Assembly: GCA_965207075.1 (NCBI GenBank) | Contig: CBDBLO010000002.1 | Coordinates: forward strand, 2,112,001-2,176,000 | Direction of reading: 5' to 3' | Origin: Nitrosopumilus sp. | Lineage (GTDB): Archaea > Thermoproteota > Nitrososphaeria > Nitrososphaerales > Nitrosopumilaceae | Length of the DNA stretch: 64,000 nt | In this document: positions 1-64,000 of the stretch, piece by piece | Numbering within the stretch: position 1 is the stretch's first letter | How the letters are laid out: each line of letters starts with the position of its first letter | Translations under genes and position numbers: made by a program | Notes under the pieces: generated by a model | Told to the model about the DNA's origin: nothing | The model's input: the letters and a program-made list of their open reading frames with translations, nothing else | Database searches by the model: none

Positions 1-21
1 GGGGGGCTGCTCGGGATTGCA

Positions 22-846
22 GTGCACCCCGACTTTGATGAGAACCACTACCTGTACGTGTACCTCACGTACGTACGGCAGGACGGCGCCGGGGCGCAGG
101 ACGGCGCCGCCACGCTGTGGAACAAGGTGGTGCGCATCACAGAGGCCGACAGCAGGCTGGCCGACGCGACGGACATAATCGACGGCATCCCCGGCTCAAA
201 GTTCACAAACGGCGGCTTTGTAAAGTTCGGCCCCGACGGCAAGCTGTACGTCGGGACGGGCACCGTATCTGGCGCGTCCCACCTGCCGCGCGACGCCGGC
301 TCGCTTGCCGGCAAGATACTGCGCATAAACGGCGACGGAACCATACCGGAGGACAACCCGTTTGGCCCGGACTCGGCCGTGTACTCGGTGGGGCACCGCA
401 ACCCGCAGGGGATCGCGTGGGACGGCGACGGGGTCATGTACGTCGCAGAGCACGGGCCCGAGAAGAACGACGAGATCAACATAATCACCCCCGGCGCCGA
501 CTACGGGTGGCCCGACCGCGAGTGCTCCGGTGACGAGGACGGCGCGGGCGCGGCCGTCCTGTGCTACGACCCGAGCATAGAGCCGGGCGGAATCGCGTTT
601 TACGACCACGACAGGCTGGGGCTGGACCAGCCGTTTGTGATGACGTCGCTGAGGGCGTCCAACCTGTACCAGATCGACTTTGAGGAGGGGCTGCCGTCCC
701 AGCAGACCATACTGAGCGGCGCGGGGCGCATAAGGGACGTCGCGGTGCACCCGGAGGACGGCAGCGTGTACGTAATAACGTCAAACACGGACGGCAAGGG
801 CTTTGCAGGCCCTGATGATGACAGGCTTATACATATCAAGAGGTGA
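22..846 (+). CDS. PQQ-dependent glucose/sorbosone dehydrogenase family protein (5' end lies outside the window)
   Basis: Motifs HPDF..N..LYVY, FGPDGKLYVGTG, GKILRIN.DG.IP.DNPF, GHRNPQG, EHG, DEIN, YGWP, GRIRDV; the frame is open to the window edge. Confidence 0.88.
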   Translation: MHPDFDENHYLYVYLTYVRQDGAGAQDGAATLWNKVVRITEADSRLADATDIIDGIPGSKFTNGGFVKFGPDGKLYVGTGTVSGASHLPRDAGSLAGKILRINGDGTIPEDNPFGPDSAVYSVGHRNPQGIAWDGDGVMYVAEHGPEKNDEINIITPGADYGWPDRECSGDEDGAGAAVLCYDPSIEPGGIAFYDHDRLGLDQPFVMTSLRASNLYQIDFEEGLPSQQTILSGAGRIRDVAVHPEDGSVYVITSNTDGKGFAGPDDDRLIHIKR

Positions 847-2222
847 CGGCTTGCATGGGAAGAGAGGGGGAGGGCGCCGGCTCGCCGCCGCCATCACTAT
901 CAACGTCGTCAGCAACAACGCCGTCGACACCATCATCATCCTCATCATCGGCCATACCAAGATTCTTTGAAAAGACGCGCGGCGAGCGGCTGGGCGCAAT
1001 ATCCGACGCCGCCGGCCTCGGCGCCGAGGACGCCGAGGCCCTAAGGGATGCGTCCGGCGGCCTCGCCTTCGAGCAGGCCGACAACATGGTGGAGAACGCC
1101 ATCGGCACGCTTGCCACGCCCCTGGGGGTCGCCACCAACTTCGTGGTAAACGGCAGGGACGTCCTGGTCCCGATGGCCATAGAGGAGCCCTCCGTGATCG
1201 CCGCCGCGTCAAAGGGGGCAAAGGCGGCCCGCGTGGGCGGCGGGTTTCGCGCAGTATCGTCGGAGGCATACAGCATAGGCCAGATACAGCTCTTGGACGT
1301 GGCCGACACGGACGCGGCCGTCCGCAGGATAGCCGAGAGGTCGGAGGACATAATCGCGCTCGCAAACACGAAGAGCTCGACACTCTCCAAGATGGGCCGC
1401 GGCGCAAAGGAGGTATCGTGCCGCGTCGCGGACGCGCCGTCGGGAAGAATGCTGATTGCCGAGCTGCTGATAGACGTGGGGGACGCGATGGGCGCCAACA
1501 TTACAAACAGCATGTGCGAGGCAGTGGCGCCACTCTTGGAGGACATATGCGGGGGCAAGGGCGCACGCGCCCTGCTGCGCATACTCTCAAACTACTCCAC
1601 GCGCCGCACGGTCAGGGCCCAGGCCACGTTCCCGCAGGATACAGTGGGGGGGCCCGGTGTGGTAAGCGACATGATATCGGCCTTTGAGTTTGCAGACTGC
1701 GACGTGTACCGCGCCGTCACGCACAACAAGGGCGTGATGAACGGCATCATAGCAGTCGCGAACGCGACGGGGCAGGACGGCAGGGCGATAGAGGCGGCCG
1801 CCCACGCGTACGCGTGCAGGACGGGCAGGTACCGCTCGCTCACGCAGTGGGGCAGGAACGACAGCGGCGACCTGGTCGGCACGATAGAGCTGCCCATGTC
1901 AGTCGGCGTGGTGGGCGGCGTGGTTACCGTACACCCCGTCGCAAGGGCGTGCATGCGCATACTGGGGGCAGGGTCGGCCGGCGAGCTTGCCTGCATAATG
2001 GCGTCTGCGGGGCTGGCCCAGAACTATGCGGCCATGCGGGCGCTTGCCACCGACGGCATACAAAAGGGGCACATGCGGCTGCATGCAAGGAACCTGGCAG
2101 TCGCCGCAGGGGCCGGTCCGGGCGAGGTGGACAGGGTGGTCCGCGAGATGGTGGCGGGGGGCGCTGTCTCGATGCAGGGGGCAAGGGACATACTAGGCTC
2201 GGGGCGGCGGGCCGCGGAGTGA
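843..2222 (+). CDS. hmgA: Class II HMG-CoA reductase with a low-complexity N-terminal extension
   Basis: ENAIG, PMAIEEPSVIAA, DAMGAN, THNKG, GIQKGHM motifs; start may be ATG 855. Confidence 0.93.
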   Translation: MTACMGREGEGAGSPPPSLSTSSATTPSTPSSSSSSAIPRFFEKTRGERLGAISDAAGLGAEDAEALRDASGGLAFEQADNMVENAIGTLATPLGVATNFVVNGRDVLVPMAIEEPSVIAAASKGAKAARVGGGFRAVSSEAYSIGQIQLLDVADTDAAVRRIAERSEDIIALANTKSSTLSKMGRGAKEVSCRVADAPSGRMLIAELLIDVGDAMGANITNSMCEAVAPLLEDICGGKGARALLRILSNYSTRRTVRAQATFPQDTVGGPGVVSDMISAFEFADCDVYRAVTHNKGVMNGIIAVANATGQDGRAIEAAAHAYACRTGRYRSLTQWGRNDSGDLVGTIELPMSVGVVGGVVTVHPVARACMRILGAGSAGELACIMASAGLAQNYAAMRALATDGIQKGHMRLHARNLAVAAGAGPGEVDRVVREMVAGGAVSMQGARDILGSGRRAAE

Positions 2223-2325
2223 CGGTGGCAGTGGCAGCGGCAGCGGCAGCGGCAGTTTCCACCGCACGGCGCGCGCAACTGCAGGAAAGCTACTAGATTA
2301 TAAGCGCCCGCATGAGATACCACGC

Positions 2326-3318
2326 ATGGCGCCAAGGAAGGCAGCGCAGGTGCGCTTTGCGATTCCAAAGGGCTCGCTTGAGGCGGCCACGTTCAAGCTG
2401 CTCGAGAGGGCCTGGACCAAGGTCAACCGCAAGGACCGCACGTACCGCGTCTATCTTGACGACCCCGGCATCATAGTCAAGATGCTCAGGCCCCAGGAGA
2501 TCCCAAACATGGTGGCGGAGGGGCTCTACGACGTGGGCATAACCGGCCGCGACTGGGTGGGGGAGACCGACTCGGACGTGGATCCCGTGCTTGACCTCGA
2601 GTACGGCCGCATCAGGCTCGTGGTGGCGTTTCCAGACAAGTACCGCTACGCGACGCTTGACGCCATGGTGGCAGACTATGCCAAAAAGAAGAGGACGCTG
2701 CGCATATCCTCCGAGTACCTCACTACGGCGTCCGAGTTCATCAGGAGGCTTCCCTCGTACAAAAAGCACTACGGCTCAAAGAAGCCGCTCGTGGTCACCC
2801 CGTGGGTCCGGCTCGGGTCCAACCACATGGTGCAGATACACCTGTCGTTCGGGGCGACGGAGGCAAAGCCGCCGGAGGAGATGGACTGCATAATAGACGT
2901 GACCGAGACCGGCACGACCCTGCGCCAGAACAAGCTAAAGATTGCCGACGAGATACTGACGTCGTCGGCGCACCTGATTGCAAACAGGGACTCGCTTGCC
3001 GACGCGGCAAAGCGGGAGAAGATATACGACATCATCACGCTTCTGCGGGGGGCGGTGCACGGCGTAAAGTACCTGCACCTGTACCTCAACGTCGAGGAGA
3101 AGAACCTGAAGAGGCTGCTCGGGGAGATGCCGTCGCTCAAGAAGCCGACTGTCAGCAGCCTGAGCGAGCCGGGGTGGTTTGGAATCAACACCATAATACC
3201 AAAAGAAGAGTTCCACAGGCTGATACCGGTCCTCAGAAGGACGGCGCAGGGGCTGGTGGTCCACGAGCCGCGCCAGATACTGGAGCTCGAAGAGATAAAG
3301 CGCGATGAGGAGAATTGA
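2326..3318 (+). CDS. hisG: ATP phosphoribosyltransferase, long form
   Basis: AIPKGSL, RPQEIP, DVGITGRD, GATE, DVTETGTTL, C-terminal regulatory domain (PTVS.L). Confidence 0.95.
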   Translation: MAPRKAAQVRFAIPKGSLEAATFKLLERAWTKVNRKDRTYRVYLDDPGIIVKMLRPQEIPNMVAEGLYDVGITGRDWVGETDSDVDPVLDLEYGRIRLVVAFPDKYRYATLDAMVADYAKKKRTLRISSEYLTTASEFIRRLPSYKKHYGSKKPLVVTPWVRLGSNHMVQIHLSFGATEAKPPEEMDCIIDVTETGTTLRQNKLKIADEILTSSAHLIANRDSLADAAKREKIYDIITLLRGAVHGVKYLHLYLNVEEKNLKRLLGEMPSLKKPTVSSLSEPGWFGINTIIPKEEFHRLIPVLRRTAQGLVVHEPRQILELEEIKRDEEN

Positions 3319-4736
3319 TCCGCGTCATCACACAACGAAGGGGGGCGGACCCGGCGGGGTTTGCGGCCCGGCTCGTGCGGGACGGGCAGGGGCGACGCGC
3401 GGGGCCCGACCTCGCGCGCGTGCGCTCCATAGTGCGAAGCGTACGAGAGGGGGGTGACGCGGCGCTCTACCGCCATGAGAGGAGGTTCGGCGGGCTCTCG
3501 GACGGCAGCGTGCCCCTCCGGCTCTCGGAGTCAGAGATCAGATCCGCATACGGGATGGTACCCAAGCCGCAGCACGCGGCGATAAGGGAGGCGGCCGCGC
3601 GGCTGGCCGCGCTGGAGAGGCGCACCATGAGAAAGCTCAAGGGGAAGGTCGAGACGGTCCACGGGCGGCCCCCGGCCAGCGCCACGGTGTCGCGCAGGTT
3701 TGCCCCCATCGACAGCGTGGGGTGCTACATACCAGGCGGACTTGCAAGGTACCCGTCCTCGGCGGTAATGTCCATAGTGCCCGCCGCCGTGGCAGGCGTG
3801 CCGAGGATAGTCGCGGTCTCGCCCGTGTCCTCCTTCCCGCCCCCTTCCGACTCCGACTCCACGCCCACGCACGGCGGGGCGCCCGCGGCCGGCCGCATGA
3901 TCGACCCGCTTACGGTGGTGGCCGCCGACATGTGCGGGGCCACTGAGATATACCGCGCGGGGGGCGCCCAGGCCGTGGCGGCCCTTGCGTACGGCACAGA
4001 GTCCATCCCCCGCGTGGAGAAGATAGTGGGCCCCGGCGGCGCGTACGTGACCGCCGCAAAGTCGCTGGTCTCAGCAGACGCGGGGATCGACATGCTGGCA
4101 GGGCCCACCGAGCTTGGCATACTGGCAGACGCGGACGCGCCGCCGCGGCTAGTCGCCCTGGACCTCGTGTCCCAGGCCGAGCACAGCGAGGATACGCAGT
4201 GCTACCTGATAACCGACTCCGCCGCACTGGCGCGCCGCGTCAACGGCATCCTGGATGACCTGGTGCCGGGCCTCGAGCGCGGCCCGCTGATATCAAAGAG
4301 CCTGTCGAGAAACGGGTTCATCGCGGTGGTGAGAAGCATGGAGGACGGGGCCGCAGTGGCCCACGCGCTGGCGCCGGAGCACCTGGAGATAATGATGTCC
4401 AAGGGCGCGGCCCGGGCCGAGTCCTCTGTCACGTCGCCGGGGCTGGTACTGGTCGGGCGCAACTCGCCGTCCGCTGCAAGCGACTACCTGCTTGGCTCAA
4501 ACCACGTCCTGCCGACCAACCGGACCGGGGCAGTACGCGGCTCCCTCTCGGTGCTTGACTACCTCAAGGTGCACACCACAGTCAGGTCCACGAGGGGCGC
4601 GCTACGCGGGATTGACGGCATGATGAGGGAGCTTACGCACGCAGAGGGGCTGGTCAACCACTACGAGGCCGTGCGCGGCAGGCTAAAGCCCAAGGGTGCG
4701 GGGGCAGGGCGCCGGCGCCGGCGTCGGCGCGCATGA
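3315..4736 (+). CDS. hisD: Histidinol dehydrogenase
   Basis: GCYIPGG, GGAQAVAALAYG, IDMLAGPTE, SQAEH, APEHL, GSNHVLPT. Confidence 0.96.
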   Translation: MIRVITQRRGADPAGFAARLVRDGQGRRAGPDLARVRSIVRSVREGGDAALYRHERRFGGLSDGSVPLRLSESEIRSAYGMVPKPQHAAIREAAARLAALERRTMRKLKGKVETVHGRPPASATVSRRFAPIDSVGCYIPGGLARYPSSAVMSIVPAAVAGVPRIVAVSPVSSFPPPSDSDSTPTHGGAPAAGRMIDPLTVVAADMCGATEIYRAGGAQAVAALAYGTESIPRVEKIVGPGGAYVTAAKSLVSADAGIDMLAGPTELGILADADAPPRLVALDLVSQAEHSEDTQCYLITDSAALARRVNGILDDLVPGLERGPLISKSLSRNGFIAVVRSMEDGAAVAHALAPEHLEIMMSKGAARAESSVTSPGLVLVGRNSPSAASDYLLGSNHVLPTNRTGAVRGSLSVLDYLKVHTTVRSTRGALRGIDGMMRELTHAEGLVNHYEAVRGRLKPKGAGAGRRRRRRRA

Positions 4737-4814
4737 CGGCGGCATTGCGGCGGCGGCGGCAGCAAGCAGCGGCAATGCAGAAACATCATAATAGAGCGAA
4801 AAAACGGGACGTTT

Positions 4815-6033
<1,219 letters not shown>

Positions 6034-6059
<26 letters not shown>

Positions 6060-7110
6060 TTCGTTGGCGGGGGACGGCGACGGCGGCAACAGCGGCAACG
6101 GTAGCACGACCACCAAGGCAGCGCCGGCCGACTATGACGCCATACGGGACGTGACCCGGGACGCCGACTGCATCGTGTTTGACTGCGACGGGGTGCTGGT
6201 GGACGTGTCGGGCTCCTACCACCGCGCCATACAGCAGACTGTAGAATACATGACCGGCAGGATAGCCTCGGAGCTTGCCATCCCCGACATGCCCGCGCAC
6301 CACGCGGTGTCAAGGCACACGGTGGAGAGGTTCAAGAACACGGGGCTCTTCAACGACGAGACCGACGTGTCGTGCGCCATAACACTGGCGGCCGTAATGC
6401 CGCACCTGGCAGGAGGCTGCACGTACGGGTCGGCAATCGACATGGCAGTAAAAAGCTCCAGTTCCGACGGGATCGCCTCAGTCATAAGGCACATGCGGGA
6501 CTATGCGGGAATGTCCCGCGCCGCGGAGCTCCTGGACCACCCGTCGCCGGACAGAGGGGGGCTGCTGTGCCGCGTCTTTGACGAGAAGTTCTACGGCTCG
6601 GACATATACAAGGGGCGCGGTGGCAGGCCGCTGCTCGGAAACGAGGCAGGGCACATCAGGTGCGACGATGTCATCGTGACGGACGCGGTCATGGAGGCGC
6701 TGTCAGGCAGGTTCGGCAAGAGCATATCGATGGTGACGGGCCGCGGGCTGCAGGCGGCCAGGTACACGCTTGAGCCCGTCATGGGGTGGTTCGACCTGGG
6801 GAACTCTGCCTTTCTTGAGGACGAGCCGCGGGAGCACGCAAAGCCCAACCCCGAGAGGCTCGACGACTGCATAAGGGGCATGGGTTGCAGAAGGGCCATA
6901 TACGTGGGGGACTCCGCCGAGGACGCTGCGATGGCAAGGGACGCCGAGTCCGACGTCGTATTCTGCGGCATCACGGGGACGGGCGTCAATCCCGACGAGC
7001 GGCGCAGGATCCTGGAGCGCGCGGCCGGGGCGGGCATCCCGTACTTTACGCTTGGCTCCGTACTGGAGATTCCAAAGGCATTAAATCTAGAGGGGCAGAT
7101 ACATGTGTGA
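6034..7110 (+). CDS. HAD-superfamily hydrolase, candidate histidinol-phosphatase
   Basis: FDCDGVLVD motif [17 protein letters not shown]; lies between hisC and hisB; true start uncertain. Confidence 0.8.
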
Positions 7111-7781
7111 TGCCCTCCGCTCAAGGCGCCGATAACAATGATGATAATGATGACGGCGGCGCAGCAACAATAGCAACGGCAAGAAGAAGAAGCGCCACCG
7201 AGGAGCGCGCCACGGGGGAGACCCGCGTATCCGCCTCGGTCAGCCTGGACGGGGACGGCGCCGCTTCGGTCAGCACCGGGCTCAGCTTTCTTGACCACCT
7301 GCTTGTATCCCTTGCAAAGCACTCCATGATCGACATGACAGTAAAAGCCGAGTCGCTTGACGGCATAAAGCACCACCTTATAGAGGACACGGCCATAACT
7401 GTCGGCGCGGCAATAGACAAGGCCCTGGGGGACAGGGCCGGCATAGCGCGCTTCGGTCACGCGTCGGTCCCGCTTGACGAGTCGCTTGCCGAGTCCACCA
7501 TAGACCTGGTGCGCCGCCCGTACGTGAGGGTGTCGCTCGCGCTAAAGCCGTCGGGCCAAAACCCCGCAATCGAGGACATGCCACAGGAGGACGTAGAACA
7601 CTTTTTCCAGTCGCTGCTAGACAACATAGCGGCCTGCATACACCTGGACGTCAGATACGGCCAAAACGACCACCACAAGGCCGAGGCCGCCGTCAAGTCG
7701 CTGGCCGTCTCGCTCAGGGCCGCGCTGGCAATAGATACAAAACGGGCCGGAGGGGCGCCAAGCACGAAGGGTTCCATGTAG
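7110..7781 (+). CDS. hisB: Imidazoleglycerol-phosphate dehydratase
   Basis: [35 protein letters not shown]; ATG 7110 overlaps the upstream TGA. Confidence 0.95.
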
Positions 7782-8492
7782 ATGACGCGCGTCGCCATAT
7801 TCGACTACGGGGCAGGCAACATATTCAGCCTGAAAAACTCGCTTGAGCGCGAGGGCGCAACGGCAGACGTCATACGCGACTTTGCAGCGCGGCCCGGGGG
7901 GGACGGTGACCGTCGTCGCGGCGACGGCGGCGGCGACGGCGGCAGCAACGCCGCGGCGGACACCGCCAGGCACTACGACGGGCTGCTGCTTCCCGGCGTC
8001 GGAAACTTTGACCCCGCAATGAAGGCGGTCACACGCGACCCGGACAGCAGGTTCTCAGACTACGTGGGGCACGGCATGCCCGTCCTTGGGATATGCCTCG
8101 GGATGGAGATGTTCTTTGCACGGAGCCAGGAGGGATCCGAGCCCGGGCTTGGCGTCATGTCCGGCGATGTGGCCTCCCTGCCGGACACGATGAAGGTGCC
8201 GCACATGGGGTGGAACAGCCTCCAGATAAGGAGGAGGGGCCGCCTGCTGGAGGGCGTGGAGGACGGCGCGTGGGTGTACTTTGTGCACTCGTACATGGCC
8301 AGGCTGCCGGCAACGCCCCCTCCGGGAGGGACTGCCGGCGACGTGGTGACTGCCGAGTCCTCGTACAACGACATCGTAATACCGGCCGCCGTCGAGTACA
8401 GGAACTATCTCGGGACGCAGTTCCACCCCGAAAAGTCGGGCCCCGTCGGAAGGCAGATGATCCGGAACTTTCTGGGGGTGTGCCGCAGGTAA
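7782..8492 (+). CDS. hisH: Imidazole glycerol phosphate synthase, glutaminase subunit
   Basis: DYGAGN, LPGVGNF, GICLGM, VPHMGWN, YFVHSY, QFHPEKS. Confidence 0.96.
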   Translation: MTRVAIFDYGAGNIFSLKNSLEREGATADVIRDFAARPGGDGDRRRGDGGGDGGSNAAADTARHYDGLLLPGVGNFDPAMKAVTRDPDSRFSDYVGHGMPVLGICLGMEMFFARSQEGSEPGLGVMSGDVASLPDTMKVPHMGWNSLQIRRRGRLLEGVEDGAWVYFVHSYMARLPATPPPGGTAGDVVTAESSYNDIVIPAAVEYRNYLGTQFHPEKSGPVGRQMIRNFLGVCRR

Positions 8493-9310
8493 TGGCCGAC
8501 AGCCCAGGGGCGGCAGGGGGGCGGCGGCGCGCCATAAAGGTGATCCCGGCAGTCGACATCATGGACGGCAAGGTAGTCAGGCTCTACAGGGGCGACCCCA
8601 ACAGGAAGACCGTATACGGCGACAGCCCGGCCGAGGCTGCGCGCCGGTGGGAGTCGGAGGGCGCCGACATGCTGCACGTGGTGGACCTGGACGCCACGCT
8701 GGGCTCCGGGAGCAACGCGGACGCAGTCCGCGGCGTCGTGGACGCGGTCTCCATACCAGTGCAGGTGGCGGGAGGGCTGCGCACTGTGCGGGCCGCGGTG
8801 GACGCGGCCGGGGCCGGCGCCGACCGGATAGTGGTCGGGACGCTTGCGTTCTCCGACAGGGAGTCGCTTGCCGCGCTGGTGCGGGAGCTGGGCCCGCAGC
8901 GCGTGGTGGTCTCCGCGGATCACCTGGACGGCCGCATCGTAACGCGCGGGTGGCAGAGCAACACCGGGCTTGACATGATCGAGTCCGTCGCGTCGCTGCA
9001 TCGCGAGGTAGGGGTCACCCAGTACCTGCTGACAAGCGTCGGCCGGGACGGCACACTGCAGGGCCCCGACACGTCGTACATGGGCAGGGCCTGCCAGATA
9101 TCCGGCGGCATCGACGTCATTGCAAGCGGCGGCATATCGCACGAGCGCGACGTCGCGGCCGTGGGGGACGCGGGGGCGTGGGGCGTCATACTGGGGCGCG
9201 CGCTGTACGACGGAAAGATAACCATACCGGCCGCCAAGAGGATGGCGCGGGGCGGCCCCGCAACGGACGGAAATGGGGAGGAAGAGGAGGGCGACCCGCA
9301 ACGGCCCTGA
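8492..9310 (+). CDS. hisA: ProFAR isomerase
   Basis: [45 protein letters not shown]; ATG 8492 overlaps hisH TAA. Confidence 0.95.
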
Positions 9311-10182
9311 CAAAGCGCATAATCCCGTGCCTTGACGTCAAGGATGGCAGGGTGGTAAAGGGGACCAGGTTCGTGGAGATCAGGGACGCGGGCGACCCGG
9401 TCGCGCTGGCCAAGCGGTACAGCGACGAGGGGGCCGACGAGCTCGTGTTCCTGGACATTACCGCGTCAGACGAGAGGCGCAAGACCATCCGGGAGCTGGT
9501 GCGCGGGGTGGCGTCCGTAATAGACATCCCGTTTACCGTCGGCGGCGGCGTCTCGACGATGGAGGATGCCCGCAACATACTGCTGAGCGGCGCAGACAAG
9601 GTCGGGATCAACACGGGCGCCATAAACAACCCGCCGATCATAACCGAGATGATGGGCCTGTTTGGGCGGCAGTGCGTCGTGGTCGCAATAGACGCGAAGA
9701 GAAACTACGGGGAGCCCGCGGACCGCGGGCGCAGCGGCGAGGGCTCCGCTGACGGCGGGGGCGGGGGCTCCGCTGACGGCGTGGGCGGGAGCGGCCCGCC
9801 GGTCATGCTGGAGGATGACAGCGGCCGCCGGTTCTGGTTTGAGGTGCACACGTACGGGGGCAAGAAGGGCACCGGCGTGGACGCCATACGGTGGGCAAGA
9901 AGGGCCCAGGGGCTCGGCGCAGGCGAGATACTGCTGACCAGCATGGACAGGGACGGCACAAAGGACGGCTACGACCACGAGCTCACCAGGCGCGTGGTGG
10001 ACGCGGTCTCCATTCCCGTGATAGCGTCCGGCGGCTGCGGGCATCCCGGCGACATGGCCGACGTCTTTGGGGCGACCGGCGTGGACGCGGCGCTGGCAGC
10101 CTCCATATTCCACTACCAAGAGTACGGCGTGTCCGGCGTAAAGCGGATCCTCAGGGACAAAGGCATTCCTGTAAGGTTATAA
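9307..10182 (+). CDS. hisF: Imidazole glycerol phosphate synthase, cyclase subunit (start codon uncertain)
   Basis: [44 protein letters not shown]; no ATG/GTG/TTG near the conserved N-terminus. Confidence 0.94.
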
Positions 10183-10205
10183 GATGCGCACGCTGCGTGG
10201 GCGCA

Positions 10206-10541
10206 GTGGCCCAGATCGACATTGACGCAATCGACTTTGAGAAGGGCGGCGGGCTCGTCCCCGTTATAGTACAGGACGCGGACACGCGGGAGGTGCTGAC
10301 CCTTGCATACGCAAACCGCGAGTCGCTCGGGCTCGCGGCCAGCACGGGCAGGTCGTGGTTCTACAGCCGCTCAAGGGACAAGCTCTGGATGAAGGGCGAG
10401 GAGTCGGGAAACGTCCAGGACGTCAGCGAGATACTGGTGGACTGCGACTCTGACGCGATCATATACCTGGTCAAGCCGGCGGGGCCCGCGTGCCACAAGG
10501 GGGAGCGCGCGTGCTTTCACAACAGGCTTGCAAGACAGTAA
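10206..10541 (+). CDS. hisI: Phosphoribosyl-AMP cyclohydrolase
   Basis: SRSR..LWMKGEESG, DCDSD, ACHKGERACF; GTG start at 10206. Confidence 0.94.
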   Translation: MAQIDIDAIDFEKGGGLVPVIVQDADTREVLTLAYANRESLGLAASTGRSWFYSRSRDKLWMKGEESGNVQDVSEILVDCDSDAIIYLVKPAGPACHKGERACFHNRLARQ

Positions 10542-10594
10542 CGGCCTAGGGCACATGGGCGCACCACACCTGCCGAGTCGGAGAGCCGCACGGG

Positions 10595-11143
10595 CTATTG
10601 CCCCGGGTCGCCGGCCGGCGGACCCTGCAAGTCCACGACGTCCGTCTCGGCGCCGGGGGCGAACTCGTCGACCACCTCGAAGAATATCTCGTCGTTGTTT
10701 ATCCCCTCAAACCATATCATCCACTGCCCCACCAGCTGGTCCTCCTCGTAGAGGCCCTTGATTGCAGACGTGTCCGGCCTGAAGTAGAACTTTGCCACCT
10801 CGCGCTCGGACCCGTCGTACGCCCTCTCCAAAAAGATCTTGCCCTCCGGGCTTGCCACCCTGACTATCACCTGCTGGCCCGGGGTCAGCGTCCCTGCAAA
10901 GAACACGTCCTCGCCGAGCCTGTACGCCTCCTTGTTGATTCCAAAGGCGCCTGCCGTGTTCCAGACCTCCTCTGGCTCGTCCGGCTGCTCCGAGCCGCCC
11001 CTCACATAGTCCGACAGCGGGTTGTCCAGTATGAACCGCTCAGTGTCGGCTCTGTGCTCATCGTAGTCCGACAGGCTGGACGCCAAGAACATACCGCCAA
11101 CTATACCAACCGCCGCGAGTCCTATTATGATCTTGCCTATCAT
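10595..11143 (-). CDS. Hypothetical protein with N-terminal membrane anchor and acidic extracellular domain
   Basis: 182-aa ORF, hydrophobic N-terminus, host-like codon use. Confidence 0.7.
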   Translation of the reverse strand: MIGKIIIGLAAVGIVGGMFLASSLSDYDEHRADTERFILDNPLSDYVRGGSEQPDEPEEVWNTAGAFGINKEAYRLGEDVFFAGTLTPGQQVIVRVASPEGKIFLERAYDGSEREVAKFYFRPDTSAIKGLYEEDQLVGQWMIWFEGINNDEIFFEVVDEFAPGAETDVVDLQGPPAGDPGQ

Positions 11144-11567
11144 TTACAGTGGTACGGCAACGCCATCTTATAATTATTGAGCATGGGCTCTCCCAAAAGC
11201 CCGCCCTCCCGCCGCGCCATAACTCACGGGACAAACAGCTCGACGCCGGCACGCGGCCGACGGCTCAACGCGGCCGACCCAAACACAGGAACAGCCAAGC
11301 GGCAAGTGGCGCCGTCAGCGATTTCCCTCCCTCCTCCCCCTACCCCCCCCCCAGACTCACAAGCGCGGGCCGCGGTGACATCTGGGGCATCGCGGCGCCG
11401 TCCGGCGCGCACCGCATGTTTCGGGCCATCCCCGGACGGCGCACACGCGCAGCCGGCAGCAAACCCATGACGGAGCCGCACGGCGTCCGAACCGCCCTGC
11501 GCCGCAGTTATTCGACGTTTGTACCAAAATCCAACCGCTAAACCCTTAAATAGAAATCTGAAACCAC

Positions 11568-11855
11568 GTGAGTCAATTACTGATGAGGGGCATGCTTGGA
11601 ATATCCTTGGTACTGATAGCAGTAGCGGCGGCAGTGGCGATCATACCGGCCGCCGGCGTCGCGCTTGCGGCCGGCGACGAGCCCGGCGAGTACATCGACC
11701 GCCGCGTGCTCATCTGGAACCTGTTCTTTAGGATGATGACAGTCGCGTTCACGGTCGGGGCAGTCGTATCCGGCACGATAATCTGGCAGGTGTGGCGCTT
11801 CCGTGAGTCGCACCCCAAGGCAAAGCCTACTCCGTACGAGGGGACTGACTGGTAG
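11568..11855 (+). CDS. Small membrane protein, probably the separated N-terminal TM part of oxidase subunit II
   Basis: TM helices ending in WRFRESHP; directly abuts coxB; TTAAATA TATA box at ~11546. Confidence 0.7.
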   Translation: MSQLLMRGMLGISLVLIAVAAAVAIIPAAGVALAAGDEPGEYIDRRVLIWNLFFRMMTVAFTVGAVVSGTIIWQVWRFRESHPKAKPTPYEGTDW

Positions 11856-12290
11856 ATGGCCGGACATCACTCAAACTGGCCCGAGTGGATATACATCGGG
11901 ATCGTGGTGGCGCTCATGACATGGGTCGGGGCCGAGGCCTGGGAGGTCGAGCGCCTCATCGAGCACGTCCCGGCCGACGCGGAGATCATAAAGGTGACGG
12001 GGCAGCAGTGGTTCTGGACCTTTGAGCACGAGGACGGCACAAAGGAGATAGGCGAGCTGCACCTGGAGGCGGGCAAGGCCTACAAGTTCGAGGTGGTGGC
12101 CACTGACGTCATACACTCGTTTAACATACACGACTACGTGGTGCTGATAGACGCGGTCCCGGGCAGGGTGAACACGGTGTGGTTTGCGCCCGACGAGCCG
12201 GGCGTGCACGACATACAGTGCCGCGAGTACTGCGGGCTGATACACTACAACATGCGCGGCACGCTGTACGTGGAGGAGCCGTCGTCATGA
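11856..12290 (+). CDS. coxB: Heme-copper oxidase subunit II (CuA domain)
   Basis: GQQWFW, DVIHSF, CREYCGLIHYNM CuA motif. Confidence 0.93.
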   Translation: MAGHHSNWPEWIYIGIVVALMTWVGAEAWEVERLIEHVPADAEIIKVTGQQWFWTFEHEDGTKEIGELHLEAGKAYKFEVVATDVIHSFNIHDYVVLIDAVPGRVNTVWFAPDEPGVHDIQCREYCGLIHYNMRGTLYVEEPSS

Positions 12291-12399
12291 CGCGGAGAGG
12301 ATGTGGGATGGGGACGAGCATTGACATTATGATCAACATACGGGCCGGGCGTCCGGCCGATGCCACCGATTATAATGTGGCGGGAGGTGCACACGCATC

Positions 12400-13926
12400 A
12401 TGGTTCTAGAGCTGCAAAAGCCGCGCCCCATATGGCAGATAATGTTCTCGACCCACCACACCGACGTGGGGCTCCTGTACCTCATAACGTCCCTGGCGTT
12501 CCTGTTCCTGGGCGGAGCGCTGGCGCTCGCAATCAGGGCGGAGCTGTTCCTGCCGGGGGCCCAGATCATAGGCGACGCGATGACGTTCAACCGCATATTC
12601 ACAGTCCACGGCACCACGCTGATCTTTTTGTTCATCATACCCTTCGCGTCTGCAGTCGGCAACTACTTTGTCCCGATAATGGTCAGGTACAAGGACATGG
12701 CGTACCCAAAGCTCAACGCGATCGCGTTCTGGATGATACCTCCCTCCGGCGCCCTGATATGGCTCGGCTTTGCGGACTTTACGTGGTACGCGACTCCCCC
12801 CTACTCGATAATCAGCGCCCCGGGGCCGGCTGCCGACATGTGGATATTCGGCCTCAAGATCCTTGGCGTATCCTCCGTGCTGGGCGCGATAAACTTCGTC
12901 GTCACCATACTAAAGTGCAAGCATCCGGACATGTCGATAGGGCAGGTCCCGCTGCTGGCGTGGTCCTTCCTCTCCTCGTCGCTCATCATACTGGTCGCAA
13001 TCCCGACCTTTGCGGCCGCGCTGCTGATGCTGCTCACCGACCGCCTCGGCGTGAGCGGCTTCTTCAACCCCGCGCTCGGCGGCGACCCGATAGCGTACGC
13101 GCACCTGTTCTGGTTCACTTTCCACCCCGAGGTGTACGTGCTTGTGATCCCGGCGATCGGGATGATGTACGAGATAATACCGAGGTTCTCCAGGAGGCCG
13201 ATCTACAGCTACAGCTCCGGGGTGTTCGCGTTCGTCCTTCTGTCGATAGTCGGGTTCTCCTCGTGGGCCCACCACATGTACGCGACGGGCATGTCGTTTA
13301 CCGAAAAGACCGTGTTCATGGTCGGCACGCTGGCGGCGGTTCCCGCGTCTGCCATGCACGTGTTCAACTTTATCGCCACTATGTGGAACGGCCGCATCAG
13401 GTTCTCCACCCCCATGATGTGGGCAGTCGGCGGGATCGCGCTCTTCTTCTCGGCGGGTGCCGGCGGCGTCGTCAACAGCGCAATGCCGCTGGACTTTACC
13501 ACGCACGACACCTACTGGGTGGTCGGACACTTCCACCTCTTTGTGATGGGTACCATAGCGTTCGGGTCCATCGGGTACCTCTACTACATGTTCCCGTACG
13601 TGACCGGAAGGATGTACAACGAGACGATGGGCAAGATACACTTTGTAATGTCGTTCATCGGCACCATCCTGGTGTTCTTTACGCAGCACGTGCTCGGGCT
13701 GTACGGGATGCCGCGGCGCATATTTGACTACCCGCCCATACCGGAGTGGATCGCGATGAACCAGATCGCGTCGATAGGGGCTATGATAATCGGGGTCAGC
13801 ATGGTGGTGTTCCTGGCAAACATGATACACAGCTCCGCAAAGGGCGAGCCGGCAAACACGGACGACCCGTTCGGCGTGGGCGGCAGGTACTATTACCCGT
13901 TTGAGGCAAAGAACCCCTCGCATTGA
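12400..13926 (+). CDS. coxA: Heme-copper oxidase subunit I
   Basis: TVHG, HLFWFTFHPEVY, WAHHMY, VGHFH, GMPRR. Confidence 0.97.
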   Translation: MVLELQKPRPIWQIMFSTHHTDVGLLYLITSLAFLFLGGALALAIRAELFLPGAQIIGDAMTFNRIFTVHGTTLIFLFIIPFASAVGNYFVPIMVRYKDMAYPKLNAIAFWMIPPSGALIWLGFADFTWYATPPYSIISAPGPAADMWIFGLKILGVSSVLGAINFVVTILKCKHPDMSIGQVPLLAWSFLSSSLIILVAIPTFAAALLMLLTDRLGVSGFFNPALGGDPIAYAHLFWFTFHPEVYVLVIPAIGMMYEIIPRFSRRPIYSYSSGVFAFVLLSIVGFSSWAHHMYATGMSFTEKTVFMVGTLAAVPASAMHVFNFIATMWNGRIRFSTPMMWAVGGIALFFSAGAGGVVNSAMPLDFTTHDTYWVVGHFHLFVMGTIAFGSIGYLYYMFPYVTGRMYNETMGKIHFVMSFIGTILVFFTQHVLGLYGMPRRIFDYPPIPEWIAMNQIASIGAMIIGVSMVVFLANMIHSSAKGEPANTDDPFGVGGRYYYPFEAKNPSH

Positions 13927-13961
13927 TGATGATGATGATGATGATGGTAGTGTGGTAAGAG

Positions 13962-14963
13962 ATGGCAGACGGCAGAAGCAGCGGGACGCAGCAGCAGGTG
14001 TACATGACCACGCCGGCCAGGACCGGCAAGATGATGGCCATAATGCTGGGCATATGCATAGTTGGAGGCGCCATCTTCTTCGGGATGTGGGACTATTGGA
14101 TATCCGAGCCGGCCCCGATCGTGGCGATAATGGCGGCCTCCACCGCGGCGCCCGTCGCGGAGCAGGCGGAGCAGACGGGCCAAACCATAACCTCGGACCT
14201 AGTCTTCATCGAGGCTGACGACTTTATCACGATGGCCTTCAACGCGCTGCCCGGCGAGGAGGGCAACAACCCGACCATAAACATGAACGTGGGCGACAAG
14301 GTCGTGTTCAACGTGGTAAGCGACGGCATCTCGCTGCACGCGTTTGGCGTCACGCAGGAGGAGGAGGGCACCGCTGGCATCATACCCGGCACCGAGATCG
14401 GCAGCCCCAACAGCCCGATGCTGAAGGGGGACAGCGGCACCGCTGAGTTCGTGGCCGGCGAGGAGGGCACCTACTATTACATATGCACGGTCCCCGGGCA
14501 CAGGGCACAGGGCATGGAGGGCACCATTGTGGTGGGCCCCGCGCCCGAGTCTGGGGACGGCGGCAGCGGAGGAGGAGGAGGAGAGGCGGCCCCCCCGACC
14601 GGCATATCGCACGAGTTTGAGTTTGACTATGTAGAGTCCGACGACTTTAGGACGTTCGGGTTCAACGGGCTTGAGGGCGAGGAGGGGGCAAACCCCGAGA
14701 TTGTGGTCAACTCCGGCGACGAGATTACGGTCACCACGGTCAACGTGGGCGTCTCGTTCCACTCGTTCGGGGTGGTGGCAGACCCCGCCGACTTTGCAAA
14801 CGTGCTGTGGGGCTCGGAGATAGGGTCCATGACAAGCCCGCTTAAGAACGGCGAGAGCGGCTCAGTCACGTTCACGGCCGGGGCGCCGGGCAAGTACTAT
14901 TACATCTGTACCGTTCCAGGCCACGCCCTGCAGGGGATGCAGGGGGTCCTGACTGTCGAGTAG
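13962..14963 (+). CDS. Membrane-anchored protein with two blue (type 1) copper domains
   Basis: Two H...YYYICTVPGH..QGM sites and an N-terminal TM helix. Confidence 0.9.
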   Translation: MADGRSSGTQQQVYMTTPARTGKMMAIMLGICIVGGAIFFGMWDYWISEPAPIVAIMAASTAAPVAEQAEQTGQTITSDLVFIEADDFITMAFNALPGEEGNNPTINMNVGDKVVFNVVSDGISLHAFGVTQEEEGTAGIIPGTEIGSPNSPMLKGDSGTAEFVAGEEGTYYYICTVPGHRAQGMEGTIVVGPAPESGDGGSGGGGGEAAPPTGISHEFEFDYVESDDFRTFGFNGLEGEEGANPEIVVNSGDEITVTTVNVGVSFHSFGVVADPADFANVLWGSEIGSMTSPLKNGESGSVTFTAGAPGKYYYICTVPGHALQGMQGVLTVE

Positions 14964-14965
14964 CC

Positions 14966-15595
14966 TTGGCTGCCATAAAGTACCTTGCACTATCGAGCAT
15001 GATCGTGCTGTACTCGCTCATGTTCCTTGGCGGGTACATATCGGCCGCGGGCCTGGGGCTCACGTGCCCCGAGTGGCCGCTGTGCCCGGACGGCATAATG
15101 CCCTCAGAAGAATACCTGATAGAATGGATACACAGGCTGGCCGCCGCCACCACGGGCGCGCTCGTGGTCGCCACCATGATCGCCGGCTTCCTGCACAGGG
15201 GGGCCGATGCCAAGATCAGGGTCACGAGCTCGCTTGCGACCGTCTTTGTCATAGTCCAGATCACGCTCGGGGCGCTCGTCATCGACCTAAAGCTGCACGC
15301 CGTCCTGGTCGCGATACACCTGGGGATAGGGATACTGCTGTTTGCAATGGTGCTGCTGACGACGCTGTTTGCGTTCCGCATACAGTCGCCCGCAAAGGCC
15401 GTTGCGCATGGCCGCAGCGGTGGTAGCGGTAGCAGCAACGGCAACAATAGCAGCAGTGACGACAACTATGGCACTGGCGACAGTGGCGATAGCAGCAACG
15501 GCAACGCCAACCGCAACGGCCGCGGACTACGCCGGAACTCCGGCGGCGGCGCCAAGATGATGCAGGATGCCGCAACGGCGGACGTTGCGCACTGA
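14966..15595 (+). CDS. ctaA: Short (half-size) heme A synthase, CtaA/Cox15 family
   Basis: GLTCPEWPLC, EWIHR, QITLG, IHL; low-complexity C-terminal tail. Confidence 0.88.
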   Translation: MAAIKYLALSSMIVLYSLMFLGGYISAAGLGLTCPEWPLCPDGIMPSEEYLIEWIHRLAAATTGALVVATMIAGFLHRGADAKIRVTSSLATVFVIVQITLGALVIDLKLHAVLVAIHLGIGILLFAMVLLTTLFAFRIQSPAKAVAHGRSGGSGSSNGNNSSSDDNYGTGDSGDSSNGNANRNGRGLRRNSGGGAKMMQDAATADVAH

Positions 15596-15663
15596 CTAGG
15601 TACTGGAGGGACGACGACGACGGCCGCCGCCGCCGCCGGCCCCGCACGCATACCACATACAGA

Positions 15664-16293
15664 TCACCGGCCAAACGGAGGATGCCTGCCGCCGGCCCCG
15701 CCGTCTCCTCCCCCCTCTCGCCGCCGCCATCGCCGCTGCATCTTCGGAAGGTAGATGTACGCCATCACGCCTGCAAAGCAGAACGCCCCGACTGTAATGG
15801 ATATGATAAAGATGTACCCAAACGGGCTCTGCGTGCCCATGTTGAACGTATACGTGGTTACCCCGGGCTTGTCCACCATGTCATAGAGGTCCACCTTTAC
15901 GATGTGGTTTCCCTGATACCGCCACGTGTGCCCAAAGTCCCAGTGCCCCCCCTCTATGGCCGTGGGCGGGACCGCGTCCACCTGCTGCCCGTTGTAAAAG
16001 AACCTGATTCCCATCGTGAACCTGTCTACCTCCTCAAAGTCCGTGTCGGTCACCCGGACCAGAAACATCGACGGCTCGTCGATCTGGGGAAACTCGGGGG
16101 CCGTCGCAACCTGCACCCTGTACCCCGCCATAAACTCCTCGGCCGAGTTGAACATGGAGTGCCCCGACGCCTCCTGCGCGCCCGGCACCAAGGCGCACGC
16201 CGCGCACAGCAGAGCGATCGCGGCCACGCCCCGGACGAGGGCGGACCCCGGGGCCTTCTTCTTCTGCCGCCCTCCCGCCGGTTTTGTCATCAT
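15664..16293 (-). CDS. Conserved hypothetical membrane protein
   Basis: Signal-like N-terminus, HSMFNSAEE motif, C-terminal TM helix. Confidence 0.7.
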   Translation of the reverse strand: MMTKPAGGRQKKKAPGSALVRGVAAIALLCAACALVPGAQEASGHSMFNSAEEFMAGYRVQVATAPEFPQIDEPSMFLVRVTDTDFEEVDRFTMGIRFFYNGQQVDAVPPTAIEGGHWDFGHTWRYQGNHIVKVDLYDMVDKPGVTTYTFNMGTQSPFGYIFIISITVGAFCFAGVMAYIYLPKMQRRWRRREGGGDGGAGGRHPPFGR

Positions 16294-16346
16294 ACTCTGG
16301 GATCGTCTTCAAAAGCTTTAAATCCTTATTGGCAAGAGTCGGATCG

Positions 16347-16958
16347 TTGACACTTGTCACGAAATCCACCGAGATAAAGGTGCCAGTCGACAGCGTCTTT
16401 ACCTATTTTGCGCGGCCCGAGCACGTCTCGGATCAGATGAAGAGCGAGACGGTGGGCATGACCGTGATCCCCATGGACATCAAGGAGGGGATGGGGGTCG
16501 GAACCACGTTTCGCGTGATAGGCGACTTTGGAGGCAAGCGGCTGGAATGGGACTGCGAGACCACCGAGTTTGTGCGCAACAAGCGCATATCCGCAGAGCA
16601 GACTGAGGGCCCGTTCAAGAAATGGGCCATCACAAACGAGTTTGAGGAGCTCGGGGCCAACCTGACCAGGGTTACCATGTCAGTGGACTATGAGATGCCC
16701 TTTGGCCCGCTGGGCGCCATCCTGAACAAGGCAAAGTTTGCAAAGTCCGCCGAGAGGGGCATGGAGACGGCCCTGTACAGCGTCCGCGGACTCTTGGAGG
16801 GCAACGGCTCGATTCCCGTATACATCACGCTTGACGCGTATCAAAAGCTGCTCGAGGAGAAGAAAAAGATGAACGACGTGCCGGTCTCCACCGCGCTGAC
16901 GGCCATCATACAAAAGTACAACCAGATAGAGCAGAAAGAGCTTGCCGTCACAGGATAG
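16347..16958 (+). CDS. SRPBCC (polyketide cyclase/START-like) protein
   Basis: EIKVPVDSVF, GVGTTF, EGPFKKW, YEMPFGPLG; TTG start after a TTTAAA box at ~16317. Confidence 0.85.
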   Translation: MTLVTKSTEIKVPVDSVFTYFARPEHVSDQMKSETVGMTVIPMDIKEGMGVGTTFRVIGDFGGKRLEWDCETTEFVRNKRISAEQTEGPFKKWAITNEFEELGANLTRVTMSVDYEMPFGPLGAILNKAKFAKSAERGMETALYSVRGLLEGNGSIPVYITLDAYQKLLEEKKKMNDVPVSTALTAIIQKYNQIEQKELAVTG

Positions 16959-17093
16959 GCAGCGCCGTGCGTTTCTGACGTTTTCAAACCGCGAGCATCT
17001 AGCCCGCTTGCGACGCCCGTGTCCCGCCTCCGGCGTCCCGCGCCCCGGCGGATCTGAAGATTATAATAGTAATTTTGCGCCGTCCGTAACGGT

Positions 17094-17167
17094 GGGTCTA
17101 TGGCGCAGCCAGGTAGCGCTCAGGACTCTTAATCCTGCTGTCGTGGGTTCGAATCCCTCTAGACCCG
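17094..17167 (+). tRNA. tRNA-Lys(CTT)
   Basis: GGGTCTA/TAGACCC acceptor, CAGGA-CTCTTAA-TCCTG anticodon arm, GTTCGAATC T-loop, upstream TTATAA box. Confidence 0.95.
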
Positions 17168-17337
17168 CTACTATACCGGTACTCTTTTGGGCTCCGGTAA
17201 GTGGAAAGAATGATCACAGGTAGGAAGGAAAGGCCCGAAAGGCGAAAACCGGGGGAGGGGTGTCACGGCGGCGCGCAGGGGCGCGGGACTCGCCCTTCCA
17301 CAGGGGCTTTTATGGGATCGGGGGTGTGCGTCCGACC

Positions 17338-18639
17338 ATGATTAAGATTACAAAAGAGGAGTTGAGGGACGGTGGGTCTGCCGCATCATGTACCGAGCCC
17401 CTCGACCTGTTCTGGCAGGGCATCAGGGCCGAGGAGACCCGCAAGACATACACGCGCACGCTCAGGCGCCTGCTGTGCGGCGCGCTGGAGGAGGTGCTGG
17501 AGGGCACGTTTGAGGAGCGCGCGGCGCAGCTTGTGCGGCTGGGAAAGGACGACCCGAACCGCACGCTGAACCTCGTGCTGCGCATATCAGGAAAGATTCG
17601 GGCGAGGAGCTCGCTGCCGCACGACCACCCGGACTACTTTAACCCGTCGGGCGTCCCCAACTACTTCAAGCCGCTCAAAAAGCTGTTCGACATGAACGGC
17701 GTTTCAATGCCGTGGAAGCGCATCTACTCGACGTTCCCCGAGTCCGACAACATCACGGAATCGCGGGGATGGACCCGGGGGGAGATACAGTCCATGCTCC
17801 GGTTTGCCAAGGGGTCGGCCGACAGGGCCGTCATACTGGTCGCCGCCAGTTCGGGCATAAGGGCCGGGGGGTTTGAGCTGCTGCGGTGGTCGGATCTCAG
17901 GCCGATATACCGCGCCGCTGCCGGCGGGGGCGGTAGCAGTGACGATGGGAACAGAAGCAGCAGCGACGTCCTCAGCTTTGAGCATGGTGGAGGCGACGGC
18001 ACTGCGGCGGAGCCGGTCTGCGCCATGCTTACCGTATACGCCCGCACAAACGCAAGCTATCCGGCGTTCGTCACGCCGGAGGCGTACGCGGCGGTAATGG
18101 ATTACCGGGGCGTGTGGGCCTCGGAGATCGGCAGGCCCCCGGAGCCCGGCGATCCCATCTTCAAGAGGGCCGGAAGCCTGCCCGCAAAGGCCACCACCCC
18201 GCTGATAAAGAGGAGGATCGAGAAGGTGGCCGGCGCGGCGGGCCTGCGCGCCTCCGGCAGAAAGTCCCGCAACCTGTTTGACGTGCCCATAATGAACGGC
18301 TTCCGCCGGTTCTGGAACAAGGCGTGCAAGGAGTCCTCCTCGAGGGAGTCGCCCCTGTCGTCCCTGATAAGAAAGGAGTACATGATGGGGCATGTCGGCC
18401 TGGTGAGCCTGGACCGCAACTACTTCAAGACGCACGTGATGGAGCTTGCAGAAGAGTACCTGCAGTCGGTGCCGCACCTGACCATAGACGACGCGGTCAG
18501 GCTGCGGCTGGCAAACGCGAGGCAGTCGGAGAGGATAGGGCTGCTGGAGGATGAAAAGGACAGGGAGATTGCAAAGCTGCGCCTCATGGTCGAGCAGCTT
18601 GCGGGCAGGATCGAGTCCTACTCCTCCCGGGGGATCTGA
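17338..18639 (+). CDS. Tyrosine recombinase/integrase
   Basis: SSGIR (catalytic R), NGFRR (HxxR variant), MMGH, DRNYF (catalytic Y), C-terminal coiled coil. Confidence 0.9.
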   Translation: MIKITKEELRDGGSAASCTEPLDLFWQGIRAEETRKTYTRTLRRLLCGALEEVLEGTFEERAAQLVRLGKDDPNRTLNLVLRISGKIRARSSLPHDHPDYFNPSGVPNYFKPLKKLFDMNGVSMPWKRIYSTFPESDNITESRGWTRGEIQSMLRFAKGSADRAVILVAASSGIRAGGFELLRWSDLRPIYRAAAGGGGSSDDGNRSSSDVLSFEHGGGDGTAAEPVCAMLTVYARTNASYPAFVTPEAYAAVMDYRGVWASEIGRPPEPGDPIFKRAGSLPAKATTPLIKRRIEKVAGAAGLRASGRKSRNLFDVPIMNGFRRFWNKACKESSSRESPLSSLIRKEYMMGHVGLVSLDRNYFKTHVMELAEEYLQSVPHLTIDDAVRLRLANARQSERIGLLEDEKDREIAKLRLMVEQLAGRIESYSSRGI

Positions 18640-18669
18640 GGTTTTTATGCGCCCCGCGGCACTGGCCGC

Positions 18670-18810
18670 ATGGACAGTAAGACATGCCCCGTATGTTTGC
18701 GCGCCTTGGACCTGCATTCTGACGCGGAGGTCATCGCCTGCGCACGCGCCTTGACATCCCGCACGCACGCGGAAAAACCGCGCCAGACCGCGCAGGAATT
18801 CACGCACTGA
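18670..18810 (+). CDS. 46-aa putative zinc-finger microprotein (not in the ORF track)
   Basis: Manual translation: MDSKTCPVCLRALDLHSDAEVIACARALTSRTHAEKPRQTAQEFTH, a CxxC-x6-H-x7-C pattern. Confidence 0.6.
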   Translation: MDSKTCPVCLRALDLHSDAEVIACARALTSRTHAEKPRQTAQEFTH

Positions 18811-18939
18811 TCGACGTAGGCGCCAAGTCCCGCCGGGTACTGCTTCCAATTCGTGATACGCGGCCTTGCGAGACGGCGATACCGTACTTGGATCGTACTA
18901 TGTGAAGTATGCGCGCACTTAAAAGGGGGCAGATCGCAA

Positions 18940-19032
18940 TGGAGACGGCGGCCGGGGGATTCGAACCCCCATGCGCTTGCGCGCGGCGATTCAGGAGATC
19001 GCTGCCAAACCGGGTATGGCGTAGCTGCCACC
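18940..19032 (-). tRNA. Atypical tRNA-like gene: CCT (Arg) anticodon with a long variable arm
   Basis: Reverse complement folds as D-arm GCCA/TGGC, anticodon arm GCGAT-CTCCTGA-ATCGC, V-arm GCGC-GCAA-GCGC, T-arm GGGGG-TTCGAAT-CCCCC, acceptor GGCAGCT/GGCCGCC, followed by GTCTCCA. Confidence 0.75.
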
Positions 19033-19148
19033 TATTCCCTACGGGCGTGCTGCGCTTTTATCCGTAACTTTCCAAGGTGAGGCTTCCAATTCGTGATACG
19101 CGGGCGGCGGTCTCGATCTTTTATATGGATCTGGGGTCTGGAGATCGC

Positions 19149-19610
19149 ATGGGCTACAAGAAGGGAGACTTGTGCCCCAAGTGCGAGAGCGGCATATTAG
19201 TCGTAGGTGGCGAGGTAACAGTATCCGGGGAGGACGGCGACGAGTGGTCTCGGAAGATCATCCTAAGGTGCCCCAACTGTGACCAGCGTCCTCTTTCCGT
19301 CGAGCTCGAAGGCCTTGTTAGGAACCGGGAACACGTGGCGCCAAAGGTGGACTTTGTCAGATTTGAGGAGATGTGCGAGCTCCTGCTCAAGTTCCTTAAA
19401 GAATCTGACGGATGGCTCCTGCTGGATGCCATAGTGTCACAGTGCTTTACGGGCAAAAAGGGCAAAGACGGGAGGCTGTTCCTGTCAGACCGGGAGGACT
19501 GGAACACGGTGAAAGGCATAGTGGTGTATTTCGAGCTTGACGGGCGGTTGGAATCCAGGCCGCACAACGGCAATCCGGAGCTGAGAGAGTACAAGTGGAA
19601 GATACCATGA
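19149..19610 (+). CDS. Hypothetical zinc-ribbon protein with possible C-terminal wHTH
   Basis: CPKC and CPNC pairs; TTTTATA box at ~19119. Confidence 0.7.
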   Translation: MGYKKGDLCPKCESGILVVGGEVTVSGEDGDEWSRKIILRCPNCDQRPLSVELEGLVRNREHVAPKVDFVRFEEMCELLLKFLKESDGWLLLDAIVSQCFTGKKGKDGRLFLSDREDWNTVKGIVVYFELDGRLESRPHNGNPELREYKWKIP

Positions 19611-19662
19611 ATCCGTGATACGCAGATCGCAGGCGGGGGAAAGGAGAGATCGCAAGACTTGA

Positions 19663-19971
19663 TCAACTCCAACCCAAAACCGCCATGATACTGGCTATGG
19701 ATCCCGCGACTGCCAGCAGGTAGATGATGTACTGGAGGAGCGGGCTGATTTTGCGTATGTCTTCGGAGAAGATGTCGATGTCCGGGTGTGTTTCGCTGTA
19801 CTTGGCCAGCGCTCGCCTGAAGGCCTTCTGGTTCCTTGTCCTCCGTTCCCACTTGTAGTGGTTGTGCCTCGGGGCTACCTGCACCTGTGCGATGGTCAGG
19901 CCTTCCACCTTCAACAGGCGTTCAAGCTCATCGCACATGGCTTGATCCAGGGCCTTGTCCTTCAGGGACAT
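19663..19971 (-). CDS. Hypothetical protein with C-terminal TM helix
   Basis: ORF from MSLKDKALD to a hydrophobic C-terminus. Confidence 0.55.
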   Translation of the reverse strand: MSLKDKALDQAMCDELERLLKVEGLTIAQVQVAPRHNHYKWERRTRNQKAFRRALAKYSETHPDIDIFSEDIRKISPLLQYIIYLLAVAGSIASIMAVLGWS

Positions 19972-20009
19972 GCGTAGACGCACGTTGGATGGTGAGCAGC
20001 GCCTTTTGC

Positions 20010-20252
20010 TTAATTTTTGATAGGAAACTCGACCGTCTGGACCTTGTTCCTGCACCTTTCGAAAATTTCCCTGGCGATCTTTTCCGACTGTTTTTCATCG
20101 TCAATGCTGATCTTTGCAGACAAGTCGAAGGAGGGCGAGTTTGGCAGATCCTTGAGGCTTACAAACCCCATCTTTTTCAAGGTCTCCTTGACGCTTGGAC
20201 ACGCCTGGCTCTCATTGCAAAGTATCCGAAACTCATATTCCATTTCCATCAC
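20010..20252 (-). CDS. Small hypothetical protein, possible ACT/ferredoxin-like fold
   Basis: 80 aa with an alternating beta/alpha pattern. Confidence 0.55.
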   Translation of the reverse strand: MMEMEYEFRILCNESQACPSVKETLKKMGFVSLKDLPNSPSFDLSAKISIDDEKQSEKIAREIFERCRNKVQTVEFPIKN

Positions 20253-20472
20253 TATTCCTATGATCCCGGGCTACTCCGGGATGAAGGGGTCATACGTGGT
20301 GCAGGGCGAGCACTGGCCCGGCGAGCACCAGCTTGAGGCCGAGGTGTACAGGCACGGCTATCTTGCAAAGTCCTATTATTCGGAACCGTTTACGCTGGAA
20401 TGAGCGTGGCTTCTAATACCTCTTCATTTTTCAAAGGTTTTTGCTTCTGTGAGAGGAAGGGGAGGTGATAAG

Positions 20473-20844
20473 ATGGAAGACGAAACTGCAACGGATGACT
20501 TTGTGAGCCATTTCAAAGATCTAATCAAGAACCTAGACCTACACAAAGGCAAAATCGTTTATCACGACGGAATGGTAGGCATTGGAATCAATGTTCGCGA
20601 CAGCCTTTCAAAAATAAGCAAGGATGACGGAGACCACATAGACGAATGCGTAGTCGAGATGAATGAAAAAATCAAAGATCTAGGTGCTTCAGCAAGACAG
20701 GTTTCGGGCAACTATAACGACATGCCCACCCGTCTCGAATGCGTGATAAGGGCTGGCCACATACGCGATCTGGCAGACACGATAATAGAGCGTGCTGGTG
20801 CCGTGCCAACGGAAGAATACGTGCCCAGCACCGGTACTCCCTAG
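20473..20844 (+). CDS. Hypothetical protein
   Basis: GGAGGTGA Shine-Dalgarno-like sequence before ATG 20473. Confidence 0.6.
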   Translation: MEDETATDDFVSHFKDLIKNLDLHKGKIVYHDGMVGIGINVRDSLSKISKDDGDHIDECVVEMNEKIKDLGASARQVSGNYNDMPTRLECVIRAGHIRDLADTIIERAGAVPTEEYVPSTGTP

Positions 20845-20993
20845 TTCCTACTCTGACTGCTACGACGCTCCATTTCGAGCTCACGTTCCCTGTTTCTTTT
20901 TTCCCTTTCTTCCCTGTTTGGGAACCCAAGGGCGTCAAACAGGTTGTCAATGGCTTCTTCTACGTCATAGCCGACACGAGGTTTTTGACTCAT
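20841..20993 (-). CDS. 50-aa charged microprotein (not in the ORF track)
   Basis: Manual translation: MSQKPRVGYDVEEAIDNLFDALGFPNREEREKRNRERELEMERRSSQSRN; TTTATAAA box upstream at ~21076-21083. Confidence 0.5.
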   Translation of the reverse strand: MSQKPRVGYDVEEAIDNLFDALGFPNREEREKRNRERELEMERRSSQSRN

Positions 20994-21094
20994 TGTTTCG
21001 CCCACCCCGTGCCTGCGTTTCCGAGAAGATCGCGCCGCGTATCACGAATTGGAAGCAGTGCCTCCCGCCGCGCTCTTTATAAAGTTCCAACATA

Positions 21095-22046
21095 GTTACC
21101 CGCAAACTTTCATAGAACTCTATGAAAGTTTGCGGGTAACCTCCGCGGCACCACATGCACATGGGCAGGAAGTCAGGCAGTGGGCGCCAAGTGCCTCGGG
21201 CTTGGCTGGCGCACGGATGGCGGGCCTGCCGCATGCCCGCCGTAGGCGGGACGGGCTGGCGGGATCCGGGGCGCAGCGCGTGTCAGGAGGCGGCTGCCGC
21301 CGCCGACGATGATCAAGCAGGAAGCGAGCGTTGCGATGCAGGTACGCCCCGTCGCCACCGCCATACCCGCAAACAATCATAGAGCTCTATGACAGTTTGC
21401 GGGTATCTGCCGCATGCCCGCGGGCGCCCGTGCAGGCCGCCGCAGGTGCGGAACCAGCCTCTCCCGTGACGGGCGTATCTGCTAGAAGGTGACAAAGAAA
21501 TCTGACATTCTGCACGTTTGCCACCGTCCGCCCCGGCCTGCCCGCAACCTGCCCCGTATGCTTGCGGCATCAGACGCTAGGTTCACTGTGGTACACTTTA
21601 ACAGCGGGAGGCAGGGCGAGCCAGCGGGACCCGGGGCGCAGCATGTGCTCGGAGGTGGCTGCTGCTGCTGCCGGCTATGGTCAAGTCGGAAACGGTGTTC
21701 CGACGCAGGTACGCTCTCCTCCCCTCCCTCCCTCCCTCCCTCCCCCCCCCCCCGACGCCGCCGACTGTTACCCGCAAACCGTCATAGAATTCTATGACAC
21801 TTTGCGGGTAACTGCCGCATGCCCGTAGCACCGCACGCACACGAGCAGGAAGTCAGGCAGTGGGCGCCAAGTGCTTCCGGCCCTGGCCGGCGTACGGACG
21901 GCGGGCCTGCCGCATGCCCGCGGGCGCCCATGCAGGCCGCCGCAGGTGCGGAACCAGCCTCTCCCGTGACGGGCGTATCTGCTAGAAGGTGACAAAGAAA
22001 TCTGACATTCTGCACGTTTGCCACCGTCCGCCCCGGCCTGCCCGCA
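21095..22046. repeat. Three 44-46 bp palindromes interleaved with duplicated 75-140 bp modules
   Basis: TACCCGCAAA-N3-4-TCATAGA-N2-TCTATGA-N3-4-TTTGCGGGTA at 21095-21140, 21363-21406 and 21767-21812; module 21407-21546 repeated at 21907-22046; module ~21165-21240 repeated at ~21845-21920. Confidence 0.92.
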
Positions 22047-22205
22047 TTCCCGCTACCGGGGCTCCATGCGGCAACCGGAAGGCGAAGCCCCACCCCTCCC
22101 ACGTCAGGGCAGTGTCACATGCGGCTCTCGGGCTCAAGGGTGTAGCAGATCTACGACCAGCTTTCAGGCGAGGAAAAGCGCGGGGTTCAGCTCACCGGGT
22201 TGCGG

Positions 22206-22511
22206 TCATTTGAGCCGGAGGCGCTCCAGCTTGCTCTTACCGGCAGCCGTACCCCGGCCGCCGGGCTTTTTGGACCTGTCCTTGGCCATCATCTCCGCTA
22301 CGGCCCTCGCGTACTTGTCGGGGCCTGCAGAGTCGGGCGTACTGTCACCCAAGACGCTCAGGGGGCTTATCACAATCTCCCCGTCCCTGACCCGGAACCT
22401 GACGCTCTGTCCTTTGTTGATCCCTGCCCTTTCTGCTATGATCCGTGGTATTGTCAGTATGAATGATCCCCGGTTTAGCTGCATTCTGCGCTCGATTATT
22501 TTCTCTTCCAT
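22206..22511 (-). CDS. AbrB/MazE/SpoVT-family DNA-binding protein
   Basis: GSFILTIPRIIAERAGINKGQSVRF swapped-hairpin signature. Confidence 0.8.
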   Translation of the reverse strand: MEEKIIERRMQLNRGSFILTIPRIIAERAGINKGQSVRFRVRDGEIVISPLSVLGDSTPDSAGPDKYARAVAEMMAKDRSKKPGGRGTAAGKSKLERLRLK

Positions 22512-22823
22512 GACCATTGATGCGCAATTCTGTTTCCTAATTCCGCCGTGGGCATCCGCCCCTGCGGCTTTGAGGCAGGCATGCGTTAATTTGTTCAATA
22601 AAATTTGACAAAACGGCCAAAGGGCGCTCATGCAGGCGTTGAAATGCTTATGGCGAAAGTCAGACACGATGTATCCCACATCTGCGTGCCCAGACAGACG
22701 CCAACGCCTGTTCGCGGCGTCGGCATTTAACCATGACTCGATCCCCCCTCCGGGCGCCTGCCGGGGCGGCGCGGCGCGGCCAGCCCGGGGGAATTCGGCG
22801 TACTGGAGGGGGCGGAGCCGCCC

Positions 22824-23939
22824 ATGAGCCGGACGCGGGGCGCCGCAGCGGCGGGAACGGACAACGAAAAGTACGTCAGGCGCGGCGCGGACCTGTTCAT
22901 AGAGTATGATCCAGGGTGGGAGGATGACGTGGGGCGCGCAAACGAGGGCAAGGTCGGCGCCCCGTACCGGTACGCGGAGACGCTCATCATGCTGGCCGCC
23001 GCCTTCAGGGGCGCGCTGGGGATCCGGTACAGACAGCTCGAGGGGATGGTCGGGAAGATGGTAGGCGGATCCAACACGCCCGCATACAGCCAGCTGTACA
23101 AGCGGATCAACAGGCTTGACGCGGACATCCGCCGGAACCCGGACGGGATGGTGACGGTGTCGGACAGGAAGGGGTCGCGGATGCTGGCGCTCGACGCAAG
23201 CGGGCTCAAGCAGCACAACAGGGGCGAGTGGATGAGGGCCAAGTGGAGGGTTAGGCGGGGCTTTGTAAAGATGCACGTGCTGGTCGACACGGAGACCATG
23301 AAGATACTCGCGCTGGAGGTCACGGACGATGCCGTGGGGGACTCGACCATGTTCGAGTCGCTGCTCGGACAGGTAGTGGACGCGGGCGGCGCGCGGCACA
23401 CGGAGCCGCCCGCCGCGCCACGTTCCGGCGGCGGCCCGAGATACGAAAACCTTCTCGCGTCCGGCATCCCCCCGCTCGCGTCATTCTTCCCGGGCGCCCC
23501 CCGGAACCGGGCCGCGCCCGACCTCCTGCTTGGCGACGCCGCGTACGGATCAAGGAAGAACGTGGCCGCGTGCGCGCGGGCAGGGGTGACCCCTGGCATT
23601 GCACACACCATCAACGTGACGGCGCGTGGCAGGGGATCCGGCGACGCGTGGGGCATATCCGTAAGGGACCAGATGGGCGGAAGCCCCGACGCGACGCGCC
23701 TGGACCTGATGGGCAGGGAGGAGAAGAGGGAGAACCAGGCGTACTGGAAGGCCCGCATAGGCTACGGCCACCGCTGGATCGCGGAGGCCGTGTTTTCGGT
23801 ATTCAAGCGCCTGTTCGGCGAGCACCTGATGGCCCTCAAGTGGGAGAACATCGTGCAGGAGATAAGGCTCAAGGTGATCCAGTACAACAAGTGGAGGGAT
23901 GAGTCGATAGCGCGCGAGGCGGGAGGCGGGACTTTCTGA
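22824..23939 (+). mobile_element. IS5-family DDE transposase
   Basis: NEKYVRRG, P.YSQLYKR, LALDASG, GEW, KMHVLVD, GDAAY, YGHRWIAEAVFS. Confidence 0.88.
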
Positions 23940-24042
23940 TGGTGTGACGACCATGTCGTCGTCCGATAGGAATCCAACAGGCACCCAGACGGCGAATTAG
24001 GAAACAGAATTTGATGCGCCATATCTACTTAAGGGACAAAAA

Positions 24043-24190
24043 CCGGTAAAGCGTGTAAAGCGTGTAAAGCGCGCGTCCGGCCCACCGGTAAAGCGTGTAA
24101 AGCGCGCGTCCGGCCCACCGGTAAAGCGTGTAAAGCGCGCGTCCGGCCCACCGGTAAAGCGTGTAAAGCGCGCGTCCGGCCCACCGGTAA
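24043..24190. repeat. 33-bp tandem repeat, ~4 copies
   Basis: Unit CCGGTAAAGCGTGTAAAGCGCGCGTCCGGCCCA with no spacers; the first unit has an extra GTAAAGCGT. Confidence 0.93.
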
Positions 24191-24761
24191 AACACGGAAA
24201 GCGCGCGTACGATTTGGTGACACGCATGGAACGCCCCCTTTCGCATTAGTACTACACCTCAACGACAACCTGCGCTCTCCCACGCATGTCACACCCGAAG
24301 GGTGTCAAGCCGGCGCCCCTCCCCGCGGAGGTTGGAGTCTCACCAAACAAGCGCGCGTCTCTGCCCCCACTGGCGTCTCCAGACACCAAACCCATTGGGC
24401 GCGCGGTCTCTTACCAGCTCAATTGGCGCGATGGCTCCCTTCCGACTGTCGGCTCCTGAACGTCTCGGTGTCCGTCGCGCTCTAGGACGGCCGGGGAGTT
24501 CATTTCCTGTTTGGCCTCTCGTTCTCTCCATCCCTTAACCAATCACGGGCACAACAAAGCTTCAGAGATATAGTCCGGTCTGGCGTGTCCGATTCGATGG
24601 CCACTCTCAAGATCTCATCCGGGGCCAGCCCGCGCACTCCAGAGGTCCAAACCGTACGGTTCGCCGAGTCATGATGGAATCACAAGACGTTGGTTTGGTT
24701 GTTATGTACCTAGAGTAACGACAACTCTAATTCGGAAAACATCAGAGCCTATGGTGGAACG

Positions 24762-24843
24762 TGGCGCTGAGTGGGGGGTTTGAACCACGAGTACGCGAAT
24801 ACGTCCTCCACAGGAGAGTGTCCCAGCCAAGCGAGATCCCAGC
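24762..24843 (-). pseudogene. Degenerate tRNA-like sequence
   Basis: Reverse complement: GCTGGG...CTCAGC acceptor plus GCCA end, GGTTCAAACC T-loop, CTGTGGA loop, GTAT-TCGC-GTAC extra arm; several stems are mismatched. Confidence 0.5.
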
Positions 24844-25388
24844 AGTGTTTTAACAGGATAGCTTCCCATAGTGGCGGTCACCCCTTAAAATCACCAGCAT
24901 ACTCGGGCATAGCATCCTTCTTCTCCTAGCAACAGCCCACCGCCTTGTGGTTACGCAGGGGCATCCTATATGAAAGACGCGAACACGTCGGTACGTTCCT
25001 CCCAAAGATACCTCTCCAGTGACAGGATGGCAAACAGGCAAGAAGCTTTCCACATACGTCGTCAGACAAACGATCACCGACTTACAGACAGCATCACTAG
25101 TACAGCTAGAAATGAAAACAGAGCCTACTGGCCTAATTTGGCGTCCGTTTTCCCGTGATCTTCAATTCTTTGACTCATTCTCCGGACAGTCCGGATATGA
25201 GCGAGCTGATTCTACAACAGCGTATTCCTGTATCTCGTCAGAGCGCAACAATGTCAATCTCTTAGTCGCTAGGATTGGGGCATCAGTATGATTCCGACAT
25301 CGTCAGCCTTGTGTATACAGTAACGGTCAACTGTTCGTCCTAGAAGCGCACCTTGTCACTCTGGGATGATCGGGGTAATACTGTCATA

Positions 25389-25931
25389 TCATTTTGTTTT
25401 TTCATACACGTCCATGAGCCTTCCTGCGTTCATCAAATAGCTCACGCTATACTTTGAGCAGCACAGCCTCGTTCTCTTAAAGTCTGAGCGCTGGCGTAAT
25501 CCCTCCATGTATTCTGGAGGTATCTTGTATGCGTCGGTGATTATAACGCCACCGATCTTTAGAAACTTGAGCGCATCCAGAAATATCTTCTTCGGGTTAC
25601 GATGAATGTTGTTGATGACATTGACACATATCACTACGTCTGTTTCTTCCACGTGATCGCTGACATCTGAAGCATCCTTGGGTATGAACTCGTCCAGATT
25701 TGACCCTGCTGCCTCGCTCGAATAGGGGTCAATCCCGACCGCATGCACCTCGACACCTTTTGAAGAGAGGCACTCCTTGCACCCTGTGAGGGCCGTTCCG
25801 TCCGAGCATCCGATGTCAACTATGACGAGTCTGTCGTTTGCATGCGCAAAATGTTGGTAGATGTAGTTTGGTATGCCCAGCTCGTCATACCGAGTCCTCC
25901 ATGTTGTCTTGAGTCTGAACAAGTCCATCAA
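25389..25931 (-). CDS. Class I SAM-dependent methyltransferase
   Basis: IVDIGCSDG motif I, GID, DVVIC, LKIGG; overlaps the hsdR stop. Confidence 0.8.
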   Translation of the reverse strand: MMDLFRLKTTWRTRYDELGIPNYIYQHFAHANDRLVIVDIGCSDGTALTGCKECLSSKGVEVHAVGIDPYSSEAAGSNLDEFIPKDASDVSDHVEETDVVICVNVINNIHRNPKKIFLDALKFLKIGGVIITDAYKIPPEYMEGLRQRSDFKRTRLCCSKYSVSYLMNAGRLMDVYEKTK

Positions 25932-28900
25932 CTCCCAGCCCAGTTCTTTGCTATGACTTCTGCTTGGCTCAGAACGGTATCAGTGGCCTTCTTGGCCTTG
26001 TCGGGCGGATATTCGTACCTCTTCAGGATCTTCTTGACTTCCAGTCGGATTGCAGCCTGAACGCTTGCCTTTTGCGTCCAGTCTATTGTGACGTTCCTTC
26101 TTATCATGTCAGTCAGCTCCTTTGCAATCGACGCGAGTACCGCATCTCCCATGATCCTTACCGCGCTGTCACTGACCCCAAGCGCGTCATAAAACGCAAG
26201 CTCGTCCTCATCCAAGTCTAGCGTTCTGCCCCTGCCTCTCTCTTCCCGGATCTGCCTTGCAATCTTGATAAGCTCGTCTATGACCTCGCTTGTGCTGATT
26301 CTCTTGTCATTGTATCTTCTGATGGTATCCTCCAGCAAGTCGCGGAAGGATCTCCCCTTGACTATGTTCCTCTTTGAGTATATCCTAATCTTCTCCTCAA
26401 GTATCCTCCTGAGCGCCTCGCGCGCAAGATTCTTCTCGGGAGATTTCCTGATGTTTGAGAGGAAGACTTCCGACAATATTGACACCTCCGTACCAGGACT
26501 TCCCGCGTTGCCGATTATGTCGATTATCTCATCGGACACGATGGCCTTTGAGATTATCTGCTTTATCCCAACATCAAACCTCTCGCGGTCGGCGCCGCTG
26601 TATCCGGTGGTCTTTGTGACTGCCGCCTTTATGGCCTCGAAGAACCCCATCTCCTCTTTGATTCTCATGGCCTCCTCCCTCGGAAGTGCTATGGAGAACG
26701 CGCCGCGCAACAGGGCAAACTCCTTCTGGAACCTCTCCTTTGTGCCCGGCTCCCTCAGTATGTGATCTACCGCGCGGGACATGAACGGCACTCGCTTTTC
26801 AGGCCTGAGGTTGAAAAATTCCATGTAGTCAAACCCGTGGAACATGCACTTGACGACATCGTATTTTTCAAGCATTGCAGACACTGCGTCATCCTGCACG
26901 TTGGTTTGCTTGCCGCGGCCGCCGCTCCTCGTGTAATTTGACATGGCATTCTTTATCTCCCTGCTCATGTCCATATAATCGACAATCAGGCCCCCCTCCT
27001 TGCCCGGGTATACCCTGTTCACCCTTGCTATTGCCTGCATCAGGGTGTGGCCGTCCATCCATTTGTCCAGATACATAGTGTGGAGCGAGGGGGCGTCAAA
27101 CCCGGTAAGGAACATATCCCGTACTATGATGATCTTGTGCGCGCCCTTGGGATCCTTGAACCTGTCGCCGATGGCCCTCCTTTTTTGTTTGCTTCGTATG
27201 TGCTCCTGCCACGGTTCTGGATCGGACGCAGAGCCGGTAAACACTACCTTGATCAACCCCTTGTCGTCGTCCTTGTGGTACCAGTCGCGGCGCTGCTCGA
27301 CGATCTCGTCGTGCAGCTCAACGCATATCCTTCTAGACATGCAGACAATCATTGCCTTGCCCTCCAAGACGGAGCTCCTCTCTTCGTAGTGTCTTATAAT
27401 GTCGCCGGCGATCTTCTTGATGCGGGCAGGTGCTCCTACCAACTTCTCCATGCGGGACCACTCTTTCATTATTTCCTCCCTTTCGTCAGTCTCGCTTCCT
27501 TCAGTCACCCTTGCAAAGTCTTCATCAATGCGCGGGCGCTCTGTGGATCTTATGTCAACGGGCACAAACTTGTTCTGATAGTAGATTCTGACTGTGGATC
27601 CGTCCTCCACTGCCTGTTGCACATCGTAGATGTCTACATAGTCGCCAAATACGGTGGGAGTGGAACGGTCTTTTTGCTCGATCGGCGTGCCGGTAAACCC
27701 GATGAAGGATGCGTTGGGCAGGGCGTCCCTCAGGTATTTGGCAAGACCGTATGCGACTTGCGGCGCGTCGTTTCTGTTGACTATCTTGGCCGCGAACCCG
27801 TAATGGCTTCGGTGCGCCTCGTCTGCAATAACCACTATGTTGTCTCTTTCTGACACGGCGTGATGCTGGTCGCGGTTCTCCGGTAGAAACTTTTGGATGG
27901 TAGTAAACACGATCCCACCAGATGCGACGCTTAGCAGATCTGATAGATCCCTTCGCGCCTCGGCCTGCACGGGCTTTTGCCGCAGTATGTCTTGGCATCT
28001 GCCGAACGTGCCGAACAGCTGGGCGTCAAGGTCGTTTCTATCTGTGAGCACTACTATGGTGGGGTTGTCCATACCGCGGATCAACTTTCCCGCATAAAAC
28101 ACCATGGTTAGTGACTTTCCGGATCCCTGTGTGTGCCAGACCACGCCTGCCTTTTTCGTGTCGCCCCGCGCACTGATCGTGGACTGCAAAGCTTTGTTGG
28201 CCGCCCAGTACTGGTGGTAGGCTGCCATCTTTTTTGTTGTTTTTTCACCCTTCTCAAACACGATAAAATTCCGTATGATGTCCAAGAGCCTACTCTTCTC
28301 AAACATTCCGCGTAGTAGAACCTCAGTCTGAGAAAGTCCTCCGCCAGGTCTTGCACCGTCAATGGTCTTCCACTCCATGAATCTCTCCATGCCAGATGAC
28401 ATGGTTCCGGCCCTTGCCTGCATGCCATCGCTTATTGTGAGAATCTCGACATACCTGAACAGATCCGGAATTTTTTTCATGTACGTCTGGAGCTGGTTGT
28501 ATGCAGACCAGATGTCCGCCTTTTCATCTGCCAGATTCTTCAGTTCGAAGACTACCAGCGGGATACCGTTTACAAACAGTATAACGTCGGGCCTGCGCTC
28601 GTCATCTCCCTTTATGGTGAACTGGTTGACTGCTAGAAAGTCGTTGCTACGGATTTTGTCGTCGTCAAACTCAAAGAGCCATGTCTTTTCGTACCGCTCA
28701 CCGGATTCCGTCTTGACTGGGACGTCCACCCCGTCAACCAGCATCTTGTGAAATGATTCGTTATCGGTAATCGGGTGCTGGGAAGAGCTCCGCAGTACCT
28801 GCCTTATCGCATCTTCTACTGCAGGCCCGGGAATACCCGGATTAATTCTCTGCAGTGCGCCTCTTAGTCTGTCCACCAGCACCACTGTCTTGTAATCCTC

Positions 28901-29032
28901 GCGCAGCGCGGAATGGCCACCGGGCAGATATTCTTCGTTTTTTCCGCGTATTATTTCATAACCAAGTTCTTGTAAGACAGACAGAACATATTCTTCCACA
29001 TCCGCTTCTGAAATTGGTTTTTTCATTGCCAT
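25928..29032 (-). CDS. hsdR: Type I restriction enzyme R subunit
   Basis: RPDVILFVNGIPLVVFELK, HTQGSGKS, DEAHR, FTGTP, LTGFDAP, QAIARVNR. Confidence 0.96.
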   Translation of the reverse strand: MAMKKPISEADVEEYVLSVLQELGYEIIRGKNEEYLPGGHSALREDYKTVVLVDRLRGALQRINPGIPGPAVEDAIRQVLRSSSQHPITDNESFHKMLVDGVDVPVKTESGERYEKTWLFEFDDDKIRSNDFLAVNQFTIKGDDERRPDVILFVNGIPLVVFELKNLADEKADIWSAYNQLQTYMKKIPDLFRYVEILTISDGMQARAGTMSSGMERFMEWKTIDGARPGGGLSQTEVLLRGMFEKSRLLDIIRNFIVFEKGEKTTKKMAAYHQYWAANKALQSTISARGDTKKAGVVWHTQGSGKSLTMVFYAGKLIRGMDNPTIVVLTDRNDLDAQLFGTFGRCQDILRQKPVQAEARRDLSDLLSVASGGIVFTTIQKFLPENRDQHHAVSERDNIVVIADEAHRSHYGFAAKIVNRNDAPQVAYGLAKYLRDALPNASFIGFTGTPIEQKDRSTPTVFGDYVDIYDVQQAVEDGSTVRIYYQNKFVPVDIRSTERPRIDEDFARVTEGSETDEREEIMKEWSRMEKLVGAPARIKKIAGDIIRHYEERSSVLEGKAMIVCMSRRICVELHDEIVEQRRDWYHKDDDKGLIKVVFTGSASDPEPWQEHIRSKQKRRAIGDRFKDPKGAHKIIIVRDMFLTGFDAPSLHTMYLDKWMDGHTLMQAIARVNRVYPGKEGGLIVDYMDMSREIKNAMSNYTRSGGRGKQTNVQDDAVSAMLEKYDVVKCMFHGFDYMEFFNLRPEKRVPFMSRAVDHILREPGTKERFQKEFALLRGAFSIALPREEAMRIKEEMGFFEAIKAAVTKTTGYSGADRERFDVGIKQIISKAIVSDEIIDIIGNAGSPGTEVSILSEVFLSNIRKSPEKNLAREALRRILEEKIRIYSKRNIVKGRSFRDLLEDTIRRYNDKRISTSEVIDELIKIARQIREERGRGRTLDLDEDELAFYDALGVSDSAVRIMGDAVLASIAKELTDMIRRNVTIDWTQKASVQAAIRLEVKKILKRYEYPPDKAKKATDTVLSQAEVIAKNWAGS

Positions 29033-30606
29033 GCCTCTGGTTGAATTCTAATTTTTCCTGACATCAGTTTCGATAACAAAAAATTTCGTTGTAACGTCAG
29101 CACATGTGACTCAAATGTGTTTCGTCGTATACGTTCGTCCCAAGTAGAGACATACGCTTCAAAGTGATTAACCAAGGTTCGAGGAGGTTCAACCATTGGC
29201 ATCATTTCGAGCTGGTTTTTAGTAATGGCCCCAAACACTGTTCCTATTTGGTCGTATTGTTTGAGATCCTGCTGCAAAGACCATGCCAGATAATAGGTAA
29301 AAGATCGTGAACCCGTTTTATGCCTAAGTGCTGCAACACCTCTGCCTATGCAGCACTTCTCCCAGGCCATGTTTATCGCCCCTACAGGGGCTCTAACGCT
29401 GACTAATGTATCGTCTGCATGAGCAATGCGAGTTGGTGCTGTGCAGTATTTTCTCTTTCTAGGATATCGCAGCCCAAAGTCCGTACTACCCTGAAAAAAT
29501 GGAAGGCCTTTGCATTCATCATTGTAAGTTTTACTTGGAGGCGATTGGCCCATGGTCAGATTGAGGCAATTTTTCACCACGTTTATTGTCCATACCTCAG
29601 GAATGTCACCCAGCTCCGAATCAGTCAATTGATCAGGGAATAAATCATAAAGATGACTAGGAAGGCCGGGCAAAGACTCTCCGGGTTGCCATCTCCCCTC
29701 CATCTTGGCACGGACAGGATCAAAGTCCACAAACCATGACTTGAACAATGCTCGCGCCATCACTTCAAGTGTTTCATTCATCTTGTGATTGAGATCTATT
29801 TTCGCATCTAATGTTCCTAGAATATGTGCAATGATTCGTTGTTTGTCCAAGGTGGGAATTGGCATGAGCCACTCTTTAAAAGATTTTGTTGTAATAGTTT
29901 GGAAGATAGTTCCATAAGTGAGGGATTCCATTTGTGATCGTGTACCTTTGAGCGCGTAGTAAAGATAGTCAGGAACTATACGTTCATTTGGAATAAGAGC
30001 ATAGCAAGTTTGATTGAAAGCCATTTCTTTGCCAAGTTGAGTTAATGCGCCAACAGTTCCACGTGAAGTAATAAGTATTGTATTCTTAGGCATGATCTTA
30101 GTAGAGCTTTTAGATACACCCATCTCAGTAATAGATTCTTGAGATTTGTACAAATACCTCGAGTTATTTTTAGCTATATCTTTTGCAGTTACCCATTGAA
30201 TATTTCCGTGCCAGTAGTCGGGCACACTACGACTTGGTGTGCCACCAATAATTGCGGTAGCGACTTCAGAAACAGGCATTTTGCTCCAATGTGTATTATT
30301 CGTTTCCACAGGAATTTTTTGCGCGTCTATGATTTTTTTAAATTTACTGTTGACAGCTTTAAGATCCACAACATCTACCGTGTAAGGAAGATCCGAATCA
30401 TCAAACTCAATACTTAGGTTTGTCATAGTATCGTGATCAATAGGTTGATCGCCCTCCACGGCAAGATCCAAATCAGAACCATCGTGTGTTGTCCATTTTG
30501 CCCTGCTTCCAAACACCCAAACACGGACATTGGATAGAAGATACTTGCGTAGTATGTTACATACTATCTCCAACTGACTTGGACTAATATCAACTGGACT
30601 AGTCAA
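29023..30606 (-). CDS. hsdS: Type I specificity subunit HsdS with an N-terminal fused minimal nucleotidyltransferase (MNT) domain
   Basis: First ~100 aa: VFGSRAKWTTHDGSDLDLAV...LPYTVDVVD; then TRD1 (GGTPSRS, SRGTVG), conserved spacer LFKSWFVDFDPV, TRD2 (GQSP, VRAPVG). Confidence 0.92.
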   Translation of the reverse strand: MTSPVDISPSQLEIVCNILRKYLLSNVRVWVFGSRAKWTTHDGSDLDLAVEGDQPIDHDTMTNLSIEFDDSDLPYTVDVVDLKAVNSKFKKIIDAQKIPVETNNTHWSKMPVSEVATAIIGGTPSRSVPDYWHGNIQWVTAKDIAKNNSRYLYKSQESITEMGVSKSSTKIMPKNTILITSRGTVGALTQLGKEMAFNQTCYALIPNERIVPDYLYYALKGTRSQMESLTYGTIFQTITTKSFKEWLMPIPTLDKQRIIAHILGTLDAKIDLNHKMNETLEVMARALFKSWFVDFDPVRAKMEGRWQPGESLPGLPSHLYDLFPDQLTDSELGDIPEVWTINVVKNCLNLTMGQSPPSKTYNDECKGLPFFQGSTDFGLRYPRKRKYCTAPTRIAHADDTLVSVRAPVGAINMAWEKCCIGRGVAALRHKTGSRSFTYYLAWSLQQDLKQYDQIGTVFGAITKNQLEMMPMVEPPRTLVNHFEAYVSTWDERIRRNTFESHVLTLQRNFLLSKLMSGKIRIQPEAWQ

Positions 30607-30615
30607 GTGATCTAT

Positions 30616-31197
30616 TCAACTCCTAGAAGTTTTATGCAAGTTTTTTGTAGATATATCAGCTTTGGAGCTTTTAGTTTTTTTAAGCTCAGCATTAAGATCG
30701 CGCAATCTGGATTCCAATTTGGTGATCTCGGATTCAATATCGTTCTTTGTTGGTCTCTTAGATATCGGAGATGGGACAGCGTGGCCATCCTGCAAACTAG
30801 ATAATACGTATTGCGCTTCGTGTAGAAATTCAGATGCAGCTTCAAAAACATATTGTGCTTTTTCTTCATCGTATGTGTGACTAGTAATTCCACGATTTTT
30901 TCGATACTGATCCCAAACAGAAACGTCTGATCGAATAAGATCCTTTTTGTATGCTTCACGAATAATGTCTTTGAAATTCATAGATGCAACTTCTGCAGGG
31001 TTAAACAATGCCATTCCCAAATGTCGCTTGATCATTTTAAGAGTTATTTCATACGTGAATTCAAAGGATTGTATAACGGCACTACGCATGTGTTTTTTGT
31101 GCTTTGGGCTTTTTTGAATTGTTTCATCATAATATGTATCGAGCGCGTCTGCAAGCTGAGCAATCGCTTTTTCCAGTGATGTAAGGTCAAGATTCAT
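30616..31197 (-). CDS. HEPN-domain protein (HI0074/nucleotidyltransferase substrate-binding family) with coiled-coil tail
   Basis: VIQSFEFTYE and RGITSHTYDE (Rx4HxY). Confidence 0.9.
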   Translation of the reverse strand: MNLDLTSLEKAIAQLADALDTYYDETIQKSPKHKKHMRSAVIQSFEFTYEITLKMIKRHLGMALFNPAEVASMNFKDIIREAYKKDLIRSDVSVWDQYRKNRGITSHTYDEEKAQYVFEAASEFLHEAQYVLSSLQDGHAVPSPISKRPTKNDIESEITKLESRLRDLNAELKKTKSSKADISTKNLHKTSRS

Positions 31198-31201
31198 GTA
31201 T

Positions 31202-32764
31202 TCACACCTTTTTCACATTAAATCCAAGGCTCTTTATGTTTTTGGTAATTGATGCATCCAGTTTCTTGGATTTCGATTGCAGCTCATTCCATTGCAATAC
31301 TAGCTGGCCCATTCTTTCTTCAAACGGTTCTTCGTCATCCAACTGCGAGCTTACACCTACGTAGCGTCCCGGAGTAAGAACATACCCATGCTTATGAATC
31401 TCATCCAACATGACACTCTTGCAAAATCCGACTACGTCCTTGTACCTGGATCTTTTATTGCGCCAAGAATGATATGTGTCGGCAATCTCTGCAATATCCT
31501 CGTTCGTCAGCTCCCTGTGCCGCCTATCCCTCATCGTACCCATGTTGCGGGCATCAATGAACAATACCTGCTTCTGACGGTTTCTGAACCGGTGGTTCTT
31601 TTTGTCTCTAGTTACAAACCACAGGCAGGCGGGAATCTGAGTGTTGTAGAACAGCTGGGAGGGCAGTGCGACCATGCAGTCCACCAGATCCTGCTCCACT
31701 ATATTTTTGCGTATTTCGCCCTCACCGCTCGTGTTAGAGGACATCGAGCCGTTGGACATTACGAATCCGGCCGTTCCGGTAGGTGATAAATGATGGATAA
31801 AGTGCTGAATCCATGCAAAGTTTGCGTTGCCAGCAGGTGGTATGCCATACACCCATCTGACATCATCCTGTAACAGGTGACCGTCCCAGTCACTGTCGTT
31901 GAACGGAGGATTGGCAAGTATGAAATCCGCCCTCAGATCCTTGTGCGCGTCGTTTACAAAGCTGCCCTGTCCATTCCACTTGATCATGTTGGATTCTATC
32001 CCGCGAATGGCTAGGTTCATCCTACACAGACGCCAAGTGGTGGAGTTGCTCTCCTGTCCATAAATTGAGATGTTGCCGATTCGGCCACCGTGTGCTTTGA
32101 TGAATTTTTCACTCTGCACGAACATGCCGCCCGAACCGCAGCAGGGGTCGAATATTCTGCCCTTGTATGGTTCCAAAACCTCTACCAGCAGTCTGACAAT
32201 ACTTCCCGGCGTATAGAATTGGCCACCCTTTTTGCCCTCTGCATCTGCAAACTGGCCCAAAAAATACTCATATACGCGCCCTAATACGTCCTTGCTCTTG
32301 CTCTCCCTGTCTCCCAGTCCGATGGTTCCTATCAAATCTATCAATTCCCCGAGCCTCTGCTTGTTGAGACTGGGACGGGCATAGTCCTTTTGCAGGACTC
32401 CACGCAATGACACATTCTCTCTTTCTATGGATGCCATCGCGTTGTCAATCATCTCTCCAACCTCCGGTTTCTTGGCATTGTCAGCCAGATATCTCCATCG
32501 TGCCCTTTTGGGTACCCAGAAGATCCTCCTAGAGGTGTACTCGTCACGGTCCTCGGGATCAGAGTCCTGCGCTTTTCCCAGTAATTCGTGTATTTCTACG
32601 AATGCATCAGATATGTACTTTAGAAAGATCAGCCCTAGCACAACATGCTTGTATTCTGCCGCGTCCATGTTGCTTCGGAGCTTGTCGGCAGCCTTCCACA
32701 TCTTCTCCTCAAAACCGAGATTTGCACCGTTGGGGGTTCTTTCTTTGGATTTTACTCGTGCCAT
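31202..32764 (-). CDS. hsdM: Type I R-M methyltransferase subunit (m6A)
   Basis: [29 protein letters not shown]. Confidence 0.96.
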
Positions 32765-33468
32765 CTCATGCTTCCCTTCATGCCAAAGTCCTATCATCAG
32801 CATATTAAGCATATGCGTACGGGTCGGCAAAGTCGCTTAGCTCGTCTACCATGCAAGTGGCTGACAGCCGCAAAAATTGCCGTAAGCTGCGTTGCTCTCT
32901 GCCAAGAAAGGCTGTTTCGAGTGTTGTCTGTGTGGATACGTTCTGTAGATTTGCCCTATTTGGTGGCCTCCACGCCTAGAATGCAGGGATGCAATGACCG
33001 CGCGCCTGGTAGTCTGTCAAGTCTAAGGCGGCACAGTATCTTCCCTGCGCACATTTTTTCACTCTCCTCTGGCCGTGCCCAGCTCATAAATTGGAAGCAG
33101 AACCATGGAGCAGGATCAAGCGTGCAATTGCATGTCTGTTATTCAAGGGCAGGTTAGAGCATATGAAGAATTCCATACAGTAGCTACTGGACAGGGATGA
33201 GGTGGCCATCGTAAGCTGCCTGACTACATACTTGCTACTATTGCGGTATAGACGGCCGCCGGAATGCGTGGTGCTCGGAGAGCGCAAATGCCGACGTGGC
33301 AAGCCATCTTGTCTTGATCTCCAGATGTGCCATTCCAAGTCGGTTGGCCCCTTCTCCAGCCGCGAATGTCGTGACATACAGCTCAGGAATTGGAACACAA
33401 AGGTGGATGTTGGACAATGGTAGCATTACTGCATAAAATGCTTTGAGCTTTTTTCAAATTACTATACG

Positions 33469-34389
33469 TCAACAACTGTTCTCGTGCATTCTTTCTAAGT
33501 ATTCATTTATTTTTCTATTCAGTGATGCCAAAAACACAGAAATCTTCGGAAGATCCTCGTGTAGTTTCCGGCCTTGCATTACATACATGCGAAATCTCTT
33601 GTTACGAGTTGAATCAGATGAATTATTGAGTTTATCAAGATACATGTTAAACGTATCTAACGTGTGCAAAACATTAGCAATACTTAGTGTGGGCGACGTA
33701 TCTGTCACATCTCCCAACATGTTATTTTCCTTCAGAAATGGTTCACATTTGATGACACTTGCTCTGAACAGCGCTAGCTCTATTTGTGGAGCACAGTATG
33801 TAGCATCAAGCATGATTATTTTAAATTCAGAAAGTAAATAATCTAATACTTCCTTTACCACGTCTATGTTTGTCTTGAGGTTTTTTAGATCGTGTACATG
33901 CTGATCCGTATTAGAAAACAGACGTAGTATGGTACTTCTAGGAGCAGGAGTAGTGGACGCGCCTATCCGGACGTAACATGTGCCTTTCTCTTTTAGAAAG
34001 TATGGCTTGTCCAATTTCTGATCTCTTATGTGAATTACTACGAAGAAGCGTTGTCGTGTATCGTCTATTATTTTAGTTTCGATCTTGGGTATTGGTTCGA
34101 CCTGCACTCGTTGATTCCGTATGTCGTTTTTCACTTTATCTTCTTCACCTGCCCGGAATCCATTCTTACTAAATTCAATTAGATGTTGATCTTTCTTTTT
34201 CTCGTCAATTCCAAGCACGATAAAACCTCCTTGTGTATTGGCCATAGCGCAAAGATGTTTAGATAGATCATTAAGTGTACAGCGTCCTTTGAAGTCAAAC
34301 TCCGCCGACTCTACATCGCGCACTTTTAAGAGTTTGTCAATGTCATCTAGCGTCCAGATACCAACGGCACGAGGAAACAGATTATTCAT
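33469..34389 (-). CDS. Schlafen (AlbA_2) domain protein
   Basis: ESAEFDFKG, CAMANTQGGFIVLGIDE, KPY, YVRIG; start could be further upstream (34578). Confidence 0.85.
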   Translation of the reverse strand: MNNLFPRAVGIWTLDDIDKLLKVRDVESAEFDFKGRCTLNDLSKHLCAMANTQGGFIVLGIDEKKKDQHLIEFSKNGFRAGEEDKVKNDIRNQRVQVEPIPKIETKIIDDTRQRFFVVIHIRDQKLDKPYFLKEKGTCYVRIGASTTPAPRSTILRLFSNTDQHVHDLKNLKTNIDVVKEVLDYLLSEFKIIMLDATYCAPQIELALFRASVIKCEPFLKENNMLGDVTDTSPTLSIANVLHTLDTFNMYLDKLNNSSDSTRNKRFRMYVMQGRKLHEDLPKISVFLASLNRKINEYLERMHENSC

Positions 34390-34705
34390 GTAGAAGTACA
34401 TTAACCACGGGTTTAAAACGTTCACATCAGTAGGCTGTGCGCCCTCGAGTCGATTGATATCTTGTACATAAAGGCCTGAGATCCAAGTCATTCTAGGAAT
34501 AAATTTTTTAACAACCTGTGTGAAGTACAAACTCAAGTCGAGTTTATGCCCAAGTTCATGTAACAACAACTCGGCCACTGTATCGTTACTTGGTACCGAG
34601 AGACGCGGCGGGGTGTGCAGTCGTCGTAGAAGTTCGCCTATCGTCTGCGTATTGCCGCGTCTCCTATAGTGTCAAGTATAGGGATCTCGTGAGTGGAGGG
34701 GAACC

Positions 34706-35038
34706 CTAGGAAGCGCAGGATCCTGTGCACGCTGCACAGGCTATACCTGACATGCATCCTACCGTGTATCTAGTTCTGCAGCTTTCTCGGGGTGAGCATG
34801 TTCTTGCCTGCAAGCCTGTTGGGTAATCTCCTGATCCACCCATGCCTTGCGCGTAAAACTCTGCCCTCCCGGAAGCACCTTGTAGGACACTGATGCCATC
34901 TTCGCTGAACCGGGCAACCCACGGCTGTACTGTGCTCCAGTCCACGTCTTCAAAATCAGAGACGATCTTTGTAGAGTGATTCTTGAATACACCTAGGGCT
35001 GTCATCATCCTGTTGCGGATCCTGATGTCTCTCTGCAT
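34706..35038 (-). CDS. Hypothetical protein
   Basis: 110-aa ORF only. Confidence 0.35.
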   Translation of the reverse strand: MQRDIRIRNRMMTALGVFKNHSTKIVSDFEDVDWSTVQPWVARFSEDGISVLQGASGRAEFYAQGMGGSGDYPTGLQARTCSPRESCRTRYTVGCMSGIACAACTGSCAS

Positions 35039-35218
35039 GTATGGCCTCCGTCAGTTCTTGGATCCTCCTGCGGTTCTCGCTCATGGACGGCTCGGCAATT
35101 CGTCGATCAATAAGCTTTTCTGTGATTGTCTATTATGAGGTAACATTTTCAATGAGCGTTACTCTAGGTGTTGTATACCATCAGGTCATTCCCAAGTCCA
35201 TGCCTAGTGATGTTTATT

Positions 35219-35470
35219 TCAAACAGATTCATTCTGTTTGGACTTGTTGTTCATCCGCATTGCCCAACGCGCTCCGATTATCGCTCCAAGCAAAATGCTT
35301 AAAAAAATGACTATAAACTCAGAAACTGTCGACACAGCAAGTGTCATACATTCACCGTCTCCAGTATTCGAGAACGGTTGGCATACGTAATACCAATCTA
35401 GAGCAAGAAATGCAGCTATCGCCAAAAGCAAAAAATATACAACGTGCCTTTCATCTTTCCAAGTGTCCAT
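35219..35470 (-). CDS. Small two-TM membrane protein
   Basis: Two hydrophobic helices separated by a Cys-flanked loop. Confidence 0.5.
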   Translation of the reverse strand: MDTWKDERHVVYFLLLAIAAFLALDWYYVCQPFSNTGDGECMTLAVSTVSEFIVIFLSILLGAIIGARWAMRMNNKSKQNESV

Positions 35471-35959
35471 AAGTCTGTGTCTTGGTCGTCGTTCATAAAA
35501 TTTGCGTCTGCGGTGACGCTGCCTAGATCCAACAACGTAAAAACGATGTATTGTATGAAAATGATCTTGCCTACTCTTGGTGTCTTCATTCGTTTCGGAT
35601 TAATTTCCCTGAGCATCTAGCACCTTTCTGTTGTGGAATACCTGCAATGGAATCTTGCCATTGTCTATGTTAAGCAACCAGTACAACCTCATTGTAGCAC
35701 ACGATGAATTCCGACAGGCTCTCAAAGTAGTGCAGTTCCTCGTCAAGTGTACGGTAGAGCAGATTGGGCTCGGAAAACAGCGAATGGAACAGTGAATTGA
35801 CAGATCTTCTTAAAAGCGCCTCAAGTGGTAAACGTAAATTCATAACAGTATTTCTCTACATTGTTTGTGTCGTAACAACCAGTATTATCTCGGCAGAGAT
35901 AACCTCTGAAATCATTGTCGAATCAATTACTGAGTGGTTCGAAGTGCTCTAACACATGA

Positions 35960-36880
35960 TTATTGTTTTTGTAGTGATTCTATGAACGACTTGATTACAA
36001 TTTTTGTTTCTTCTTTACTCCTCACCTCATTTATGCTTTTAATAAGAATGTCCCAAAAGTCATTATAGTCATTTTTAAACTCTGATCTTTTTTCTAAGTT
36101 CTTTAAAATTCCCAAGCCATACTTGATCAATTCCCAAGCAAAAACTTCTCCATATCCATATTCGACGCGAATGTTCTTATAATATTCAGCAAATTCTGGT
36201 GTCGAAATATTTCCAAAATTGTCATCAATAAAATTATACTCACAACAAGTTCTAGCTTCCTCAAGCGCGTATGAGTTCATGTCTTGGGACATAAAAAAAG
36301 GATCATAGTTCCAATTTACTCGCTCATTTCTAAGATATGCTGAAGCTTCCTGTGTCATTAAATCTGGAAATTTTTTTGAAAAATTTTTAAATAATCTTTC
36401 ATGCTCGTTGCCTCTTACAGTTTCTATTGTGTAAGAGTGCATTTCTTTATTTCTAGTTAACTGAAAAGACATAGTTTTATTGTTAGCGCTAGGGTGAACT
36501 GTGGCTTCCCCAATCCATTGGAAAGGCATATCTTTATCGTTAGCGCTAGGGTGAACTGTGGCTTTGCCAATCAATCATAGCAGACCATTCACTGCATAAA
36601 AAATACTGTAATATCGAGTAGTTGTTGCCCATGCCAAGTAGTTACTGCACATCAGATCTTTGTAAGCTAAAAGATTAGAAACAGAATGACGTAAGAATAC
36701 ACAGGCGTCCATAAGGAACATTTCGTCTAATTGGAACCCTTGTTGTGAGGTAATCTTTTTAGATTTTACTACATTTTGTAAGTCACTGGACGGAATTCTT
36801 GAGAAAAACTCTTTGAGATGTGTTTGGCAAAATGGTCTAATTTTTTCATAGTATGCTGCCAGAGCTTCGTTGCTGATCAA
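35960..36880 (-). pseudogene. HEPN-like gene interrupted by an in-frame TGA (36575-36577)
   Basis: Two abutting in-frame ORFs; YYSIFYA helix and LRNERVNWNY motif; internal 57-bp duplication. Confidence 0.6.
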
Positions 36881-37650
36881 TACTACACCCTAAGATTAGA
36901 GGATTAAATATGTATATTCCTGCAAACAGAGCTAATACTCAATTGTCCTTATGCTACCTGTGACGACTTTGCATCTATGCCTCCATAGGCAATCCTAAAG
37001 CAATTTAGGCACTAATCTAGGATACAGTTGCGCAATTCGTCTTCAAATGATCAAAAGAATTACTCGATCCCGGTCTTTGATCCATCTCAGTCTCCCAGTT
37101 CGAACTCATCTGGTAATTCACCAACGAGGCGGCCATACTCCATGTCAATGTACACCAACCAATCTATGAGTGGCATAATGTCTATCGGCCTGTCATTAAT
37201 CTTAGTAGCATCATTTATGATGTCGCTGTCCTTGTACGCGTGCACTTTGTAGCATTAGATCGCCCATTTGAGTCACGCTCATTGGAAATTTCGCCTTATG
37301 ATGGACATCGCTGACAAGTTTATTGATCGACGGATCGCCGACCCATCCATGAACGAGAGCAGCAAGAAGATCCGGGAACTGCCGGAGGCCATGCATGCAG
37401 AGAAGCATCAGGATACGCAACAGGATGATGGTGATTCTTTCTGGATCCATTCTCAAGCAGGTTGTTCTCGTATTTTGATTTTTAAACTCGCCAAGACGGA
37501 CTCCAAAAGTATTTGCCACATAATATTCTACAGAGTGATACGAAATGGGTCGTATCACTAAGGGCGCATGGTGGTAGGTATGCGATCTTGTACCCGATTT
37601 ACAATTTTGTGGGTGAGCCCTTGATTCCACACCATTAATGTATAAAAGAT

Positions 37651-38454
37651 CTACATGTCATATACGTAATCTAAAAACTTCATACCCGCAGGAGTTATTG
37701 TATGAGTCATATTACGAATTGAGCTCTCCATATTAGAATCAAACGTATTTGGATCGAAATATAGCCAAAATTTAACAATTTTAGCTTTTAAGATATTCCA
37801 AGTGACTAGATCATTGTGCGCATTAGAATATACTGTGAGATTGCTTACAAGATAGAATTGATTAAGATCGTCATACTTGTCTTCTGACCAATATACCGCA
37901 CAATCATTTTTGCCATAAGGCCTGTCGTCTTCAGATCGTGGCTTATTCTTGCGCCCGTTTGCTATGCTGAGAATTATTTCTCTAGGATTTTTTAAAACTG
38001 TCAGTAGCTTAATGTGGATCGGTTCCATGTTAATCAAAATTTTAAAAAACATATTAGTTAATTCGGAGTCAGTATTCTTACTTGTGTATCCGGTAACAAG
38101 GAATTGCTTTAAATATTCTATCTTGTCTTCGTTTGTTTCTTGAATCATTTTTCGTAAAGTCTCTTTCAAGAGTTTTTGACCTTCTGGGCTGTGTATATAC
38201 TCTAGGTTTAATAGAGAATTTTTCCGCTCTAGTCGATCCATTAAGTCAGGCACATGTTTGATAAATCGTTCGCGAGCCACAATATCGGTACATTCTACGA
38301 GGAGTGGAAAGATGAATCCCATTGGATCTCCCACTATAAGTGGTCCTATTGATTCTATAATTTTTTGTGACAAGGCAACCCATTCTGTAGAATACATCCA
38401 CTCAACAGACTCATTAATTTTTTGTCGTAATTGTTTGACCACTTCTGATGTCAT
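37651..38454 (-). CDS. Hypothetical protein with weak resemblance to Abi-alpha/DUF4393
   Basis: ETNEDKIEYLKQFL and C-terminal ITPAGMKFL wHTH-like end. Confidence 0.6.
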   Translation of the reverse strand: MTSEVVKQLRQKINESVEWMYSTEWVALSQKIIESIGPLIVGDPMGFIFPLLVECTDIVARERFIKHVPDLMDRLERKNSLLNLEYIHSPEGQKLLKETLRKMIQETNEDKIEYLKQFLVTGYTSKNTDSELTNMFFKILINMEPIHIKLLTVLKNPREIILSIANGRKNKPRSEDDRPYGKNDCAVYWSEDKYDDLNQFYLVSNLTVYSNAHNDLVTWNILKAKIVKFWLYFDPNTFDSNMESSIRNMTHTITPAGMKFLDYVYDM

Positions 38455-38460
38455 ATACTA

Positions 38461-39554
38461 TAGTGACGATCAAAAGTTTTTGCGGGGTAGGGATGTTCTA
38501 TTGATGAATTTCATTGCATCGAGTTTGGGGCGCGCCGTCCTAAAATACTCTGACAAGGCACGGCGCATATGCACCACCGTCGAGTAATATTCGCTGACCA
38601 GCAGATCACGCTTTGACTGGTGCCAGTACTCCTCGACCACGCTGAGTTCCGGCGTCGCCTTGGGAAGCCATATGATCCTCGCGTTTGGCTCCCCCTCCAG
38701 GTATTCCCGTACGATTCTGGCCTTGTGCTGCGGCGCATTGTCCATGATTACCGCGGTCCTGCCAAAGTGGCCGACCAGCGCCTTCAGGTACTTCAGGAAC
38801 GTCTCCTTGTCGAATCCCTTGTACGTCCTGACAAACTGCCTGCCGTCCGTCGTGAGCGCGCCGTACGCCACTACCCTGTCGTGGCTTCCATTGTATGCGG
38901 TTATGACGGGGACGCCCCTCGGCGACCAGTATTTCACGCCGCTTCCCGGGTCGTTGATGAATATGGACTCGTCAACGACCGCGGTGACAAATCCCCGCGA
39001 TTTCAGGTACGCGATCCGCCTTTTTGTGTCCCGCTGCCACTCCCTGATCTCCTCCATCTCCGCCCGGTTGACGTGCACCGCCTGGGACGTCTTGGCCGAC
39101 ATGCCGAGCCTGTGCATTATCTTCCTGACGTTTGTTATGTGGTACTCCACCCCGTGCCTTTCGCGTATGGCATTCTTGAGCACCCTTGGCGTCGTGATGC
39201 CGCCTCCTCCCGCAACGATCTTCCTGATCCTCTTCATCGCCACCTTTGGAGGCCTGCCCGAACGGGGCCTGTCCTTCAGGCCTGCAAGGCCGTCCTTGTC
39301 AAAGCGCCGAACCCAGCTGGAGACGGTGCGCGCGTCGCAGTAGCACAGCGAGGCGACCTCGGATGCCTTCAATCCGTTGATCTTGACCATGCAGACTGCG
39401 TGGATCCTATTTCCTATGAGGTGGTCTTTTTCTGCCTTGTAGGCCCGAATGAGCAGGTCCCTGTCTTTCTCATCCATGCCGGGCGATGTATTCGGTGATC
39501 AAAAAAGGTTGCGCACACAGTTCTGACAGCCGCGAAGACTTTTGCGTCACACTA
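38461..39554 (-). mobile_element. IS630-family element (transposase 38470-39477)
   Basis: HTH with RSGRPPK, DES, MDNAPQH, PELSVVE; imperfect TIRs TAGTGACGATCAAAAGT / ACTTTTGCGTCACACTA flanked by TA. Confidence 0.92.
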
Positions 39555-39949
39555 TAAGTTCATAAGTCTTCCCAAAAAACCTTACGAGTGTTGCTTCTGT
39601 CATTGTCACATGATGACTCGGTTTAGGCGCAAGTATCTCATACAAGAAGTCTTCCACCATGTCTTAGATACACGTCATGTTTTTAGACACAAACTATAAT
39701 CACCTAAATGCACATGTCTGTAGTGAACGGATCGGGTCTCAGAGATATCCGGTTGTAGTGTCATCACTAGATAATGTAGAAGAACCACGGATCAGGATCT
39801 TAATAAGGTGGGTGCCATACTATAATCAAGAATTTGGAATCAATATCGCACAAAATGATTCCCGAGCGAGCATACATGATCTCGCGCAGATTTTTGGACA
39901 AGGCCTCTCCAACGACAGTCTTAATTGATGCAACGACATGTGGCATGTA

Positions 39950-42034
39950 TTGAAGATTAAAGAGGTGAGGCTTAGAAATTTTCTCTCGTTTGGCAACAAA
40001 CAGACCAAGATCAGATTGTCCGGACTCACCACGATCGTAGGACCTAACAGCGCGGGCAAGACCAGTCTACTCAGAGCTATAGAAGCAGTTGGCAACTGCA
40101 TGATCCGGCCCCAAACCCTTCCAAAGGCATACCATCACAATGGAAACATTAGACAACCAATCGAGATCGAGATAGACGTAGAGTTCAACGACAACGAGAA
40201 AGAACTCATATCAGATTTTCTAACGTGTTCGTTTATAGCCCACTTTGGACCAAACAATATGCAAGCGGATCTCGCGAGACAAACTACCGAATGGATACTG
40301 CAAAGCAATATCGGAAAGCGCTTCGGGAATCTATGTGGCACGATGACGGCGATCCTACGTATCGAGCATAGATCATTGCCACCAGATGTATATCTACGGA
40401 TCGGCAAGGATAACGACAGCCTGTTTATACTGGATGGCAATGCAACAAAGGCGATAAATGCGGACATACGGACACACTACCATGTTGCCCAACCAATCTT
40501 CAACATGGCCGCGCCCCACATTACTGGCCTAGATGATACTACATTTTACAATAACGCGTATCCATCCGACTTGTACGAAGCTGCGGGAGATCCACTGGAT
40601 GCAATGATTGGATGTGACAATGATGTCCTTTTCTACCTTGGTCAATTTTCGACTGATCATTTTGAAAGGATGGCGGAAATTCCACGAGAGTTTGCACGAA
40701 TACGGGATTTTGTTAGGAATGAGCAAATAAATACGATAAACTTCAATACAATGATTGCACATCTGTTCTCAAAATCCATAGTAAAAATGTCAGGAGTGCC
40801 AACACAGATCAGAGATGTGCCAATCTCAGAAGACGTGCAGAATATGCCCATTGAAAATGTCACAGGCCATAACCTATCCAGAATTCTATTCAGAATGAAT
40901 AACAAGGACGATCCCGCCATAATATCTCGGTACAATGAGATCATCTCAAAGATGAAAGAGATGACGGGACTAGATGTCCGAATCCAGATAAGCGCCAGAG
41001 ATGCACAAAACCAAGAGGAGCAGCAGCCAGATTACAATATATCCGTCAACTTCATGAGGGACGAGATGCTGATTCCGGCCGAGCTTGTGGCTAGCGGTGA
41101 CATCGAATTGCTAATTTTTTTGACCACGTTGATCGGGCAGAAGAACAGAATATTGCTCCTGGATGAACCTGCATCTAGTCTGCATCCAGACAGACAGAAG
41201 GCAATACAGACGCTCATGCATAAAATAGCAGAAGAAGGACGCAATCAGATCATCATAATCACGCATTCACCATTCCTGACGGATCCGTATGGACGAGAAC
41301 CGCTGCTGAGATTCTTTGCAAATGAAACCGGGACAAAGGTGGTGGACGTAGAACAGATATTGTCCGAAAACGAAAAAGCCGGGACAACAATGCAGAATGT
41401 TGATGTCCGCTCAATGATGTTCCAGATGGGAGTGATCATAGTAGAAGGATTATCAGATAAAATGGTGATTGAGTCTACAGACAAGATCATGACAGAAATG
41501 GGAGATGGTCCCGACATTGAAGGCAACGAATGGGCAGTACTGGAAGGGGGCGGAAAGTATGAGGCTTGTTGGCTGTCATATTTAGCAAAAGAGATGGGTA
41601 TCCCGTATATTGTCATAGTGGATCGTGATGCTCTTATGAGATGCGAGAAGAAGATAAGTATGGAAGACAAAAAAGTACTTGCCTCGCCTGTCGTGCGGCA
41701 CATCTACAATACATACGGATTCTCAGATAAAGAGCAAAGGGCTATGATAAGCGTGCGGCCTCTAGTAGCTAGAGAACGCTGGAAAGAGTATGATCCAGAT
41801 GACTTTGATGATCTGCGCGATATTGCGCGATCCCACGACATACACGTGCTGAATGGCGATCTGGAGGAGATTATTGGAATAAAAAAGCGCGGGCGCGGCA
41901 AGCCCGTATTTGCGCTGAGACAGATCGACCAAATGTGTGCAAAAGGCCAAATTCCAGAGGGATTGAGGGACTTGATGAACATGATTGGCAGAATAGTCAA
42001 GGAAAACGGGAGGGGCGTGGCTTGGGTGCCTTGA
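39950..42034 (+). CDS. OLD-family ABC-ATPase/TOPRIM nuclease
   Basis: GPNSAGKT, LLLDEP, ITHS, VIIVEGLSD, IVDRD. Confidence 0.88.
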   Translation: MKIKEVRLRNFLSFGNKQTKIRLSGLTTIVGPNSAGKTSLLRAIEAVGNCMIRPQTLPKAYHHNGNIRQPIEIEIDVEFNDNEKELISDFLTCSFIAHFGPNNMQADLARQTTEWILQSNIGKRFGNLCGTMTAILRIEHRSLPPDVYLRIGKDNDSLFILDGNATKAINADIRTHYHVAQPIFNMAAPHITGLDDTTFYNNAYPSDLYEAAGDPLDAMIGCDNDVLFYLGQFSTDHFERMAEIPREFARIRDFVRNEQINTINFNTMIAHLFSKSIVKMSGVPTQIRDVPISEDVQNMPIENVTGHNLSRILFRMNNKDDPAIISRYNEIISKMKEMTGLDVRIQISARDAQNQEEQQPDYNISVNFMRDEMLIPAELVASGDIELLIFLTTLIGQKNRILLLDEPASSLHPDRQKAIQTLMHKIAEEGRNQIIIITHSPFLTDPYGREPLLRFFANETGTKVVDVEQILSENEKAGTTMQNVDVRSMMFQMGVIIVEGLSDKMVIESTDKIMTEMGDGPDIEGNEWAVLEGGGKYEACWLSYLAKEMGIPYIVIVDRDALMRCEKKISMEDKKVLASPVVRHIYNTYGFSDKEQRAMISVRPLVARERWKEYDPDDFDDLRDIARSHDIHVLNGDLEEIIGIKKRGRGKPVFALRQIDQMCAKGQIPEGLRDLMNMIGRIVKENGRGVAWVP

Positions 42035-42089
42035 GTTTTTCTACCTCGCACTTGTACTCGATCAGATCGGATGCTCCCTTGGACTCGAT

Positions 42090-42245
42090 TTATCGCTTTC
42101 CGTCCTTATGAACCGCGTCTTCTACTTGGAGAACGCGTTGGATTGAGGTTGTGCTTACGGCATAGATCGGCCGCCTGATGCCCGCCTCCAGAAATTCAAG
42201 CACGATCAGGATCTTGTCCTTTGCAGCGAATTTTTTGCCCTTTAT
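42090..42245 (-). pseudogene. Transposase N-terminal HTH remnant
   Basis: KKFAAKDKILIVLEFL resembles IS HTH starts; the frame breaks shortly after. Confidence 0.4.
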
Positions 42246-42321
42246 TGCGCTGGCTCCCTGCTGTGCAAAATTTGTTTGTATGTAGACGCTCTCAATTTGG
42301 GGGGTGGGCGGATGTACCATT

Positions 42322-43197
42322 CTATATATTGAGTCTGCGTAGTATGACTTTAGCAGCAATGGGCCGCAGGGTCCAGATTTTCGTGGTCAGTTTTTCCTTG
42401 TATGCGTCAAATACGGCGCGATTGCACGCTGTATCCGCGTGTTTTATGCGATTGTTGAGACATCTCAGATCCTTAATAGTAGACGTATTGTCGTTTGTGA
42501 TACTACACACCTCTTTGTCAAAGTCGTCACCGGTTCTATCAGCGTCAAAGTTGGTCGCATGTTCTAGCGACTCGTATATGCTGCCAAACGCCCTGGATTT
42601 GCTTATGCCTTGGGTACCATCCAAGTATCTGTCGAGTGATTTTTGCAGGTTGTGTATTTTCAAAGAGGATCCGGCACCGGCACCAAACACATATCGGATC
42701 TTTTCTAGCGCGTCAATGGCATGAACCTCGTCCAATACAACCCCCGCACGGCCCACACTGACAGCAACAGAGTCTGTTATCGAACCAGATGATCGTGGTG
42801 CATGAATCGTCACATGAGACGAATCCAAAGAACAGGTAGAAAATGCCACCCTGTTCATCACAAGGTTGCATGCCATAATCACGTGTCGCATAAACTCGTC
42901 ACCGTAATAATCATCAAGTATAGGGAGTCCTAACGACAACGGATCTGATACTGTAAGCCTGACACGGCAGTCACCATCGGGTTTTGTCAGTGAAATACAG
43001 TGCTGGTTCTTGAGTTGGATTTCGGCGCTGGTTTCCAATCCAGGAGCATCAGGTTGAGAGGGATCGTGTACATACAACAACTTCGATATAGTGTCATCAG
43101 ATGTAGATTCTCCTGAAAACTCAGTTGGTGGGGATTTGGCGCACATCTTGGACACAAATTTCAAGAATTTACTCATATGGACACACGTCAACCTCAT
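42322..43197 (-). CDS. Hypothetical protein, possible ApeA/HEPN-like
   Basis: Helical C-terminus with YESLE and LRCLNNRIKHA. Confidence 0.55.
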   Translation of the reverse strand: MRLTCVHMSKFLKFVSKMCAKSPPTEFSGESTSDDTISKLLYVHDPSQPDAPGLETSAEIQLKNQHCISLTKPDGDCRVRLTVSDPLSLGLPILDDYYGDEFMRHVIMACNLVMNRVAFSTCSLDSSHVTIHAPRSSGSITDSVAVSVGRAGVVLDEVHAIDALEKIRYVFGAGAGSSLKIHNLQKSLDRYLDGTQGISKSRAFGSIYESLEHATNFDADRTGDDFDKEVCSITNDNTSTIKDLRCLNNRIKHADTACNRAVFDAYKEKLTTKIWTLRPIAAKVILRRLNI

Positions 43198-43435
43198 GTT
43201 CTAGAGAACCCAGACATCACACGTGTTCATTTGAACTTTTATTTGAAAGTTGGGTTGATCTAGGCGCTATCTATGCAAATTTATCCTTCAATTTGCAAGT
43301 TGGATAACGCCCATTCATTCAAAACCTTAATTAATGGGATTACCGTACTATAACCAAGAGCTTAGAAATAATACCGTATTGGGACGGTTCCCTCTAGACC
43401 CGCTCCTATTGTAGCCTAGCGTGCCCCGAACCCGG

Positions 43436-44203
43436 TCATATGCTGCGCCGGTGCAGGTACAACGCGTAAATGACGATGGCGTGGGATGCGTTCCACAGCG
43501 GCCCCGACACGTCGCCAAACTCGTACGCGCCAAGCGTGTACGCATAGTTGTACGCCAGATCCCCGACCGTTCCGACCGCGATGCCGGCAAGCAGCGCCCG
43601 CCATGCCGGCGTCATGGCGGTGCCGACAAACACCGAAAACGCCACCAGGGTCAGCGCAAGAACCACCGAGGACGCGCCGACAAACACCAGGTTGTAGTAG
43701 AACAGGCCCGCCGGCGCATGGTCGACGCTGTGCAGGAACATTGCAGAGTATGCCAGCACGACCAGCGCCGGCACCGATGCCAGCATCCCCTTCTGCCGCA
43801 CGGTGAACCTATCTGCAAAGTACCTCACGTTGATCGTGACGTGGACTGCCAGCAACACATACGCGCAGAGAAAGAGTGTTTCGCCCACCCGTGCGAACTG
43901 CGCAAGCCCGTGCGCGTCGACAAAGTGGAAAAATATGACCTCGCCTGCAAAGACCGCCGCATACGACGCACCCAGTACGAGAAACGACCTGCCAAAGACC
44001 CTGGAGTTGCCGTAGTGCCTCGCCGTCACAAGGCAGAACGCCGCGACCGGCAGCGGGGCCAGCACGATTGACAGCCTGATCACCATGTCGTTGCCGCCGC
44101 CCGCGGCATGGTGCACCGCCGCCGCATGCAGCACAAACGATCCACACAGTATGGCAACCGGGACTAGCGCGTCCCTCCTTCCCACCGTCCTTGGCATCAT
44201 CAT
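43436..44203 (-). CDS. Multi-pass membrane protein (sensor-like)
   Basis: About 7 TM helices; overlaps the regulator gene upstream. Confidence 0.7.
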   Translation of the reverse strand: MMMPRTVGRRDALVPVAILCGSFVLHAAAVHHAAGGGNDMVIRLSIVLAPLPVAAFCLVTARHYGNSRVFGRSFLVLGASYAAVFAGEVIFFHFVDAHGLAQFARVGETLFLCAYVLLAVHVTINVRYFADRFTVRQKGMLASVPALVVLAYSAMFLHSVDHAPAGLFYYNLVFVGASSVVLALTLVAFSVFVGTAMTPAWRALLAGIAVGTVGDLAYNYAYTLGAYEFGDVSGPLWNASHAIVIYALYLHRRSI

Positions 44204-44832
44204 TTTGACTGCCTGGCCCTTGTCTGCACGATGGAGTTGAACGCAAAGCTCCTGCTCAGTATGGCGTCGTCAAGCCCGGCGCTCACGCTGATCCACGAGT
44301 CGCGCATGTCAAACGCCACCTTGCGCAGCGTGGCGGAGAACTCCTTGACGCTTCTGCCGTCCCTTGCCTCCGCACGGCCCGCCACGGCCAGCAGCCCGCC
44401 GTCCAGCAGGTCCCTTATCCTGCTGTAGGTGGACGCCTTTGGCAGCCCGGACGCCGCTATGACGTCCGGCACGGTCATGGGGCGCCTCATCATGTCGAGT
44501 ATGGCCCTTTTGGCCGGATCCCCGTATGACTCGAATACGTACCTTGTAACCGTATCGTGCGTGATGTTCAGCGTGGCGCCGCCGCCGCCCCTGCCCCCCT
44601 TCTCCAGGGACATGATCTTCCGAAACGCCTTGGATTCGACGTTGGCGGCGTGCCTGCCAAAGAACTTGCGCAGCACCAGGTCGAGCTTTGCAAAGTCACC
44701 GGCCGCCTCGCGCACGCCCAGTCCGTACATGCCCCGGACCTCCCTCTCGACGTTCCTGTAGGTCACCCTGCCCAGGTCCTCCTCCAGCACGCTTCGCACG
44801 CCGTCCGCGATTATGACGTCAAGCGGATTCAT
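44200..44832 (-). CDS. wHTH transcriptional regulator
   Basis: DPAKRAIL, LPKASTYSRIRDLLDGGLL. Confidence 0.75.
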   Translation of the reverse strand: MNPLDVIIADGVRSVLEEDLGRVTYRNVEREVRGMYGLGVREAAGDFAKLDLVLRKFFGRHAANVESKAFRKIMSLEKGGRGGGGATLNITHDTVTRYVFESYGDPAKRAILDMMRRPMTVPDVIAASGLPKASTYSRIRDLLDGGLLAVAGRAEARDGRSVKEFSATLRKVAFDMRDSWISVSAGLDDAILSRSFAFNSIVQTRARQSK

Positions 44833-44935
44833 ACAACAAGTCCCACCCCGGCGCTATAAAACATTGCGTGTGGAAATAGTCTACTATTTCCAATTTTTAA
44901 GAAACAGATAAATACAGACACGCCCCAGCTACCGC

Positions 44936-45187
44936 ATGAGATCGAAGACAGTCCTGATGGCGGGGGTGCTCGCGGTGTTCGTGGCGGGCATGGCCGCGGC
45001 GGCGACGGCGTACTCGTTTGACGGATCGGAGTCGCCGGACGCGTCAGTCCCCAGGTATTCAGAAACGTGCGCGCACGGCCACAACGGCTTTGACTGCAAG
45101 CCGCCAAACCATACAGCGGACATCGCCTCACTCGAGCAGAGGGTGACGCAGCTGGAGCAAGACGTGCAGAACCTGGGACGCAGGTGA
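44936..45187 (+). CDS. Small secreted protein
   Basis: Signal peptide, CAHGHNGFDC, coiled-coil end. Confidence 0.6.
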   Translation: MRSKTVLMAGVLAVFVAGMAAAATAYSFDGSESPDASVPRYSETCAHGHNGFDCKPPNHTADIASLEQRVTQLEQDVQNLGRR

Positions 45188-45792
45188 GTCCCACCCATTT
45201 TTCTATCAGCGTCTGTTGCGGGCCCCGGTGAAGGGCGCGCCGCGGCAAGGACGGTCGGGGGATGTCACCAAGCTCGCCGCCACAGGGCCCCAAAGGATCG
45301 GGCGGCCCAAGGCAGAGGCGGCAGGGGTGCCCGGCCTGCGGCCCCGTGTTTGCACGCGGGGGAAGCGGGATACCAAGCCTCCAACCGGCCGAAGCAGGGG
45401 GAGCACGGCAGCCACGCAAGCCTGAAATTGCCAGCCCCTTCCTGAGGCGGCCAAGATGCTGCGAGGCCTGTCATTAGGCCTGAGAGGGCCCTCGGCCGCG
45501 GCGCCCGGCGAGTATCGCAGAAAAGTAGCGCGATTGGCTCTCCTGCAGAGGCGCGGAGGCTGCGCGGCCTCCATGGCACGCCTGCCCGACAGCATCCATT
45601 ACGTGACTACCGGTTGATGGCAATCGGGCGCCTTGGATTGGCACCGGCGTTTTTCCCACCCCAGCAAGGGAGCCGCGCGCGTACCCAGGCCCCCTGAGGG
45701 CTCGCGCCCGCCGATCCGCATGCAGATTTCACAGGAGGGGGGCGGGTCCATACAGCCGCGCGACCGCAAGTCTTTTTAGCCCACTCCGCGAC

Positions 45793-47181
45793 GTGGTATC
45801 AACTGTGAATTACAACATACGCACGACGCTGGTGCTGGCATCTGCAATAGTCGCCGCGACAGCGGCCGCACTCTCCATGCCGCTTGATCCTACTGCTGCT
45901 GCTGCCGGAACGGCCGCCTACGCCCAGACCCAAGGGCTGACAGAGATAAAGATAGGGGCGCTGCTGGAGTTCGGTCCGAGCTACGACGACACCAGCAGCC
46001 TGAAATCCATGGAGCTGTCAATACAGGACATCAACAACGATCCCGTCATAAGCACAAAATACAACGTGACGCTCGTGACGCTGGACGTCACGGGCCTTAA
46101 CCCGACGGAGATCGAAGGGGTGGTTCAGAACGCAGTCCAGACCCAGGGAATAAACCACTTCGTGGGCCACTCCAGCTCGACTGTCGCGCCCGCCAAACGG
46201 GTGCTCGACGACGAGATACCCGACGCGGCCATTGTATCCTACGGGTCGTCGGCCCCGATAATCCCGCTTCCCGGCGTCGGCCCCGTCAACCTCGTGGTCA
46301 TAGACAGCCTGTTCAGGCTGATTCCAAACGACTCGCACCAGGCGGCGAGCGTGATCGACCTCGTACTGAACAAGGACGGCAAGACAAATGTCGTGATAGT
46401 CGTCCGCGAGTCGTGGCATCCGATCGTCAACTTCCTCATAGCTCCGGAGCTCGCCGACGCCTTTGAGCACCGGATACCGTACACGGAGGCCGAAAGGTTT
46501 GCCGATCCGGCCGAGGCCGTATCCAGCCATGCGTCAGTCGCGCAGACCGTCGACGGCATCGTGGGCCGCCTCGTAGCCGCCGAGGGCGCCGACAAGGTGG
46601 CGGTGATGTTCATAGGATTCCCGCTTGACTTTGAATACCACGTAAAGGGCGTGCTGTCGGCCGGCGACGGCCTCGCAAACCTACATGGCGTAAAGTGGTA
46701 CAGCACGGCCACCATCACGGGAGAGTCCGCCGCCGTACGCGACGCGGACGTGGCGGAGTTTGCAAAAAAGGTGGAGCTCTCCGGAACCCGCTACACCGTG
46801 CTTGACAACCCCGTCAACGCCGATCTCTGCAACACGCTGCTGCAGCAGGGGGTGATCTGCGACCGGTACGAGTACGGGCCGTTCGCCGCATACGACGCGA
46901 TACACCTCCTGGTAGACGCCATCGTAACGCGCGACGGGCTGGCAGACGGCAGCATACCGGGCGACGAGAGAACCGCCAGGGACCTGATACTCGACGTGTC
47001 TAGCGGCAGGGGATTCCACCACCTCGTGTACGAGGGAAGGGCCATAGGCGACGGCGCGCTGGGAGAATACACGCTCAACGCGGCAGGCGACCTTGAGACG
47101 CCCGTCACGTATACGGTGCTGAAATCCACCACGAACCCCGACAGCCCGTGGGTGCCCGCCAAGCCCATAATATGCCGCTAA
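45793..47181 (+). CDS. Type 1 periplasmic-binding (LivJ-like) protein
   Basis: Signal peptide, IKIGALL, VSYGSSAP, LFRLIPND, AYDA, GEYTLNAAGD. Confidence 0.82.
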   Translation: MVSTVNYNIRTTLVLASAIVAATAAALSMPLDPTAAAAGTAAYAQTQGLTEIKIGALLEFGPSYDDTSSLKSMELSIQDINNDPVISTKYNVTLVTLDVTGLNPTEIEGVVQNAVQTQGINHFVGHSSSTVAPAKRVLDDEIPDAAIVSYGSSAPIIPLPGVGPVNLVVIDSLFRLIPNDSHQAASVIDLVLNKDGKTNVVIVVRESWHPIVNFLIAPELADAFEHRIPYTEAERFADPAEAVSSHASVAQTVDGIVGRLVAAEGADKVAVMFIGFPLDFEYHVKGVLSAGDGLANLHGVKWYSTATITGESAAVRDADVAEFAKKVELSGTRYTVLDNPVNADLCNTLLQQGVICDRYEYGPFAAYDAIHLLVDAIVTRDGLADGSIPGDERTARDLILDVSSGRGFHHLVYEGRAIGDGALGEYTLNAAGDLETPVTYTVLKSTTNPDSPWVPAKPIICR

Positions 47182-47243
47182 AATCCACTATTGCTTGATG
47201 TAACATCAGGATGTTTTAAGTATCCCTTGCATGAACTCCCTCC

Positions 47244-48473
47244 ATGACCGCAATGGTGCTGGAGTGCCGCGAGTGCAAGAAGAGGTACGGCACGGAGTTC
47301 CGCTACGTGTGCGACGAGTGCTTTGGGCCGCTCGACGTGAGGTACGAGGGGCTGCCGAGGCTCGAGCCCGGGACGTTTGAGGGGCGCGAGCAGACATACT
47401 GGAGGTACAGGGAGCTGCTGCCCGTCGAGGACGCGTCAAACATCATAAGCATAGGGGCCGGCATGACCCCGCTGATCAAGGCCGACGCGCTGGCCGAGCG
47501 GCTGGGCCTCAGGAACGTCTACATCAAGAACGACTCGGTGAATCCGACGTTCTCCTTCAAGGACAGGCCGGCCGGGGTCGCGGTCTCAAAGGCAAAAGAG
47601 TTCGGGATGTCCAGGGTCGGGTGCGCCTCGACTGGCAACCTGGCGTCTGCGACTGCCGCGCACGCGGCAAGGGGCGGCATGCCGTGCCACATATTCGCGC
47701 CAAGCAACATAGAGATGGCAAAGATCGCCCAGGCGCTCTCCTACGGGGCCGACTACATATCGGTGGACGGCACGTACGACGACGCGAACAGGATAGCGGC
47801 CCAGGCCGGGGACAGGCTGGGCATCGGCGTGGTCAACATCAACATGAGATCATACTACGTGGAGGGCTCAAAGACCCTGGCATACGAGGTAGCCGAGCAG
47901 CTGGGCTGGCGCGTGCCGGACAACCTTGTGGTGCCGGTCGGAAGCGGGGCCATGCTCAACGCCATATGCAAGGGGTTCGAGGAGCTGGAGTCCGCGTCGC
48001 TCGTGCCGGGCGGGGGCGTGCGGGGCATGAGGGTGCACGCGGCCCAGCCGACTGGGTGCGCGCCCGTGGTGGACGCGTTTGCAAACAACCAGGATGCAGT
48101 CGTGCCAGTCGAGTCCCCCGACACCATAGCAAAGAGCCTGGCGATAGGCGACCCGGGCGACGGCAGGTACGTCCTCAAGCGGCTAAGGCAGTACGACGGC
48201 ACGGCTGTGGAGACGTCAGACAGCGAGATCATAGACGCCATACTGCTCCTTGCAAAGACCGAGGGCATATTCACGGAGCCGGCCGGCGGGGTTGCAGTCG
48301 CCACGCTGCAGAAGATGGCGGAGCAAAAAATGATTGATCCCGGCGACTCCGTGGTGTGCTATGTGACCGGCAACGGGCTCAAGGCGACGGAGGCCGTGAT
48401 GAGGTCGCTCAAGAAACCGGAGACCGTAAAGGCCGACGCGCAGGCCATAATAGCGGAGGTCGCAGGCAGGTAA
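47244..48473 (+). CDS. thrC: Threonine synthase
   Basis: N-terminal Zn ribbon, NPTFSFKDR, ASTGN, PVGSG, TGNGLK. Confidence 0.9.
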   Translation: MTAMVLECRECKKRYGTEFRYVCDECFGPLDVRYEGLPRLEPGTFEGREQTYWRYRELLPVEDASNIISIGAGMTPLIKADALAERLGLRNVYIKNDSVNPTFSFKDRPAGVAVSKAKEFGMSRVGCASTGNLASATAAHAARGGMPCHIFAPSNIEMAKIAQALSYGADYISVDGTYDDANRIAAQAGDRLGIGVVNINMRSYYVEGSKTLAYEVAEQLGWRVPDNLVVPVGSGAMLNAICKGFEELESASLVPGGGVRGMRVHAAQPTGCAPVVDAFANNQDAVVPVESPDTIAKSLAIGDPGDGRYVLKRLRQYDGTAVETSDSEIIDAILLLAKTEGIFTEPAGGVAVATLQKMAEQKMIDPGDSVVCYVTGNGLKATEAVMRSLKKPETVKADAQAIIAEVAGR

Positions 48474-49936
48474 TGGCGCCAGAGCCTGCGGGAGGGGCGG
48501 CTGCCATAACGTTCGTGGTACCGTCCGTGCTGAACCCCGGCGGGGGCGGCGAGCAGAGGATCGACATGGATGTAACGTCGCTTGCCGACGCGTTTGCAAG
48601 GGCAGTCGAGGCCAAGGGCCCCGACTTTGCAAGGCGCGTCATGGAGCCGGACGGCAGGACGCCGCGGCAGCTGATCAACGTGTACATCAACGGCAAGAAC
48701 GCAAAGTTCTCCGGCGGCATGGATGCCAAGCTCGGGGACGGGGACGAGGTGTATATACTGCCGGCCGTCGCTGGGGGCAGCGGCGGCGGCACCGAGAATG
48801 GCAGTAGCAGCAGCGCCGCGGCCGCGCAGGCGACCATATCAGAGGGGCTGACCCCGCGGGAGCTGGAGCGCTTCTCGCGCCAGGTGATGCTCGAGGAGAT
48901 AGGATACAACGGGCAGATAAAGCTGAGGCAGGCCAAGATATGCATAGTCGGATCCGGCGGGCTCGGGAACCCCATCGCCACCAGGCTGGCCGCCATGGGC
49001 GCGGGGGCGCTCAGGATAATCGACCGCGACACGATAGAGCTGACAAACCTGCACAGGCAGACCTTGTTTGACGAGGACGACGTGGGGCAGGTAAAGGTGG
49101 AGGTAGCCGCGCGCAAGCTGCGCAAGCTGGCCCCCCACTGCGAGATCGAGCCGGTCCCCATGTCGGTGGGCGCGGCCAACGCGGCCGATGCCGTGGCGGG
49201 GTGCGACGTGGTCGTCGACGCGCTCGACAGCGTGGAGGCCAGGTACGCGCTCAACGCGGCGTGCGTCAGGCTGGGCATACCGTTCGTTACGGGGGCGGCA
49301 GTAGGCGTCTCGGGGCAGGCATTCACCGTCATGCCCGGAAGCTCGGCGTGCTACCACTGCGTCTTTCCCGGCCTGGACGAGGACTCGATGCCGACCTGCA
49401 GCGTGGAGGGGGTCCACCCGTCGATACTCTCGATTGTCGGCGGAATAGAGGTGGCAGAGGCAGTCAATGTAATTTTGGGCAGGAAGCCGTCGCTCTCAGA
49501 GCGGATACTGCACGTAGACCTGGAGGAGATGGAGTTCCACAAGACCCGGACGTTCAGGGCGCCGGAGTGCCCCGTGTGCGGCGTCGGTGGCGGCAGCGAC
49601 ACCGGGAAAACGGATCCCGGGACATTGGAGCAGCAGCAGCAGAAAAAAGATCCCGACGGCCTCGTACTCGAGGAGCTGTGCGGCCGCAACAGGGGCAAGC
49701 GCACGTTTGCGATAACGCCCCCCGCCGCGCTCGACGTGGACCTTGGCGCCATATCCGACGCGGCGCGCCAAAAAGGATTCACCGTGGAGAACCAGGGGGA
49801 CCTGGGGCTGTCACTGCGCACAGACGAGCTGTCCGTCAGCATAATGAAGAAGGGCTCGGCCGTCGTGGTCGGGACAGAGGACGAGGCGGGGGCCGCCAAG
49901 CTGTACAACGAGCTGCTCGGACGCGGTAGCCGGTAG
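48473..49936 (+). CDS. Ubiquitin-like MoaD/ThiS domain fused to a MoeB/ThiF E1 adenylyltransferase
   Basis: LPAVAGG, then RFSRQ, GSGGLG, NLHRQ, CYHC, CPVC. Confidence 0.9.
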   Translation: MAPEPAGGAAAITFVVPSVLNPGGGGEQRIDMDVTSLADAFARAVEAKGPDFARRVMEPDGRTPRQLINVYINGKNAKFSGGMDAKLGDGDEVYILPAVAGGSGGGTENGSSSSAAAAQATISEGLTPRELERFSRQVMLEEIGYNGQIKLRQAKICIVGSGGLGNPIATRLAAMGAGALRIIDRDTIELTNLHRQTLFDEDDVGQVKVEVAARKLRKLAPHCEIEPVPMSVGAANAADAVAGCDVVVDALDSVEARYALNAACVRLGIPFVTGAAVGVSGQAFTVMPGSSACYHCVFPGLDEDSMPTCSVEGVHPSILSIVGGIEVAEAVNVILGRKPSLSERILHVDLEEMEFHKTRTFRAPECPVCGVGGGSDTGKTDPGTLEQQQQKKDPDGLVLEELCGRNRGKRTFAITPPAALDVDLGAISDAARQKGFTVENQGDLGLSLRTDELSVSIMKKGSAVVVGTEDEAGAAKLYNELLGRGSR

Positions 49937-50005
49937 GGGCCGGCAGGGGCCGCGGCCGGCGCGCGCCGCGGGCACCACACGAAGTACGAGTCCACGCCGC
50001 GCGCG

Positions 50006-50776
50006 TCACAGCAAAAACTCCGCCGCGTTCCTGCCCTCCTCGGTAAGCGAGACCCACCTGGTCCTGCCTACCTTCTCCACGTGCAGAAAGTTCCACTCGT
50101 CGGTGAGCGGCTCCACGATGTTCTTTGCCAGGCTCGCAAACCTAGCCGACTCCCTGTTCTCCTCGCGCGAGTTGACCGTGATTATCCCGAGCTCCTCGGC
50201 CCTCTCGGCCATCTCGCCCTTCCTTATGCGCCCCCCCTCGGCCTTACTGACTATCGCAAGGGCCCTTACGAGCTCCTGCCGCGGCGTCTGTATCCTGTAC
50301 TTGGGAAGCGTGGTGATGGACTTGAGGCCGCTGGACATCTGCTCGGGCGCCCGCCCCGGGGACTCGGCGGCCGACGACGTGTACCCCTCCGGCTCCGCAT
50401 AGTACGGCGTGATGCTCGCCGTGTCGTTCCACATCATGCACGCCATCATGCACGCTATGGACTGTATCTTGGAGCCGGACGACACGTTTACGTATATGTC
50501 GTTGCCGCCCCCCTCCTCCGCTATTATCCCCCTTACGGCCTTTAGCATGCCAAAGAGGTTCTTCCGATCGGCGTACTCGGCCCTGACCTCTATCCCCTCC
50601 CCCCCGAGGCGCTCCCTGATCTCGGCCTCGAAGGGCTCCGCCTTGTCCTCGGAGCGGTTGCTGTGCACGAGCAGCCACACCGCGTCGGCCCTCAGGCGTA
50701 TGGCGGGCAGCACTATCCTGTCGACCTCGAACCCCAGCGGGGCTATGTGCACCCGCAGCTTTGACTCTGTCTCCAT
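50006..50776 (-). CDS. HFX_2341/DUF6293-type (CARF-like plus wHTH) regulator
   Basis: RVHIAPLGFEVDRI, YVNVSSGSK, C-terminal LTEEG wHTH. Confidence 0.8.
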   Translation of the reverse strand: METESKLRVHIAPLGFEVDRIVLPAIRLRADAVWLLVHSNRSEDKAEPFEAEIRERLGGEGIEVRAEYADRKNLFGMLKAVRGIIAEEGGGNDIYVNVSSGSKIQSIACMMACMMWNDTASITPYYAEPEGYTSSAAESPGRAPEQMSSGLKSITTLPKYRIQTPRQELVRALAIVSKAEGGRIRKGEMAERAEELGIITVNSREENRESARFASLAKNIVEPLTDEWNFLHVEKVGRTRWVSLTEEGRNAAEFLL

Positions 50777-50925
50777 ACTGTGCAGGCTGTGCACAGCATG
50801 GACAATTTAAAGCCAGGCGGCGCGCCGCCGGCTACGCGGCGCCGTCAAAAATGAACATTTTTTACTCCCGGACGGCGGCGCGTTTTAGAAGGTTTATAAG
50901 CGAAATTGAGGTATCAGACTTGAGG

Positions 50926-51531
50926 ATGTCAGAGACCATAAAGCGCAGATCTGACGGCTTATCACGCAGGGACTTTTTGAAGCTTATAGGGGCGGCGGGG
51001 ACCGGGCTCGCGTTCGCTCCGTTCGTGCCGTTTGGCAACTTTATGCCCAACCCCAACCAGGCCTCACTCGAGAGGGTGCCGGCCATGCTGCCGGACGGCA
51101 CCCAGGCCAACATCAACACGTTCCCGGTGAACCACTCGGAGGTGATCACGTACCCGGCCACCGGCGACCCGGCCCTGGACGCGGAGGCGTTCCGCAAGTG
51201 GCAGCTCATAAGGCTGCCGGCCGAGATGGGCGGCGAGGCCGGCGACGTCTCGGCGCTGCGGGCGTTCAGCATGATATGCCTGCACCTGTGGTGCCTCTGG
51301 AAGTACTGGCCCGACGACGGCAGGAAGAGGGGCGAGTGCCCGTGCCACGGCAGCATGTACGACGCGTCGACCGGCATAGCGTACATAGGGCCCGCCTCCG
51401 TGCAGGCCTCGCCGTCAAACACGCTGCCAAAGCTGACGCTGGACCTGGACGCCGACGGGCTAGTGTACATACTTCCCCCCACGTTTACCGCCAACGAGAA
51501 CGGAGTAGTAGGATATGGCCGCTTCGCCTGA
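50926..51531 (+). CDS. Rieske 2Fe-2S protein (Tat-exported)
   Basis: SRRDFLK, CLHLWC, CPCHGSMY. Confidence 0.93.
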   Translation: MSETIKRRSDGLSRRDFLKLIGAAGTGLAFAPFVPFGNFMPNPNQASLERVPAMLPDGTQANINTFPVNHSEVITYPATGDPALDAEAFRKWQLIRLPAEMGGEAGDVSALRAFSMICLHLWCLWKYWPDDGRKRGECPCHGSMYDASTGIAYIGPASVQASPSNTLPKLTLDLDADGLVYILPPTFTANENGVVGYGRFA

Positions 51532-53188
51532 GGGTGTGACGCTCTTCCCGAGAAGGACGGGCGCCGTCGCCTTCTTCTACTGGCTGTGGGAGGGGGTGGA
51601 CCGCACCATATTCACCGCCATAAAGTTCTCCTTTCCGGCCAGGTTCGTCAGCCCGTTCGGGTTCCTCGGGATGCTCACGTTCATCACGTTCATCATACTG
51701 GGCGTCTCTGGCGCCCTGCTGATGTTCTACTACCAGCCGATACTGGACAGGGCGTGGGACAGCGTCCAGTTCATAAACGACGAGGTCCCCTTCGGGTTCC
51801 ACATACGCAACATACACTACCACGGCTCGAATGCCATGGTGCTGCTCGCGGTCCTGCACATGTACTACCAGTACTTTAGCGGCCGCTACAAGATAAGGAA
51901 CGAGGTGCTCTGGATGACAGGCGTCATACTGGGCGTCGTTACCATACTGGAGGCGTTCACGGGATATGACGTGATATTCAGCGAGAGGGCGGAGCTGGCA
52001 ATCAGCATAGCGGCCTCGCTGACGACCTCGATACCCGTGGTCGGGCCGCTGATACGCGACGCCGCGCTCGGCAGCGGGTTCTCGGACTTTGTGCTGCGGT
52101 TCTACGCGCAGCACGTGTTCATACTGCCCGTGGTCATGCTCGGGCTCATGGCCGTCCACTTCCCGAGGTTTCTGGTCTTCGACGTGCCGATGGTCATGGC
52201 CATCGGCGGGGCCATACTGATCACGGGAGGGGTCTTCCCGATTGATCTGGGCTTCAAGTTCCAGCCCGACGTCCCGCCCGGCGTGACGGTCCCCGAGTGG
52301 TACCTGACCGGAATATACGCGTTCATGCGCACCCAGTACGACAAGTTCGTTACAGGGCTCCTGTGGCCCCTGCTGTTCATAGTATCGTTCGTGCTGATAC
52401 CGTTCATAGACAGGTACAAAAAGTTCTCGTGGCGGGACCGCCCGATTATAACGGCGTTCGGCATCACCAGTTTGGCCCAGATAATGGTGACCACCTACTG
52501 GGGGTTCTACATCACGCCGGACGTGTCGGTCCCGCTGGTCGAGAGGCTGGTCATCGACCCGATCTTCTTTTATGGTACCATGATACTGCTCGTGCCGCTC
52601 GGATTCGGGTTCACATATATGATGATAAAGCTCGCAAACGAGGCCGAGCGCAAGGCAAAGCTCGCAAAGAGCTCGGGCCCGCAAAAGGTGGCTACAATAA
52701 GCCTGTCAGAGAGGTGGATCAACTGGGTGCTGGTGGCCCTGCTCGCGTTCCAGGTGTTCCTCAATATAGCGGCGTACAACGCGGCCCTGACGGGCATGAA
52801 CAACATCTCGCTCTTCTTCATAGGGCTGATACTCATCGTGTTTGCCGGGTTCTTCCACGTGTACAGGTACGGGATGAGCCAGGAGAAGGCCGCGCCGCCG
52901 CCGATGCCGACCCCCGTGCCGGAGGCCGCGCCGCAGCTGGGGGCGCCTGCGGAAGTGGCGGCCGAGATCGAGGCAGGTGGGAACGGCGCCGGGAAGCTCG
53001 GCTCAGAGCCGCAGCAGAAGAAGAAGGAGCTGGAGGCCCCGCCGGAGATACCGGCTGCCGGGGCATCATCATCATCATCATCATCATCACCATCATCTAC
53101 GACGGCGGCGGCGGCGGCCAAAAAGACAGGGGCGGACGGCGCCGCGCCCGACCCGACTACGGCGGCGCAAAAAGACAAGACGGAATAG
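51515..53188 (+). CDS. petB: Cytochrome b of a bc-type complex
   Basis: RNIHYHG, LHM, FTGY, RFYAQH, VPEWY; low-complexity C-terminal tail. Confidence 0.93.
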   Translation: MAASPEGVTLFPRRTGAVAFFYWLWEGVDRTIFTAIKFSFPARFVSPFGFLGMLTFITFIILGVSGALLMFYYQPILDRAWDSVQFINDEVPFGFHIRNIHYHGSNAMVLLAVLHMYYQYFSGRYKIRNEVLWMTGVILGVVTILEAFTGYDVIFSERAELAISIAASLTTSIPVVGPLIRDAALGSGFSDFVLRFYAQHVFILPVVMLGLMAVHFPRFLVFDVPMVMAIGGAILITGGVFPIDLGFKFQPDVPPGVTVPEWYLTGIYAFMRTQYDKFVTGLLWPLLFIVSFVLIPFIDRYKKFSWRDRPIITAFGITSLAQIMVTTYWGFYITPDVSVPLVERLVIDPIFFYGTMILLVPLGFGFTYMMIKLANEAERKAKLAKSSGPQKVATISLSERWINWVLVALLAFQVFLNIAAYNAALTGMNNISLFFIGLILIVFAGFFHVYRYGMSQEKAAPPPMPTPVPEAAPQLGAPAEVAAEIEAGGNGAGKLGSEPQQKKKELEAPPEIPAAGASSSSSSSSPSSTTAAAAAKKTGADGAAPDPTTAAQKDKTE

Positions 53189-53264
53189 TCGCGCGGGGGC
53201 CGAGGCGACTACCGAGGCGACTACCGAAGCATCATCGTCATAGTCATAACTGCAGGGAGCGCGG

Positions 53265-53636
53265 CTAATCTGTTGCGGCCGCAGCCGCATACCGCGCAAA
53301 GACGATACAGCTGCCAATCTCCTTGTGCTGCTCTATTGCCGACGCCCTGAACTTTACCTCGTGCTCGGACTCGGGCTCAAACCCGATCGCGGCCGTGAAC
53401 TCGGCCGTGCGGCCCCCCTCCTTCATCGAGTCCCTGCTGATGAACAGCCTGGCCACGTTCTGGGAGATCGGCCTGCCGTTTGAGGACTTGTACGTGATGT
53501 GCTCGTTTGAGTCAGATATCTGGGCGCTGACGACCACCCCGTCGTACTTGCCGGGGTACGAGACCGTAATGACGCCCCTGATCTCCGCGTTTGGTCGTAT
53601 CTCCACGGGGTCGATCTCCATGGATATGTCGTCCAT
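53265..53636 (-). CDS. Conserved hypothetical protein
   Basis: Beta-rich ORF, YPGKYDGVVV. Confidence 0.6.
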   Translation of the reverse strand: MDDISMEIDPVEIRPNAEIRGVITVSYPGKYDGVVVSAQISDSNEHITYKSSNGRPISQNVARLFISRDSMKEGGRTAEFTAAIGFEPESEHEVKFRASAIEQHKEIGSCIVFARYAAAAATD

Positions 53637-53745
53637 GGGCGTCACCCGGCGACTCCAAATAATAACCATCCATGCGGCGGAGGTGGTGGTGGCAGGCGAT
53701 CCCGCCGCCGCGGCTGCCGCGCCCAAAATCAAGCTTTAATTGTGA

Positions 53746-54189
53746 GTGGATGGGGCTCTGTTCATGTCAGACGACGGCAACGGCGCCGCGGCCAAGGAGT
53801 GGGACGAGCTGTGGGGGGAGTACTCGAGGTCCCTTGAGAACTGGAAGAGGATGTACGAGCAGGCCCAGGCCGCAAGCACCGAGATGCAGTCCAGGTTCAA
53901 CGACGTCTGGAAGAAGACGACGGTGGATACCAGCTCCGACACGATGAAGCTCTTTGCGGAGAACTGGCAGGACGCCATGCTCGACGCGGGCATAAAGTCG
54001 TTCAGGGAGTTCAGCGAGGGATGGCAGAGGGCCCTCAGCGAGTCGGGAACCGGCGGGTTCGCGCAGTTTGCAGAGAACTGGCAAAAGTCTCTGGGCACTG
54101 CGGGCCTCGAGCAGATGAACTCGTACGGCGAGATGCTCAAGCGGTTTGCCGAGACCTGGAACGCGATGTGGCCAAAGACTAACTACTAG
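53746..54189 (+). CDS. Hypothetical Trp-rich helical protein
   Basis: Repeated FAENWQ-like units. Confidence 0.65.
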   Translation: MDGALFMSDDGNGAAAKEWDELWGEYSRSLENWKRMYEQAQAASTEMQSRFNDVWKKTTVDTSSDTMKLFAENWQDAMLDAGIKSFREFSEGWQRALSESGTGGFAQFAENWQKSLGTAGLEQMNSYGEMLKRFAETWNAMWPKTNY

Positions 54190-54324
54190 AGGGTACTGGC
54201 AGATTAACGGGGGCTGCGTTTTAGCGGAAAGCGTCGGGAGCTGGCAGGCCTATCGGGTTCTGAATGGCCGTCACGACCGGGACACTGGCAACTTCAGGAC
54301 TGCAATCCATAAAATTTATAGGCG

Positions 54325-55362
54325 TCTATTATACGGAAAGTAGGTCACCGCAGGATCAGGCGGACTGTAGCCGATTATTTTAGGCTGTACCGATCACGAA
54401 AGCCAGTGTCAAAGGGACTGACAGAAAAGGCCGGGAAGCACCTGGTCAGGAGGCTCGGGAAGGGGGTGCCGGCTCCCGAAGTGGCAAGGGACCTTGGAAT
54501 CTCCATCCGGCATGTACGAAGGCTGTGGGCAAGGTTCCAGAAGACCGGGACCATACGCGTGCAGATGGGCAGGCCGCGCTCCTGCATCACGGGGGCCCAG
54601 ATACGGCTGATAACCGACGCCCACCAAAGGCGGCCGGTCGGAGTCGTACGCACCGCAAGGGAGCTGAGAAGGAATCACGATATTAGTTACGCCGCCGTGT
54701 ACCGCGTGTTGAAGAAGAGCGGCGCCGTGGAGGCCTCGGCGGCAAGATCAAAGAGGCGCAAGTGGGTGCGGTACGAACGCACGTACTCCAACGCCATGTG
54801 GCATACGGACTGGCATGTCATGAAGGATCCCCGCTTTTCAGGCATGAATCTCATCACATATTTGGATGATGCGTCCCGGTGCGTTACGGGCGCGGCGCTC
54901 TTCGAGCACGCCACGTCCGAGAACGCGGTAATGCTCCTCAGGCTCGCAATCAAGAGGTTCGGCTCCCCCGCGTCCATACTGTCCGACAACGGATCGTGCT
55001 TTGTGGGGCAGAACGGCCGCAAGAAGGGAAAGGGGAAGTGGCAGCCCACCGTCTTTGAGGAGGAGCTGCTTGAGAGGGACATTGCCCTGATAAACGCCCG
55101 TCCCTACCACCCCCAGACTAACGGCAAGTTGGAGAGATTCCACCGCAGCCTGGAGGAGGAGATATACCACTATGGCAGCCTCAGGGAGTACGTAGACTAT
55201 TACAACGAGTCAAGGCTGCACTTCTCGTTGGACATCGACAACTACGAGACGCCGCAGATGGCCTTCAGGAACAAGAGGGCGACCGAGGCGATCAGGAAGA
55301 ACGACCCGAAATGGATGGAGAAGGATGCACATGAGTAGCGGACCGACTTTTCATATAATACA
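54325..55362 (+). mobile_element. IS481-family element (transposase 54406-55338)
   Basis: WHTD, DDASR, SDNG, HPQTNGKLERF; TIRs TCTATTATACGGAAAGTAGGTC / GACCGACTTTTCATATAATACA; 16-bp flanking direct repeat. Confidence 0.92.
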
Positions 55363-55380
55363 ATAAAATTTATAGGCGTT

Positions 55381-55599
55381 ATGCACATAAATACACACAT
55401 GAGCAAAGGCGGAGAAGTGGCGCGTCGTTTGAAAGACAGACTGCCACAACACGTGGATAATCTGGAGTGTATCGCGCGCAGTTTTGACCGCTCAGAGCAG
55501 CTTTTGAAGGAAGCCGATGAACGATGGGATAATCTAAACGCCGGTACTGCGCAAGATGCCGCTCACGCGGTTAGCGATGGCAGTTCTTTCAACACGTAG
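55381..55599 (+). CDS. Small hypothetical protein
   Basis: 72-aa ORF just downstream of the duplicated TTTATA box. Confidence 0.4.
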   Translation: MHINTHMSKGGEVARRLKDRLPQHVDNLECIARSFDRSEQLLKEADERWDNLNAGTAQDAAHAVSDGSSFNT

Positions 55600-55755
55600 A
55601 TTATCAAGCAGGATCTCATGATATTCTATATCCGCGTTCACGTTGGTTCGTCTTTCTTTCAACATGCCCAATCTCTCTGCCACGTTTTCTATTTTCATGT
55701 CTAAATCTTCCATTTGGCCTCTAAGTTCAGCTAGTAAATGGTTTGTATCATCCAT
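55534..55755 (-). CDS. Small coiled-coil protein
   Basis: Heptad pattern. Confidence 0.45.
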   Translation of the reverse strand: MDDTNHLLAELRGQMEDLDMKIENVAERLGMLKERRTNVNADIEYHEILLDNLRVERTAIANRVSGILRSTGV

Positions 55756-55832
55756 GCTGGCGTATTGCTGGCGTATTGCTGGCGGTCAGTATTTATTTTT
55801 CTTAGCAACGGATCAAGGCTCCCGCCAACCTC

Positions 55833-56170
55833 ATGCCTGACGACGCTTCCAACTTCCGCCACGCGTGGAGGCATCAGTGCCGCGCCAAGAACTTTCTGCA
55901 CAAGGACTCCGAGCACCACGGGCACATCCACATGTCCGGGGGCATGAGCAGCAATCAGACGGAATTCTTCAATGGGGACGCCCCGAGGGCCAAGGAGAAG
56001 GTCGTCCGAGGTATCAAGGGGGACGACTCGATCATGCTGGGGGGACGCAGATCCACACAACTGCATAAGGCCCCCCTAGGACTGGACGGGGACACCCAAG
56101 CGTACAGGACGGGCACCTGAATCATGTGCCCAAACAAGTGGAAGGTGGTCATCCGGAACGCCGCCAAGTC
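55833..56170 (+). pseudogene. DDE transposase/integrase C-terminal remnant (IS6-like)
   Basis: SNQTEFFNG..RAKEKVVRGIK followed by degraded GLDGDT and NKWKVVIRNA. Confidence 0.55.
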
Positions 56171-56267
56171 CGCCGGCTCCCTACAATTTCCACGAGAAGA
56201 CAGATCCCACTAACTTACCATCCCTATAATTCCCAATGAATAAAAGTGCCGTTATTGCACGCCCGCC

Positions 56268-57074
56268 GTGAGCGAAGAGCCTGCGGAGTGCCACATACCG
56301 CTTGAGAGTTTCGAGGATCTGGCAAGGCTTGCATGCTCGTACCAGGCCCACCCGAGGAGGATCTTCAGTTTTGTAAGGGATGACGGTGGCGACGCAGGCG
56401 GGAATGATGCGGACGCAGGCGGCGAGGAGGGCAGCGGCGGTAACGGCATCGGCAACAACAGCAGCGGCGACGGGGGCGGCAACAACAGCGGCAGCGGCGA
56501 AGGCACCCGCGTCGCGGCGACCGTGTTCAACCTTGCAAACACACTCGTAGTCATGTACGCCCCGCTTCCAAAGGACGGCAGGTACGTGTCATATGTAATC
56601 GACGGAGGAAGGGAGCGCGCCGACGTGGTGGACGCGGCGTCAAATTCCGCAAGCTATGCGCCCATAATACACGTAAACAGCGAGCCGTGCCTGACGCACA
56701 TGGAGGCCGATCCGCCGGCAGACGACATACCCGACGTGCTCCACCCGATAGAGCTTGCGGACCTGGGCAGCCTGGCGAGGCTCACGTACGATCCGGACTT
56801 CCCAGACGAGCCGGATCCCGTCATATACGCGGTGCCGGTGGGCGGGCTGTGGGCCCTGGGGTACGTGGTGGCCTACGACATGGAGGAGTCCCACTACGTG
56901 TTCTACCACGTGATGCGCGACGCAAAGCCCGACAAGCCGTTCCTTAGGTACGGGCACGACAGGGCGCAGAAGCCCGAACTGTCAGACAGGATAGAGCACG
57001 GGTACGTGTACATGCCGATAGTGACCGTCAGGGACCAGCACCCCATCTTCGGCTTTGACGCGCACCGCCGGTGA
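56268..57074 (+). CDS. Conserved hypothetical protein with a Gly/Asn insertion
   Basis: Two related repeats (LARL...), PIIHV/PIVTV. Confidence 0.7.
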   Translation: MSEEPAECHIPLESFEDLARLACSYQAHPRRIFSFVRDDGGDAGGNDADAGGEEGSGGNGIGNNSSGDGGGNNSGSGEGTRVAATVFNLANTLVVMYAPLPKDGRYVSYVIDGGRERADVVDAASNSASYAPIIHVNSEPCLTHMEADPPADDIPDVLHPIELADLGSLARLTYDPDFPDEPDPVIYAVPVGGLWALGYVVAYDMEESHYVFYHVMRDAKPDKPFLRYGHDRAQKPELSDRIEHGYVYMPIVTVRDQHPIFGFDAHRR

Positions 57075-57090
57075 CCTGCTTGTCTGTCCG

Positions 57091-57894
57091 TTATGACGGC
57101 GCGGCCAGGTCCCGGATGCGGGCCTCGGACTCGGAGATCATGCGCTGCAGGGCCTGCACGTACACGTCCGCCGCGCGGGCCATCTCCACCGTATGCGTCT
57201 CTCCCCCCTCGTGCCGGACCACTGCAAAGCAGAGCGCCCCCACGTCCTTGGCCGACACGGCCGGCTCGCCGCCGCGGCGCCTCTTGTCATTCACCATGTC
57301 GAGGAACGCGGGCAGCCGCCTCCTGACCTCCACCGACAGCTCGTCGCGGGAGCGCAGCCTGCCACGCGAGGTAAGCCCCGCTATGTCAACCTCGTACGAG
57401 GGGTCGTCTGCATACCCGTCCGACACGCCGATCATTATCCGGACTTTGGGGGCCCGCCCGTGCGTCTTCACCATGCGGCGCGCCGCCCCTACTGCACGCG
57501 TGTACACCGCGGAGTGCCACGGGCCGGAATGCTGCGCGTCGAACCACCCGAGGAACTCGGAGGCGGCCGCGTCCCGTCCCCCCCTTGCACGTATGGCGGC
57601 CTCAAAGGAGTCGCGCGCGGCGTGCCTGCCCATGCGCGGCAGCAGCCCAAAGTCGGTGCCCGCCGTGTGGAATATGCCGTCGACCGCGGCGTTCGCGGCC
57701 CTCAGGTACTGCTCAAAGTGGCGCCCGGTATAGTACGGATCCGGGTTGTGCAGCCTGATCTGCCTGGCGCGCATGCGGCATTCCTGCATTGCGTCGGACT
57801 GGGTCGCGTGCACGACTCTGTGGTATCGCGGGTGCGTATATTGATATCCGTCACAACCCGAGCGCCCGCTCCCACTGCCTGTTGTATTCGGCAA
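57091..57894 (-). CDS. Hypothetical protein
   Basis: 267-aa ORF; start uncertain. Confidence 0.55.
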   Translation of the reverse strand: MPNTTGSGSGRSGCDGYQYTHPRYHRVVHATQSDAMQECRMRARQIRLHNPDPYYTGRHFEQYLRAANAAVDGIFHTAGTDFGLLPRMGRHAARDSFEAAIRARGGRDAAASEFLGWFDAQHSGPWHSAVYTRAVGAARRMVKTHGRAPKVRIMIGVSDGYADDPSYEVDIAGLTSRGRLRSRDELSVEVRRRLPAFLDMVNDKRRRGGEPAVSAKDVGALCFAVVRHEGGETHTVEMARAADVYVQALQRMISESEARIRDLAAPS

Positions 57895-58339
57895 GCAGCC
57901 CGGCCTGCACGCGCCTGAAGGCGTGCCCCTGGGATGCAGCGGCGGCCGCGGCGGCCCTCGCGTGCTGCACGGCGCTCTCCGAGCAGGCGTCCTGCCACCT
58001 CTGGGCCCAGTACAGGCCGGCCCCCTTGAGCAGCTCCGTGTCTAGGTCGACTGCCCGGTGGCACAGGTCAAGGTAGGAGGCCGCCGCGCGTATCGCGGAC
58101 CTCTGCAGGACTACGGCCGACTCGGTCCAGCCCGCCAGGGCCGCGCGGTACAGGTCCCACGAATGTTCAAGGTCCGGGGCGACGGAGAACGGCAGCAGCG
58201 GCCCGGTTGCCGCGGTGGCGGCGGTGGTGGTAGTAGCGGCGCCCTGCCGTACTGATGATGGTGGCGGTGGTGATTTTTTGCCTGGGGATTTTTTTGCCTT
58301 TTTGGCGTCCTTTTCTTTCTTGCCGCCGGCCATGCCCAT
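57851..58339 (-). CDS. Hypothetical protein
   Basis: Lys-rich low-complexity N-terminus, helical core. Confidence 0.5.
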   Translation of the reverse strand: MGMAGGKKEKDAKKAKKSPGKKSPPPPSSVRQGAATTTTAATAATGPLLPFSVAPDLEHSWDLYRAALAGWTESAVVLQRSAIRAAASYLDLCHRAVDLDTELLKGAGLYWAQRWQDACSESAVQHARAAAAAAASQGHAFRRVQAGLLAEYNRQWERALGL

Positions 58340-58456
58340 GGTGTCATGCGCCGAACCTTAAACGTTTGTTCCGCGCCGCATGCAGCATTTTGATTATGCC
58401 GCGGCCGCGGCCTTCAAAAAACGACACTATTATGGAAGGCCCCGCCCATACCCCGC

Positions 58457-58693
58457 ATGGGCGACGCGGGCATCCACGGCAGCGGTACAAGCAGGGAGGA
58501 GGAAAAGGGCAGGCGGTTCCTGGAGCTTGTGGACAGACAGAACACGCTCCAGCAGGCCATTGCGTCAAAACTGACGCGCCTGATAAGCGAGCACGGCTGG
58601 GACTCGGATGCACTGCGCGCGGAGCTGGCAGGCCTGATCGCGGAGCACTCGCAGGTCACCGGGGAGATAAACGGGCTGGACACAGGCGCGTGA
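58457..58693 (+). CDS. Small helical hypothetical protein
   Basis: 78-aa ORF with host-like codons. Confidence 0.55.
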   Translation: MGDAGIHGSGTSREEEKGRRFLELVDRQNTLQQAIASKLTRLISEHGWDSDALRAELAGLIAEHSQVTGEINGLDTGA

Positions 58694-58793
58694 GCCGGGC
58701 GCCTCCATGCCGCGTCTTGGCGCGGCTAGCTTATACCCCTATATTTTACAAAATAAAGTATAATGTTATAAGTATGTAGGGGTAATAACATCC

Positions 58794-59684
58794 ATGGTGC
58801 GACTGCGAAAAAGACTACTCGGTGGCAACACCTACTATTATCTCGAACATAGCATGAGGGACAAAGGCAAGGTACGAAAAAAGGAGTGCTATGTCGGAAG
58901 GACGCTCCCGCCCAACATGGACGAGATCATGCAGGACTTTGTGCATGAGATCTACAATGAACGATGGCGTGCTGACATTGACATCATAAGAAAGAATTTT
59001 GCCAAGGAACGCAGGATCATGCCAAAGACGGTCCGAGAAAAAGAGACCCGGTCCTTTGCAGTCCGGTTTACGTACGACACGCAAAAGATAGAAGGCTCCA
59101 CGCTCACCAGGAGGGAAGTTGCAGACCTGATCGAGAAAGGCATCACCCCGAAAAACAGGCCGATGGCAGACGTGCAGGAAGCCGAATTGCACAACAAACT
59201 ATTCCACAGGATGCTTGGGTTCAAGGGCGACTTGACACTGCAGCTGCTGCTTGATTGGCATTGGGATCTCTTTGGTGTGACCAAGCCGGATATTGCAGGA
59301 GACATAAGGAAGTATCGAGTAGGCATAACTGGAAGCAAGTTTGTCCCGCCTCCGCCATACGAGGTACGGCCGATGCTGGCCGAGATGTTTGAGTGGTACG
59401 AAGGCAACAAGTCCAGAGTTCACCCGGTCATGCTCGCCGCACTGGTTCATCTTAGGATAGTGACAATACACCCGTTTGGTGACGGCAACGGCAGAATTAC
59501 AAGGCTCGCGATGAACTTCGTACTGAACAAGAACAGGTATCCCATGCTTGACATCCCCTATGAGGGGAGGAGCGGTTACTACAACTCACTGGAGAAGGCA
59601 CAGGTGGATAAAAACGAGCTTGCGTTCCTCCAGTGGTTTGCAAAAAAGTACATAAAATCGTACGGCACGTACCTGCAGCCATAA
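58794..59684 (+). CDS. Fic-domain protein
   Basis: Canonical HPFGDGNGRITR; TQKIEGS inhibitory-helix-like motif; N-terminal YYYLEHS.R domain. Confidence 0.92.
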   Translation: MVRLRKRLLGGNTYYYLEHSMRDKGKVRKKECYVGRTLPPNMDEIMQDFVHEIYNERWRADIDIIRKNFAKERRIMPKTVREKETRSFAVRFTYDTQKIEGSTLTRREVADLIEKGITPKNRPMADVQEAELHNKLFHRMLGFKGDLTLQLLLDWHWDLFGVTKPDIAGDIRKYRVGITGSKFVPPPPYEVRPMLAEMFEWYEGNKSRVHPVMLAALVHLRIVTIHPFGDGNGRITRLAMNFVLNKNRYPMLDIPYEGRSGYYNSLEKAQVDKNELAFLQWFAKKYIKSYGTYLQP

Positions 59685-59798
59685 GACTCCCAGCTTTGTA
59701 GCCATCTTGCCGTCCGGTTCCCGGATTTAGGAGGCTTCGGCATTACTGCCCCGTTATGAGCACGTGAAGATCAGTGCTTGAATTCCTCTATGACGTCC

Positions 59799-60389
59799 TT
59801 ACTTGACAAATCGTCCAAACTCATCTGAATCACCGACAATCATAATGACCGGGGTCTCTGCCAGCTCCCTGACCAGCGGGATGCCCAGTCCCGCCTTTTC
59901 CAGAAACTCGCTTTCCGTCCACAGCACGAGGCTGACCTGCCTGCCCGTTTCCCTCTCCGTCCGCATTACGGACTTCAATACGACGTCCTCGTCAACGTTC
60001 CCTACTACGAGCAGATCAACGTCGCTTGACGCAACCTCCACGCCCTTTGCAAAGGACCCATAAATCAGGGCAAAGCGTATCTTCTTCCTTTCCCCCTTGC
60101 TGATCCCGGCAAGCAGCCGCGCGCCGAGGCTCTCCGTCTTTAGGAATATTCTCCTCAGCTCGCCTGCAATGGAGGCCCCCTCGTCCAGCCTGTACAGGAC
60201 CATCCTTCCCACGCTCCTTTTTTTCAAAAGGCCCAGCTGTTCAAGGTTTTTCAGCTCCCTTTGAACGAGTATCGGGGTAGCGTGAATCATCCTGGCCATT
60301 CCCCTAATGTGGTACTCCGAGCCGGGGTTCAGAAAGAACTGGGACAGTATGCCCACGCGGGTCTTTGAGGTGAACAGTCTTTCCAGCAT
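59799..60389 (-). CDS. wHTH plus MNT nucleotidyltransferase protein
   Basis: LFTSKTR HTH start; YGSFAKGVEVASSDVDLLVVG. Confidence 0.88.
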   Translation of the reverse strand: MLERLFTSKTRVGILSQFFLNPGSEYHIRGMARMIHATPILVQRELKNLEQLGLLKKRSVGRMVLYRLDEGASIAGELRRIFLKTESLGARLLAGISKGERKKIRFALIYGSFAKGVEVASSDVDLLVVGNVDEDVVLKSVMRTERETGRQVSLVLWTESEFLEKAGLGIPLVRELAETPVIMIVGDSDEFGRFVK

Positions 60390-60546
60390 TGTATGCTTTT
60401 AGTATACATATGTATATGAAAGTTTTACAATACGTTACCAAGCGGTTGGCCGAAAAGCAGGCGGCAGTGTCACGGCAGGCAAGAACAACGCGTGTCGCAA
60501 CGGGCGGACGACTGCGATCGCGCGCCGGGCTGCCAGTCGGCGAACC

Positions 60547-61479
60547 TCAGAGGGCCGAATCCACCATCAGCGCTATGAACAGCACCGCCAAATACGGGCT
60601 TGAGAACTTGAAGAGCGTCCATGACGCGCGCTCCATGGGTTTTGCAATCACCCATACCGACAGCGCGATCATCAGAGCCCCGGAGGCCACCGCAGTCCAC
60701 AGGTACGCGGGCCCCACCATGGCGGTGCCGTCCTCCATTGCAAGGAAGAACGGCACAATGGAGAACGCCACCATCACTACGGTGGACGCGGCAATCGCCC
60801 TTGCAGACGTCCCCTCGGACTGCACCGCCGTCAGCATCGGGACGTCCACCCTGTTGTAGTCCTCCTTGAAGTGCAGGGTCAGCGCCCAGATGTGCATGGG
60901 TATCCATATGAACACGAGGCCCGCCATCGCGAGGCCCATGGTCCACAGGTCCGAAGTCGTTACGGCCACCCAGCCTATCATGGGCGGGGCGCCCCCGCAC
61001 AGCCCGCCGAGTATTATGTTGGTGCGGGACGTGCGCTTTAGCGCGTAAGAGTACACCAGCACGTTGTTGAGCAGGCCGAACGCGATGAATCCCGCAGCCC
61101 ACAGCCCCTGCTCTACCGTGGTGGTGAGCGCTATGGCCCCTGCCAGCACCAGGGACGCGGCGGCCAGCACCAGGCCAAAGTTCCTGGCCTTTGTGGCCGG
61201 GTGTATCCTCTTTGAGGGGAGCGGCCTGTTCTTTGTGCGCTCCATTATGGCGTCGATGTCCCTGTCGTGGTAGTTTGTAAGCGTGTTTGCAGCCGCCGAT
61301 CCCGCGGCCACGGAGAACAGTACCAGAGCCCAGGTGGCCGGCGACACTTCCACCCCGTAAATGTTGGACGCCGTCAGCGTGGCCCCGAACGCGGTGAACA
61401 CCAACAGGTACCATATCTTGGGCTTTGTGAGCTCATAGTATACGGCCACCCTGGACTGGGACTTTTCGTGCTGCTGCAT
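60547..61479 (-). CDS. ctaB: Protoheme IX farnesyltransferase
   Basis: LTKPKI, DRDIDAIMERTKNRPLP, WIPMHIWAL, DY..VDVPML. Confidence 0.95.
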   Translation of the reverse strand: MQQHEKSQSRVAVYYELTKPKIWYLLVFTAFGATLTASNIYGVEVSPATWALVLFSVAAGSAAANTLTNYHDRDIDAIMERTKNRPLPSKRIHPATKARNFGLVLAAASLVLAGAIALTTTVEQGLWAAGFIAFGLLNNVLVYSYALKRTSRTNIILGGLCGGAPPMIGWVAVTTSDLWTMGLAMAGLVFIWIPMHIWALTLHFKEDYNRVDVPMLTAVQSEGTSARAIAASTVVMVAFSIVPFFLAMEDGTAMVGPAYLWTAVASGALMIALSVWVIAKPMERASWTLFKFSSPYLAVLFIALMVDSAL

Positions 61480-61482
61480 GTG

Positions 61483-61959
61483 TCAATCATCCCCGGAGCC
61501 GCTTCTCATATATGGCATTGCCTTTGCGCGCGACTTCATCTCCACAAAGGACTCGGAGGAGAGCACCCCGTCGATGCGGCCTATCCTTTCTGACACGGCC
61601 TTGTGCATCTGGTCAAGCGACTCTGAATACATCGTTACGAGCATGTCGAACCTGCCGGTCACCTCAGACACGGCGGCGACGCCGTCTATCCTGAACAGCT
61701 CGTCTATTATGTGGTCGCGGCGGTTGGTATCCATCTTGATGCCTGTCACCGCCTTGACGCCGTACCCGAGGGCCTCGCCGTTGACCTTGATCGTATACCC
61801 CTCGATCAGGCGGTTCCTGACCAGCCGCTTTATCCTGGAATACACCACCGACGGGTTTGCGCCTATCTTCTCTGAGAGGCGCGGCACGGAGACCGACGAG
61901 TCCGCCGAAAGCTCCCTCAGAATGGAGACGTCCAGCTCGTCGACCCCCGCGGCAGGCAT
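61483..61959 (-). CDS. Lrp/AsnC transcriptional regulator
   Basis: DELDVSIL, RIKRL...IEGY, VTGRFDM. Confidence 0.92.
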   Translation of the reverse strand: MPAAGVDELDVSILRELSADSSVSVPRLSEKIGANPSVVYSRIKRLVRNRLIEGYTIKVNGEALGYGVKAVTGIKMDTNRRDHIIDELFRIDGVAAVSEVTGRFDMLVTMYSESLDQMHKAVSERIGRIDGVLSSESFVEMKSRAKAMPYMRSGSGDD

Positions 61960-62289
61960 GAGTCAGGATGCCCTGCGGTTCTTATAAAGTAAGAGGGGGC
62001 TGCTTTTCCAAGGCGCGCGGGGGGCGGCCCTGACTGCCCGCTGTGGCAGAACCGGGGGGCTGTCGCGCCGGGCGGGGCCGCGCGCCGGGCCCATCCACGG
62101 TGACGGCGGCGGCGGGGGATGCCTTGATGGTATGACTCGAACCCGACGCACGCAGGTGTCACAGCTGGAGGACCAGAATGCGCACGAGCCTTGGATCGGC
62201 ACCATAGCCCACAAACACGCATGCCTGCCGCGCGATCGTGCGCCCTGCGTCATCCGCCTGCGTGTCCGTCTTCCCCGGCCCAGCCGGGT

Positions 62290-63804
62290 TCACATCAGAA
62301 GCAAGAAGACAGCAGCCGGAATTACCACGTATTCGGATCTTGCCTCCAAGTCATACTTTGAGACAACCAGCCCACTTTTGGTACCATGGCTGCTGTCAAG
62401 AAAGCTCACCAGCCCGGACAGTTCCCTGAAATCAATCCTTTTTCTATACTTGACCTCTATGGGGACCTCTATATCATCCACGCCATACAGTACGAAATCC
62501 ACTTCCCTGTTCCTCTTGTCCTTCCAGTAAAACACGTGGTTGTAATAGTCAAAAGTCTGCTTTTTGTTGCTCAGGGCAAAGGCCCACCTAATCAGGTGAT
62601 CTGCCGTCACGCCCTCGACAATCCTTCCCTGGTTGTCCTCCTGATCCACGTAGTCCAGGCTGGCCCCGAAGTTGTCTTTTGCACTTGCCAGGCCGTTGAA
62701 CACATGGAGGAAGTACGGGTCGCGGAAGTAGAGCTTCTTGTCACTTCTGATCATTGGGATCTTTTTATCGTCCCCGTACCTGTGTATGACCGACAGGGCA
62801 AACATATCCTTTAGCGTGTATGCGTAACTTGAGGCGGTGTCCGCGCTTCCAATGTCTGCCTCTTTTGACAGACTGTTCCACGACGCGTGGCTGCCCTGGC
62901 TCTTGATTGCCGCCCTGCAGAACTGCTTTAATTTTGACTCGTTCTTTTGAAATGCGGACCATTGCCCCACGATACTGTCCAGATAGGCCCTGTATGAGTT
63001 CTCATTTATGCTGCCCGTCCTTATCTTCTCGTTGACAATTTTTGGTATCCCTCCAGTTATCATATATTCGCGCAAGAGATCGTCCAGTTCGTCCCGATGC
63101 GCACCCACTTGATAAATTCGGTCGTCAATTTCCTTGCCCAGCAGCCTTTTAAATACGCCTCTCCTGTCCCGGGCCGGCAGCAGGTGTTTTTTTAACACGT
63201 CCCTGATCCTGTCACTCCTCATTGATGCGTACTCTGAAAACTTCATCGGGAGCAGGACCTTGTCATGATTGTCAGAAACTTCCCCCCTGCGTCCGGGCAG
63301 TCTCTCCGCCGCGTTTCTTATGTCGACTGAGTGCGATCCCGTAACCATGACCGTGCAGTTTTCGAGCTTGCCGCTGTCAATCAGCCATTTGATTCCTTTT
63401 TGCCAATTGGGCACTGATGAGATCTCGTCTAGGAACAAATAGCAGCGGTTCTCCCCGCGCAGCCCGCTGCTTATCTTCATGTACCTCTCTATAATCCCCA
63501 CCAGATCCTGCGCCGTGCCTACCAGATCCAGCGTATAGTAGAATATGTTCCATGGGCATATGCCCTTGTCCAGGAATTCCCTTATCTGCAGCTTGACAAG
63601 CGTTGTCTTACCCACCTGTCTTGGACCCCGCAACGAGTACACTACTGGATTGGAAGGCTCAAAGTCATACCTGATGGCGCGCAGCAGCCCGGGCACGTAT
63701 CTTGTTGCCGATTCCTCCCAATCCCTGATTTTCTGATCGCTCCGTATGCTTGAAGGGTCCCTCCACCACGGATTGGCGCCCCACATGGAGCTTTCCTGTG
63801 CCAT
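62290..63804 (-). CDS. AAA_14 ATPase with DUF4143 PD-(D/E)xK C-terminus
   Basis: NPWW, GPRQVGKTT, FLDEI, TGS, KLYFRDP, EVDFV, PIEVK. Confidence 0.9.
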   Translation of the reverse strand: MAQESSMWGANPWWRDPSSIRSDQKIRDWEESATRYVPGLLRAIRYDFEPSNPVVYSLRGPRQVGKTTLVKLQIREFLDKGICPWNIFYYTLDLVGTAQDLVGIIERYMKISSGLRGENRCYLFLDEISSVPNWQKGIKWLIDSGKLENCTVMVTGSHSVDIRNAAERLPGRRGEVSDNHDKVLLPMKFSEYASMRSDRIRDVLKKHLLPARDRRGVFKRLLGKEIDDRIYQVGAHRDELDDLLREYMITGGIPKIVNEKIRTGSINENSYRAYLDSIVGQWSAFQKNESKLKQFCRAAIKSQGSHASWNSLSKEADIGSADTASSYAYTLKDMFALSVIHRYGDDKKIPMIRSDKKLYFRDPYFLHVFNGLASAKDNFGASLDYVDQEDNQGRIVEGVTADHLIRWAFALSNKKQTFDYYNHVFYWKDKRNREVDFVLYGVDDIEVPIEVKYRKRIDFRELSGLVSFLDSSHGTKSGLVVSKYDLEARSEYVVIPAAVFLLLM

Positions 63805-63818
63805 GTCCTACTCATATG

Positions 63819-63913
63819 GAACTTCTTTATATGTTATAGATTAACCACCCTGAACTTCTTTATATGTTATAGATTAACCACCCTGAACTTCTTTATATGT
63901 TATAGATTAACCA
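63819..63913 (-). promoter_or_regulatory. 33-bp tandem repeat (x2.9) containing the TATA box of the DUF4143 ATPase gene
   Basis: GAACTTCTTTATATGTTATAGATTAACCACCCT at 63819, 63852 and 63885 (last copy truncated); the minus strand reads ATATAAAG ~25 nt before the ATG. Confidence 0.8.
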
Positions 63914-64000
63914 TTCTCGCAGGAGCGGCATGCCGGAAGCGGCGGCGTCGATAGCCCGGCAGGATGCCTGATCCCGGGGGCCTGCACGGGAGAGTCCAAG

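Follow-up and report, generated by a model that had tools for sequence, protein, structure and literature searches.

A candidate accessory tRNA gene of the serine type with the anticodon CCU, carried by an island integrated into a tRNA-Lys gene of an archaeal genome

The stretch of archaeal DNA analyzed here (64,000 nucleotides, referred to as the window) contains a tRNA-like gene with the anticodon CCU. We read it tentatively, at somewhat less than even chances, as a real, structurally constrained accessory tRNA gene, which is of the serine type, reads the codon AGG and is the cargo of a 26-kb island integrated into a tRNA-Lys(CUU) gene. The gene and its signals are located as follows.

18946..19029, minus strand: accessory class II tRNA gene, anticodon CCU (ARAGORN structure, minimum-energy fold and segment table against host tRNA-Ser)
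18993..18995, minus strand: anticodon CCU in the 7-nt loop CUCCUGA (ARAGORN structure and segment table)
19056..19061, minus strand: ATAAAA box, candidate archaeal TATA box of the tRNA gene (-32 to -27 from G1)
18921..18924, minus strand: UUUU run, possible terminator suggested by the sequence only (22 nt past the discriminator)

ARAGORN calls an 87-nt tRNA-Arg(cct) at 18944-19030 on the minus strand. This bears out the preliminary description of a tRNA-like gene with perfect D, anticodon, variable and T stems and the anticodon CCT, and the other elements named there, an A at position 8, a G discriminator, an extendable stem and a TATA-like box, are all present in the minus-strand sequence. 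In the 7-bp reading of the acceptor, the gene begins with G1 at 19029 and ends with the discriminator G73 at 18946. The D stem is GCCA/UGGC, the anticodon stem GCGAU/AUCGC, the variable arm GCGC-GCAA-GCGC and the T arm GGGGG-UUCGAAU-CCCCC, and all 18 base pairs of these four stems are Watson-Crick. The acceptor consists of the pairs G-C, G-C, C-G, A*C, G-C, C-G and U.G, and position 8 is A in this reading. The general features of a cloverleaf are present: the acceptor/T branch is 7/5, the anticodon loop has 7 nt with U33 and R37, G18G19 are in place, and the T loop is of the UUCRANY type. The anticodon stem closes directly, and the variable arm forms a hairpin free of bulges. Energy minimization folds the RNA into the cloverleaf, with an unremarkable folding energy (z-score -1.5; 12 of 200 shuffles equally good). 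When the flanks are included, leader and trailer pair in the fold, and the z-score is -2.46, with 3 of 200 shuffles as good.

Three more acceptor pairs (U.G, G.U and G-C) can be drawn from the flanks, followed by U and by CCA at 18940-18942. The preliminary description had offered this as a 10-bp stem with an encoded CCA. The additional pairs are weak, and in relatives ARAGORN draws the U(-1).G73 pair for 5 of 16 ordinary tRNA-Ser genes as well. The CCA is located 3 nt past the discriminator, unlike that of the CCA-encoding host genes, where it follows the discriminator immediately. A genuine 8-bp or 10-bp acceptor with an encoded CCA was rejected on these grounds; the stem of 8-10 bp and the "encoded CCA" both appear to be incidental. 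The TATA-like box fared better. A run of six A/T within -38 to -22 is found upstream of 42 of the 50 other host tRNA calls and at 777 of 20000 random positions (3.9%), which places the box of the candidate at the proper distance. The near-identical sequence AATAAAAGCGG is present upstream of the host tRNA-Ala(CGC) gene at the same distance.

It is very improbable that the cloverleaf arose by chance in GC-rich non-coding DNA and was falsely called by ARAGORN. ARAGORN alone calls the gene and Rfam does not, the energy z-score is only -1.5, and the rate of one call in 6.56 Mb of block-wise dinucleotide-shuffled genome corresponds to about 0.3 false calls in a genome of such size, all of which would fit a false positive. 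Against this, about 0.01 false calls are expected per 64-kb window, the T loop has the consensus UUCGAAU, G18G19 and a proper 7-nt anticodon loop are present, and the architecture is exactly that of the host tRNA-Ser. Moreover, an A/T box at tRNA-promoter distance carries a likelihood ratio of about 20, and the gene is located in a mobile element.

The preliminary description had proposed a check with tRNA programs, and its outcome was divided: ARAGORN calls the gene, and Rfam RF00005 does not reach it. At the gathering threshold of RF00005 (29 bits) there is no row for the candidate, and a whole-genome search at E<=1 gave 49 matches, none of them the candidate. In two E-value scans at the locus, the clan filter left only a 15.4-bit match to the T arm of tmRNA. 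For reference, ordinary host tRNA-Ser genes score 52-59 bits. This failure was counted against the candidate as a tRNA, together with A8, U14 and U21, which replace the near-invariant U8, A14 and A21 and are altered together, and with the A*C mismatch and the U.G pair of the acceptor. The same observations, an RF00005 score below 15.4 bits, the loss of U8, A14 and A21 and the A*C mismatch, would be expected of a decaying or inert relic that the island acquired elsewhere and that still folds and is no longer expressed or charged. We consider such a relic rather unlikely. All 18 pairs of the four stems are Watson-Crick, the promoter-like box is kept at a host-typical distance, and the changes in the core are correlated, not random. 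Compared with the host tRNA-Ser, the triple U8-A14-A21 has become A8-U14-U21, the pair G15-C48 has become A15-U48, G26.U44 has become A26.C44, and U13.G22 has become A13-U22. All tertiary pairs are thus altered on both sides and still pairable, and G18G19 and the UUCGAAU T loop are retained. Two-sided yet pairable changes argue for selection on the three-dimensional core and are unexpected for a decaying copy.

The body of the candidate is very similar in its dimensions to the host tRNA-Ser, in agreement with the Ser-type body proposed in the preliminary description. Its segment lengths, 7-2-17-1-5-7-5-15-5-7-5-7-1, are those of the host tRNA-Ser(GCU) and tRNA-Ser(UGA). The variable region of 15 nt is divided 1+4+4+4+2 in the candidate and in the three host tRNA-Ser that were parsed. 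G73 and the U after G18G19 are each shared with 4 of 4 host tRNA-Ser; A73 is found in 4 of 4 host tRNA-Leu. The GNRA variable loop, G1-C72, U20 and the GGGGG/CCCCC-type T arm are common to the candidate and to the host tRNA-Ser genes (C2:584217-584301, 1453566-1453650 and 2005929-2006013), and a 28-nt part of the candidate matches tRNA-Ser genes of relatives with 89-93% identity. The sequence similarity is limited to the T arm and the variable arm. The candidate differs by its CCU anticodon, by G2-C71 in place of the C2-G71 of 4 of 4 host tRNA-Ser, and by A8, U14, A15, U21, A26, C44 and U48. The architecture of the host tRNA-Ser supports the prediction of a Ser-type body. No resident tRNA matches the candidate over more than 28 nt. 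A recent duplicate of a host tRNA-Ser gene was rejected, as only 28-nt T-arm matches were found. With host matches of at most 28 nt, the "chimeric" origin suggested in the preliminary description gains no support either.

The anticodon CCU is not a serine anticodon (NGA or GCU) and has C35 and U36, in line with a tRNA-Arg (C35 with U36 or G36). It could be argued that the gene encodes an arginine-charged tRNA, which adds AGG decoding capacity beside one intron-bearing host gene. The host has a single tRNA-Arg(CCU) gene, which is of class I, lies at C2:118553-118648 and contains a D-arm intron of about 18 nt, so that a non-canonical splice is needed. As a separate host tRNA-Arg(CCU) exists, the candidate gene is supernumerary; because of this true gene, the candidate was rejected as the host's only tRNA-Arg(CCU) gene, interrupted by a non-canonical intron. 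AGG is the commonest arginine codon of the host (23.8 per 1000 codons, 35% of the arginine codons), which confirms the heavy use stated in the preliminary description, and it makes up 29% of the arginine codons in the island genes. Additional decoding capacity for AGG would fit this usage, and the anticodon arm GCGAU...AUCGC resembles that of the host tRNA-Arg(CCG). Nevertheless, arginine charging appears improbable. A20 and a class I body with a 5-nt variable loop are found in 7 of 7 host tRNA-Arg sequences, and the candidate has neither. Its body is of class II and its D arm of the Ser type, and the GGGAUCGAAGCCC T arm seen in 5 of the 7 host sequences is missing. We know of no natural class II tRNA-Arg. 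Host comparison aside, the published identity rules bear on both readings: in the part of the literature account used here, arginine identity depends mainly on A20 and C35, C35 and U36 (both present in the candidate) are arginine determinants, and the anticodon is no determinant for SerRS (PMC9976931).

The candidate tRNA gene lies 1.8 kb inside an inserted island, the borders and relevant genes of which are as follows.

17094..17168, plus strand: tRNA-Lys(CUU), integration target (ARAGORN; RF00005 64.4 bits)
17155..17174, plus strand: left copy of the 20-nt att repeat CCCTCTAGACCCGCTACTAT (repeat comparison)
43390..43409, plus strand: right copy of the att repeat, one mismatch (repeat comparison)
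17175..43389, no strand: 26.2-kb inserted island (a second copy of the locus, which opens contig C2, lacks it)
17260..18639, plus strand: putative integrase, assigned by position only (adjoins the att site; homologues near tRNA genes)
18842..18863, plus strand: 22-nt repeat GCTTCCAATTCGTGATACGCGG, copy downstream of the tRNA gene (repeat search)
19082..19103, plus strand: identical 22-nt repeat, placed between the two divergent promoters, that of the tRNA gene and that of the orphan ORF (repeat search)
21035..21056, minus strand: third perfect copy of the 22-nt repeat, inverted (repeat search)
19149..19610, plus strand: divergent orphan ORF, 153 aa, with CxxC pairs
25928..32830, minus strand: type I restriction-modification operon with hsdR, an hsdS-MNT nucleotidyltransferase fusion, a HEPN-type NTase_sub_bind protein and hsdM (Pfam)
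39938..42034, plus strand: OLD-like AAA_15 and TOPRIM nuclease (Pfam; NCBIfam matches weak only)

The second copy of the locus provides the empty site: C2:1-8372 aligns with window positions 8787-17174 and C2:8352-10599 with 43389-45679. As this copy has no island, the candidate gene is dispensable. The GC content of the island falls to 35-50% across 25-43 kb. The insertion at the 3' end of a tRNA gene, the short direct repeat and the available empty site fit a tRNA-targeting integrative element; in the part of the published survey of thaumarchaeal iMGEs used here, 39 of 68 were located in tRNA genes, and the median att length was 17 bp (PMC6563490). The possibility that the candidate is the att-site remnant of a host tRNA was rejected, as it forms a complete cloverleaf 1.8 kb inside the island and the true att site is the 3' end of tRNA-Lys. 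The putative integrase has no match in Pfam, PHROGs, NCBIfam or PDB sequences. It has 8 matches in its own genome, some of them beside tRNA-Lys(UUU), tRNA-Arg(UCU), tRNA-Ser(GCU) and tRNA-Leu(CAA), and a tRNA gene is found within the 1.5-kb flanks at 22 of the 36 loci of its homologues. At the sister integrase loci (83-93% identity), the shared DNA stops at about 18835, just before the 22-nt repeat at 18842, and their 1.5-kb flanks contain no tRNA-like gene. The orphan ORF belongs to no Pfam or PHROG family, and a comparison with 5.8 billion proteins, at near lengths, recovered nothing but the protein itself. The sequence TTTTATAT at 19120-19127 lies about 27 nt ahead of its ATG.

No close homologue of the candidate was found by BLAST in 150 other genomes of the genus, nor with a candidate-specific pattern in metagenome contigs or a pattern in viral contigs. 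This absence, as well as the orphan DNA in which the gene is embedded, next to an ORF without a relative, would suit a relic. DNA contigs from three runs (X1, X3 and X4) are identical over the candidate gene, and a contig from a further run (X6) covers 19002-19152; the identity of the three points to the absence of population variation at the gene. A pattern scan combined with ARAGORN covered 151 genomes of the genus and 401 of the family (99 in both, about 453 distinct) and revealed two further intron-less class II tRNA(CCU) genes with G73, in G161 and G242.

C9, about 356124-356210: G161 accessory class II tRNA(CCU) gene (ARAGORN)
C2, about 148333-148419: G242 accessory class II tRNA(CCU) gene (ARAGORN)

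Both genomes also keep a canonical tRNA-Arg(CCU) (91-94% identity). The two genes share with the candidate the 87-nt ARAGORN call, the class II body, the CCU anticodon, G73, the U at -1, an A/T box about 25-30 nt upstream and the adjacency to restriction-modification or transposase genes. Their sequences are unrelated to that of the candidate beyond general tRNA features, and in contrast to the candidate they retain the canonical U8, A14, G15 and A21. In RF00005 the G242 gene scores 54.5 bits; the G161 gene, which has a U-U mismatch in its T stem, fails as the candidate does, and this again is compatible with decay. No close paralogue of either gene was found. Judged by their sequences, the G161 and G242 genes are analogues of the candidate and not demonstrable homologues. 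A looser-pattern, poorly discriminating scan of genome contigs matched at least 119 stretches; none of the 80 loci listed contained an intron-less class II CCU gene, and the matches listed were intron-bearing tRNA-Arg(CCU) genes of archaea and bacterial genes resembling tRNA-Ser(UGA). Intron-less ARAGORN cct calls of 85-88 nt with a long variable arm are also found, like the candidate, in mobile DNA on viral (L360-L378) and metagenome contigs (L316, L334 and L302), none of them closely homologous to it. The three metagenome genes have G73 as in the candidate, and one of them, L316, adjoins a transposase-like ORF and has an anticodon arm nearly identical to that of the candidate. The viral genes are 19 near-identical copies which, unlike the candidate, have A73 and an encoded CCA, and are thus bacterial in type and not Ser-type.

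The neighborhood of these genes raises the alternative that the candidate is a tRNA mimic without a role in translation. It could act as a decoy for, or a spare substrate of, a nuclease or modification enzyme directed at tRNA and encoded by the island itself (HEPN-type, OLD-like) or by an invader, or as a landing site for tRNA-targeting elements. The island is a defence island with MNT and HEPN genes embedded in its type I restriction-modification operon, all three class II tRNA(CCU) genes found in the family lie 0.3-14 kb from restriction-modification genes, and the putative integrase family targets tRNA genes. The core with A8, U14, A15 and U21 would presumably take away the usual modification targets at positions 8 and 15. 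We regard a mimic as unlikely all the same. The island nucleases are only putatively tRNA-acting, and the adjacency in three of three cases is weak evidence, as restriction-modification genes are common island cargo. A search for a second att repeat of the 3' end of the tRNA was negative, both in the window and up to 10 kb from the G161 and G242 genes, and the anticodon loop of 7 nt has the normal form U33-N34-36-R37 that a decoding tRNA should have.

Under the preferred reading of an accessory Ser-type tRNA, we infer the following course of transcription, maturation, charging and decoding. The gene would be transcribed from its own A/T box, the transcript would be trimmed to a normal 7-bp acceptor with G73, and CCA would then be added. 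SerRS would be expected to charge the product, owing to its tRNA-Ser architecture (variable-arm geometry, G73 and U20) and the missing A20 of tRNA-Arg. The CCU anticodon would read AGG in competition with the single host tRNA-Arg(CCU), leading to some Arg-to-Ser substitution; in this way, the candidate might put serine at the arginine codon AGG. Mistranslation arises most easily through serine tRNAs, since SerRS takes no account of the anticodon, and natural examples are few: the CUG-clade yeasts, the nematode V-arm tRNAs and the bacterial allo-tRNAs. Since AGG accounts for 2.4% of the host codons, an efficiently charged Ser-tRNA(CCU) should carry a high cost, and this speaks for weak expression or charging, or for another role. 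The benefit to the island may be a stress or abortive response, addiction, or nothing at all. More speculatively, and in our view quite improbably, the gene could be a purpose-built missense tRNA with a re-paired core that evades the tRNA-recognising enzymes of host or invader. Perhaps switched via the flanking 22-nt repeats, it would flood the host proteome or viral proteins with Arg-to-Ser errors as an abortive-infection or addiction weapon, of which the G161 and G242 genes would be further examples. If the candidate is expressed and serylated, a mobile island alters the reading of 2.4% of the host codons, and the fidelity of the genetic code is linked to the biology of defence islands. It would also offer a natural "re-cored" tRNA scaffold, with its swapped 8-14-21 triple, for tRNA engineering. 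An inert gene would still be a clean case of a tRNA fossil that compensatory change has shaped.

A non-exhaustive literature search revealed no paper describing a Ser-type tRNA, archaeal or carried by a mobile element, that reads an Arg codon. The closest known system is that of the allo-tRNAs, to which the preliminary description had likened the gene. In the sections of the original report used here, these are defined by a 12-bp acceptor branch, 8/4 or 9/3 (Mukai et al. 2017, Nucleic Acids Res 45:2776; PMC5389517). They resemble the candidate in combining Ser-type identity and a long variable arm with an anticodon other than that of serine, and the bacterial (9/3) allo-tRNAs with AGA/AGG anticodons insert serine in E. 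coli (PMC5389517). The gene neighborhood is also of a comparable mobile or defence type, as allo-tRNA genes occur near toxin-antitoxin and transposon genes, and in both cases the translational use of all members is doubtful. Mukai et al. suggest that many allo-tRNAs are unused in translation and tied to toxin-antitoxin systems or transposable elements (PMC5389517), which would also be in line with a mimic. The branch of the candidate, however, is 7/5, or 8/5 when U(-1).G73 is counted, and with five perfect pairs in its T stem it is no allo-tRNA by definition, so that the name "allo-tRNA-like" had to be given up. Furthermore, allo-tRNAs are bacterial whereas the host of the candidate is an archaeon, and the swapped 8-14-21 core of the candidate is not described for allo-tRNAs in the same sections of PMC5389517. 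The candidate shares the long variable arm with tRNA-Sec and, if U(-1).G73 is counted, also a 13-bp branch (8/5); the 13-bp branch of tRNA-Sec is 8/5 in bacteria and 9/4 in archaea, the latter according to PMC7609411. It is distinguished from tRNA-Sec, which has a UCA anticodon and a D stem of 6-7 bp with a 4-nt loop, by its CCU anticodon and its D stem of 4 bp with a 9-nt loop.

The candidate gene was called by ARAGORN on the minus strand, and its parts and surroundings are as follows.

18944-19030, minus strand: tRNA-Arg(cct), 87 nt
D arm, minus strand: stem GCCA/UGGC, loop UACCCGGUU
Anticodon arm, minus strand: stem GCGAU/AUCGC, loop CUCCUGA
Variable arm, minus strand: GCGC-GCAA-GCGC
T arm, minus strand: GGGGG-UUCGAAU-CCCCC
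-32 to -27 from G1: A/T box ATAAAA
17094-17168: tRNA-Lys(CUU), target of insertion at its 3' end
17260-18639: integrase-like ORF, 459 aa, downstream of tRNA-Lys(CUU)
19149-19610: divergent neighbouring ORF
Island cargo, in part: two transposases; a type I restriction-modification operon in which hsdS is fused to MNT and a HEPN-type protein is encoded between hsdS and hsdM; a Schlafen/AlbA_2 protein; an OLD-like ATPase-TOPRIM protein

With a standard 7-bp acceptor stem, G1 lies at 19029, the discriminator G73 at 18946, and position 8 is A; the stem then has a single A-C mismatch, at 4-69, and a single U.G pair, at 7-66. The four arms with the CCU anticodon, the A at position 8 and the G discriminator all agree with the preliminary description, made from the sequence alone. 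The recourse to tRNA finders proposed there gave a divided answer: ARAGORN calls the gene, and the Rfam tRNA model RF00005 misses it. The candidate was not found at the gathering score, is absent from the 49 genome-wide matches at E<=1, and scored below a 15.4-bit tmRNA T-arm match in two E-value scans, while host tRNA-Ser genes score 52-59 bits. The cloverleaf is the minimum-energy structure of the 85-nt stretch in ViennaRNA, with an unexceptional fold energy (z = -1.5; 12 of 200 shuffles equally good), as a chance cloverleaf would have. This reading is very improbable: ARAGORN gave one call in 6.56 Mb of block-shuffled genome, or about 0.01 expected chance calls per 64-kb window and about 0.3 per genome, so that a chance call in a given window of this size is unlikely.

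The segment lengths of the candidate (7-2-17-1-5-7-5-15-5-7-5-7-1) are exactly those of host tRNA-Ser(GCU) and tRNA-Ser(UGA). Its variable region (1+4+4+4+2 around a GNRA loop) and G73 are also as in host tRNA-Ser, and the U after G18G19 is shared with all four of these. The seven host tRNA-Arg have an A at this place and a class I (short variable arm) body, most of them with an unusual GGGAUCGAAGCCC T arm. The Ser/Leu-type body with an arginine anticodon, as proposed from the sequence, is supported, with the body being of the serine type. The sole sequence similarity to resident or related tRNAs is a 28-nt variable-arm/T-arm stretch, 89-93% identical to tRNA-Ser genes. As summarised in a review (PMC9976931), serine identity is given by the variable arm and G73 independently of the anticodon, and arginine identity mainly by A20 and C35.

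In comparison with host tRNA-Ser, all tertiary core pairs are altered on both sides and still pairable: U8-A14-A21 becomes A8-U14-U21, G15-C48 becomes A15-U48, G26.U44 becomes A26.C44, and U13.G22 becomes A13-U22. The failure of RF00005 is attributed to these swapped pairs. We read the paired changes as pointing to evolution as a folded tRNA, an argument from a single sequence rather than a covariation test. An inert relic could carry the acceptor mismatch; with a re-paired core it is rather unlikely. The A/T box, noted in the preliminary description as TATA-like, stands at the place typical for host tRNAs: an [AT]6 run at -38 to -22 precedes 42 of 50 other host tRNA calls versus 777 of 20000 random positions, and host tRNA-Ala(CGC) has AATAAAAGCGG in the same place. 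A UUUU run lies 22 nt past the discriminator. The proposed 10-bp acceptor stem with encoded CCA did not hold up, and we treat it as incidental leader-trailer pairing. The extension consists of U.G, G.U and G-C; in 5 of 16 ordinary tRNA-Ser genes from relatives ARAGORN likewise draws a U(-1).G73 pair; and the CCA sits 3 nt beyond G73, versus immediately after the discriminator in host genes that encode it.

Several intron-containing tRNA genes and the genome itself (2.23 Mb, two contigs, C1 and C2, 60% GC) identify the host as an archaeon. ARAGORN finds no other CCU tRNA in it. An RF00005 match at C2:118563-118628 (29.1 bits) is, with its flanks, a class I tRNA-Arg(CCU) whose D arm is interrupted by about 18 nt, and its counterparts in the related genomes G161 and G242 are 91-94% identical. 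The host therefore has its own tRNA-Arg(CCU), and the gene in the window is an additional one. AGG is the commonest host arginine codon, at 23.8 per 1000 or 35% of arginine codons in 609 long ORFs, which bears out the heavy use claimed earlier; the island genes use it at 21.6 per 1000. An Arg-charged helper would suit this usage and the anticodon; beside the serine-type body it is improbable. Two other tRNA loci of the host are unusual. At C2:1186525-1186747, His(GUG), Thr(CGU) and Cys(GCA) genes lie head to tail, 2-3 nt apart, and duplicate isoacceptors present elsewhere; the first of them has no A/T box near -30, where one is usual, and the three may be another mobile tRNA array. Four overlapping ARAGORN 'tRNA-???(cggc)' calls at 60-nt spacing (C2:712737-713009) suggest a tandem repeat with tRNA-like hairpins.

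We tentatively propose, by analogy, that the candidate is an expressed accessory tRNA: it would be transcribed, the RNA would be charged by seryl-tRNA synthetase, and the serylated product would read AGG. The model for this role is provided by bacterial allo-tRNAs with AGA/AGG anticodons, described as inserting serine (PMC5389517). The likely cost of a Ser-charged AGG-reading tRNA keeps the rival readings alive.

The start of C2 carries a second copy of the locus, 95-99% identical to 8787-17174 and joined straight to 43389 onwards. The segment 17175-43389 is thus a 26.2-kb insertion at the tRNA-Lys 3' end; it is flanked by a 20-nt repeat, CCCTCTAGACCCGCT[A/C]CTAT. The tRNA target and short repeat fit what has been described for thaumarchaeal integrated elements: 39 of 68 are located in tRNA genes, and att has a median length of 17 bp (PMC6563490). 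The start of C2 duplicates about 47 kb of the window region minus the island, at 87-99% identity (8787-17174 and 43389-64000 compared with C2:1-33000), and C1 (45.9 kb) likewise has blocks 93-99% identical to C2:36-87 kb; the C2-start repeat represents a true segmental duplication or the collapse of two strains into one contig.

Homologues of the integrase-like ORF adjoin tRNA genes at 22 of 36 loci, and nothing in Pfam, PHROGs, NCBIfam or the PDB sequences matches it. Its family occurs in 72 of the 121 genomes of the genus that were searched, has host paralogues at C2:1912425-1913747, 1127827-1129083 and 449710-450840, and may consist of recombinases that are very divergent or have gone unrecognised. 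Sister loci with 83-93% identical ORFs share DNA only to about 18835 and contain no such tRNA gene, so the candidate opens the variable cargo of the island. A search of 5.8 billion proteins at near lengths gave no relative of the divergent ORF, and GC falls to 35-50% across 25-43 kb. The defence cargo would offer a place for a non-translational mimic serving the island, a reading that we consider unlikely. At 29023-31197 the MNT nucleotidyltransferase domain is N-terminal on hsdS and the HEPN-type gene is of the NTase_sub_bind kind; this toxin-antitoxin-like pair inside the operon presumably resembles the prr locus of E. coli.

The candidate lies between two perfect direct repeats of 22 nt, at 18842 and 19082, and an inverted third copy is at 21035. 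The motif GCTTCCAATTCGTGATACGCGG (core TTCCAATTCGTGATA) occurs at 18842-18863, 19082-19103, 19610-19623 and 21035-21056, elsewhere in the host at C2:1513960-1514032, 1517736-1517757 and 1952098-1952119, and in two related genomes (G104:C101, G160:C1). Copies are often in close pairs, and the motif resembles an operator or a recombination site belonging to a mobile-element family. The non-coding DNA of the island also holds a pair of related, nearly perfect palindromes of 45 nt (GTTACCCGCAAACTTTCATAGA and complement; 21094-21140 and 21363-21406), 267 nt apart.

Contigs from three DNA runs are identical over the candidate. BLAST of 275 nt against 150 other genus genomes returned just tRNA-Ser T arms and the 22-nt repeat, and no close homologue was found by patterns in viral_contigs or by a candidate-specific pattern in metagenome_contigs. 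A looser scan (CCU loop, long gap, T arm) covered 151 genus and 401 family genomes, 99 of them common to both (about 453 distinct); the family set includes the unpublished G255 and G355, on neither of which any positive claim depends. With ARAGORN it gave two further intron-less 87-nt class II (long variable arm) tRNA(CCU) genes with G73, in G161 and G242. The G242 gene passes RF00005 at 54.5 bits and the G161 gene fails. Both have U at -1 and an A/T box about 25-30 nt upstream, neither has a paralogue within its own genome, and both genomes keep the canonical tRNA-Arg(CCU). The G161 gene adjoins a MunI-type endonuclease, an MT-A70 methylase and an IS240-type transposase; the G242 gene has an Eco57I-like methylase at a distance of 0.3 kb, in a low-GC patch. 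Neither aligns to the candidate past generic tRNA positions, and from their sequences both are classed as its analogues. A stricter pattern gave 89 stretches in metagenome_contigs, and in 80 loci from these ARAGORN called 24 cct tRNAs of 85-88 nt that lack introns, three with G73 (L316, L334, L302). L316 has an anticodon arm almost identical to that of the candidate and an adjacent transposase-like ORF. All 20 viral_contigs matches are intron-less long-arm cct calls, 19 of one near-identical A73/CCA type. Taken together, long-arm CCU tRNAs are a scattered yet recurrent cargo of mobile DNA.

The 19 viral genes (L360-L378) encode a nearly invariant 85-87-nt tRNA(CCU) whose extra arm has 3 bp and a GAAA cap, with C1-G72, A73 and encoded CCA. 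This is a phage-borne long-arm tRNA for AGG, also found on about 18 metagenome contigs (L269-L341 in part, among the loci fetched), several labelled human gut. Many bacterial tRNA-Ser(UGA) calls in genome_contigs (L125-L198 in part) show the anticodon-loop context GGUCCUGAAAACC, with C apparently replacing U before the anticodon in the register called.

Among known kinds, tRNA-Sec was rejected because neither the anticodon nor the D arm nor the branch fits, and an att remnant was also rejected. In its proposed working the candidate would be closest to the allo-tRNAs; it differs from them in lacking their defining 8/4 or 9/3 branch, and the earlier allo-tRNA-like label was therefore dropped. 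By its sequence we file it as a putative class II tRNA with a non-cognate anticodon, carried by an archaeon on a defined integrative defence island and having a re-paired core.

Follow-up and report, generated by a model that had tools for sequence, protein, structure and literature searches.

What would a toxin gene do inside a restriction-modification (R-M) operon if the enzyme predicted to neutralize it is fused to the subunit that recognizes DNA? This question is raised by four genes on the minus strand of the window, the 64,000-nucleotide stretch of Nitrosopumilus DNA that we analyzed. They are, in order, hsdM, the methyltransferase subunit (31202..32830; 542 amino acids from a TTG at 32830, with an in-frame ATG 22 codons downstream, at 32764, as an alternative start), a HEPN gene of 193 amino acids (31197..30616), an MNT-hsdS fusion of 527 amino acids that starts with TTG and has no internal stop (30606..29023), and hsdR, the restriction/translocase subunit (25928..29032; 1,034 amino acids). 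In the sequence, hsdM and the HEPN gene are separated by 4 bp, the HEPN gene and MNT-hsdS by 9 bp, and MNT-hsdS and hsdR overlap by 10 bp, with the start of hsdR lying over the stop of hsdS. The gene order and the tiny gaps or overlaps given in the initial annotation are thus borne out by the open reading frames and their domains. HsdM combines an N6-adenine methyltransferase domain with the HsdM N-terminal domain (PF02384, 2e-112; PF12161, 3.6e-26) and matches the PADLOC model MTase_I at 1e-222. In HsdR, a nuclease domain at the N terminus is followed by an SF2 motor and by a C-terminal domain (PF04313, PF18766, PF11867), and the protein scores 601.7 bits against TIGR00348 (cutoff, 284.55; 1.9e-180). 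By gene content, the locus is a type I R-M operon for which restriction and methylation are predicted activities.

The fusion carries the only hsdS found in the genome. Its HsdS part (amino acids 111 to 527 plus the stop codon; 29023..30276, minus strand) comprises TRD1, a central helix, TRD2, and a C-terminal helix. It matches PF01420 (1.8e-31) and, over both halves, S subunits in the PDB (1yf2, 4.5e-48; 5ybb and 3okg, 8e-35), and the structural model contains two TRDs separated by two long conserved helices (253 to 293 and 476 to 516). The MNT (minimal nucleotidyltransferase) domain occupies amino acids 1 to 100 (30307..30606, minus strand) and is of the HI0073 type. It was recognized by PF18765 over amino acids 28 to 98 (7e-12; 45.8 bits against a cutoff of 26.9) and by PF01909, its best PDB match is HI0073 itself (1no5, 5.5e-13), followed by the MNT of Legionella pneumophila, and it is modeled as folded (pLDDT, 84 to 93). 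The catalytic motif GSx10DxD is intact as G33-S34-x10-D45-L-D47. Between the two parts lies a linker (amino acids 101 to 110; 30277..30306, minus strand) where pLDDT dips to 67 and whose length differs by roughly 10 to 45 residues among homologs.

The HEPN core (amino acids 1 to 137; 30787..31197, minus strand) belongs to the HI0074 family. The protein exceeds the curated cutoffs of both TIGR01987 (84.5 versus 55.8 bits) and PF08780 (103.2 versus 31.8 bits; 1.3e-29), and its best PDB matches are HI0074 (1jog, 1.6e-22) and then the L. pneumophila HEPN toxin (8xdj and 8xem, 9e-8). AlphaFold2 models the core as helical from residue 6 to 140 with pLDDT of 85 to 98. The stretch RGITSHTY forms R102-G-I-T-S-H107-T-Y109, an RX4HXY motif with the acceptor tyrosine present. 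With the HEPN above its family cutoff and an adjacent MNT bearing GSx10DxD, the two belong to the HI0073/HI0074 type of HEPN-MNT pair. In 40 fused homologs, G33, S34, R35, S44, D45, L46, and D47 are invariant while TRD1 is hypervariable, and 26 of the 30 cassette HEPNs that we aligned retain Rx4HxY. We count this conservation as selection on catalysis, the activity itself being a prediction.

The arrangement is common. An MNT domain was present in 85 of the 120 nearest HsdS homologs. Of the 150 cluster representatives nearest to the MNT domain in a set of 1.84 billion proteins, 98 included an HsdS part, 25 were free proteins of 140 amino acids or fewer, and 148 had the motif GSx9-11DxD. We then compared 80 loci in GTDB, the best of 584 by likeness to the HsdS of the window and hence a nonrandom set in which related genomes are not independent. 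Profile searches found the fusion in 28 of these 80 loci, with a HEPN reading frame directly upstream that abutted or overlapped the start of the fusion in 28 of 28 cases, and found a plain HsdS accompanied by neither HEPN nor MNT in 46. A first pass with single sequences had already paired HEPN with the fusion in 25 of 25 loci. Three further loci (L010, L020, and L041) carry versions of the cassette with a free MNT, and the order of toxin first and MNT second is shared by the 28 fused and the 3 split loci. The domain search proposed in the initial annotation therefore shows a widespread fusion with a constant neighbor and, as judged from these sequences, one that is conserved across many bacterial and archaeal lineages. 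We found no description of an MNT-HsdS fusion with HEPN in the literature that we searched.

Related systems are known, and each differs from the cassette. In type VII HepT/MntA pairs, a HEPN with RX4HXY likewise stands beside an MNT with GSx10DxD, and the PDB entries that best match the two domains of the window are HI0074, HI0073, and the Legionella pair. However, the type VII antitoxin is a free protein of about 100 amino acids, usually encoded ahead of its toxin, whereas here it is the N-terminal domain of HsdS and the toxin comes first, so that the locus departs from the layout of a small free antitoxin gene followed by a small free toxin gene. It also lies within an R-M operon, and its MNT domain scores 38.7 bits against the NCBIfam MntA equivalog NF047752, below the cutoff of 60. 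PrrC resembles the cassette as a HEPN-fold RNase whose gene is embedded in a type I R-M operon, and it is the source of the idea that R-M can silence such a toxin. As the initial annotation stated, PrrC is reported to be kept inactive by the type Ic enzyme EcoprrI (PMC3710099). Yet PrrC is an ABC-ATPase-HEPN protein silenced by noncovalent association, while the HEPN of the window, with PF08780 as its one Pfam match in 193 amino acids, has no ABC-type NTPase domain of the PrrC/RloC kind, and what connects it to the complex is an enzyme domain that S carries as a fusion. A covalently joined MNT antitoxin is also found in FhepTA, where the linker is reported to be critical for AMPylation (PMC13000451), but there the MNT has its own toxin as fusion partner; here, the toxin is separate and the partner is an unrelated DNA-recognition subunit. 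The words "restriction" and "HsdS" do not occur in the main text of the FhepTA paper.

Defense genes that sit within other systems, type I R-M among them, have been collected by "guilt by embedding" (bioRxiv 10.1101/2024.01.29.577857). Among the PADLOC candidates are PDC-M05 (a nucleotidyltransferase with a HEPN; PMC12988326) and PDC-S09. Like our locus, they have a nucleotidyltransferase paired with a HEPN inside an immune operon, but they are free genes, in contrast to an MNT fused to HsdS. Against the 2023 version of the PADLOC library, the MNT domain matched PDC-S09 models at 2e-10 and PDC-M05A weakly, at 1.3e-3, and the HEPN matched no family, so that the two proteins do not both match the PDC-M05 models.

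How did the operon reach this genome? G+C content is 0.37 to 0.45 across positions ~29000 to 31400 versus 0.50 to 0.55 in hsdM and hsdR, which agrees with the earlier description of the HEPN and MNT-hsdS cassette as more AT rich than its neighbors. Across 25 loci, HEPN and MNT similarity to the window correlated with each other (Spearman's ρ = 0.63) and not with HsdM similarity (ρ = −0.07 and −0.09) or with that of HsdR, and the 11 loci with the closest HsdM (64 to 79%) all had a plain HsdS and lacked both HEPN and MNT. The low G+C and these similarity patterns would fit exchange of the HEPN and MNT-hsdS unit between M/R backbones. To that extent, the proposal in the initial annotation that the cassette was swapped in as a unit stands, but foreignness is not limited to the cassette. 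The HEPN was found in none of 24 genomes of the same genus, where the best HsdM match was only 40% identical. By these comparisons, the whole operon is foreign to this genus. It is flanked by transposases and sits in a defense island with Schlafen-like and OLD-like genes.

We consider it reasonably probable (about 0.6) that an archaeal genome has here acquired a type I R-M operon by horizontal transfer, that the operon houses a HEPN/MNT toxin-antitoxin pair resembling type VII, and that the antitoxin, an AMPylating enzyme, is tethered to the M2S core. MNT enzymes are reported to move an NMP onto the tyrosine of RX4HXY (PMC11586414; PMC7641770), as the initial annotation held for AMP, and for the L. 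pneumophila HEPN toxin and its MNT, RNA cleavage is reported, with the motif tyrosine as the NMP acceptor (PMC11586414). By analogy with such relatives, the HEPN would be a metal-independent RNase toxin acting through Rx4H, and the S-borne MNT would neutralize it by transferring AMP to Tyr109. Each M2S methyltransferase core would therefore contain one copy of the antidote as a built-in part, and the HEPN would be kept silent only for as long as an intact hsdS product is being made. At the least, the cassette should stabilize the operon, since a lost or truncated 5′ part of MNT-hsdS would leave a toxin and no antidote. It may double as a second-line abortive-infection arm once the R-M complex is disabled. 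Several features count against this reading. The modification would be covalent, which leaves unexplained how toxin that is already modified could be released when the complex is lost or blocked. The HEPN precedes the MNT, the MNT misses the MntA cutoff, and the HEPN has no PADLOC match. In addition, Rx4H is lost in 4 of the 30 aligned HEPNs (L003, L010, L033, and L043), and RNase activity is therefore not always kept. Three other loci (L046, L066, and L072) have a further free or HEPN-fused MNT upstream, which would be odd if the S-borne MNT suffices as antitoxin.

Any guard or addiction mechanism here would be a wholly inferred one. It is possible, if on the unlikely side, that the pair is nothing but a selfish stabilizer of a mobile R-M operon, with a neutral or mildly useful fusion that arose by loss of a stop codon and with no phage sensing. 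Neighboring genes overlap by 4 to 10 bp at most loci, such that a fusion requires just that loss, and in a weak domain tree (~95 residues, midpoint rooted, with supports not read), free MNTs are scattered among fused ones. An operon foreign to its genus, bounded by transposases, and a cassette that moves between M/R backbones also suit such an element. However, the fused form dominates the MNT subfamily, making up at least 98 of the 150 nearest representatives, compared with 25 that are free, and it persists across fused proteins whose MNT identity is ~30 to 80%, which suggests that it is maintained beyond mere tolerance.

A stronger version of our main reading, in which the cassette acts as a PrrC-like guard, is doubtful. 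Here, viral anti-restriction factors or damage to the complex would keep freshly made HEPN from being AMPylated, and the infection would be aborted by the RNase. The EcoprrI precedent points this way, as do a published proposal that R-M-linked HEPN proteins are freed when the R-M system is neutralized (PMC3710099), the strict coupling of HEPN to an S-borne MNT, the defense-island setting, and a preprint report that E. coli B carrying PDC-M05 was protected from one or more phages (10.1101/2024.09.26.614923). Against it, the sequence contains no sensor, the flexible MNT linker of variable length offers no evident route by which an allosteric signal could travel from the DNA-binding groove, the cassette also exists with a free MNT, and no type VII pair has a known trigger. 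In its broadest form, this scenario would mean that MNT-HsdS proteins mark a large group of bacterial and archaeal type I R-M systems that has gone unnoticed, one whose M2S core carries the HEPN antidote. Removal, blocking, or degradation of S by viral anti-restriction, proteolysis, or operon loss would leave new HEPN un-AMPylated and free to cleave RNA, a covalent-modification guard that arose in evolution independently of PrrC; we hold this equally tentatively. Since the host is an archaeon, Ocr and ArdA, suggested earlier as challenges, would be surrogate-host tools and not natural triggers.

It is quite improbable that the pair is no toxin-antitoxin system but a two-subunit nucleotidyltransferase that HsdS brings to DNA, with DNA, an Hsd subunit, or a viral molecule as its target. 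The family names NTase_sub_bind and [quoted passage not shown] echo this older view, and the additional MNT copies and the four HEPNs lacking Rx4H would suit it. On the other hand, the RNase motif and acceptor tyrosine persist in the other 26, and characterized relatives are reported to be RNase toxins neutralized by NMPylation (PMC7641770; PMC11586414). Finally, an assembly or sequencing error that joined two genes has a negligible chance, with the same fusion recurring in the HsdS homologs and GTDB loci described above and with identical Logan contigs from all four runs of two studies, one of which may be the source of the window. These contigs matched 28900 to 31300 with no other letters and no gaps, and in runs X1 and X2, single contigs spanned the entire interval. 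No stop or frameshift separates MNT from HsdS in the contigs of any of the four runs. The fusion is not an error, and the uninterrupted 527-amino-acid frame with its intact GSx10DxD, as first described, is confirmed by the sequence and these contigs.

Fusion proteins of this kind are currently labeled plain "restriction endonuclease subunit S," and the PADLOC Specificity_I model PDLC03138 absorbs the fused MNT (positions 2 to 91 of 485; 1.4e-19). As a result, annotation overlooks the toxin-antitoxin genes that such operons contain. PrrC is the only toxin nested in an R-M operon whose wiring to the immune complex is understood in detail. An antidote enzyme fused to S in ~100 or more sequence clusters turns an association into a defined two-gene cassette, whose layout may couple the restriction enzyme to a suicide switch and which offers clear sites for point mutants (D45/D47, R102/H107, and Y109).

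The HEPN of the window also has a C-terminal tail (amino acids 138 to 193 plus the stop codon; 30616..30786, minus strand). The initial annotation took it for a coiled coil that might dock on the complex. The tail is real, but AlphaFold2 models it as a disordered stretch (141 to 148) and a single helix (151 to 180) with a basic end, and a coiled coil is at most a conjecture. A general docking device is excluded because the tail is absent from all 29 HEPN genes aligned from 29 GTDB loci. Among the homologs aligned, the sequences place it in a small, close clade, where it is conserved in 14 of 19 proteins drawn from ~17 tail-length matches among the 120 matches listed.

In the Nitrosopumilus sp. 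genome, four minus-strand genes of a type I restriction-modification (R-M) operon lie head to tail. The first, hsdM (32830..31202), encodes N6_Mtase and HsdM_N domains (Pfam/NCBIfam) and is separated by a 4-bp spacer from the gene for a 193-aa HEPN protein (31197..30616), a putative RNase toxin of the NTase_sub_bind/HI0074 family that exceeds both curated cut-offs (Pfam, NCBIfam). After a 9-bp spacer comes a 527-aa ORF (30606..29023) that joins a Polbeta/NTP_transf_2 nucleotidyltransferase (MNT) domain (aa 18-98) to Methylase_S from aa 106. This MNT-hsdS gene overlaps by 10 bp with hsdR (29032..25928), which encodes nuclease, SWI2/SNF2, and C-terminal domains. The HEPN motif reads R102-GITS-H107-T-Y109, and the MNT motif reads G33-S34-x10-D45-L-D47. 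The gene order, intact motifs, single 527-aa ORF, and short gaps or overlaps claimed in the initial annotation are all borne out by the sequence and by Pfam/NCBIfam. The same is true of the claim that the cassette, meaning HEPN plus MNT-hsdS, is poorer in G+C than its neighbors (0.37-0.45 across about 29000-31400 versus 0.50-0.55 in hsdM and hsdR). A possible fifth gene starts 4 bp before the hsdR stop. This 180-aa ORF (25389-25931, minus strand) encodes class I SAM-methyltransferase domains (Methyltransf_12/23/11, E of about 1e-7) and has no PADLOC match.

An apparent fusion could conceal a stop or frameshift between MNT and HsdS, and none was present in contigs from four of four public sequencing runs, which represent two studies and one of which may be the window's own source. 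These independently assembled contigs had no substitutions and no indels relative to positions 28900-31300, and in two runs a single contig spanned the whole stretch. No RNA data set carrying the sequence was among the runs listed. In an alignment of 40 fusions, the ORF start (MTSPVDISP...) lined up with the N termini of homologs. An AlphaFold2 model built from a 40-sequence alignment had a mean pLDDT of 89.5. In it the MNT domain is folded over aa 9-100, confidence drops to 67 across aa 101-110, and beyond this linker comes a canonical HsdS with two target recognition domains (TRDs) and two long helices. By sequence, the closest solved relative of the MNT domain is HI0073 (1no5, 5.5e-13), while the remainder of the protein matches the solved S subunits 1yf2, 5ybb, 3okg, and 7bst.

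Codon 109 of the fusion (30280-30282) is an in-frame ATG preceded by GGAG with a 4-nt spacer. It sits exactly where unfused HsdS proteins start and might yield an MNT-less isoform. We rejected a general internal start of this kind because just 4 of the 40 fusions in the alignment have the codon-109 Met. The host is, in addition, an archaeon. Contigs from two runs (X3 and X5) break and resume in a 30-base overlap at 29714-29743, which codes for the conserved center of HsdS (about aa 288-298), with a jump in contig depth there (549 to 709 and 215 to 300). This break may reflect a coexisting variant with a different TRD2. Phase-variable hsdS shuffling was rejected since the assembled genome contains a single hsdS-like sequence.

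To gauge how widespread the fusion is, we considered the best 120 HsdS homologs from a collection of 5.8 billion proteins. An MNT N terminus was present on 85 of them. The other 35 were ordinary S subunits of 380-540 aa, intermixed with fusions in the ranking, and wherever the 120 were named, it was only as "restriction endonuclease subunit S." With the 105-aa MNT domain as the sole query, 1.84 billion cluster representatives yielded 3403 matches at E<=0.001, of which 694 reached E<=1e-10. Among the best 150, an HsdS-like part occurred in 98, including 86 of the 86 that were >=400 aa long; 25 were free proteins of <=140 aa, and in the other 27 (141-399 aa), which may be truncated, no HsdS part was detected. 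With 98 of the 150 closest matches attached to HsdS versus 25 free, this MNT subfamily is mainly an HsdS appendage. The PADLOC "Specificity_I" model PDLC03138 covers the MNT domain with its positions 2-91, so fusions already sit unnoticed among catalogued S subunits. The cassette is conserved and widespread, and in it a putative type VII-like antitoxin has become a domain of the type I specificity subunit.

The fusion is closely coupled to HEPN. We scanned GTDB, using one genome per species, and kept the best 80 loci of 584 relatives. These loci were chosen by likeness to the window's HsdS and kin genomes are not independent, so the locus counts are descriptive only. With single-sequence queries, MNT and HsdS shared one ORF at 25 of the best 80 loci, and a HEPN ORF lay directly upstream in all 25. 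Profiles built from these first matches raised the number of fused loci to 28 of 80, with HEPN upstream in 28 of 28. At three further loci (L010, L020, and L041), HEPN, a free MNT, and HsdS were separate genes in unchanged order. Free MNT without HEPN occurred at 3 of the 80 loci and plain HsdS with neither partner at 46. The commonest order among the best 80 was hsdM, HEPN, MNT-hsdS, at times other genes, and hsdR. Hosts in the scan included Chloroflexota, Rhodothermales, Latescibacterota, Poribacteria, Acidobacteriota, Acidimicrobiia, Nitrospinaceae, Pseudomonadales, and Akkermansiaceae, along with other lineages. Across the 40 aligned fusions, G33, S34, R35, S44, D45, L46, and D47 were invariant, TRD1 was hypervariable, and the linker varied in length. 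Of 30 cassette HEPNs, 26 retained the Rx4HxY motif, while those of L003, L010, L033, and L043 had lost it. Three loci carry extra copies ahead of the cassette, namely, a second HEPN-MNT pair (L046, 5782-6572), a free MNT (L066, 6878-7318), and an MNT-HEPN fusion protein (L072, 6926-7726).

Consistent with the earlier claim that the cassette was swapped in as a unit, similarity to the window covaried between HEPN and MNT (Spearman 0.63, n = 25) and between HsdM and HsdR (0.48, n = 56). HEPN and MNT did not follow HsdM (-0.07 and -0.09) or HsdR (0.02). Among the best 80 of 584, the 11 loci nearest in HsdM (64-79% identity) all lacked the cassette, including the very nearest, a Thaumarchaeota MAG with 79% identity in both HsdM and HsdR. 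Loci nearest in HEPN and MNT (52-56%) had an HsdM identity of only 59%. Together with the dip in G+C, these patterns support the view that HEPN and MNT-hsdS move together from one M/R backbone to another. Free MNTs were dispersed among fused ones in a quick MNT-domain tree, itself weak, a pattern that hints at repeated fusion or fission of MNT and HsdS.

The initial annotation had also described an extra coiled-coil tail on HEPN. The tail is present. In the AlphaFold2 model, aa 138-193 begin with disorder, form a single helix at 151-180 (pLDDT about 82-86), and finish in a basic segment that is again disordered. Homologs of 172-195 aa made up about 17 of 120 among the matches listed, and the tail occurred in 14 of 19 aligned HEPN proteins, a close clade, and was absent from HEPNs at 29 of 29 GTDB loci aligned. 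It is a lineage-specific addition outside the general design, and docking on the complex, which the initial annotation considered for it, would not be a general feature.

With the architecture and its conservation established, the question is what the cassette would do. A type I M2S complex holds a single S subunit, so the antidote would exist only within the methyltransferase core. The closest characterized relative is the HEPN-MNT module of L. pneumophila (8xdj/8xem, about 1e-7). Its HEPN reportedly cleaves RNA and has a conserved RX4HXY motif whose tyrosine accepts NMP from the cognate MNT (PMC11586414), and MntA/HepT of Shewanella is reported to present the same picture of RNase and NMP acceptor (PMC7641770). 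The background claim that MNT modifies the HEPN motif tyrosine therefore holds, as does the one that PrrC is kept inactive by the type I enzyme EcoprrI (PMC3710099). By analogy with these HEPN-MNT relatives, AMPylation of Tyr109 by the S-borne MNT, which would silence a HEPN RNase, is the likeliest reading. Several points weigh against so simple a story. The order of HEPN then MNT is inverted relative to ordinary HEPN/MNT dyads as described in PMC3710099, the score on the MntA model falls below its cut-off, additional MNT copies occur at L046, L066, and L072, and the HEPN motif is degenerate at four loci. Moreover, covalent silencing leaves the puzzle of how the toxin gets freed. A modeled complex of the MNT domain (aa 1-110) with HEPN, run with no controls, gave ipSAE values of 0.01 and 0.00 versus a mark of 0.32 and speaks neither for nor against binding. 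Under Tyr109 AMPylation, the cassette may serve addiction, PrrC-like abortive infection, or both. The guard put forward in the initial annotation, in which viral anti-restriction or loss of hsdS would release the RNase, is a speculative form of the abortive-infection reading.

Parts of this picture have precedents. Papers from 2012-2013 tied HEPN genes to R-M operons and drew the PrrC analogy (PMC3506569, PMC3632139, PMC3710099). In PMC3710099, Table 1 has MNT-associated HEPN families clustering with R-M operons and HEPN-M occasionally fused to "nucleic acid methylase domains," the text has R-M-associated HEPN fused to nucleases, helicases, and ATPases, not methylases, and Fig. 5 carries an "RM_TRD" label. 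PDC-M05, a PADLOC candidate, is the catalogue entry for nucleotidyltransferase and HEPN pairs nested in immune operons (PMC12988326), and one such candidate reportedly protected E. coli B (10.1101/2024.09.26.614923). Full-text searches, which covered main text, turned up no paper that describes an MNT-HsdS fusion, although a figure or supplement may depict one. The terms "HsdS," "specificity subunit," and "S subunit" had no occurrences in PMC3710099, whose Additional file 1 might depict the fusion; PMC2701414 and PMC12839542 did not mention it; "restriction" and "HsdS" were absent from the FhepTA paper (PMC13000451), as was "restriction" from PMC11586414; and "MNT" and "nucleotidyltransferase" were absent from an embedding preprint whose tables might depict the fusion (10.1101/2024.01.29.577857).

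The host genome (2.23 Mb, two contigs, 95% complete) scored best with archaeal SSU and LSU rRNA models and contained a single PF08780 HEPN, a single hsdS, and nine matches to Polbeta-type MNTs. Searches of 24 same-genus and 16 same-order genomes recovered no HEPN (0/24 and 0/16) and no close HsdM, the best match being 40% identical. From this distribution, the whole R-M operon is evidently an acquisition. Two DDE transposase genes, DDE_Tnp_1 (22824-23939, plus strand) and DDE_3 with HTH domains (38470-39477, minus strand), flank a roughly 15-kb stretch containing the operon and its neighbors. A 33-nt tandem repeat (24055-24208; 4.7 copies, 96% match) adjoins a transposase gene. Just upstream of hsdM, in an AT-rich stretch (G+C about 0.38), lies a gene for a 369-aa Schlafen/AlbA_2 protein (33469-34578, minus strand; PF04326, 1.6e-16; no PADLOC match). 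The same island encodes a defense-type, 698-aa OLD-family protein with an AAA_15/AAA_21 ATPase and an OLD-like TOPRIM domain (39938-42034, plus strand). The sole tRNA called by both ARAGORN and Rfam was a tRNA-Lys at 17094-17168. ARAGORN also called an 87-nt tRNA-Arg(CCT) (18944-19030, minus strand) that fell below the gathering score of the Rfam tRNA model and may be a false positive or else an archaeal tRNA with an intron.
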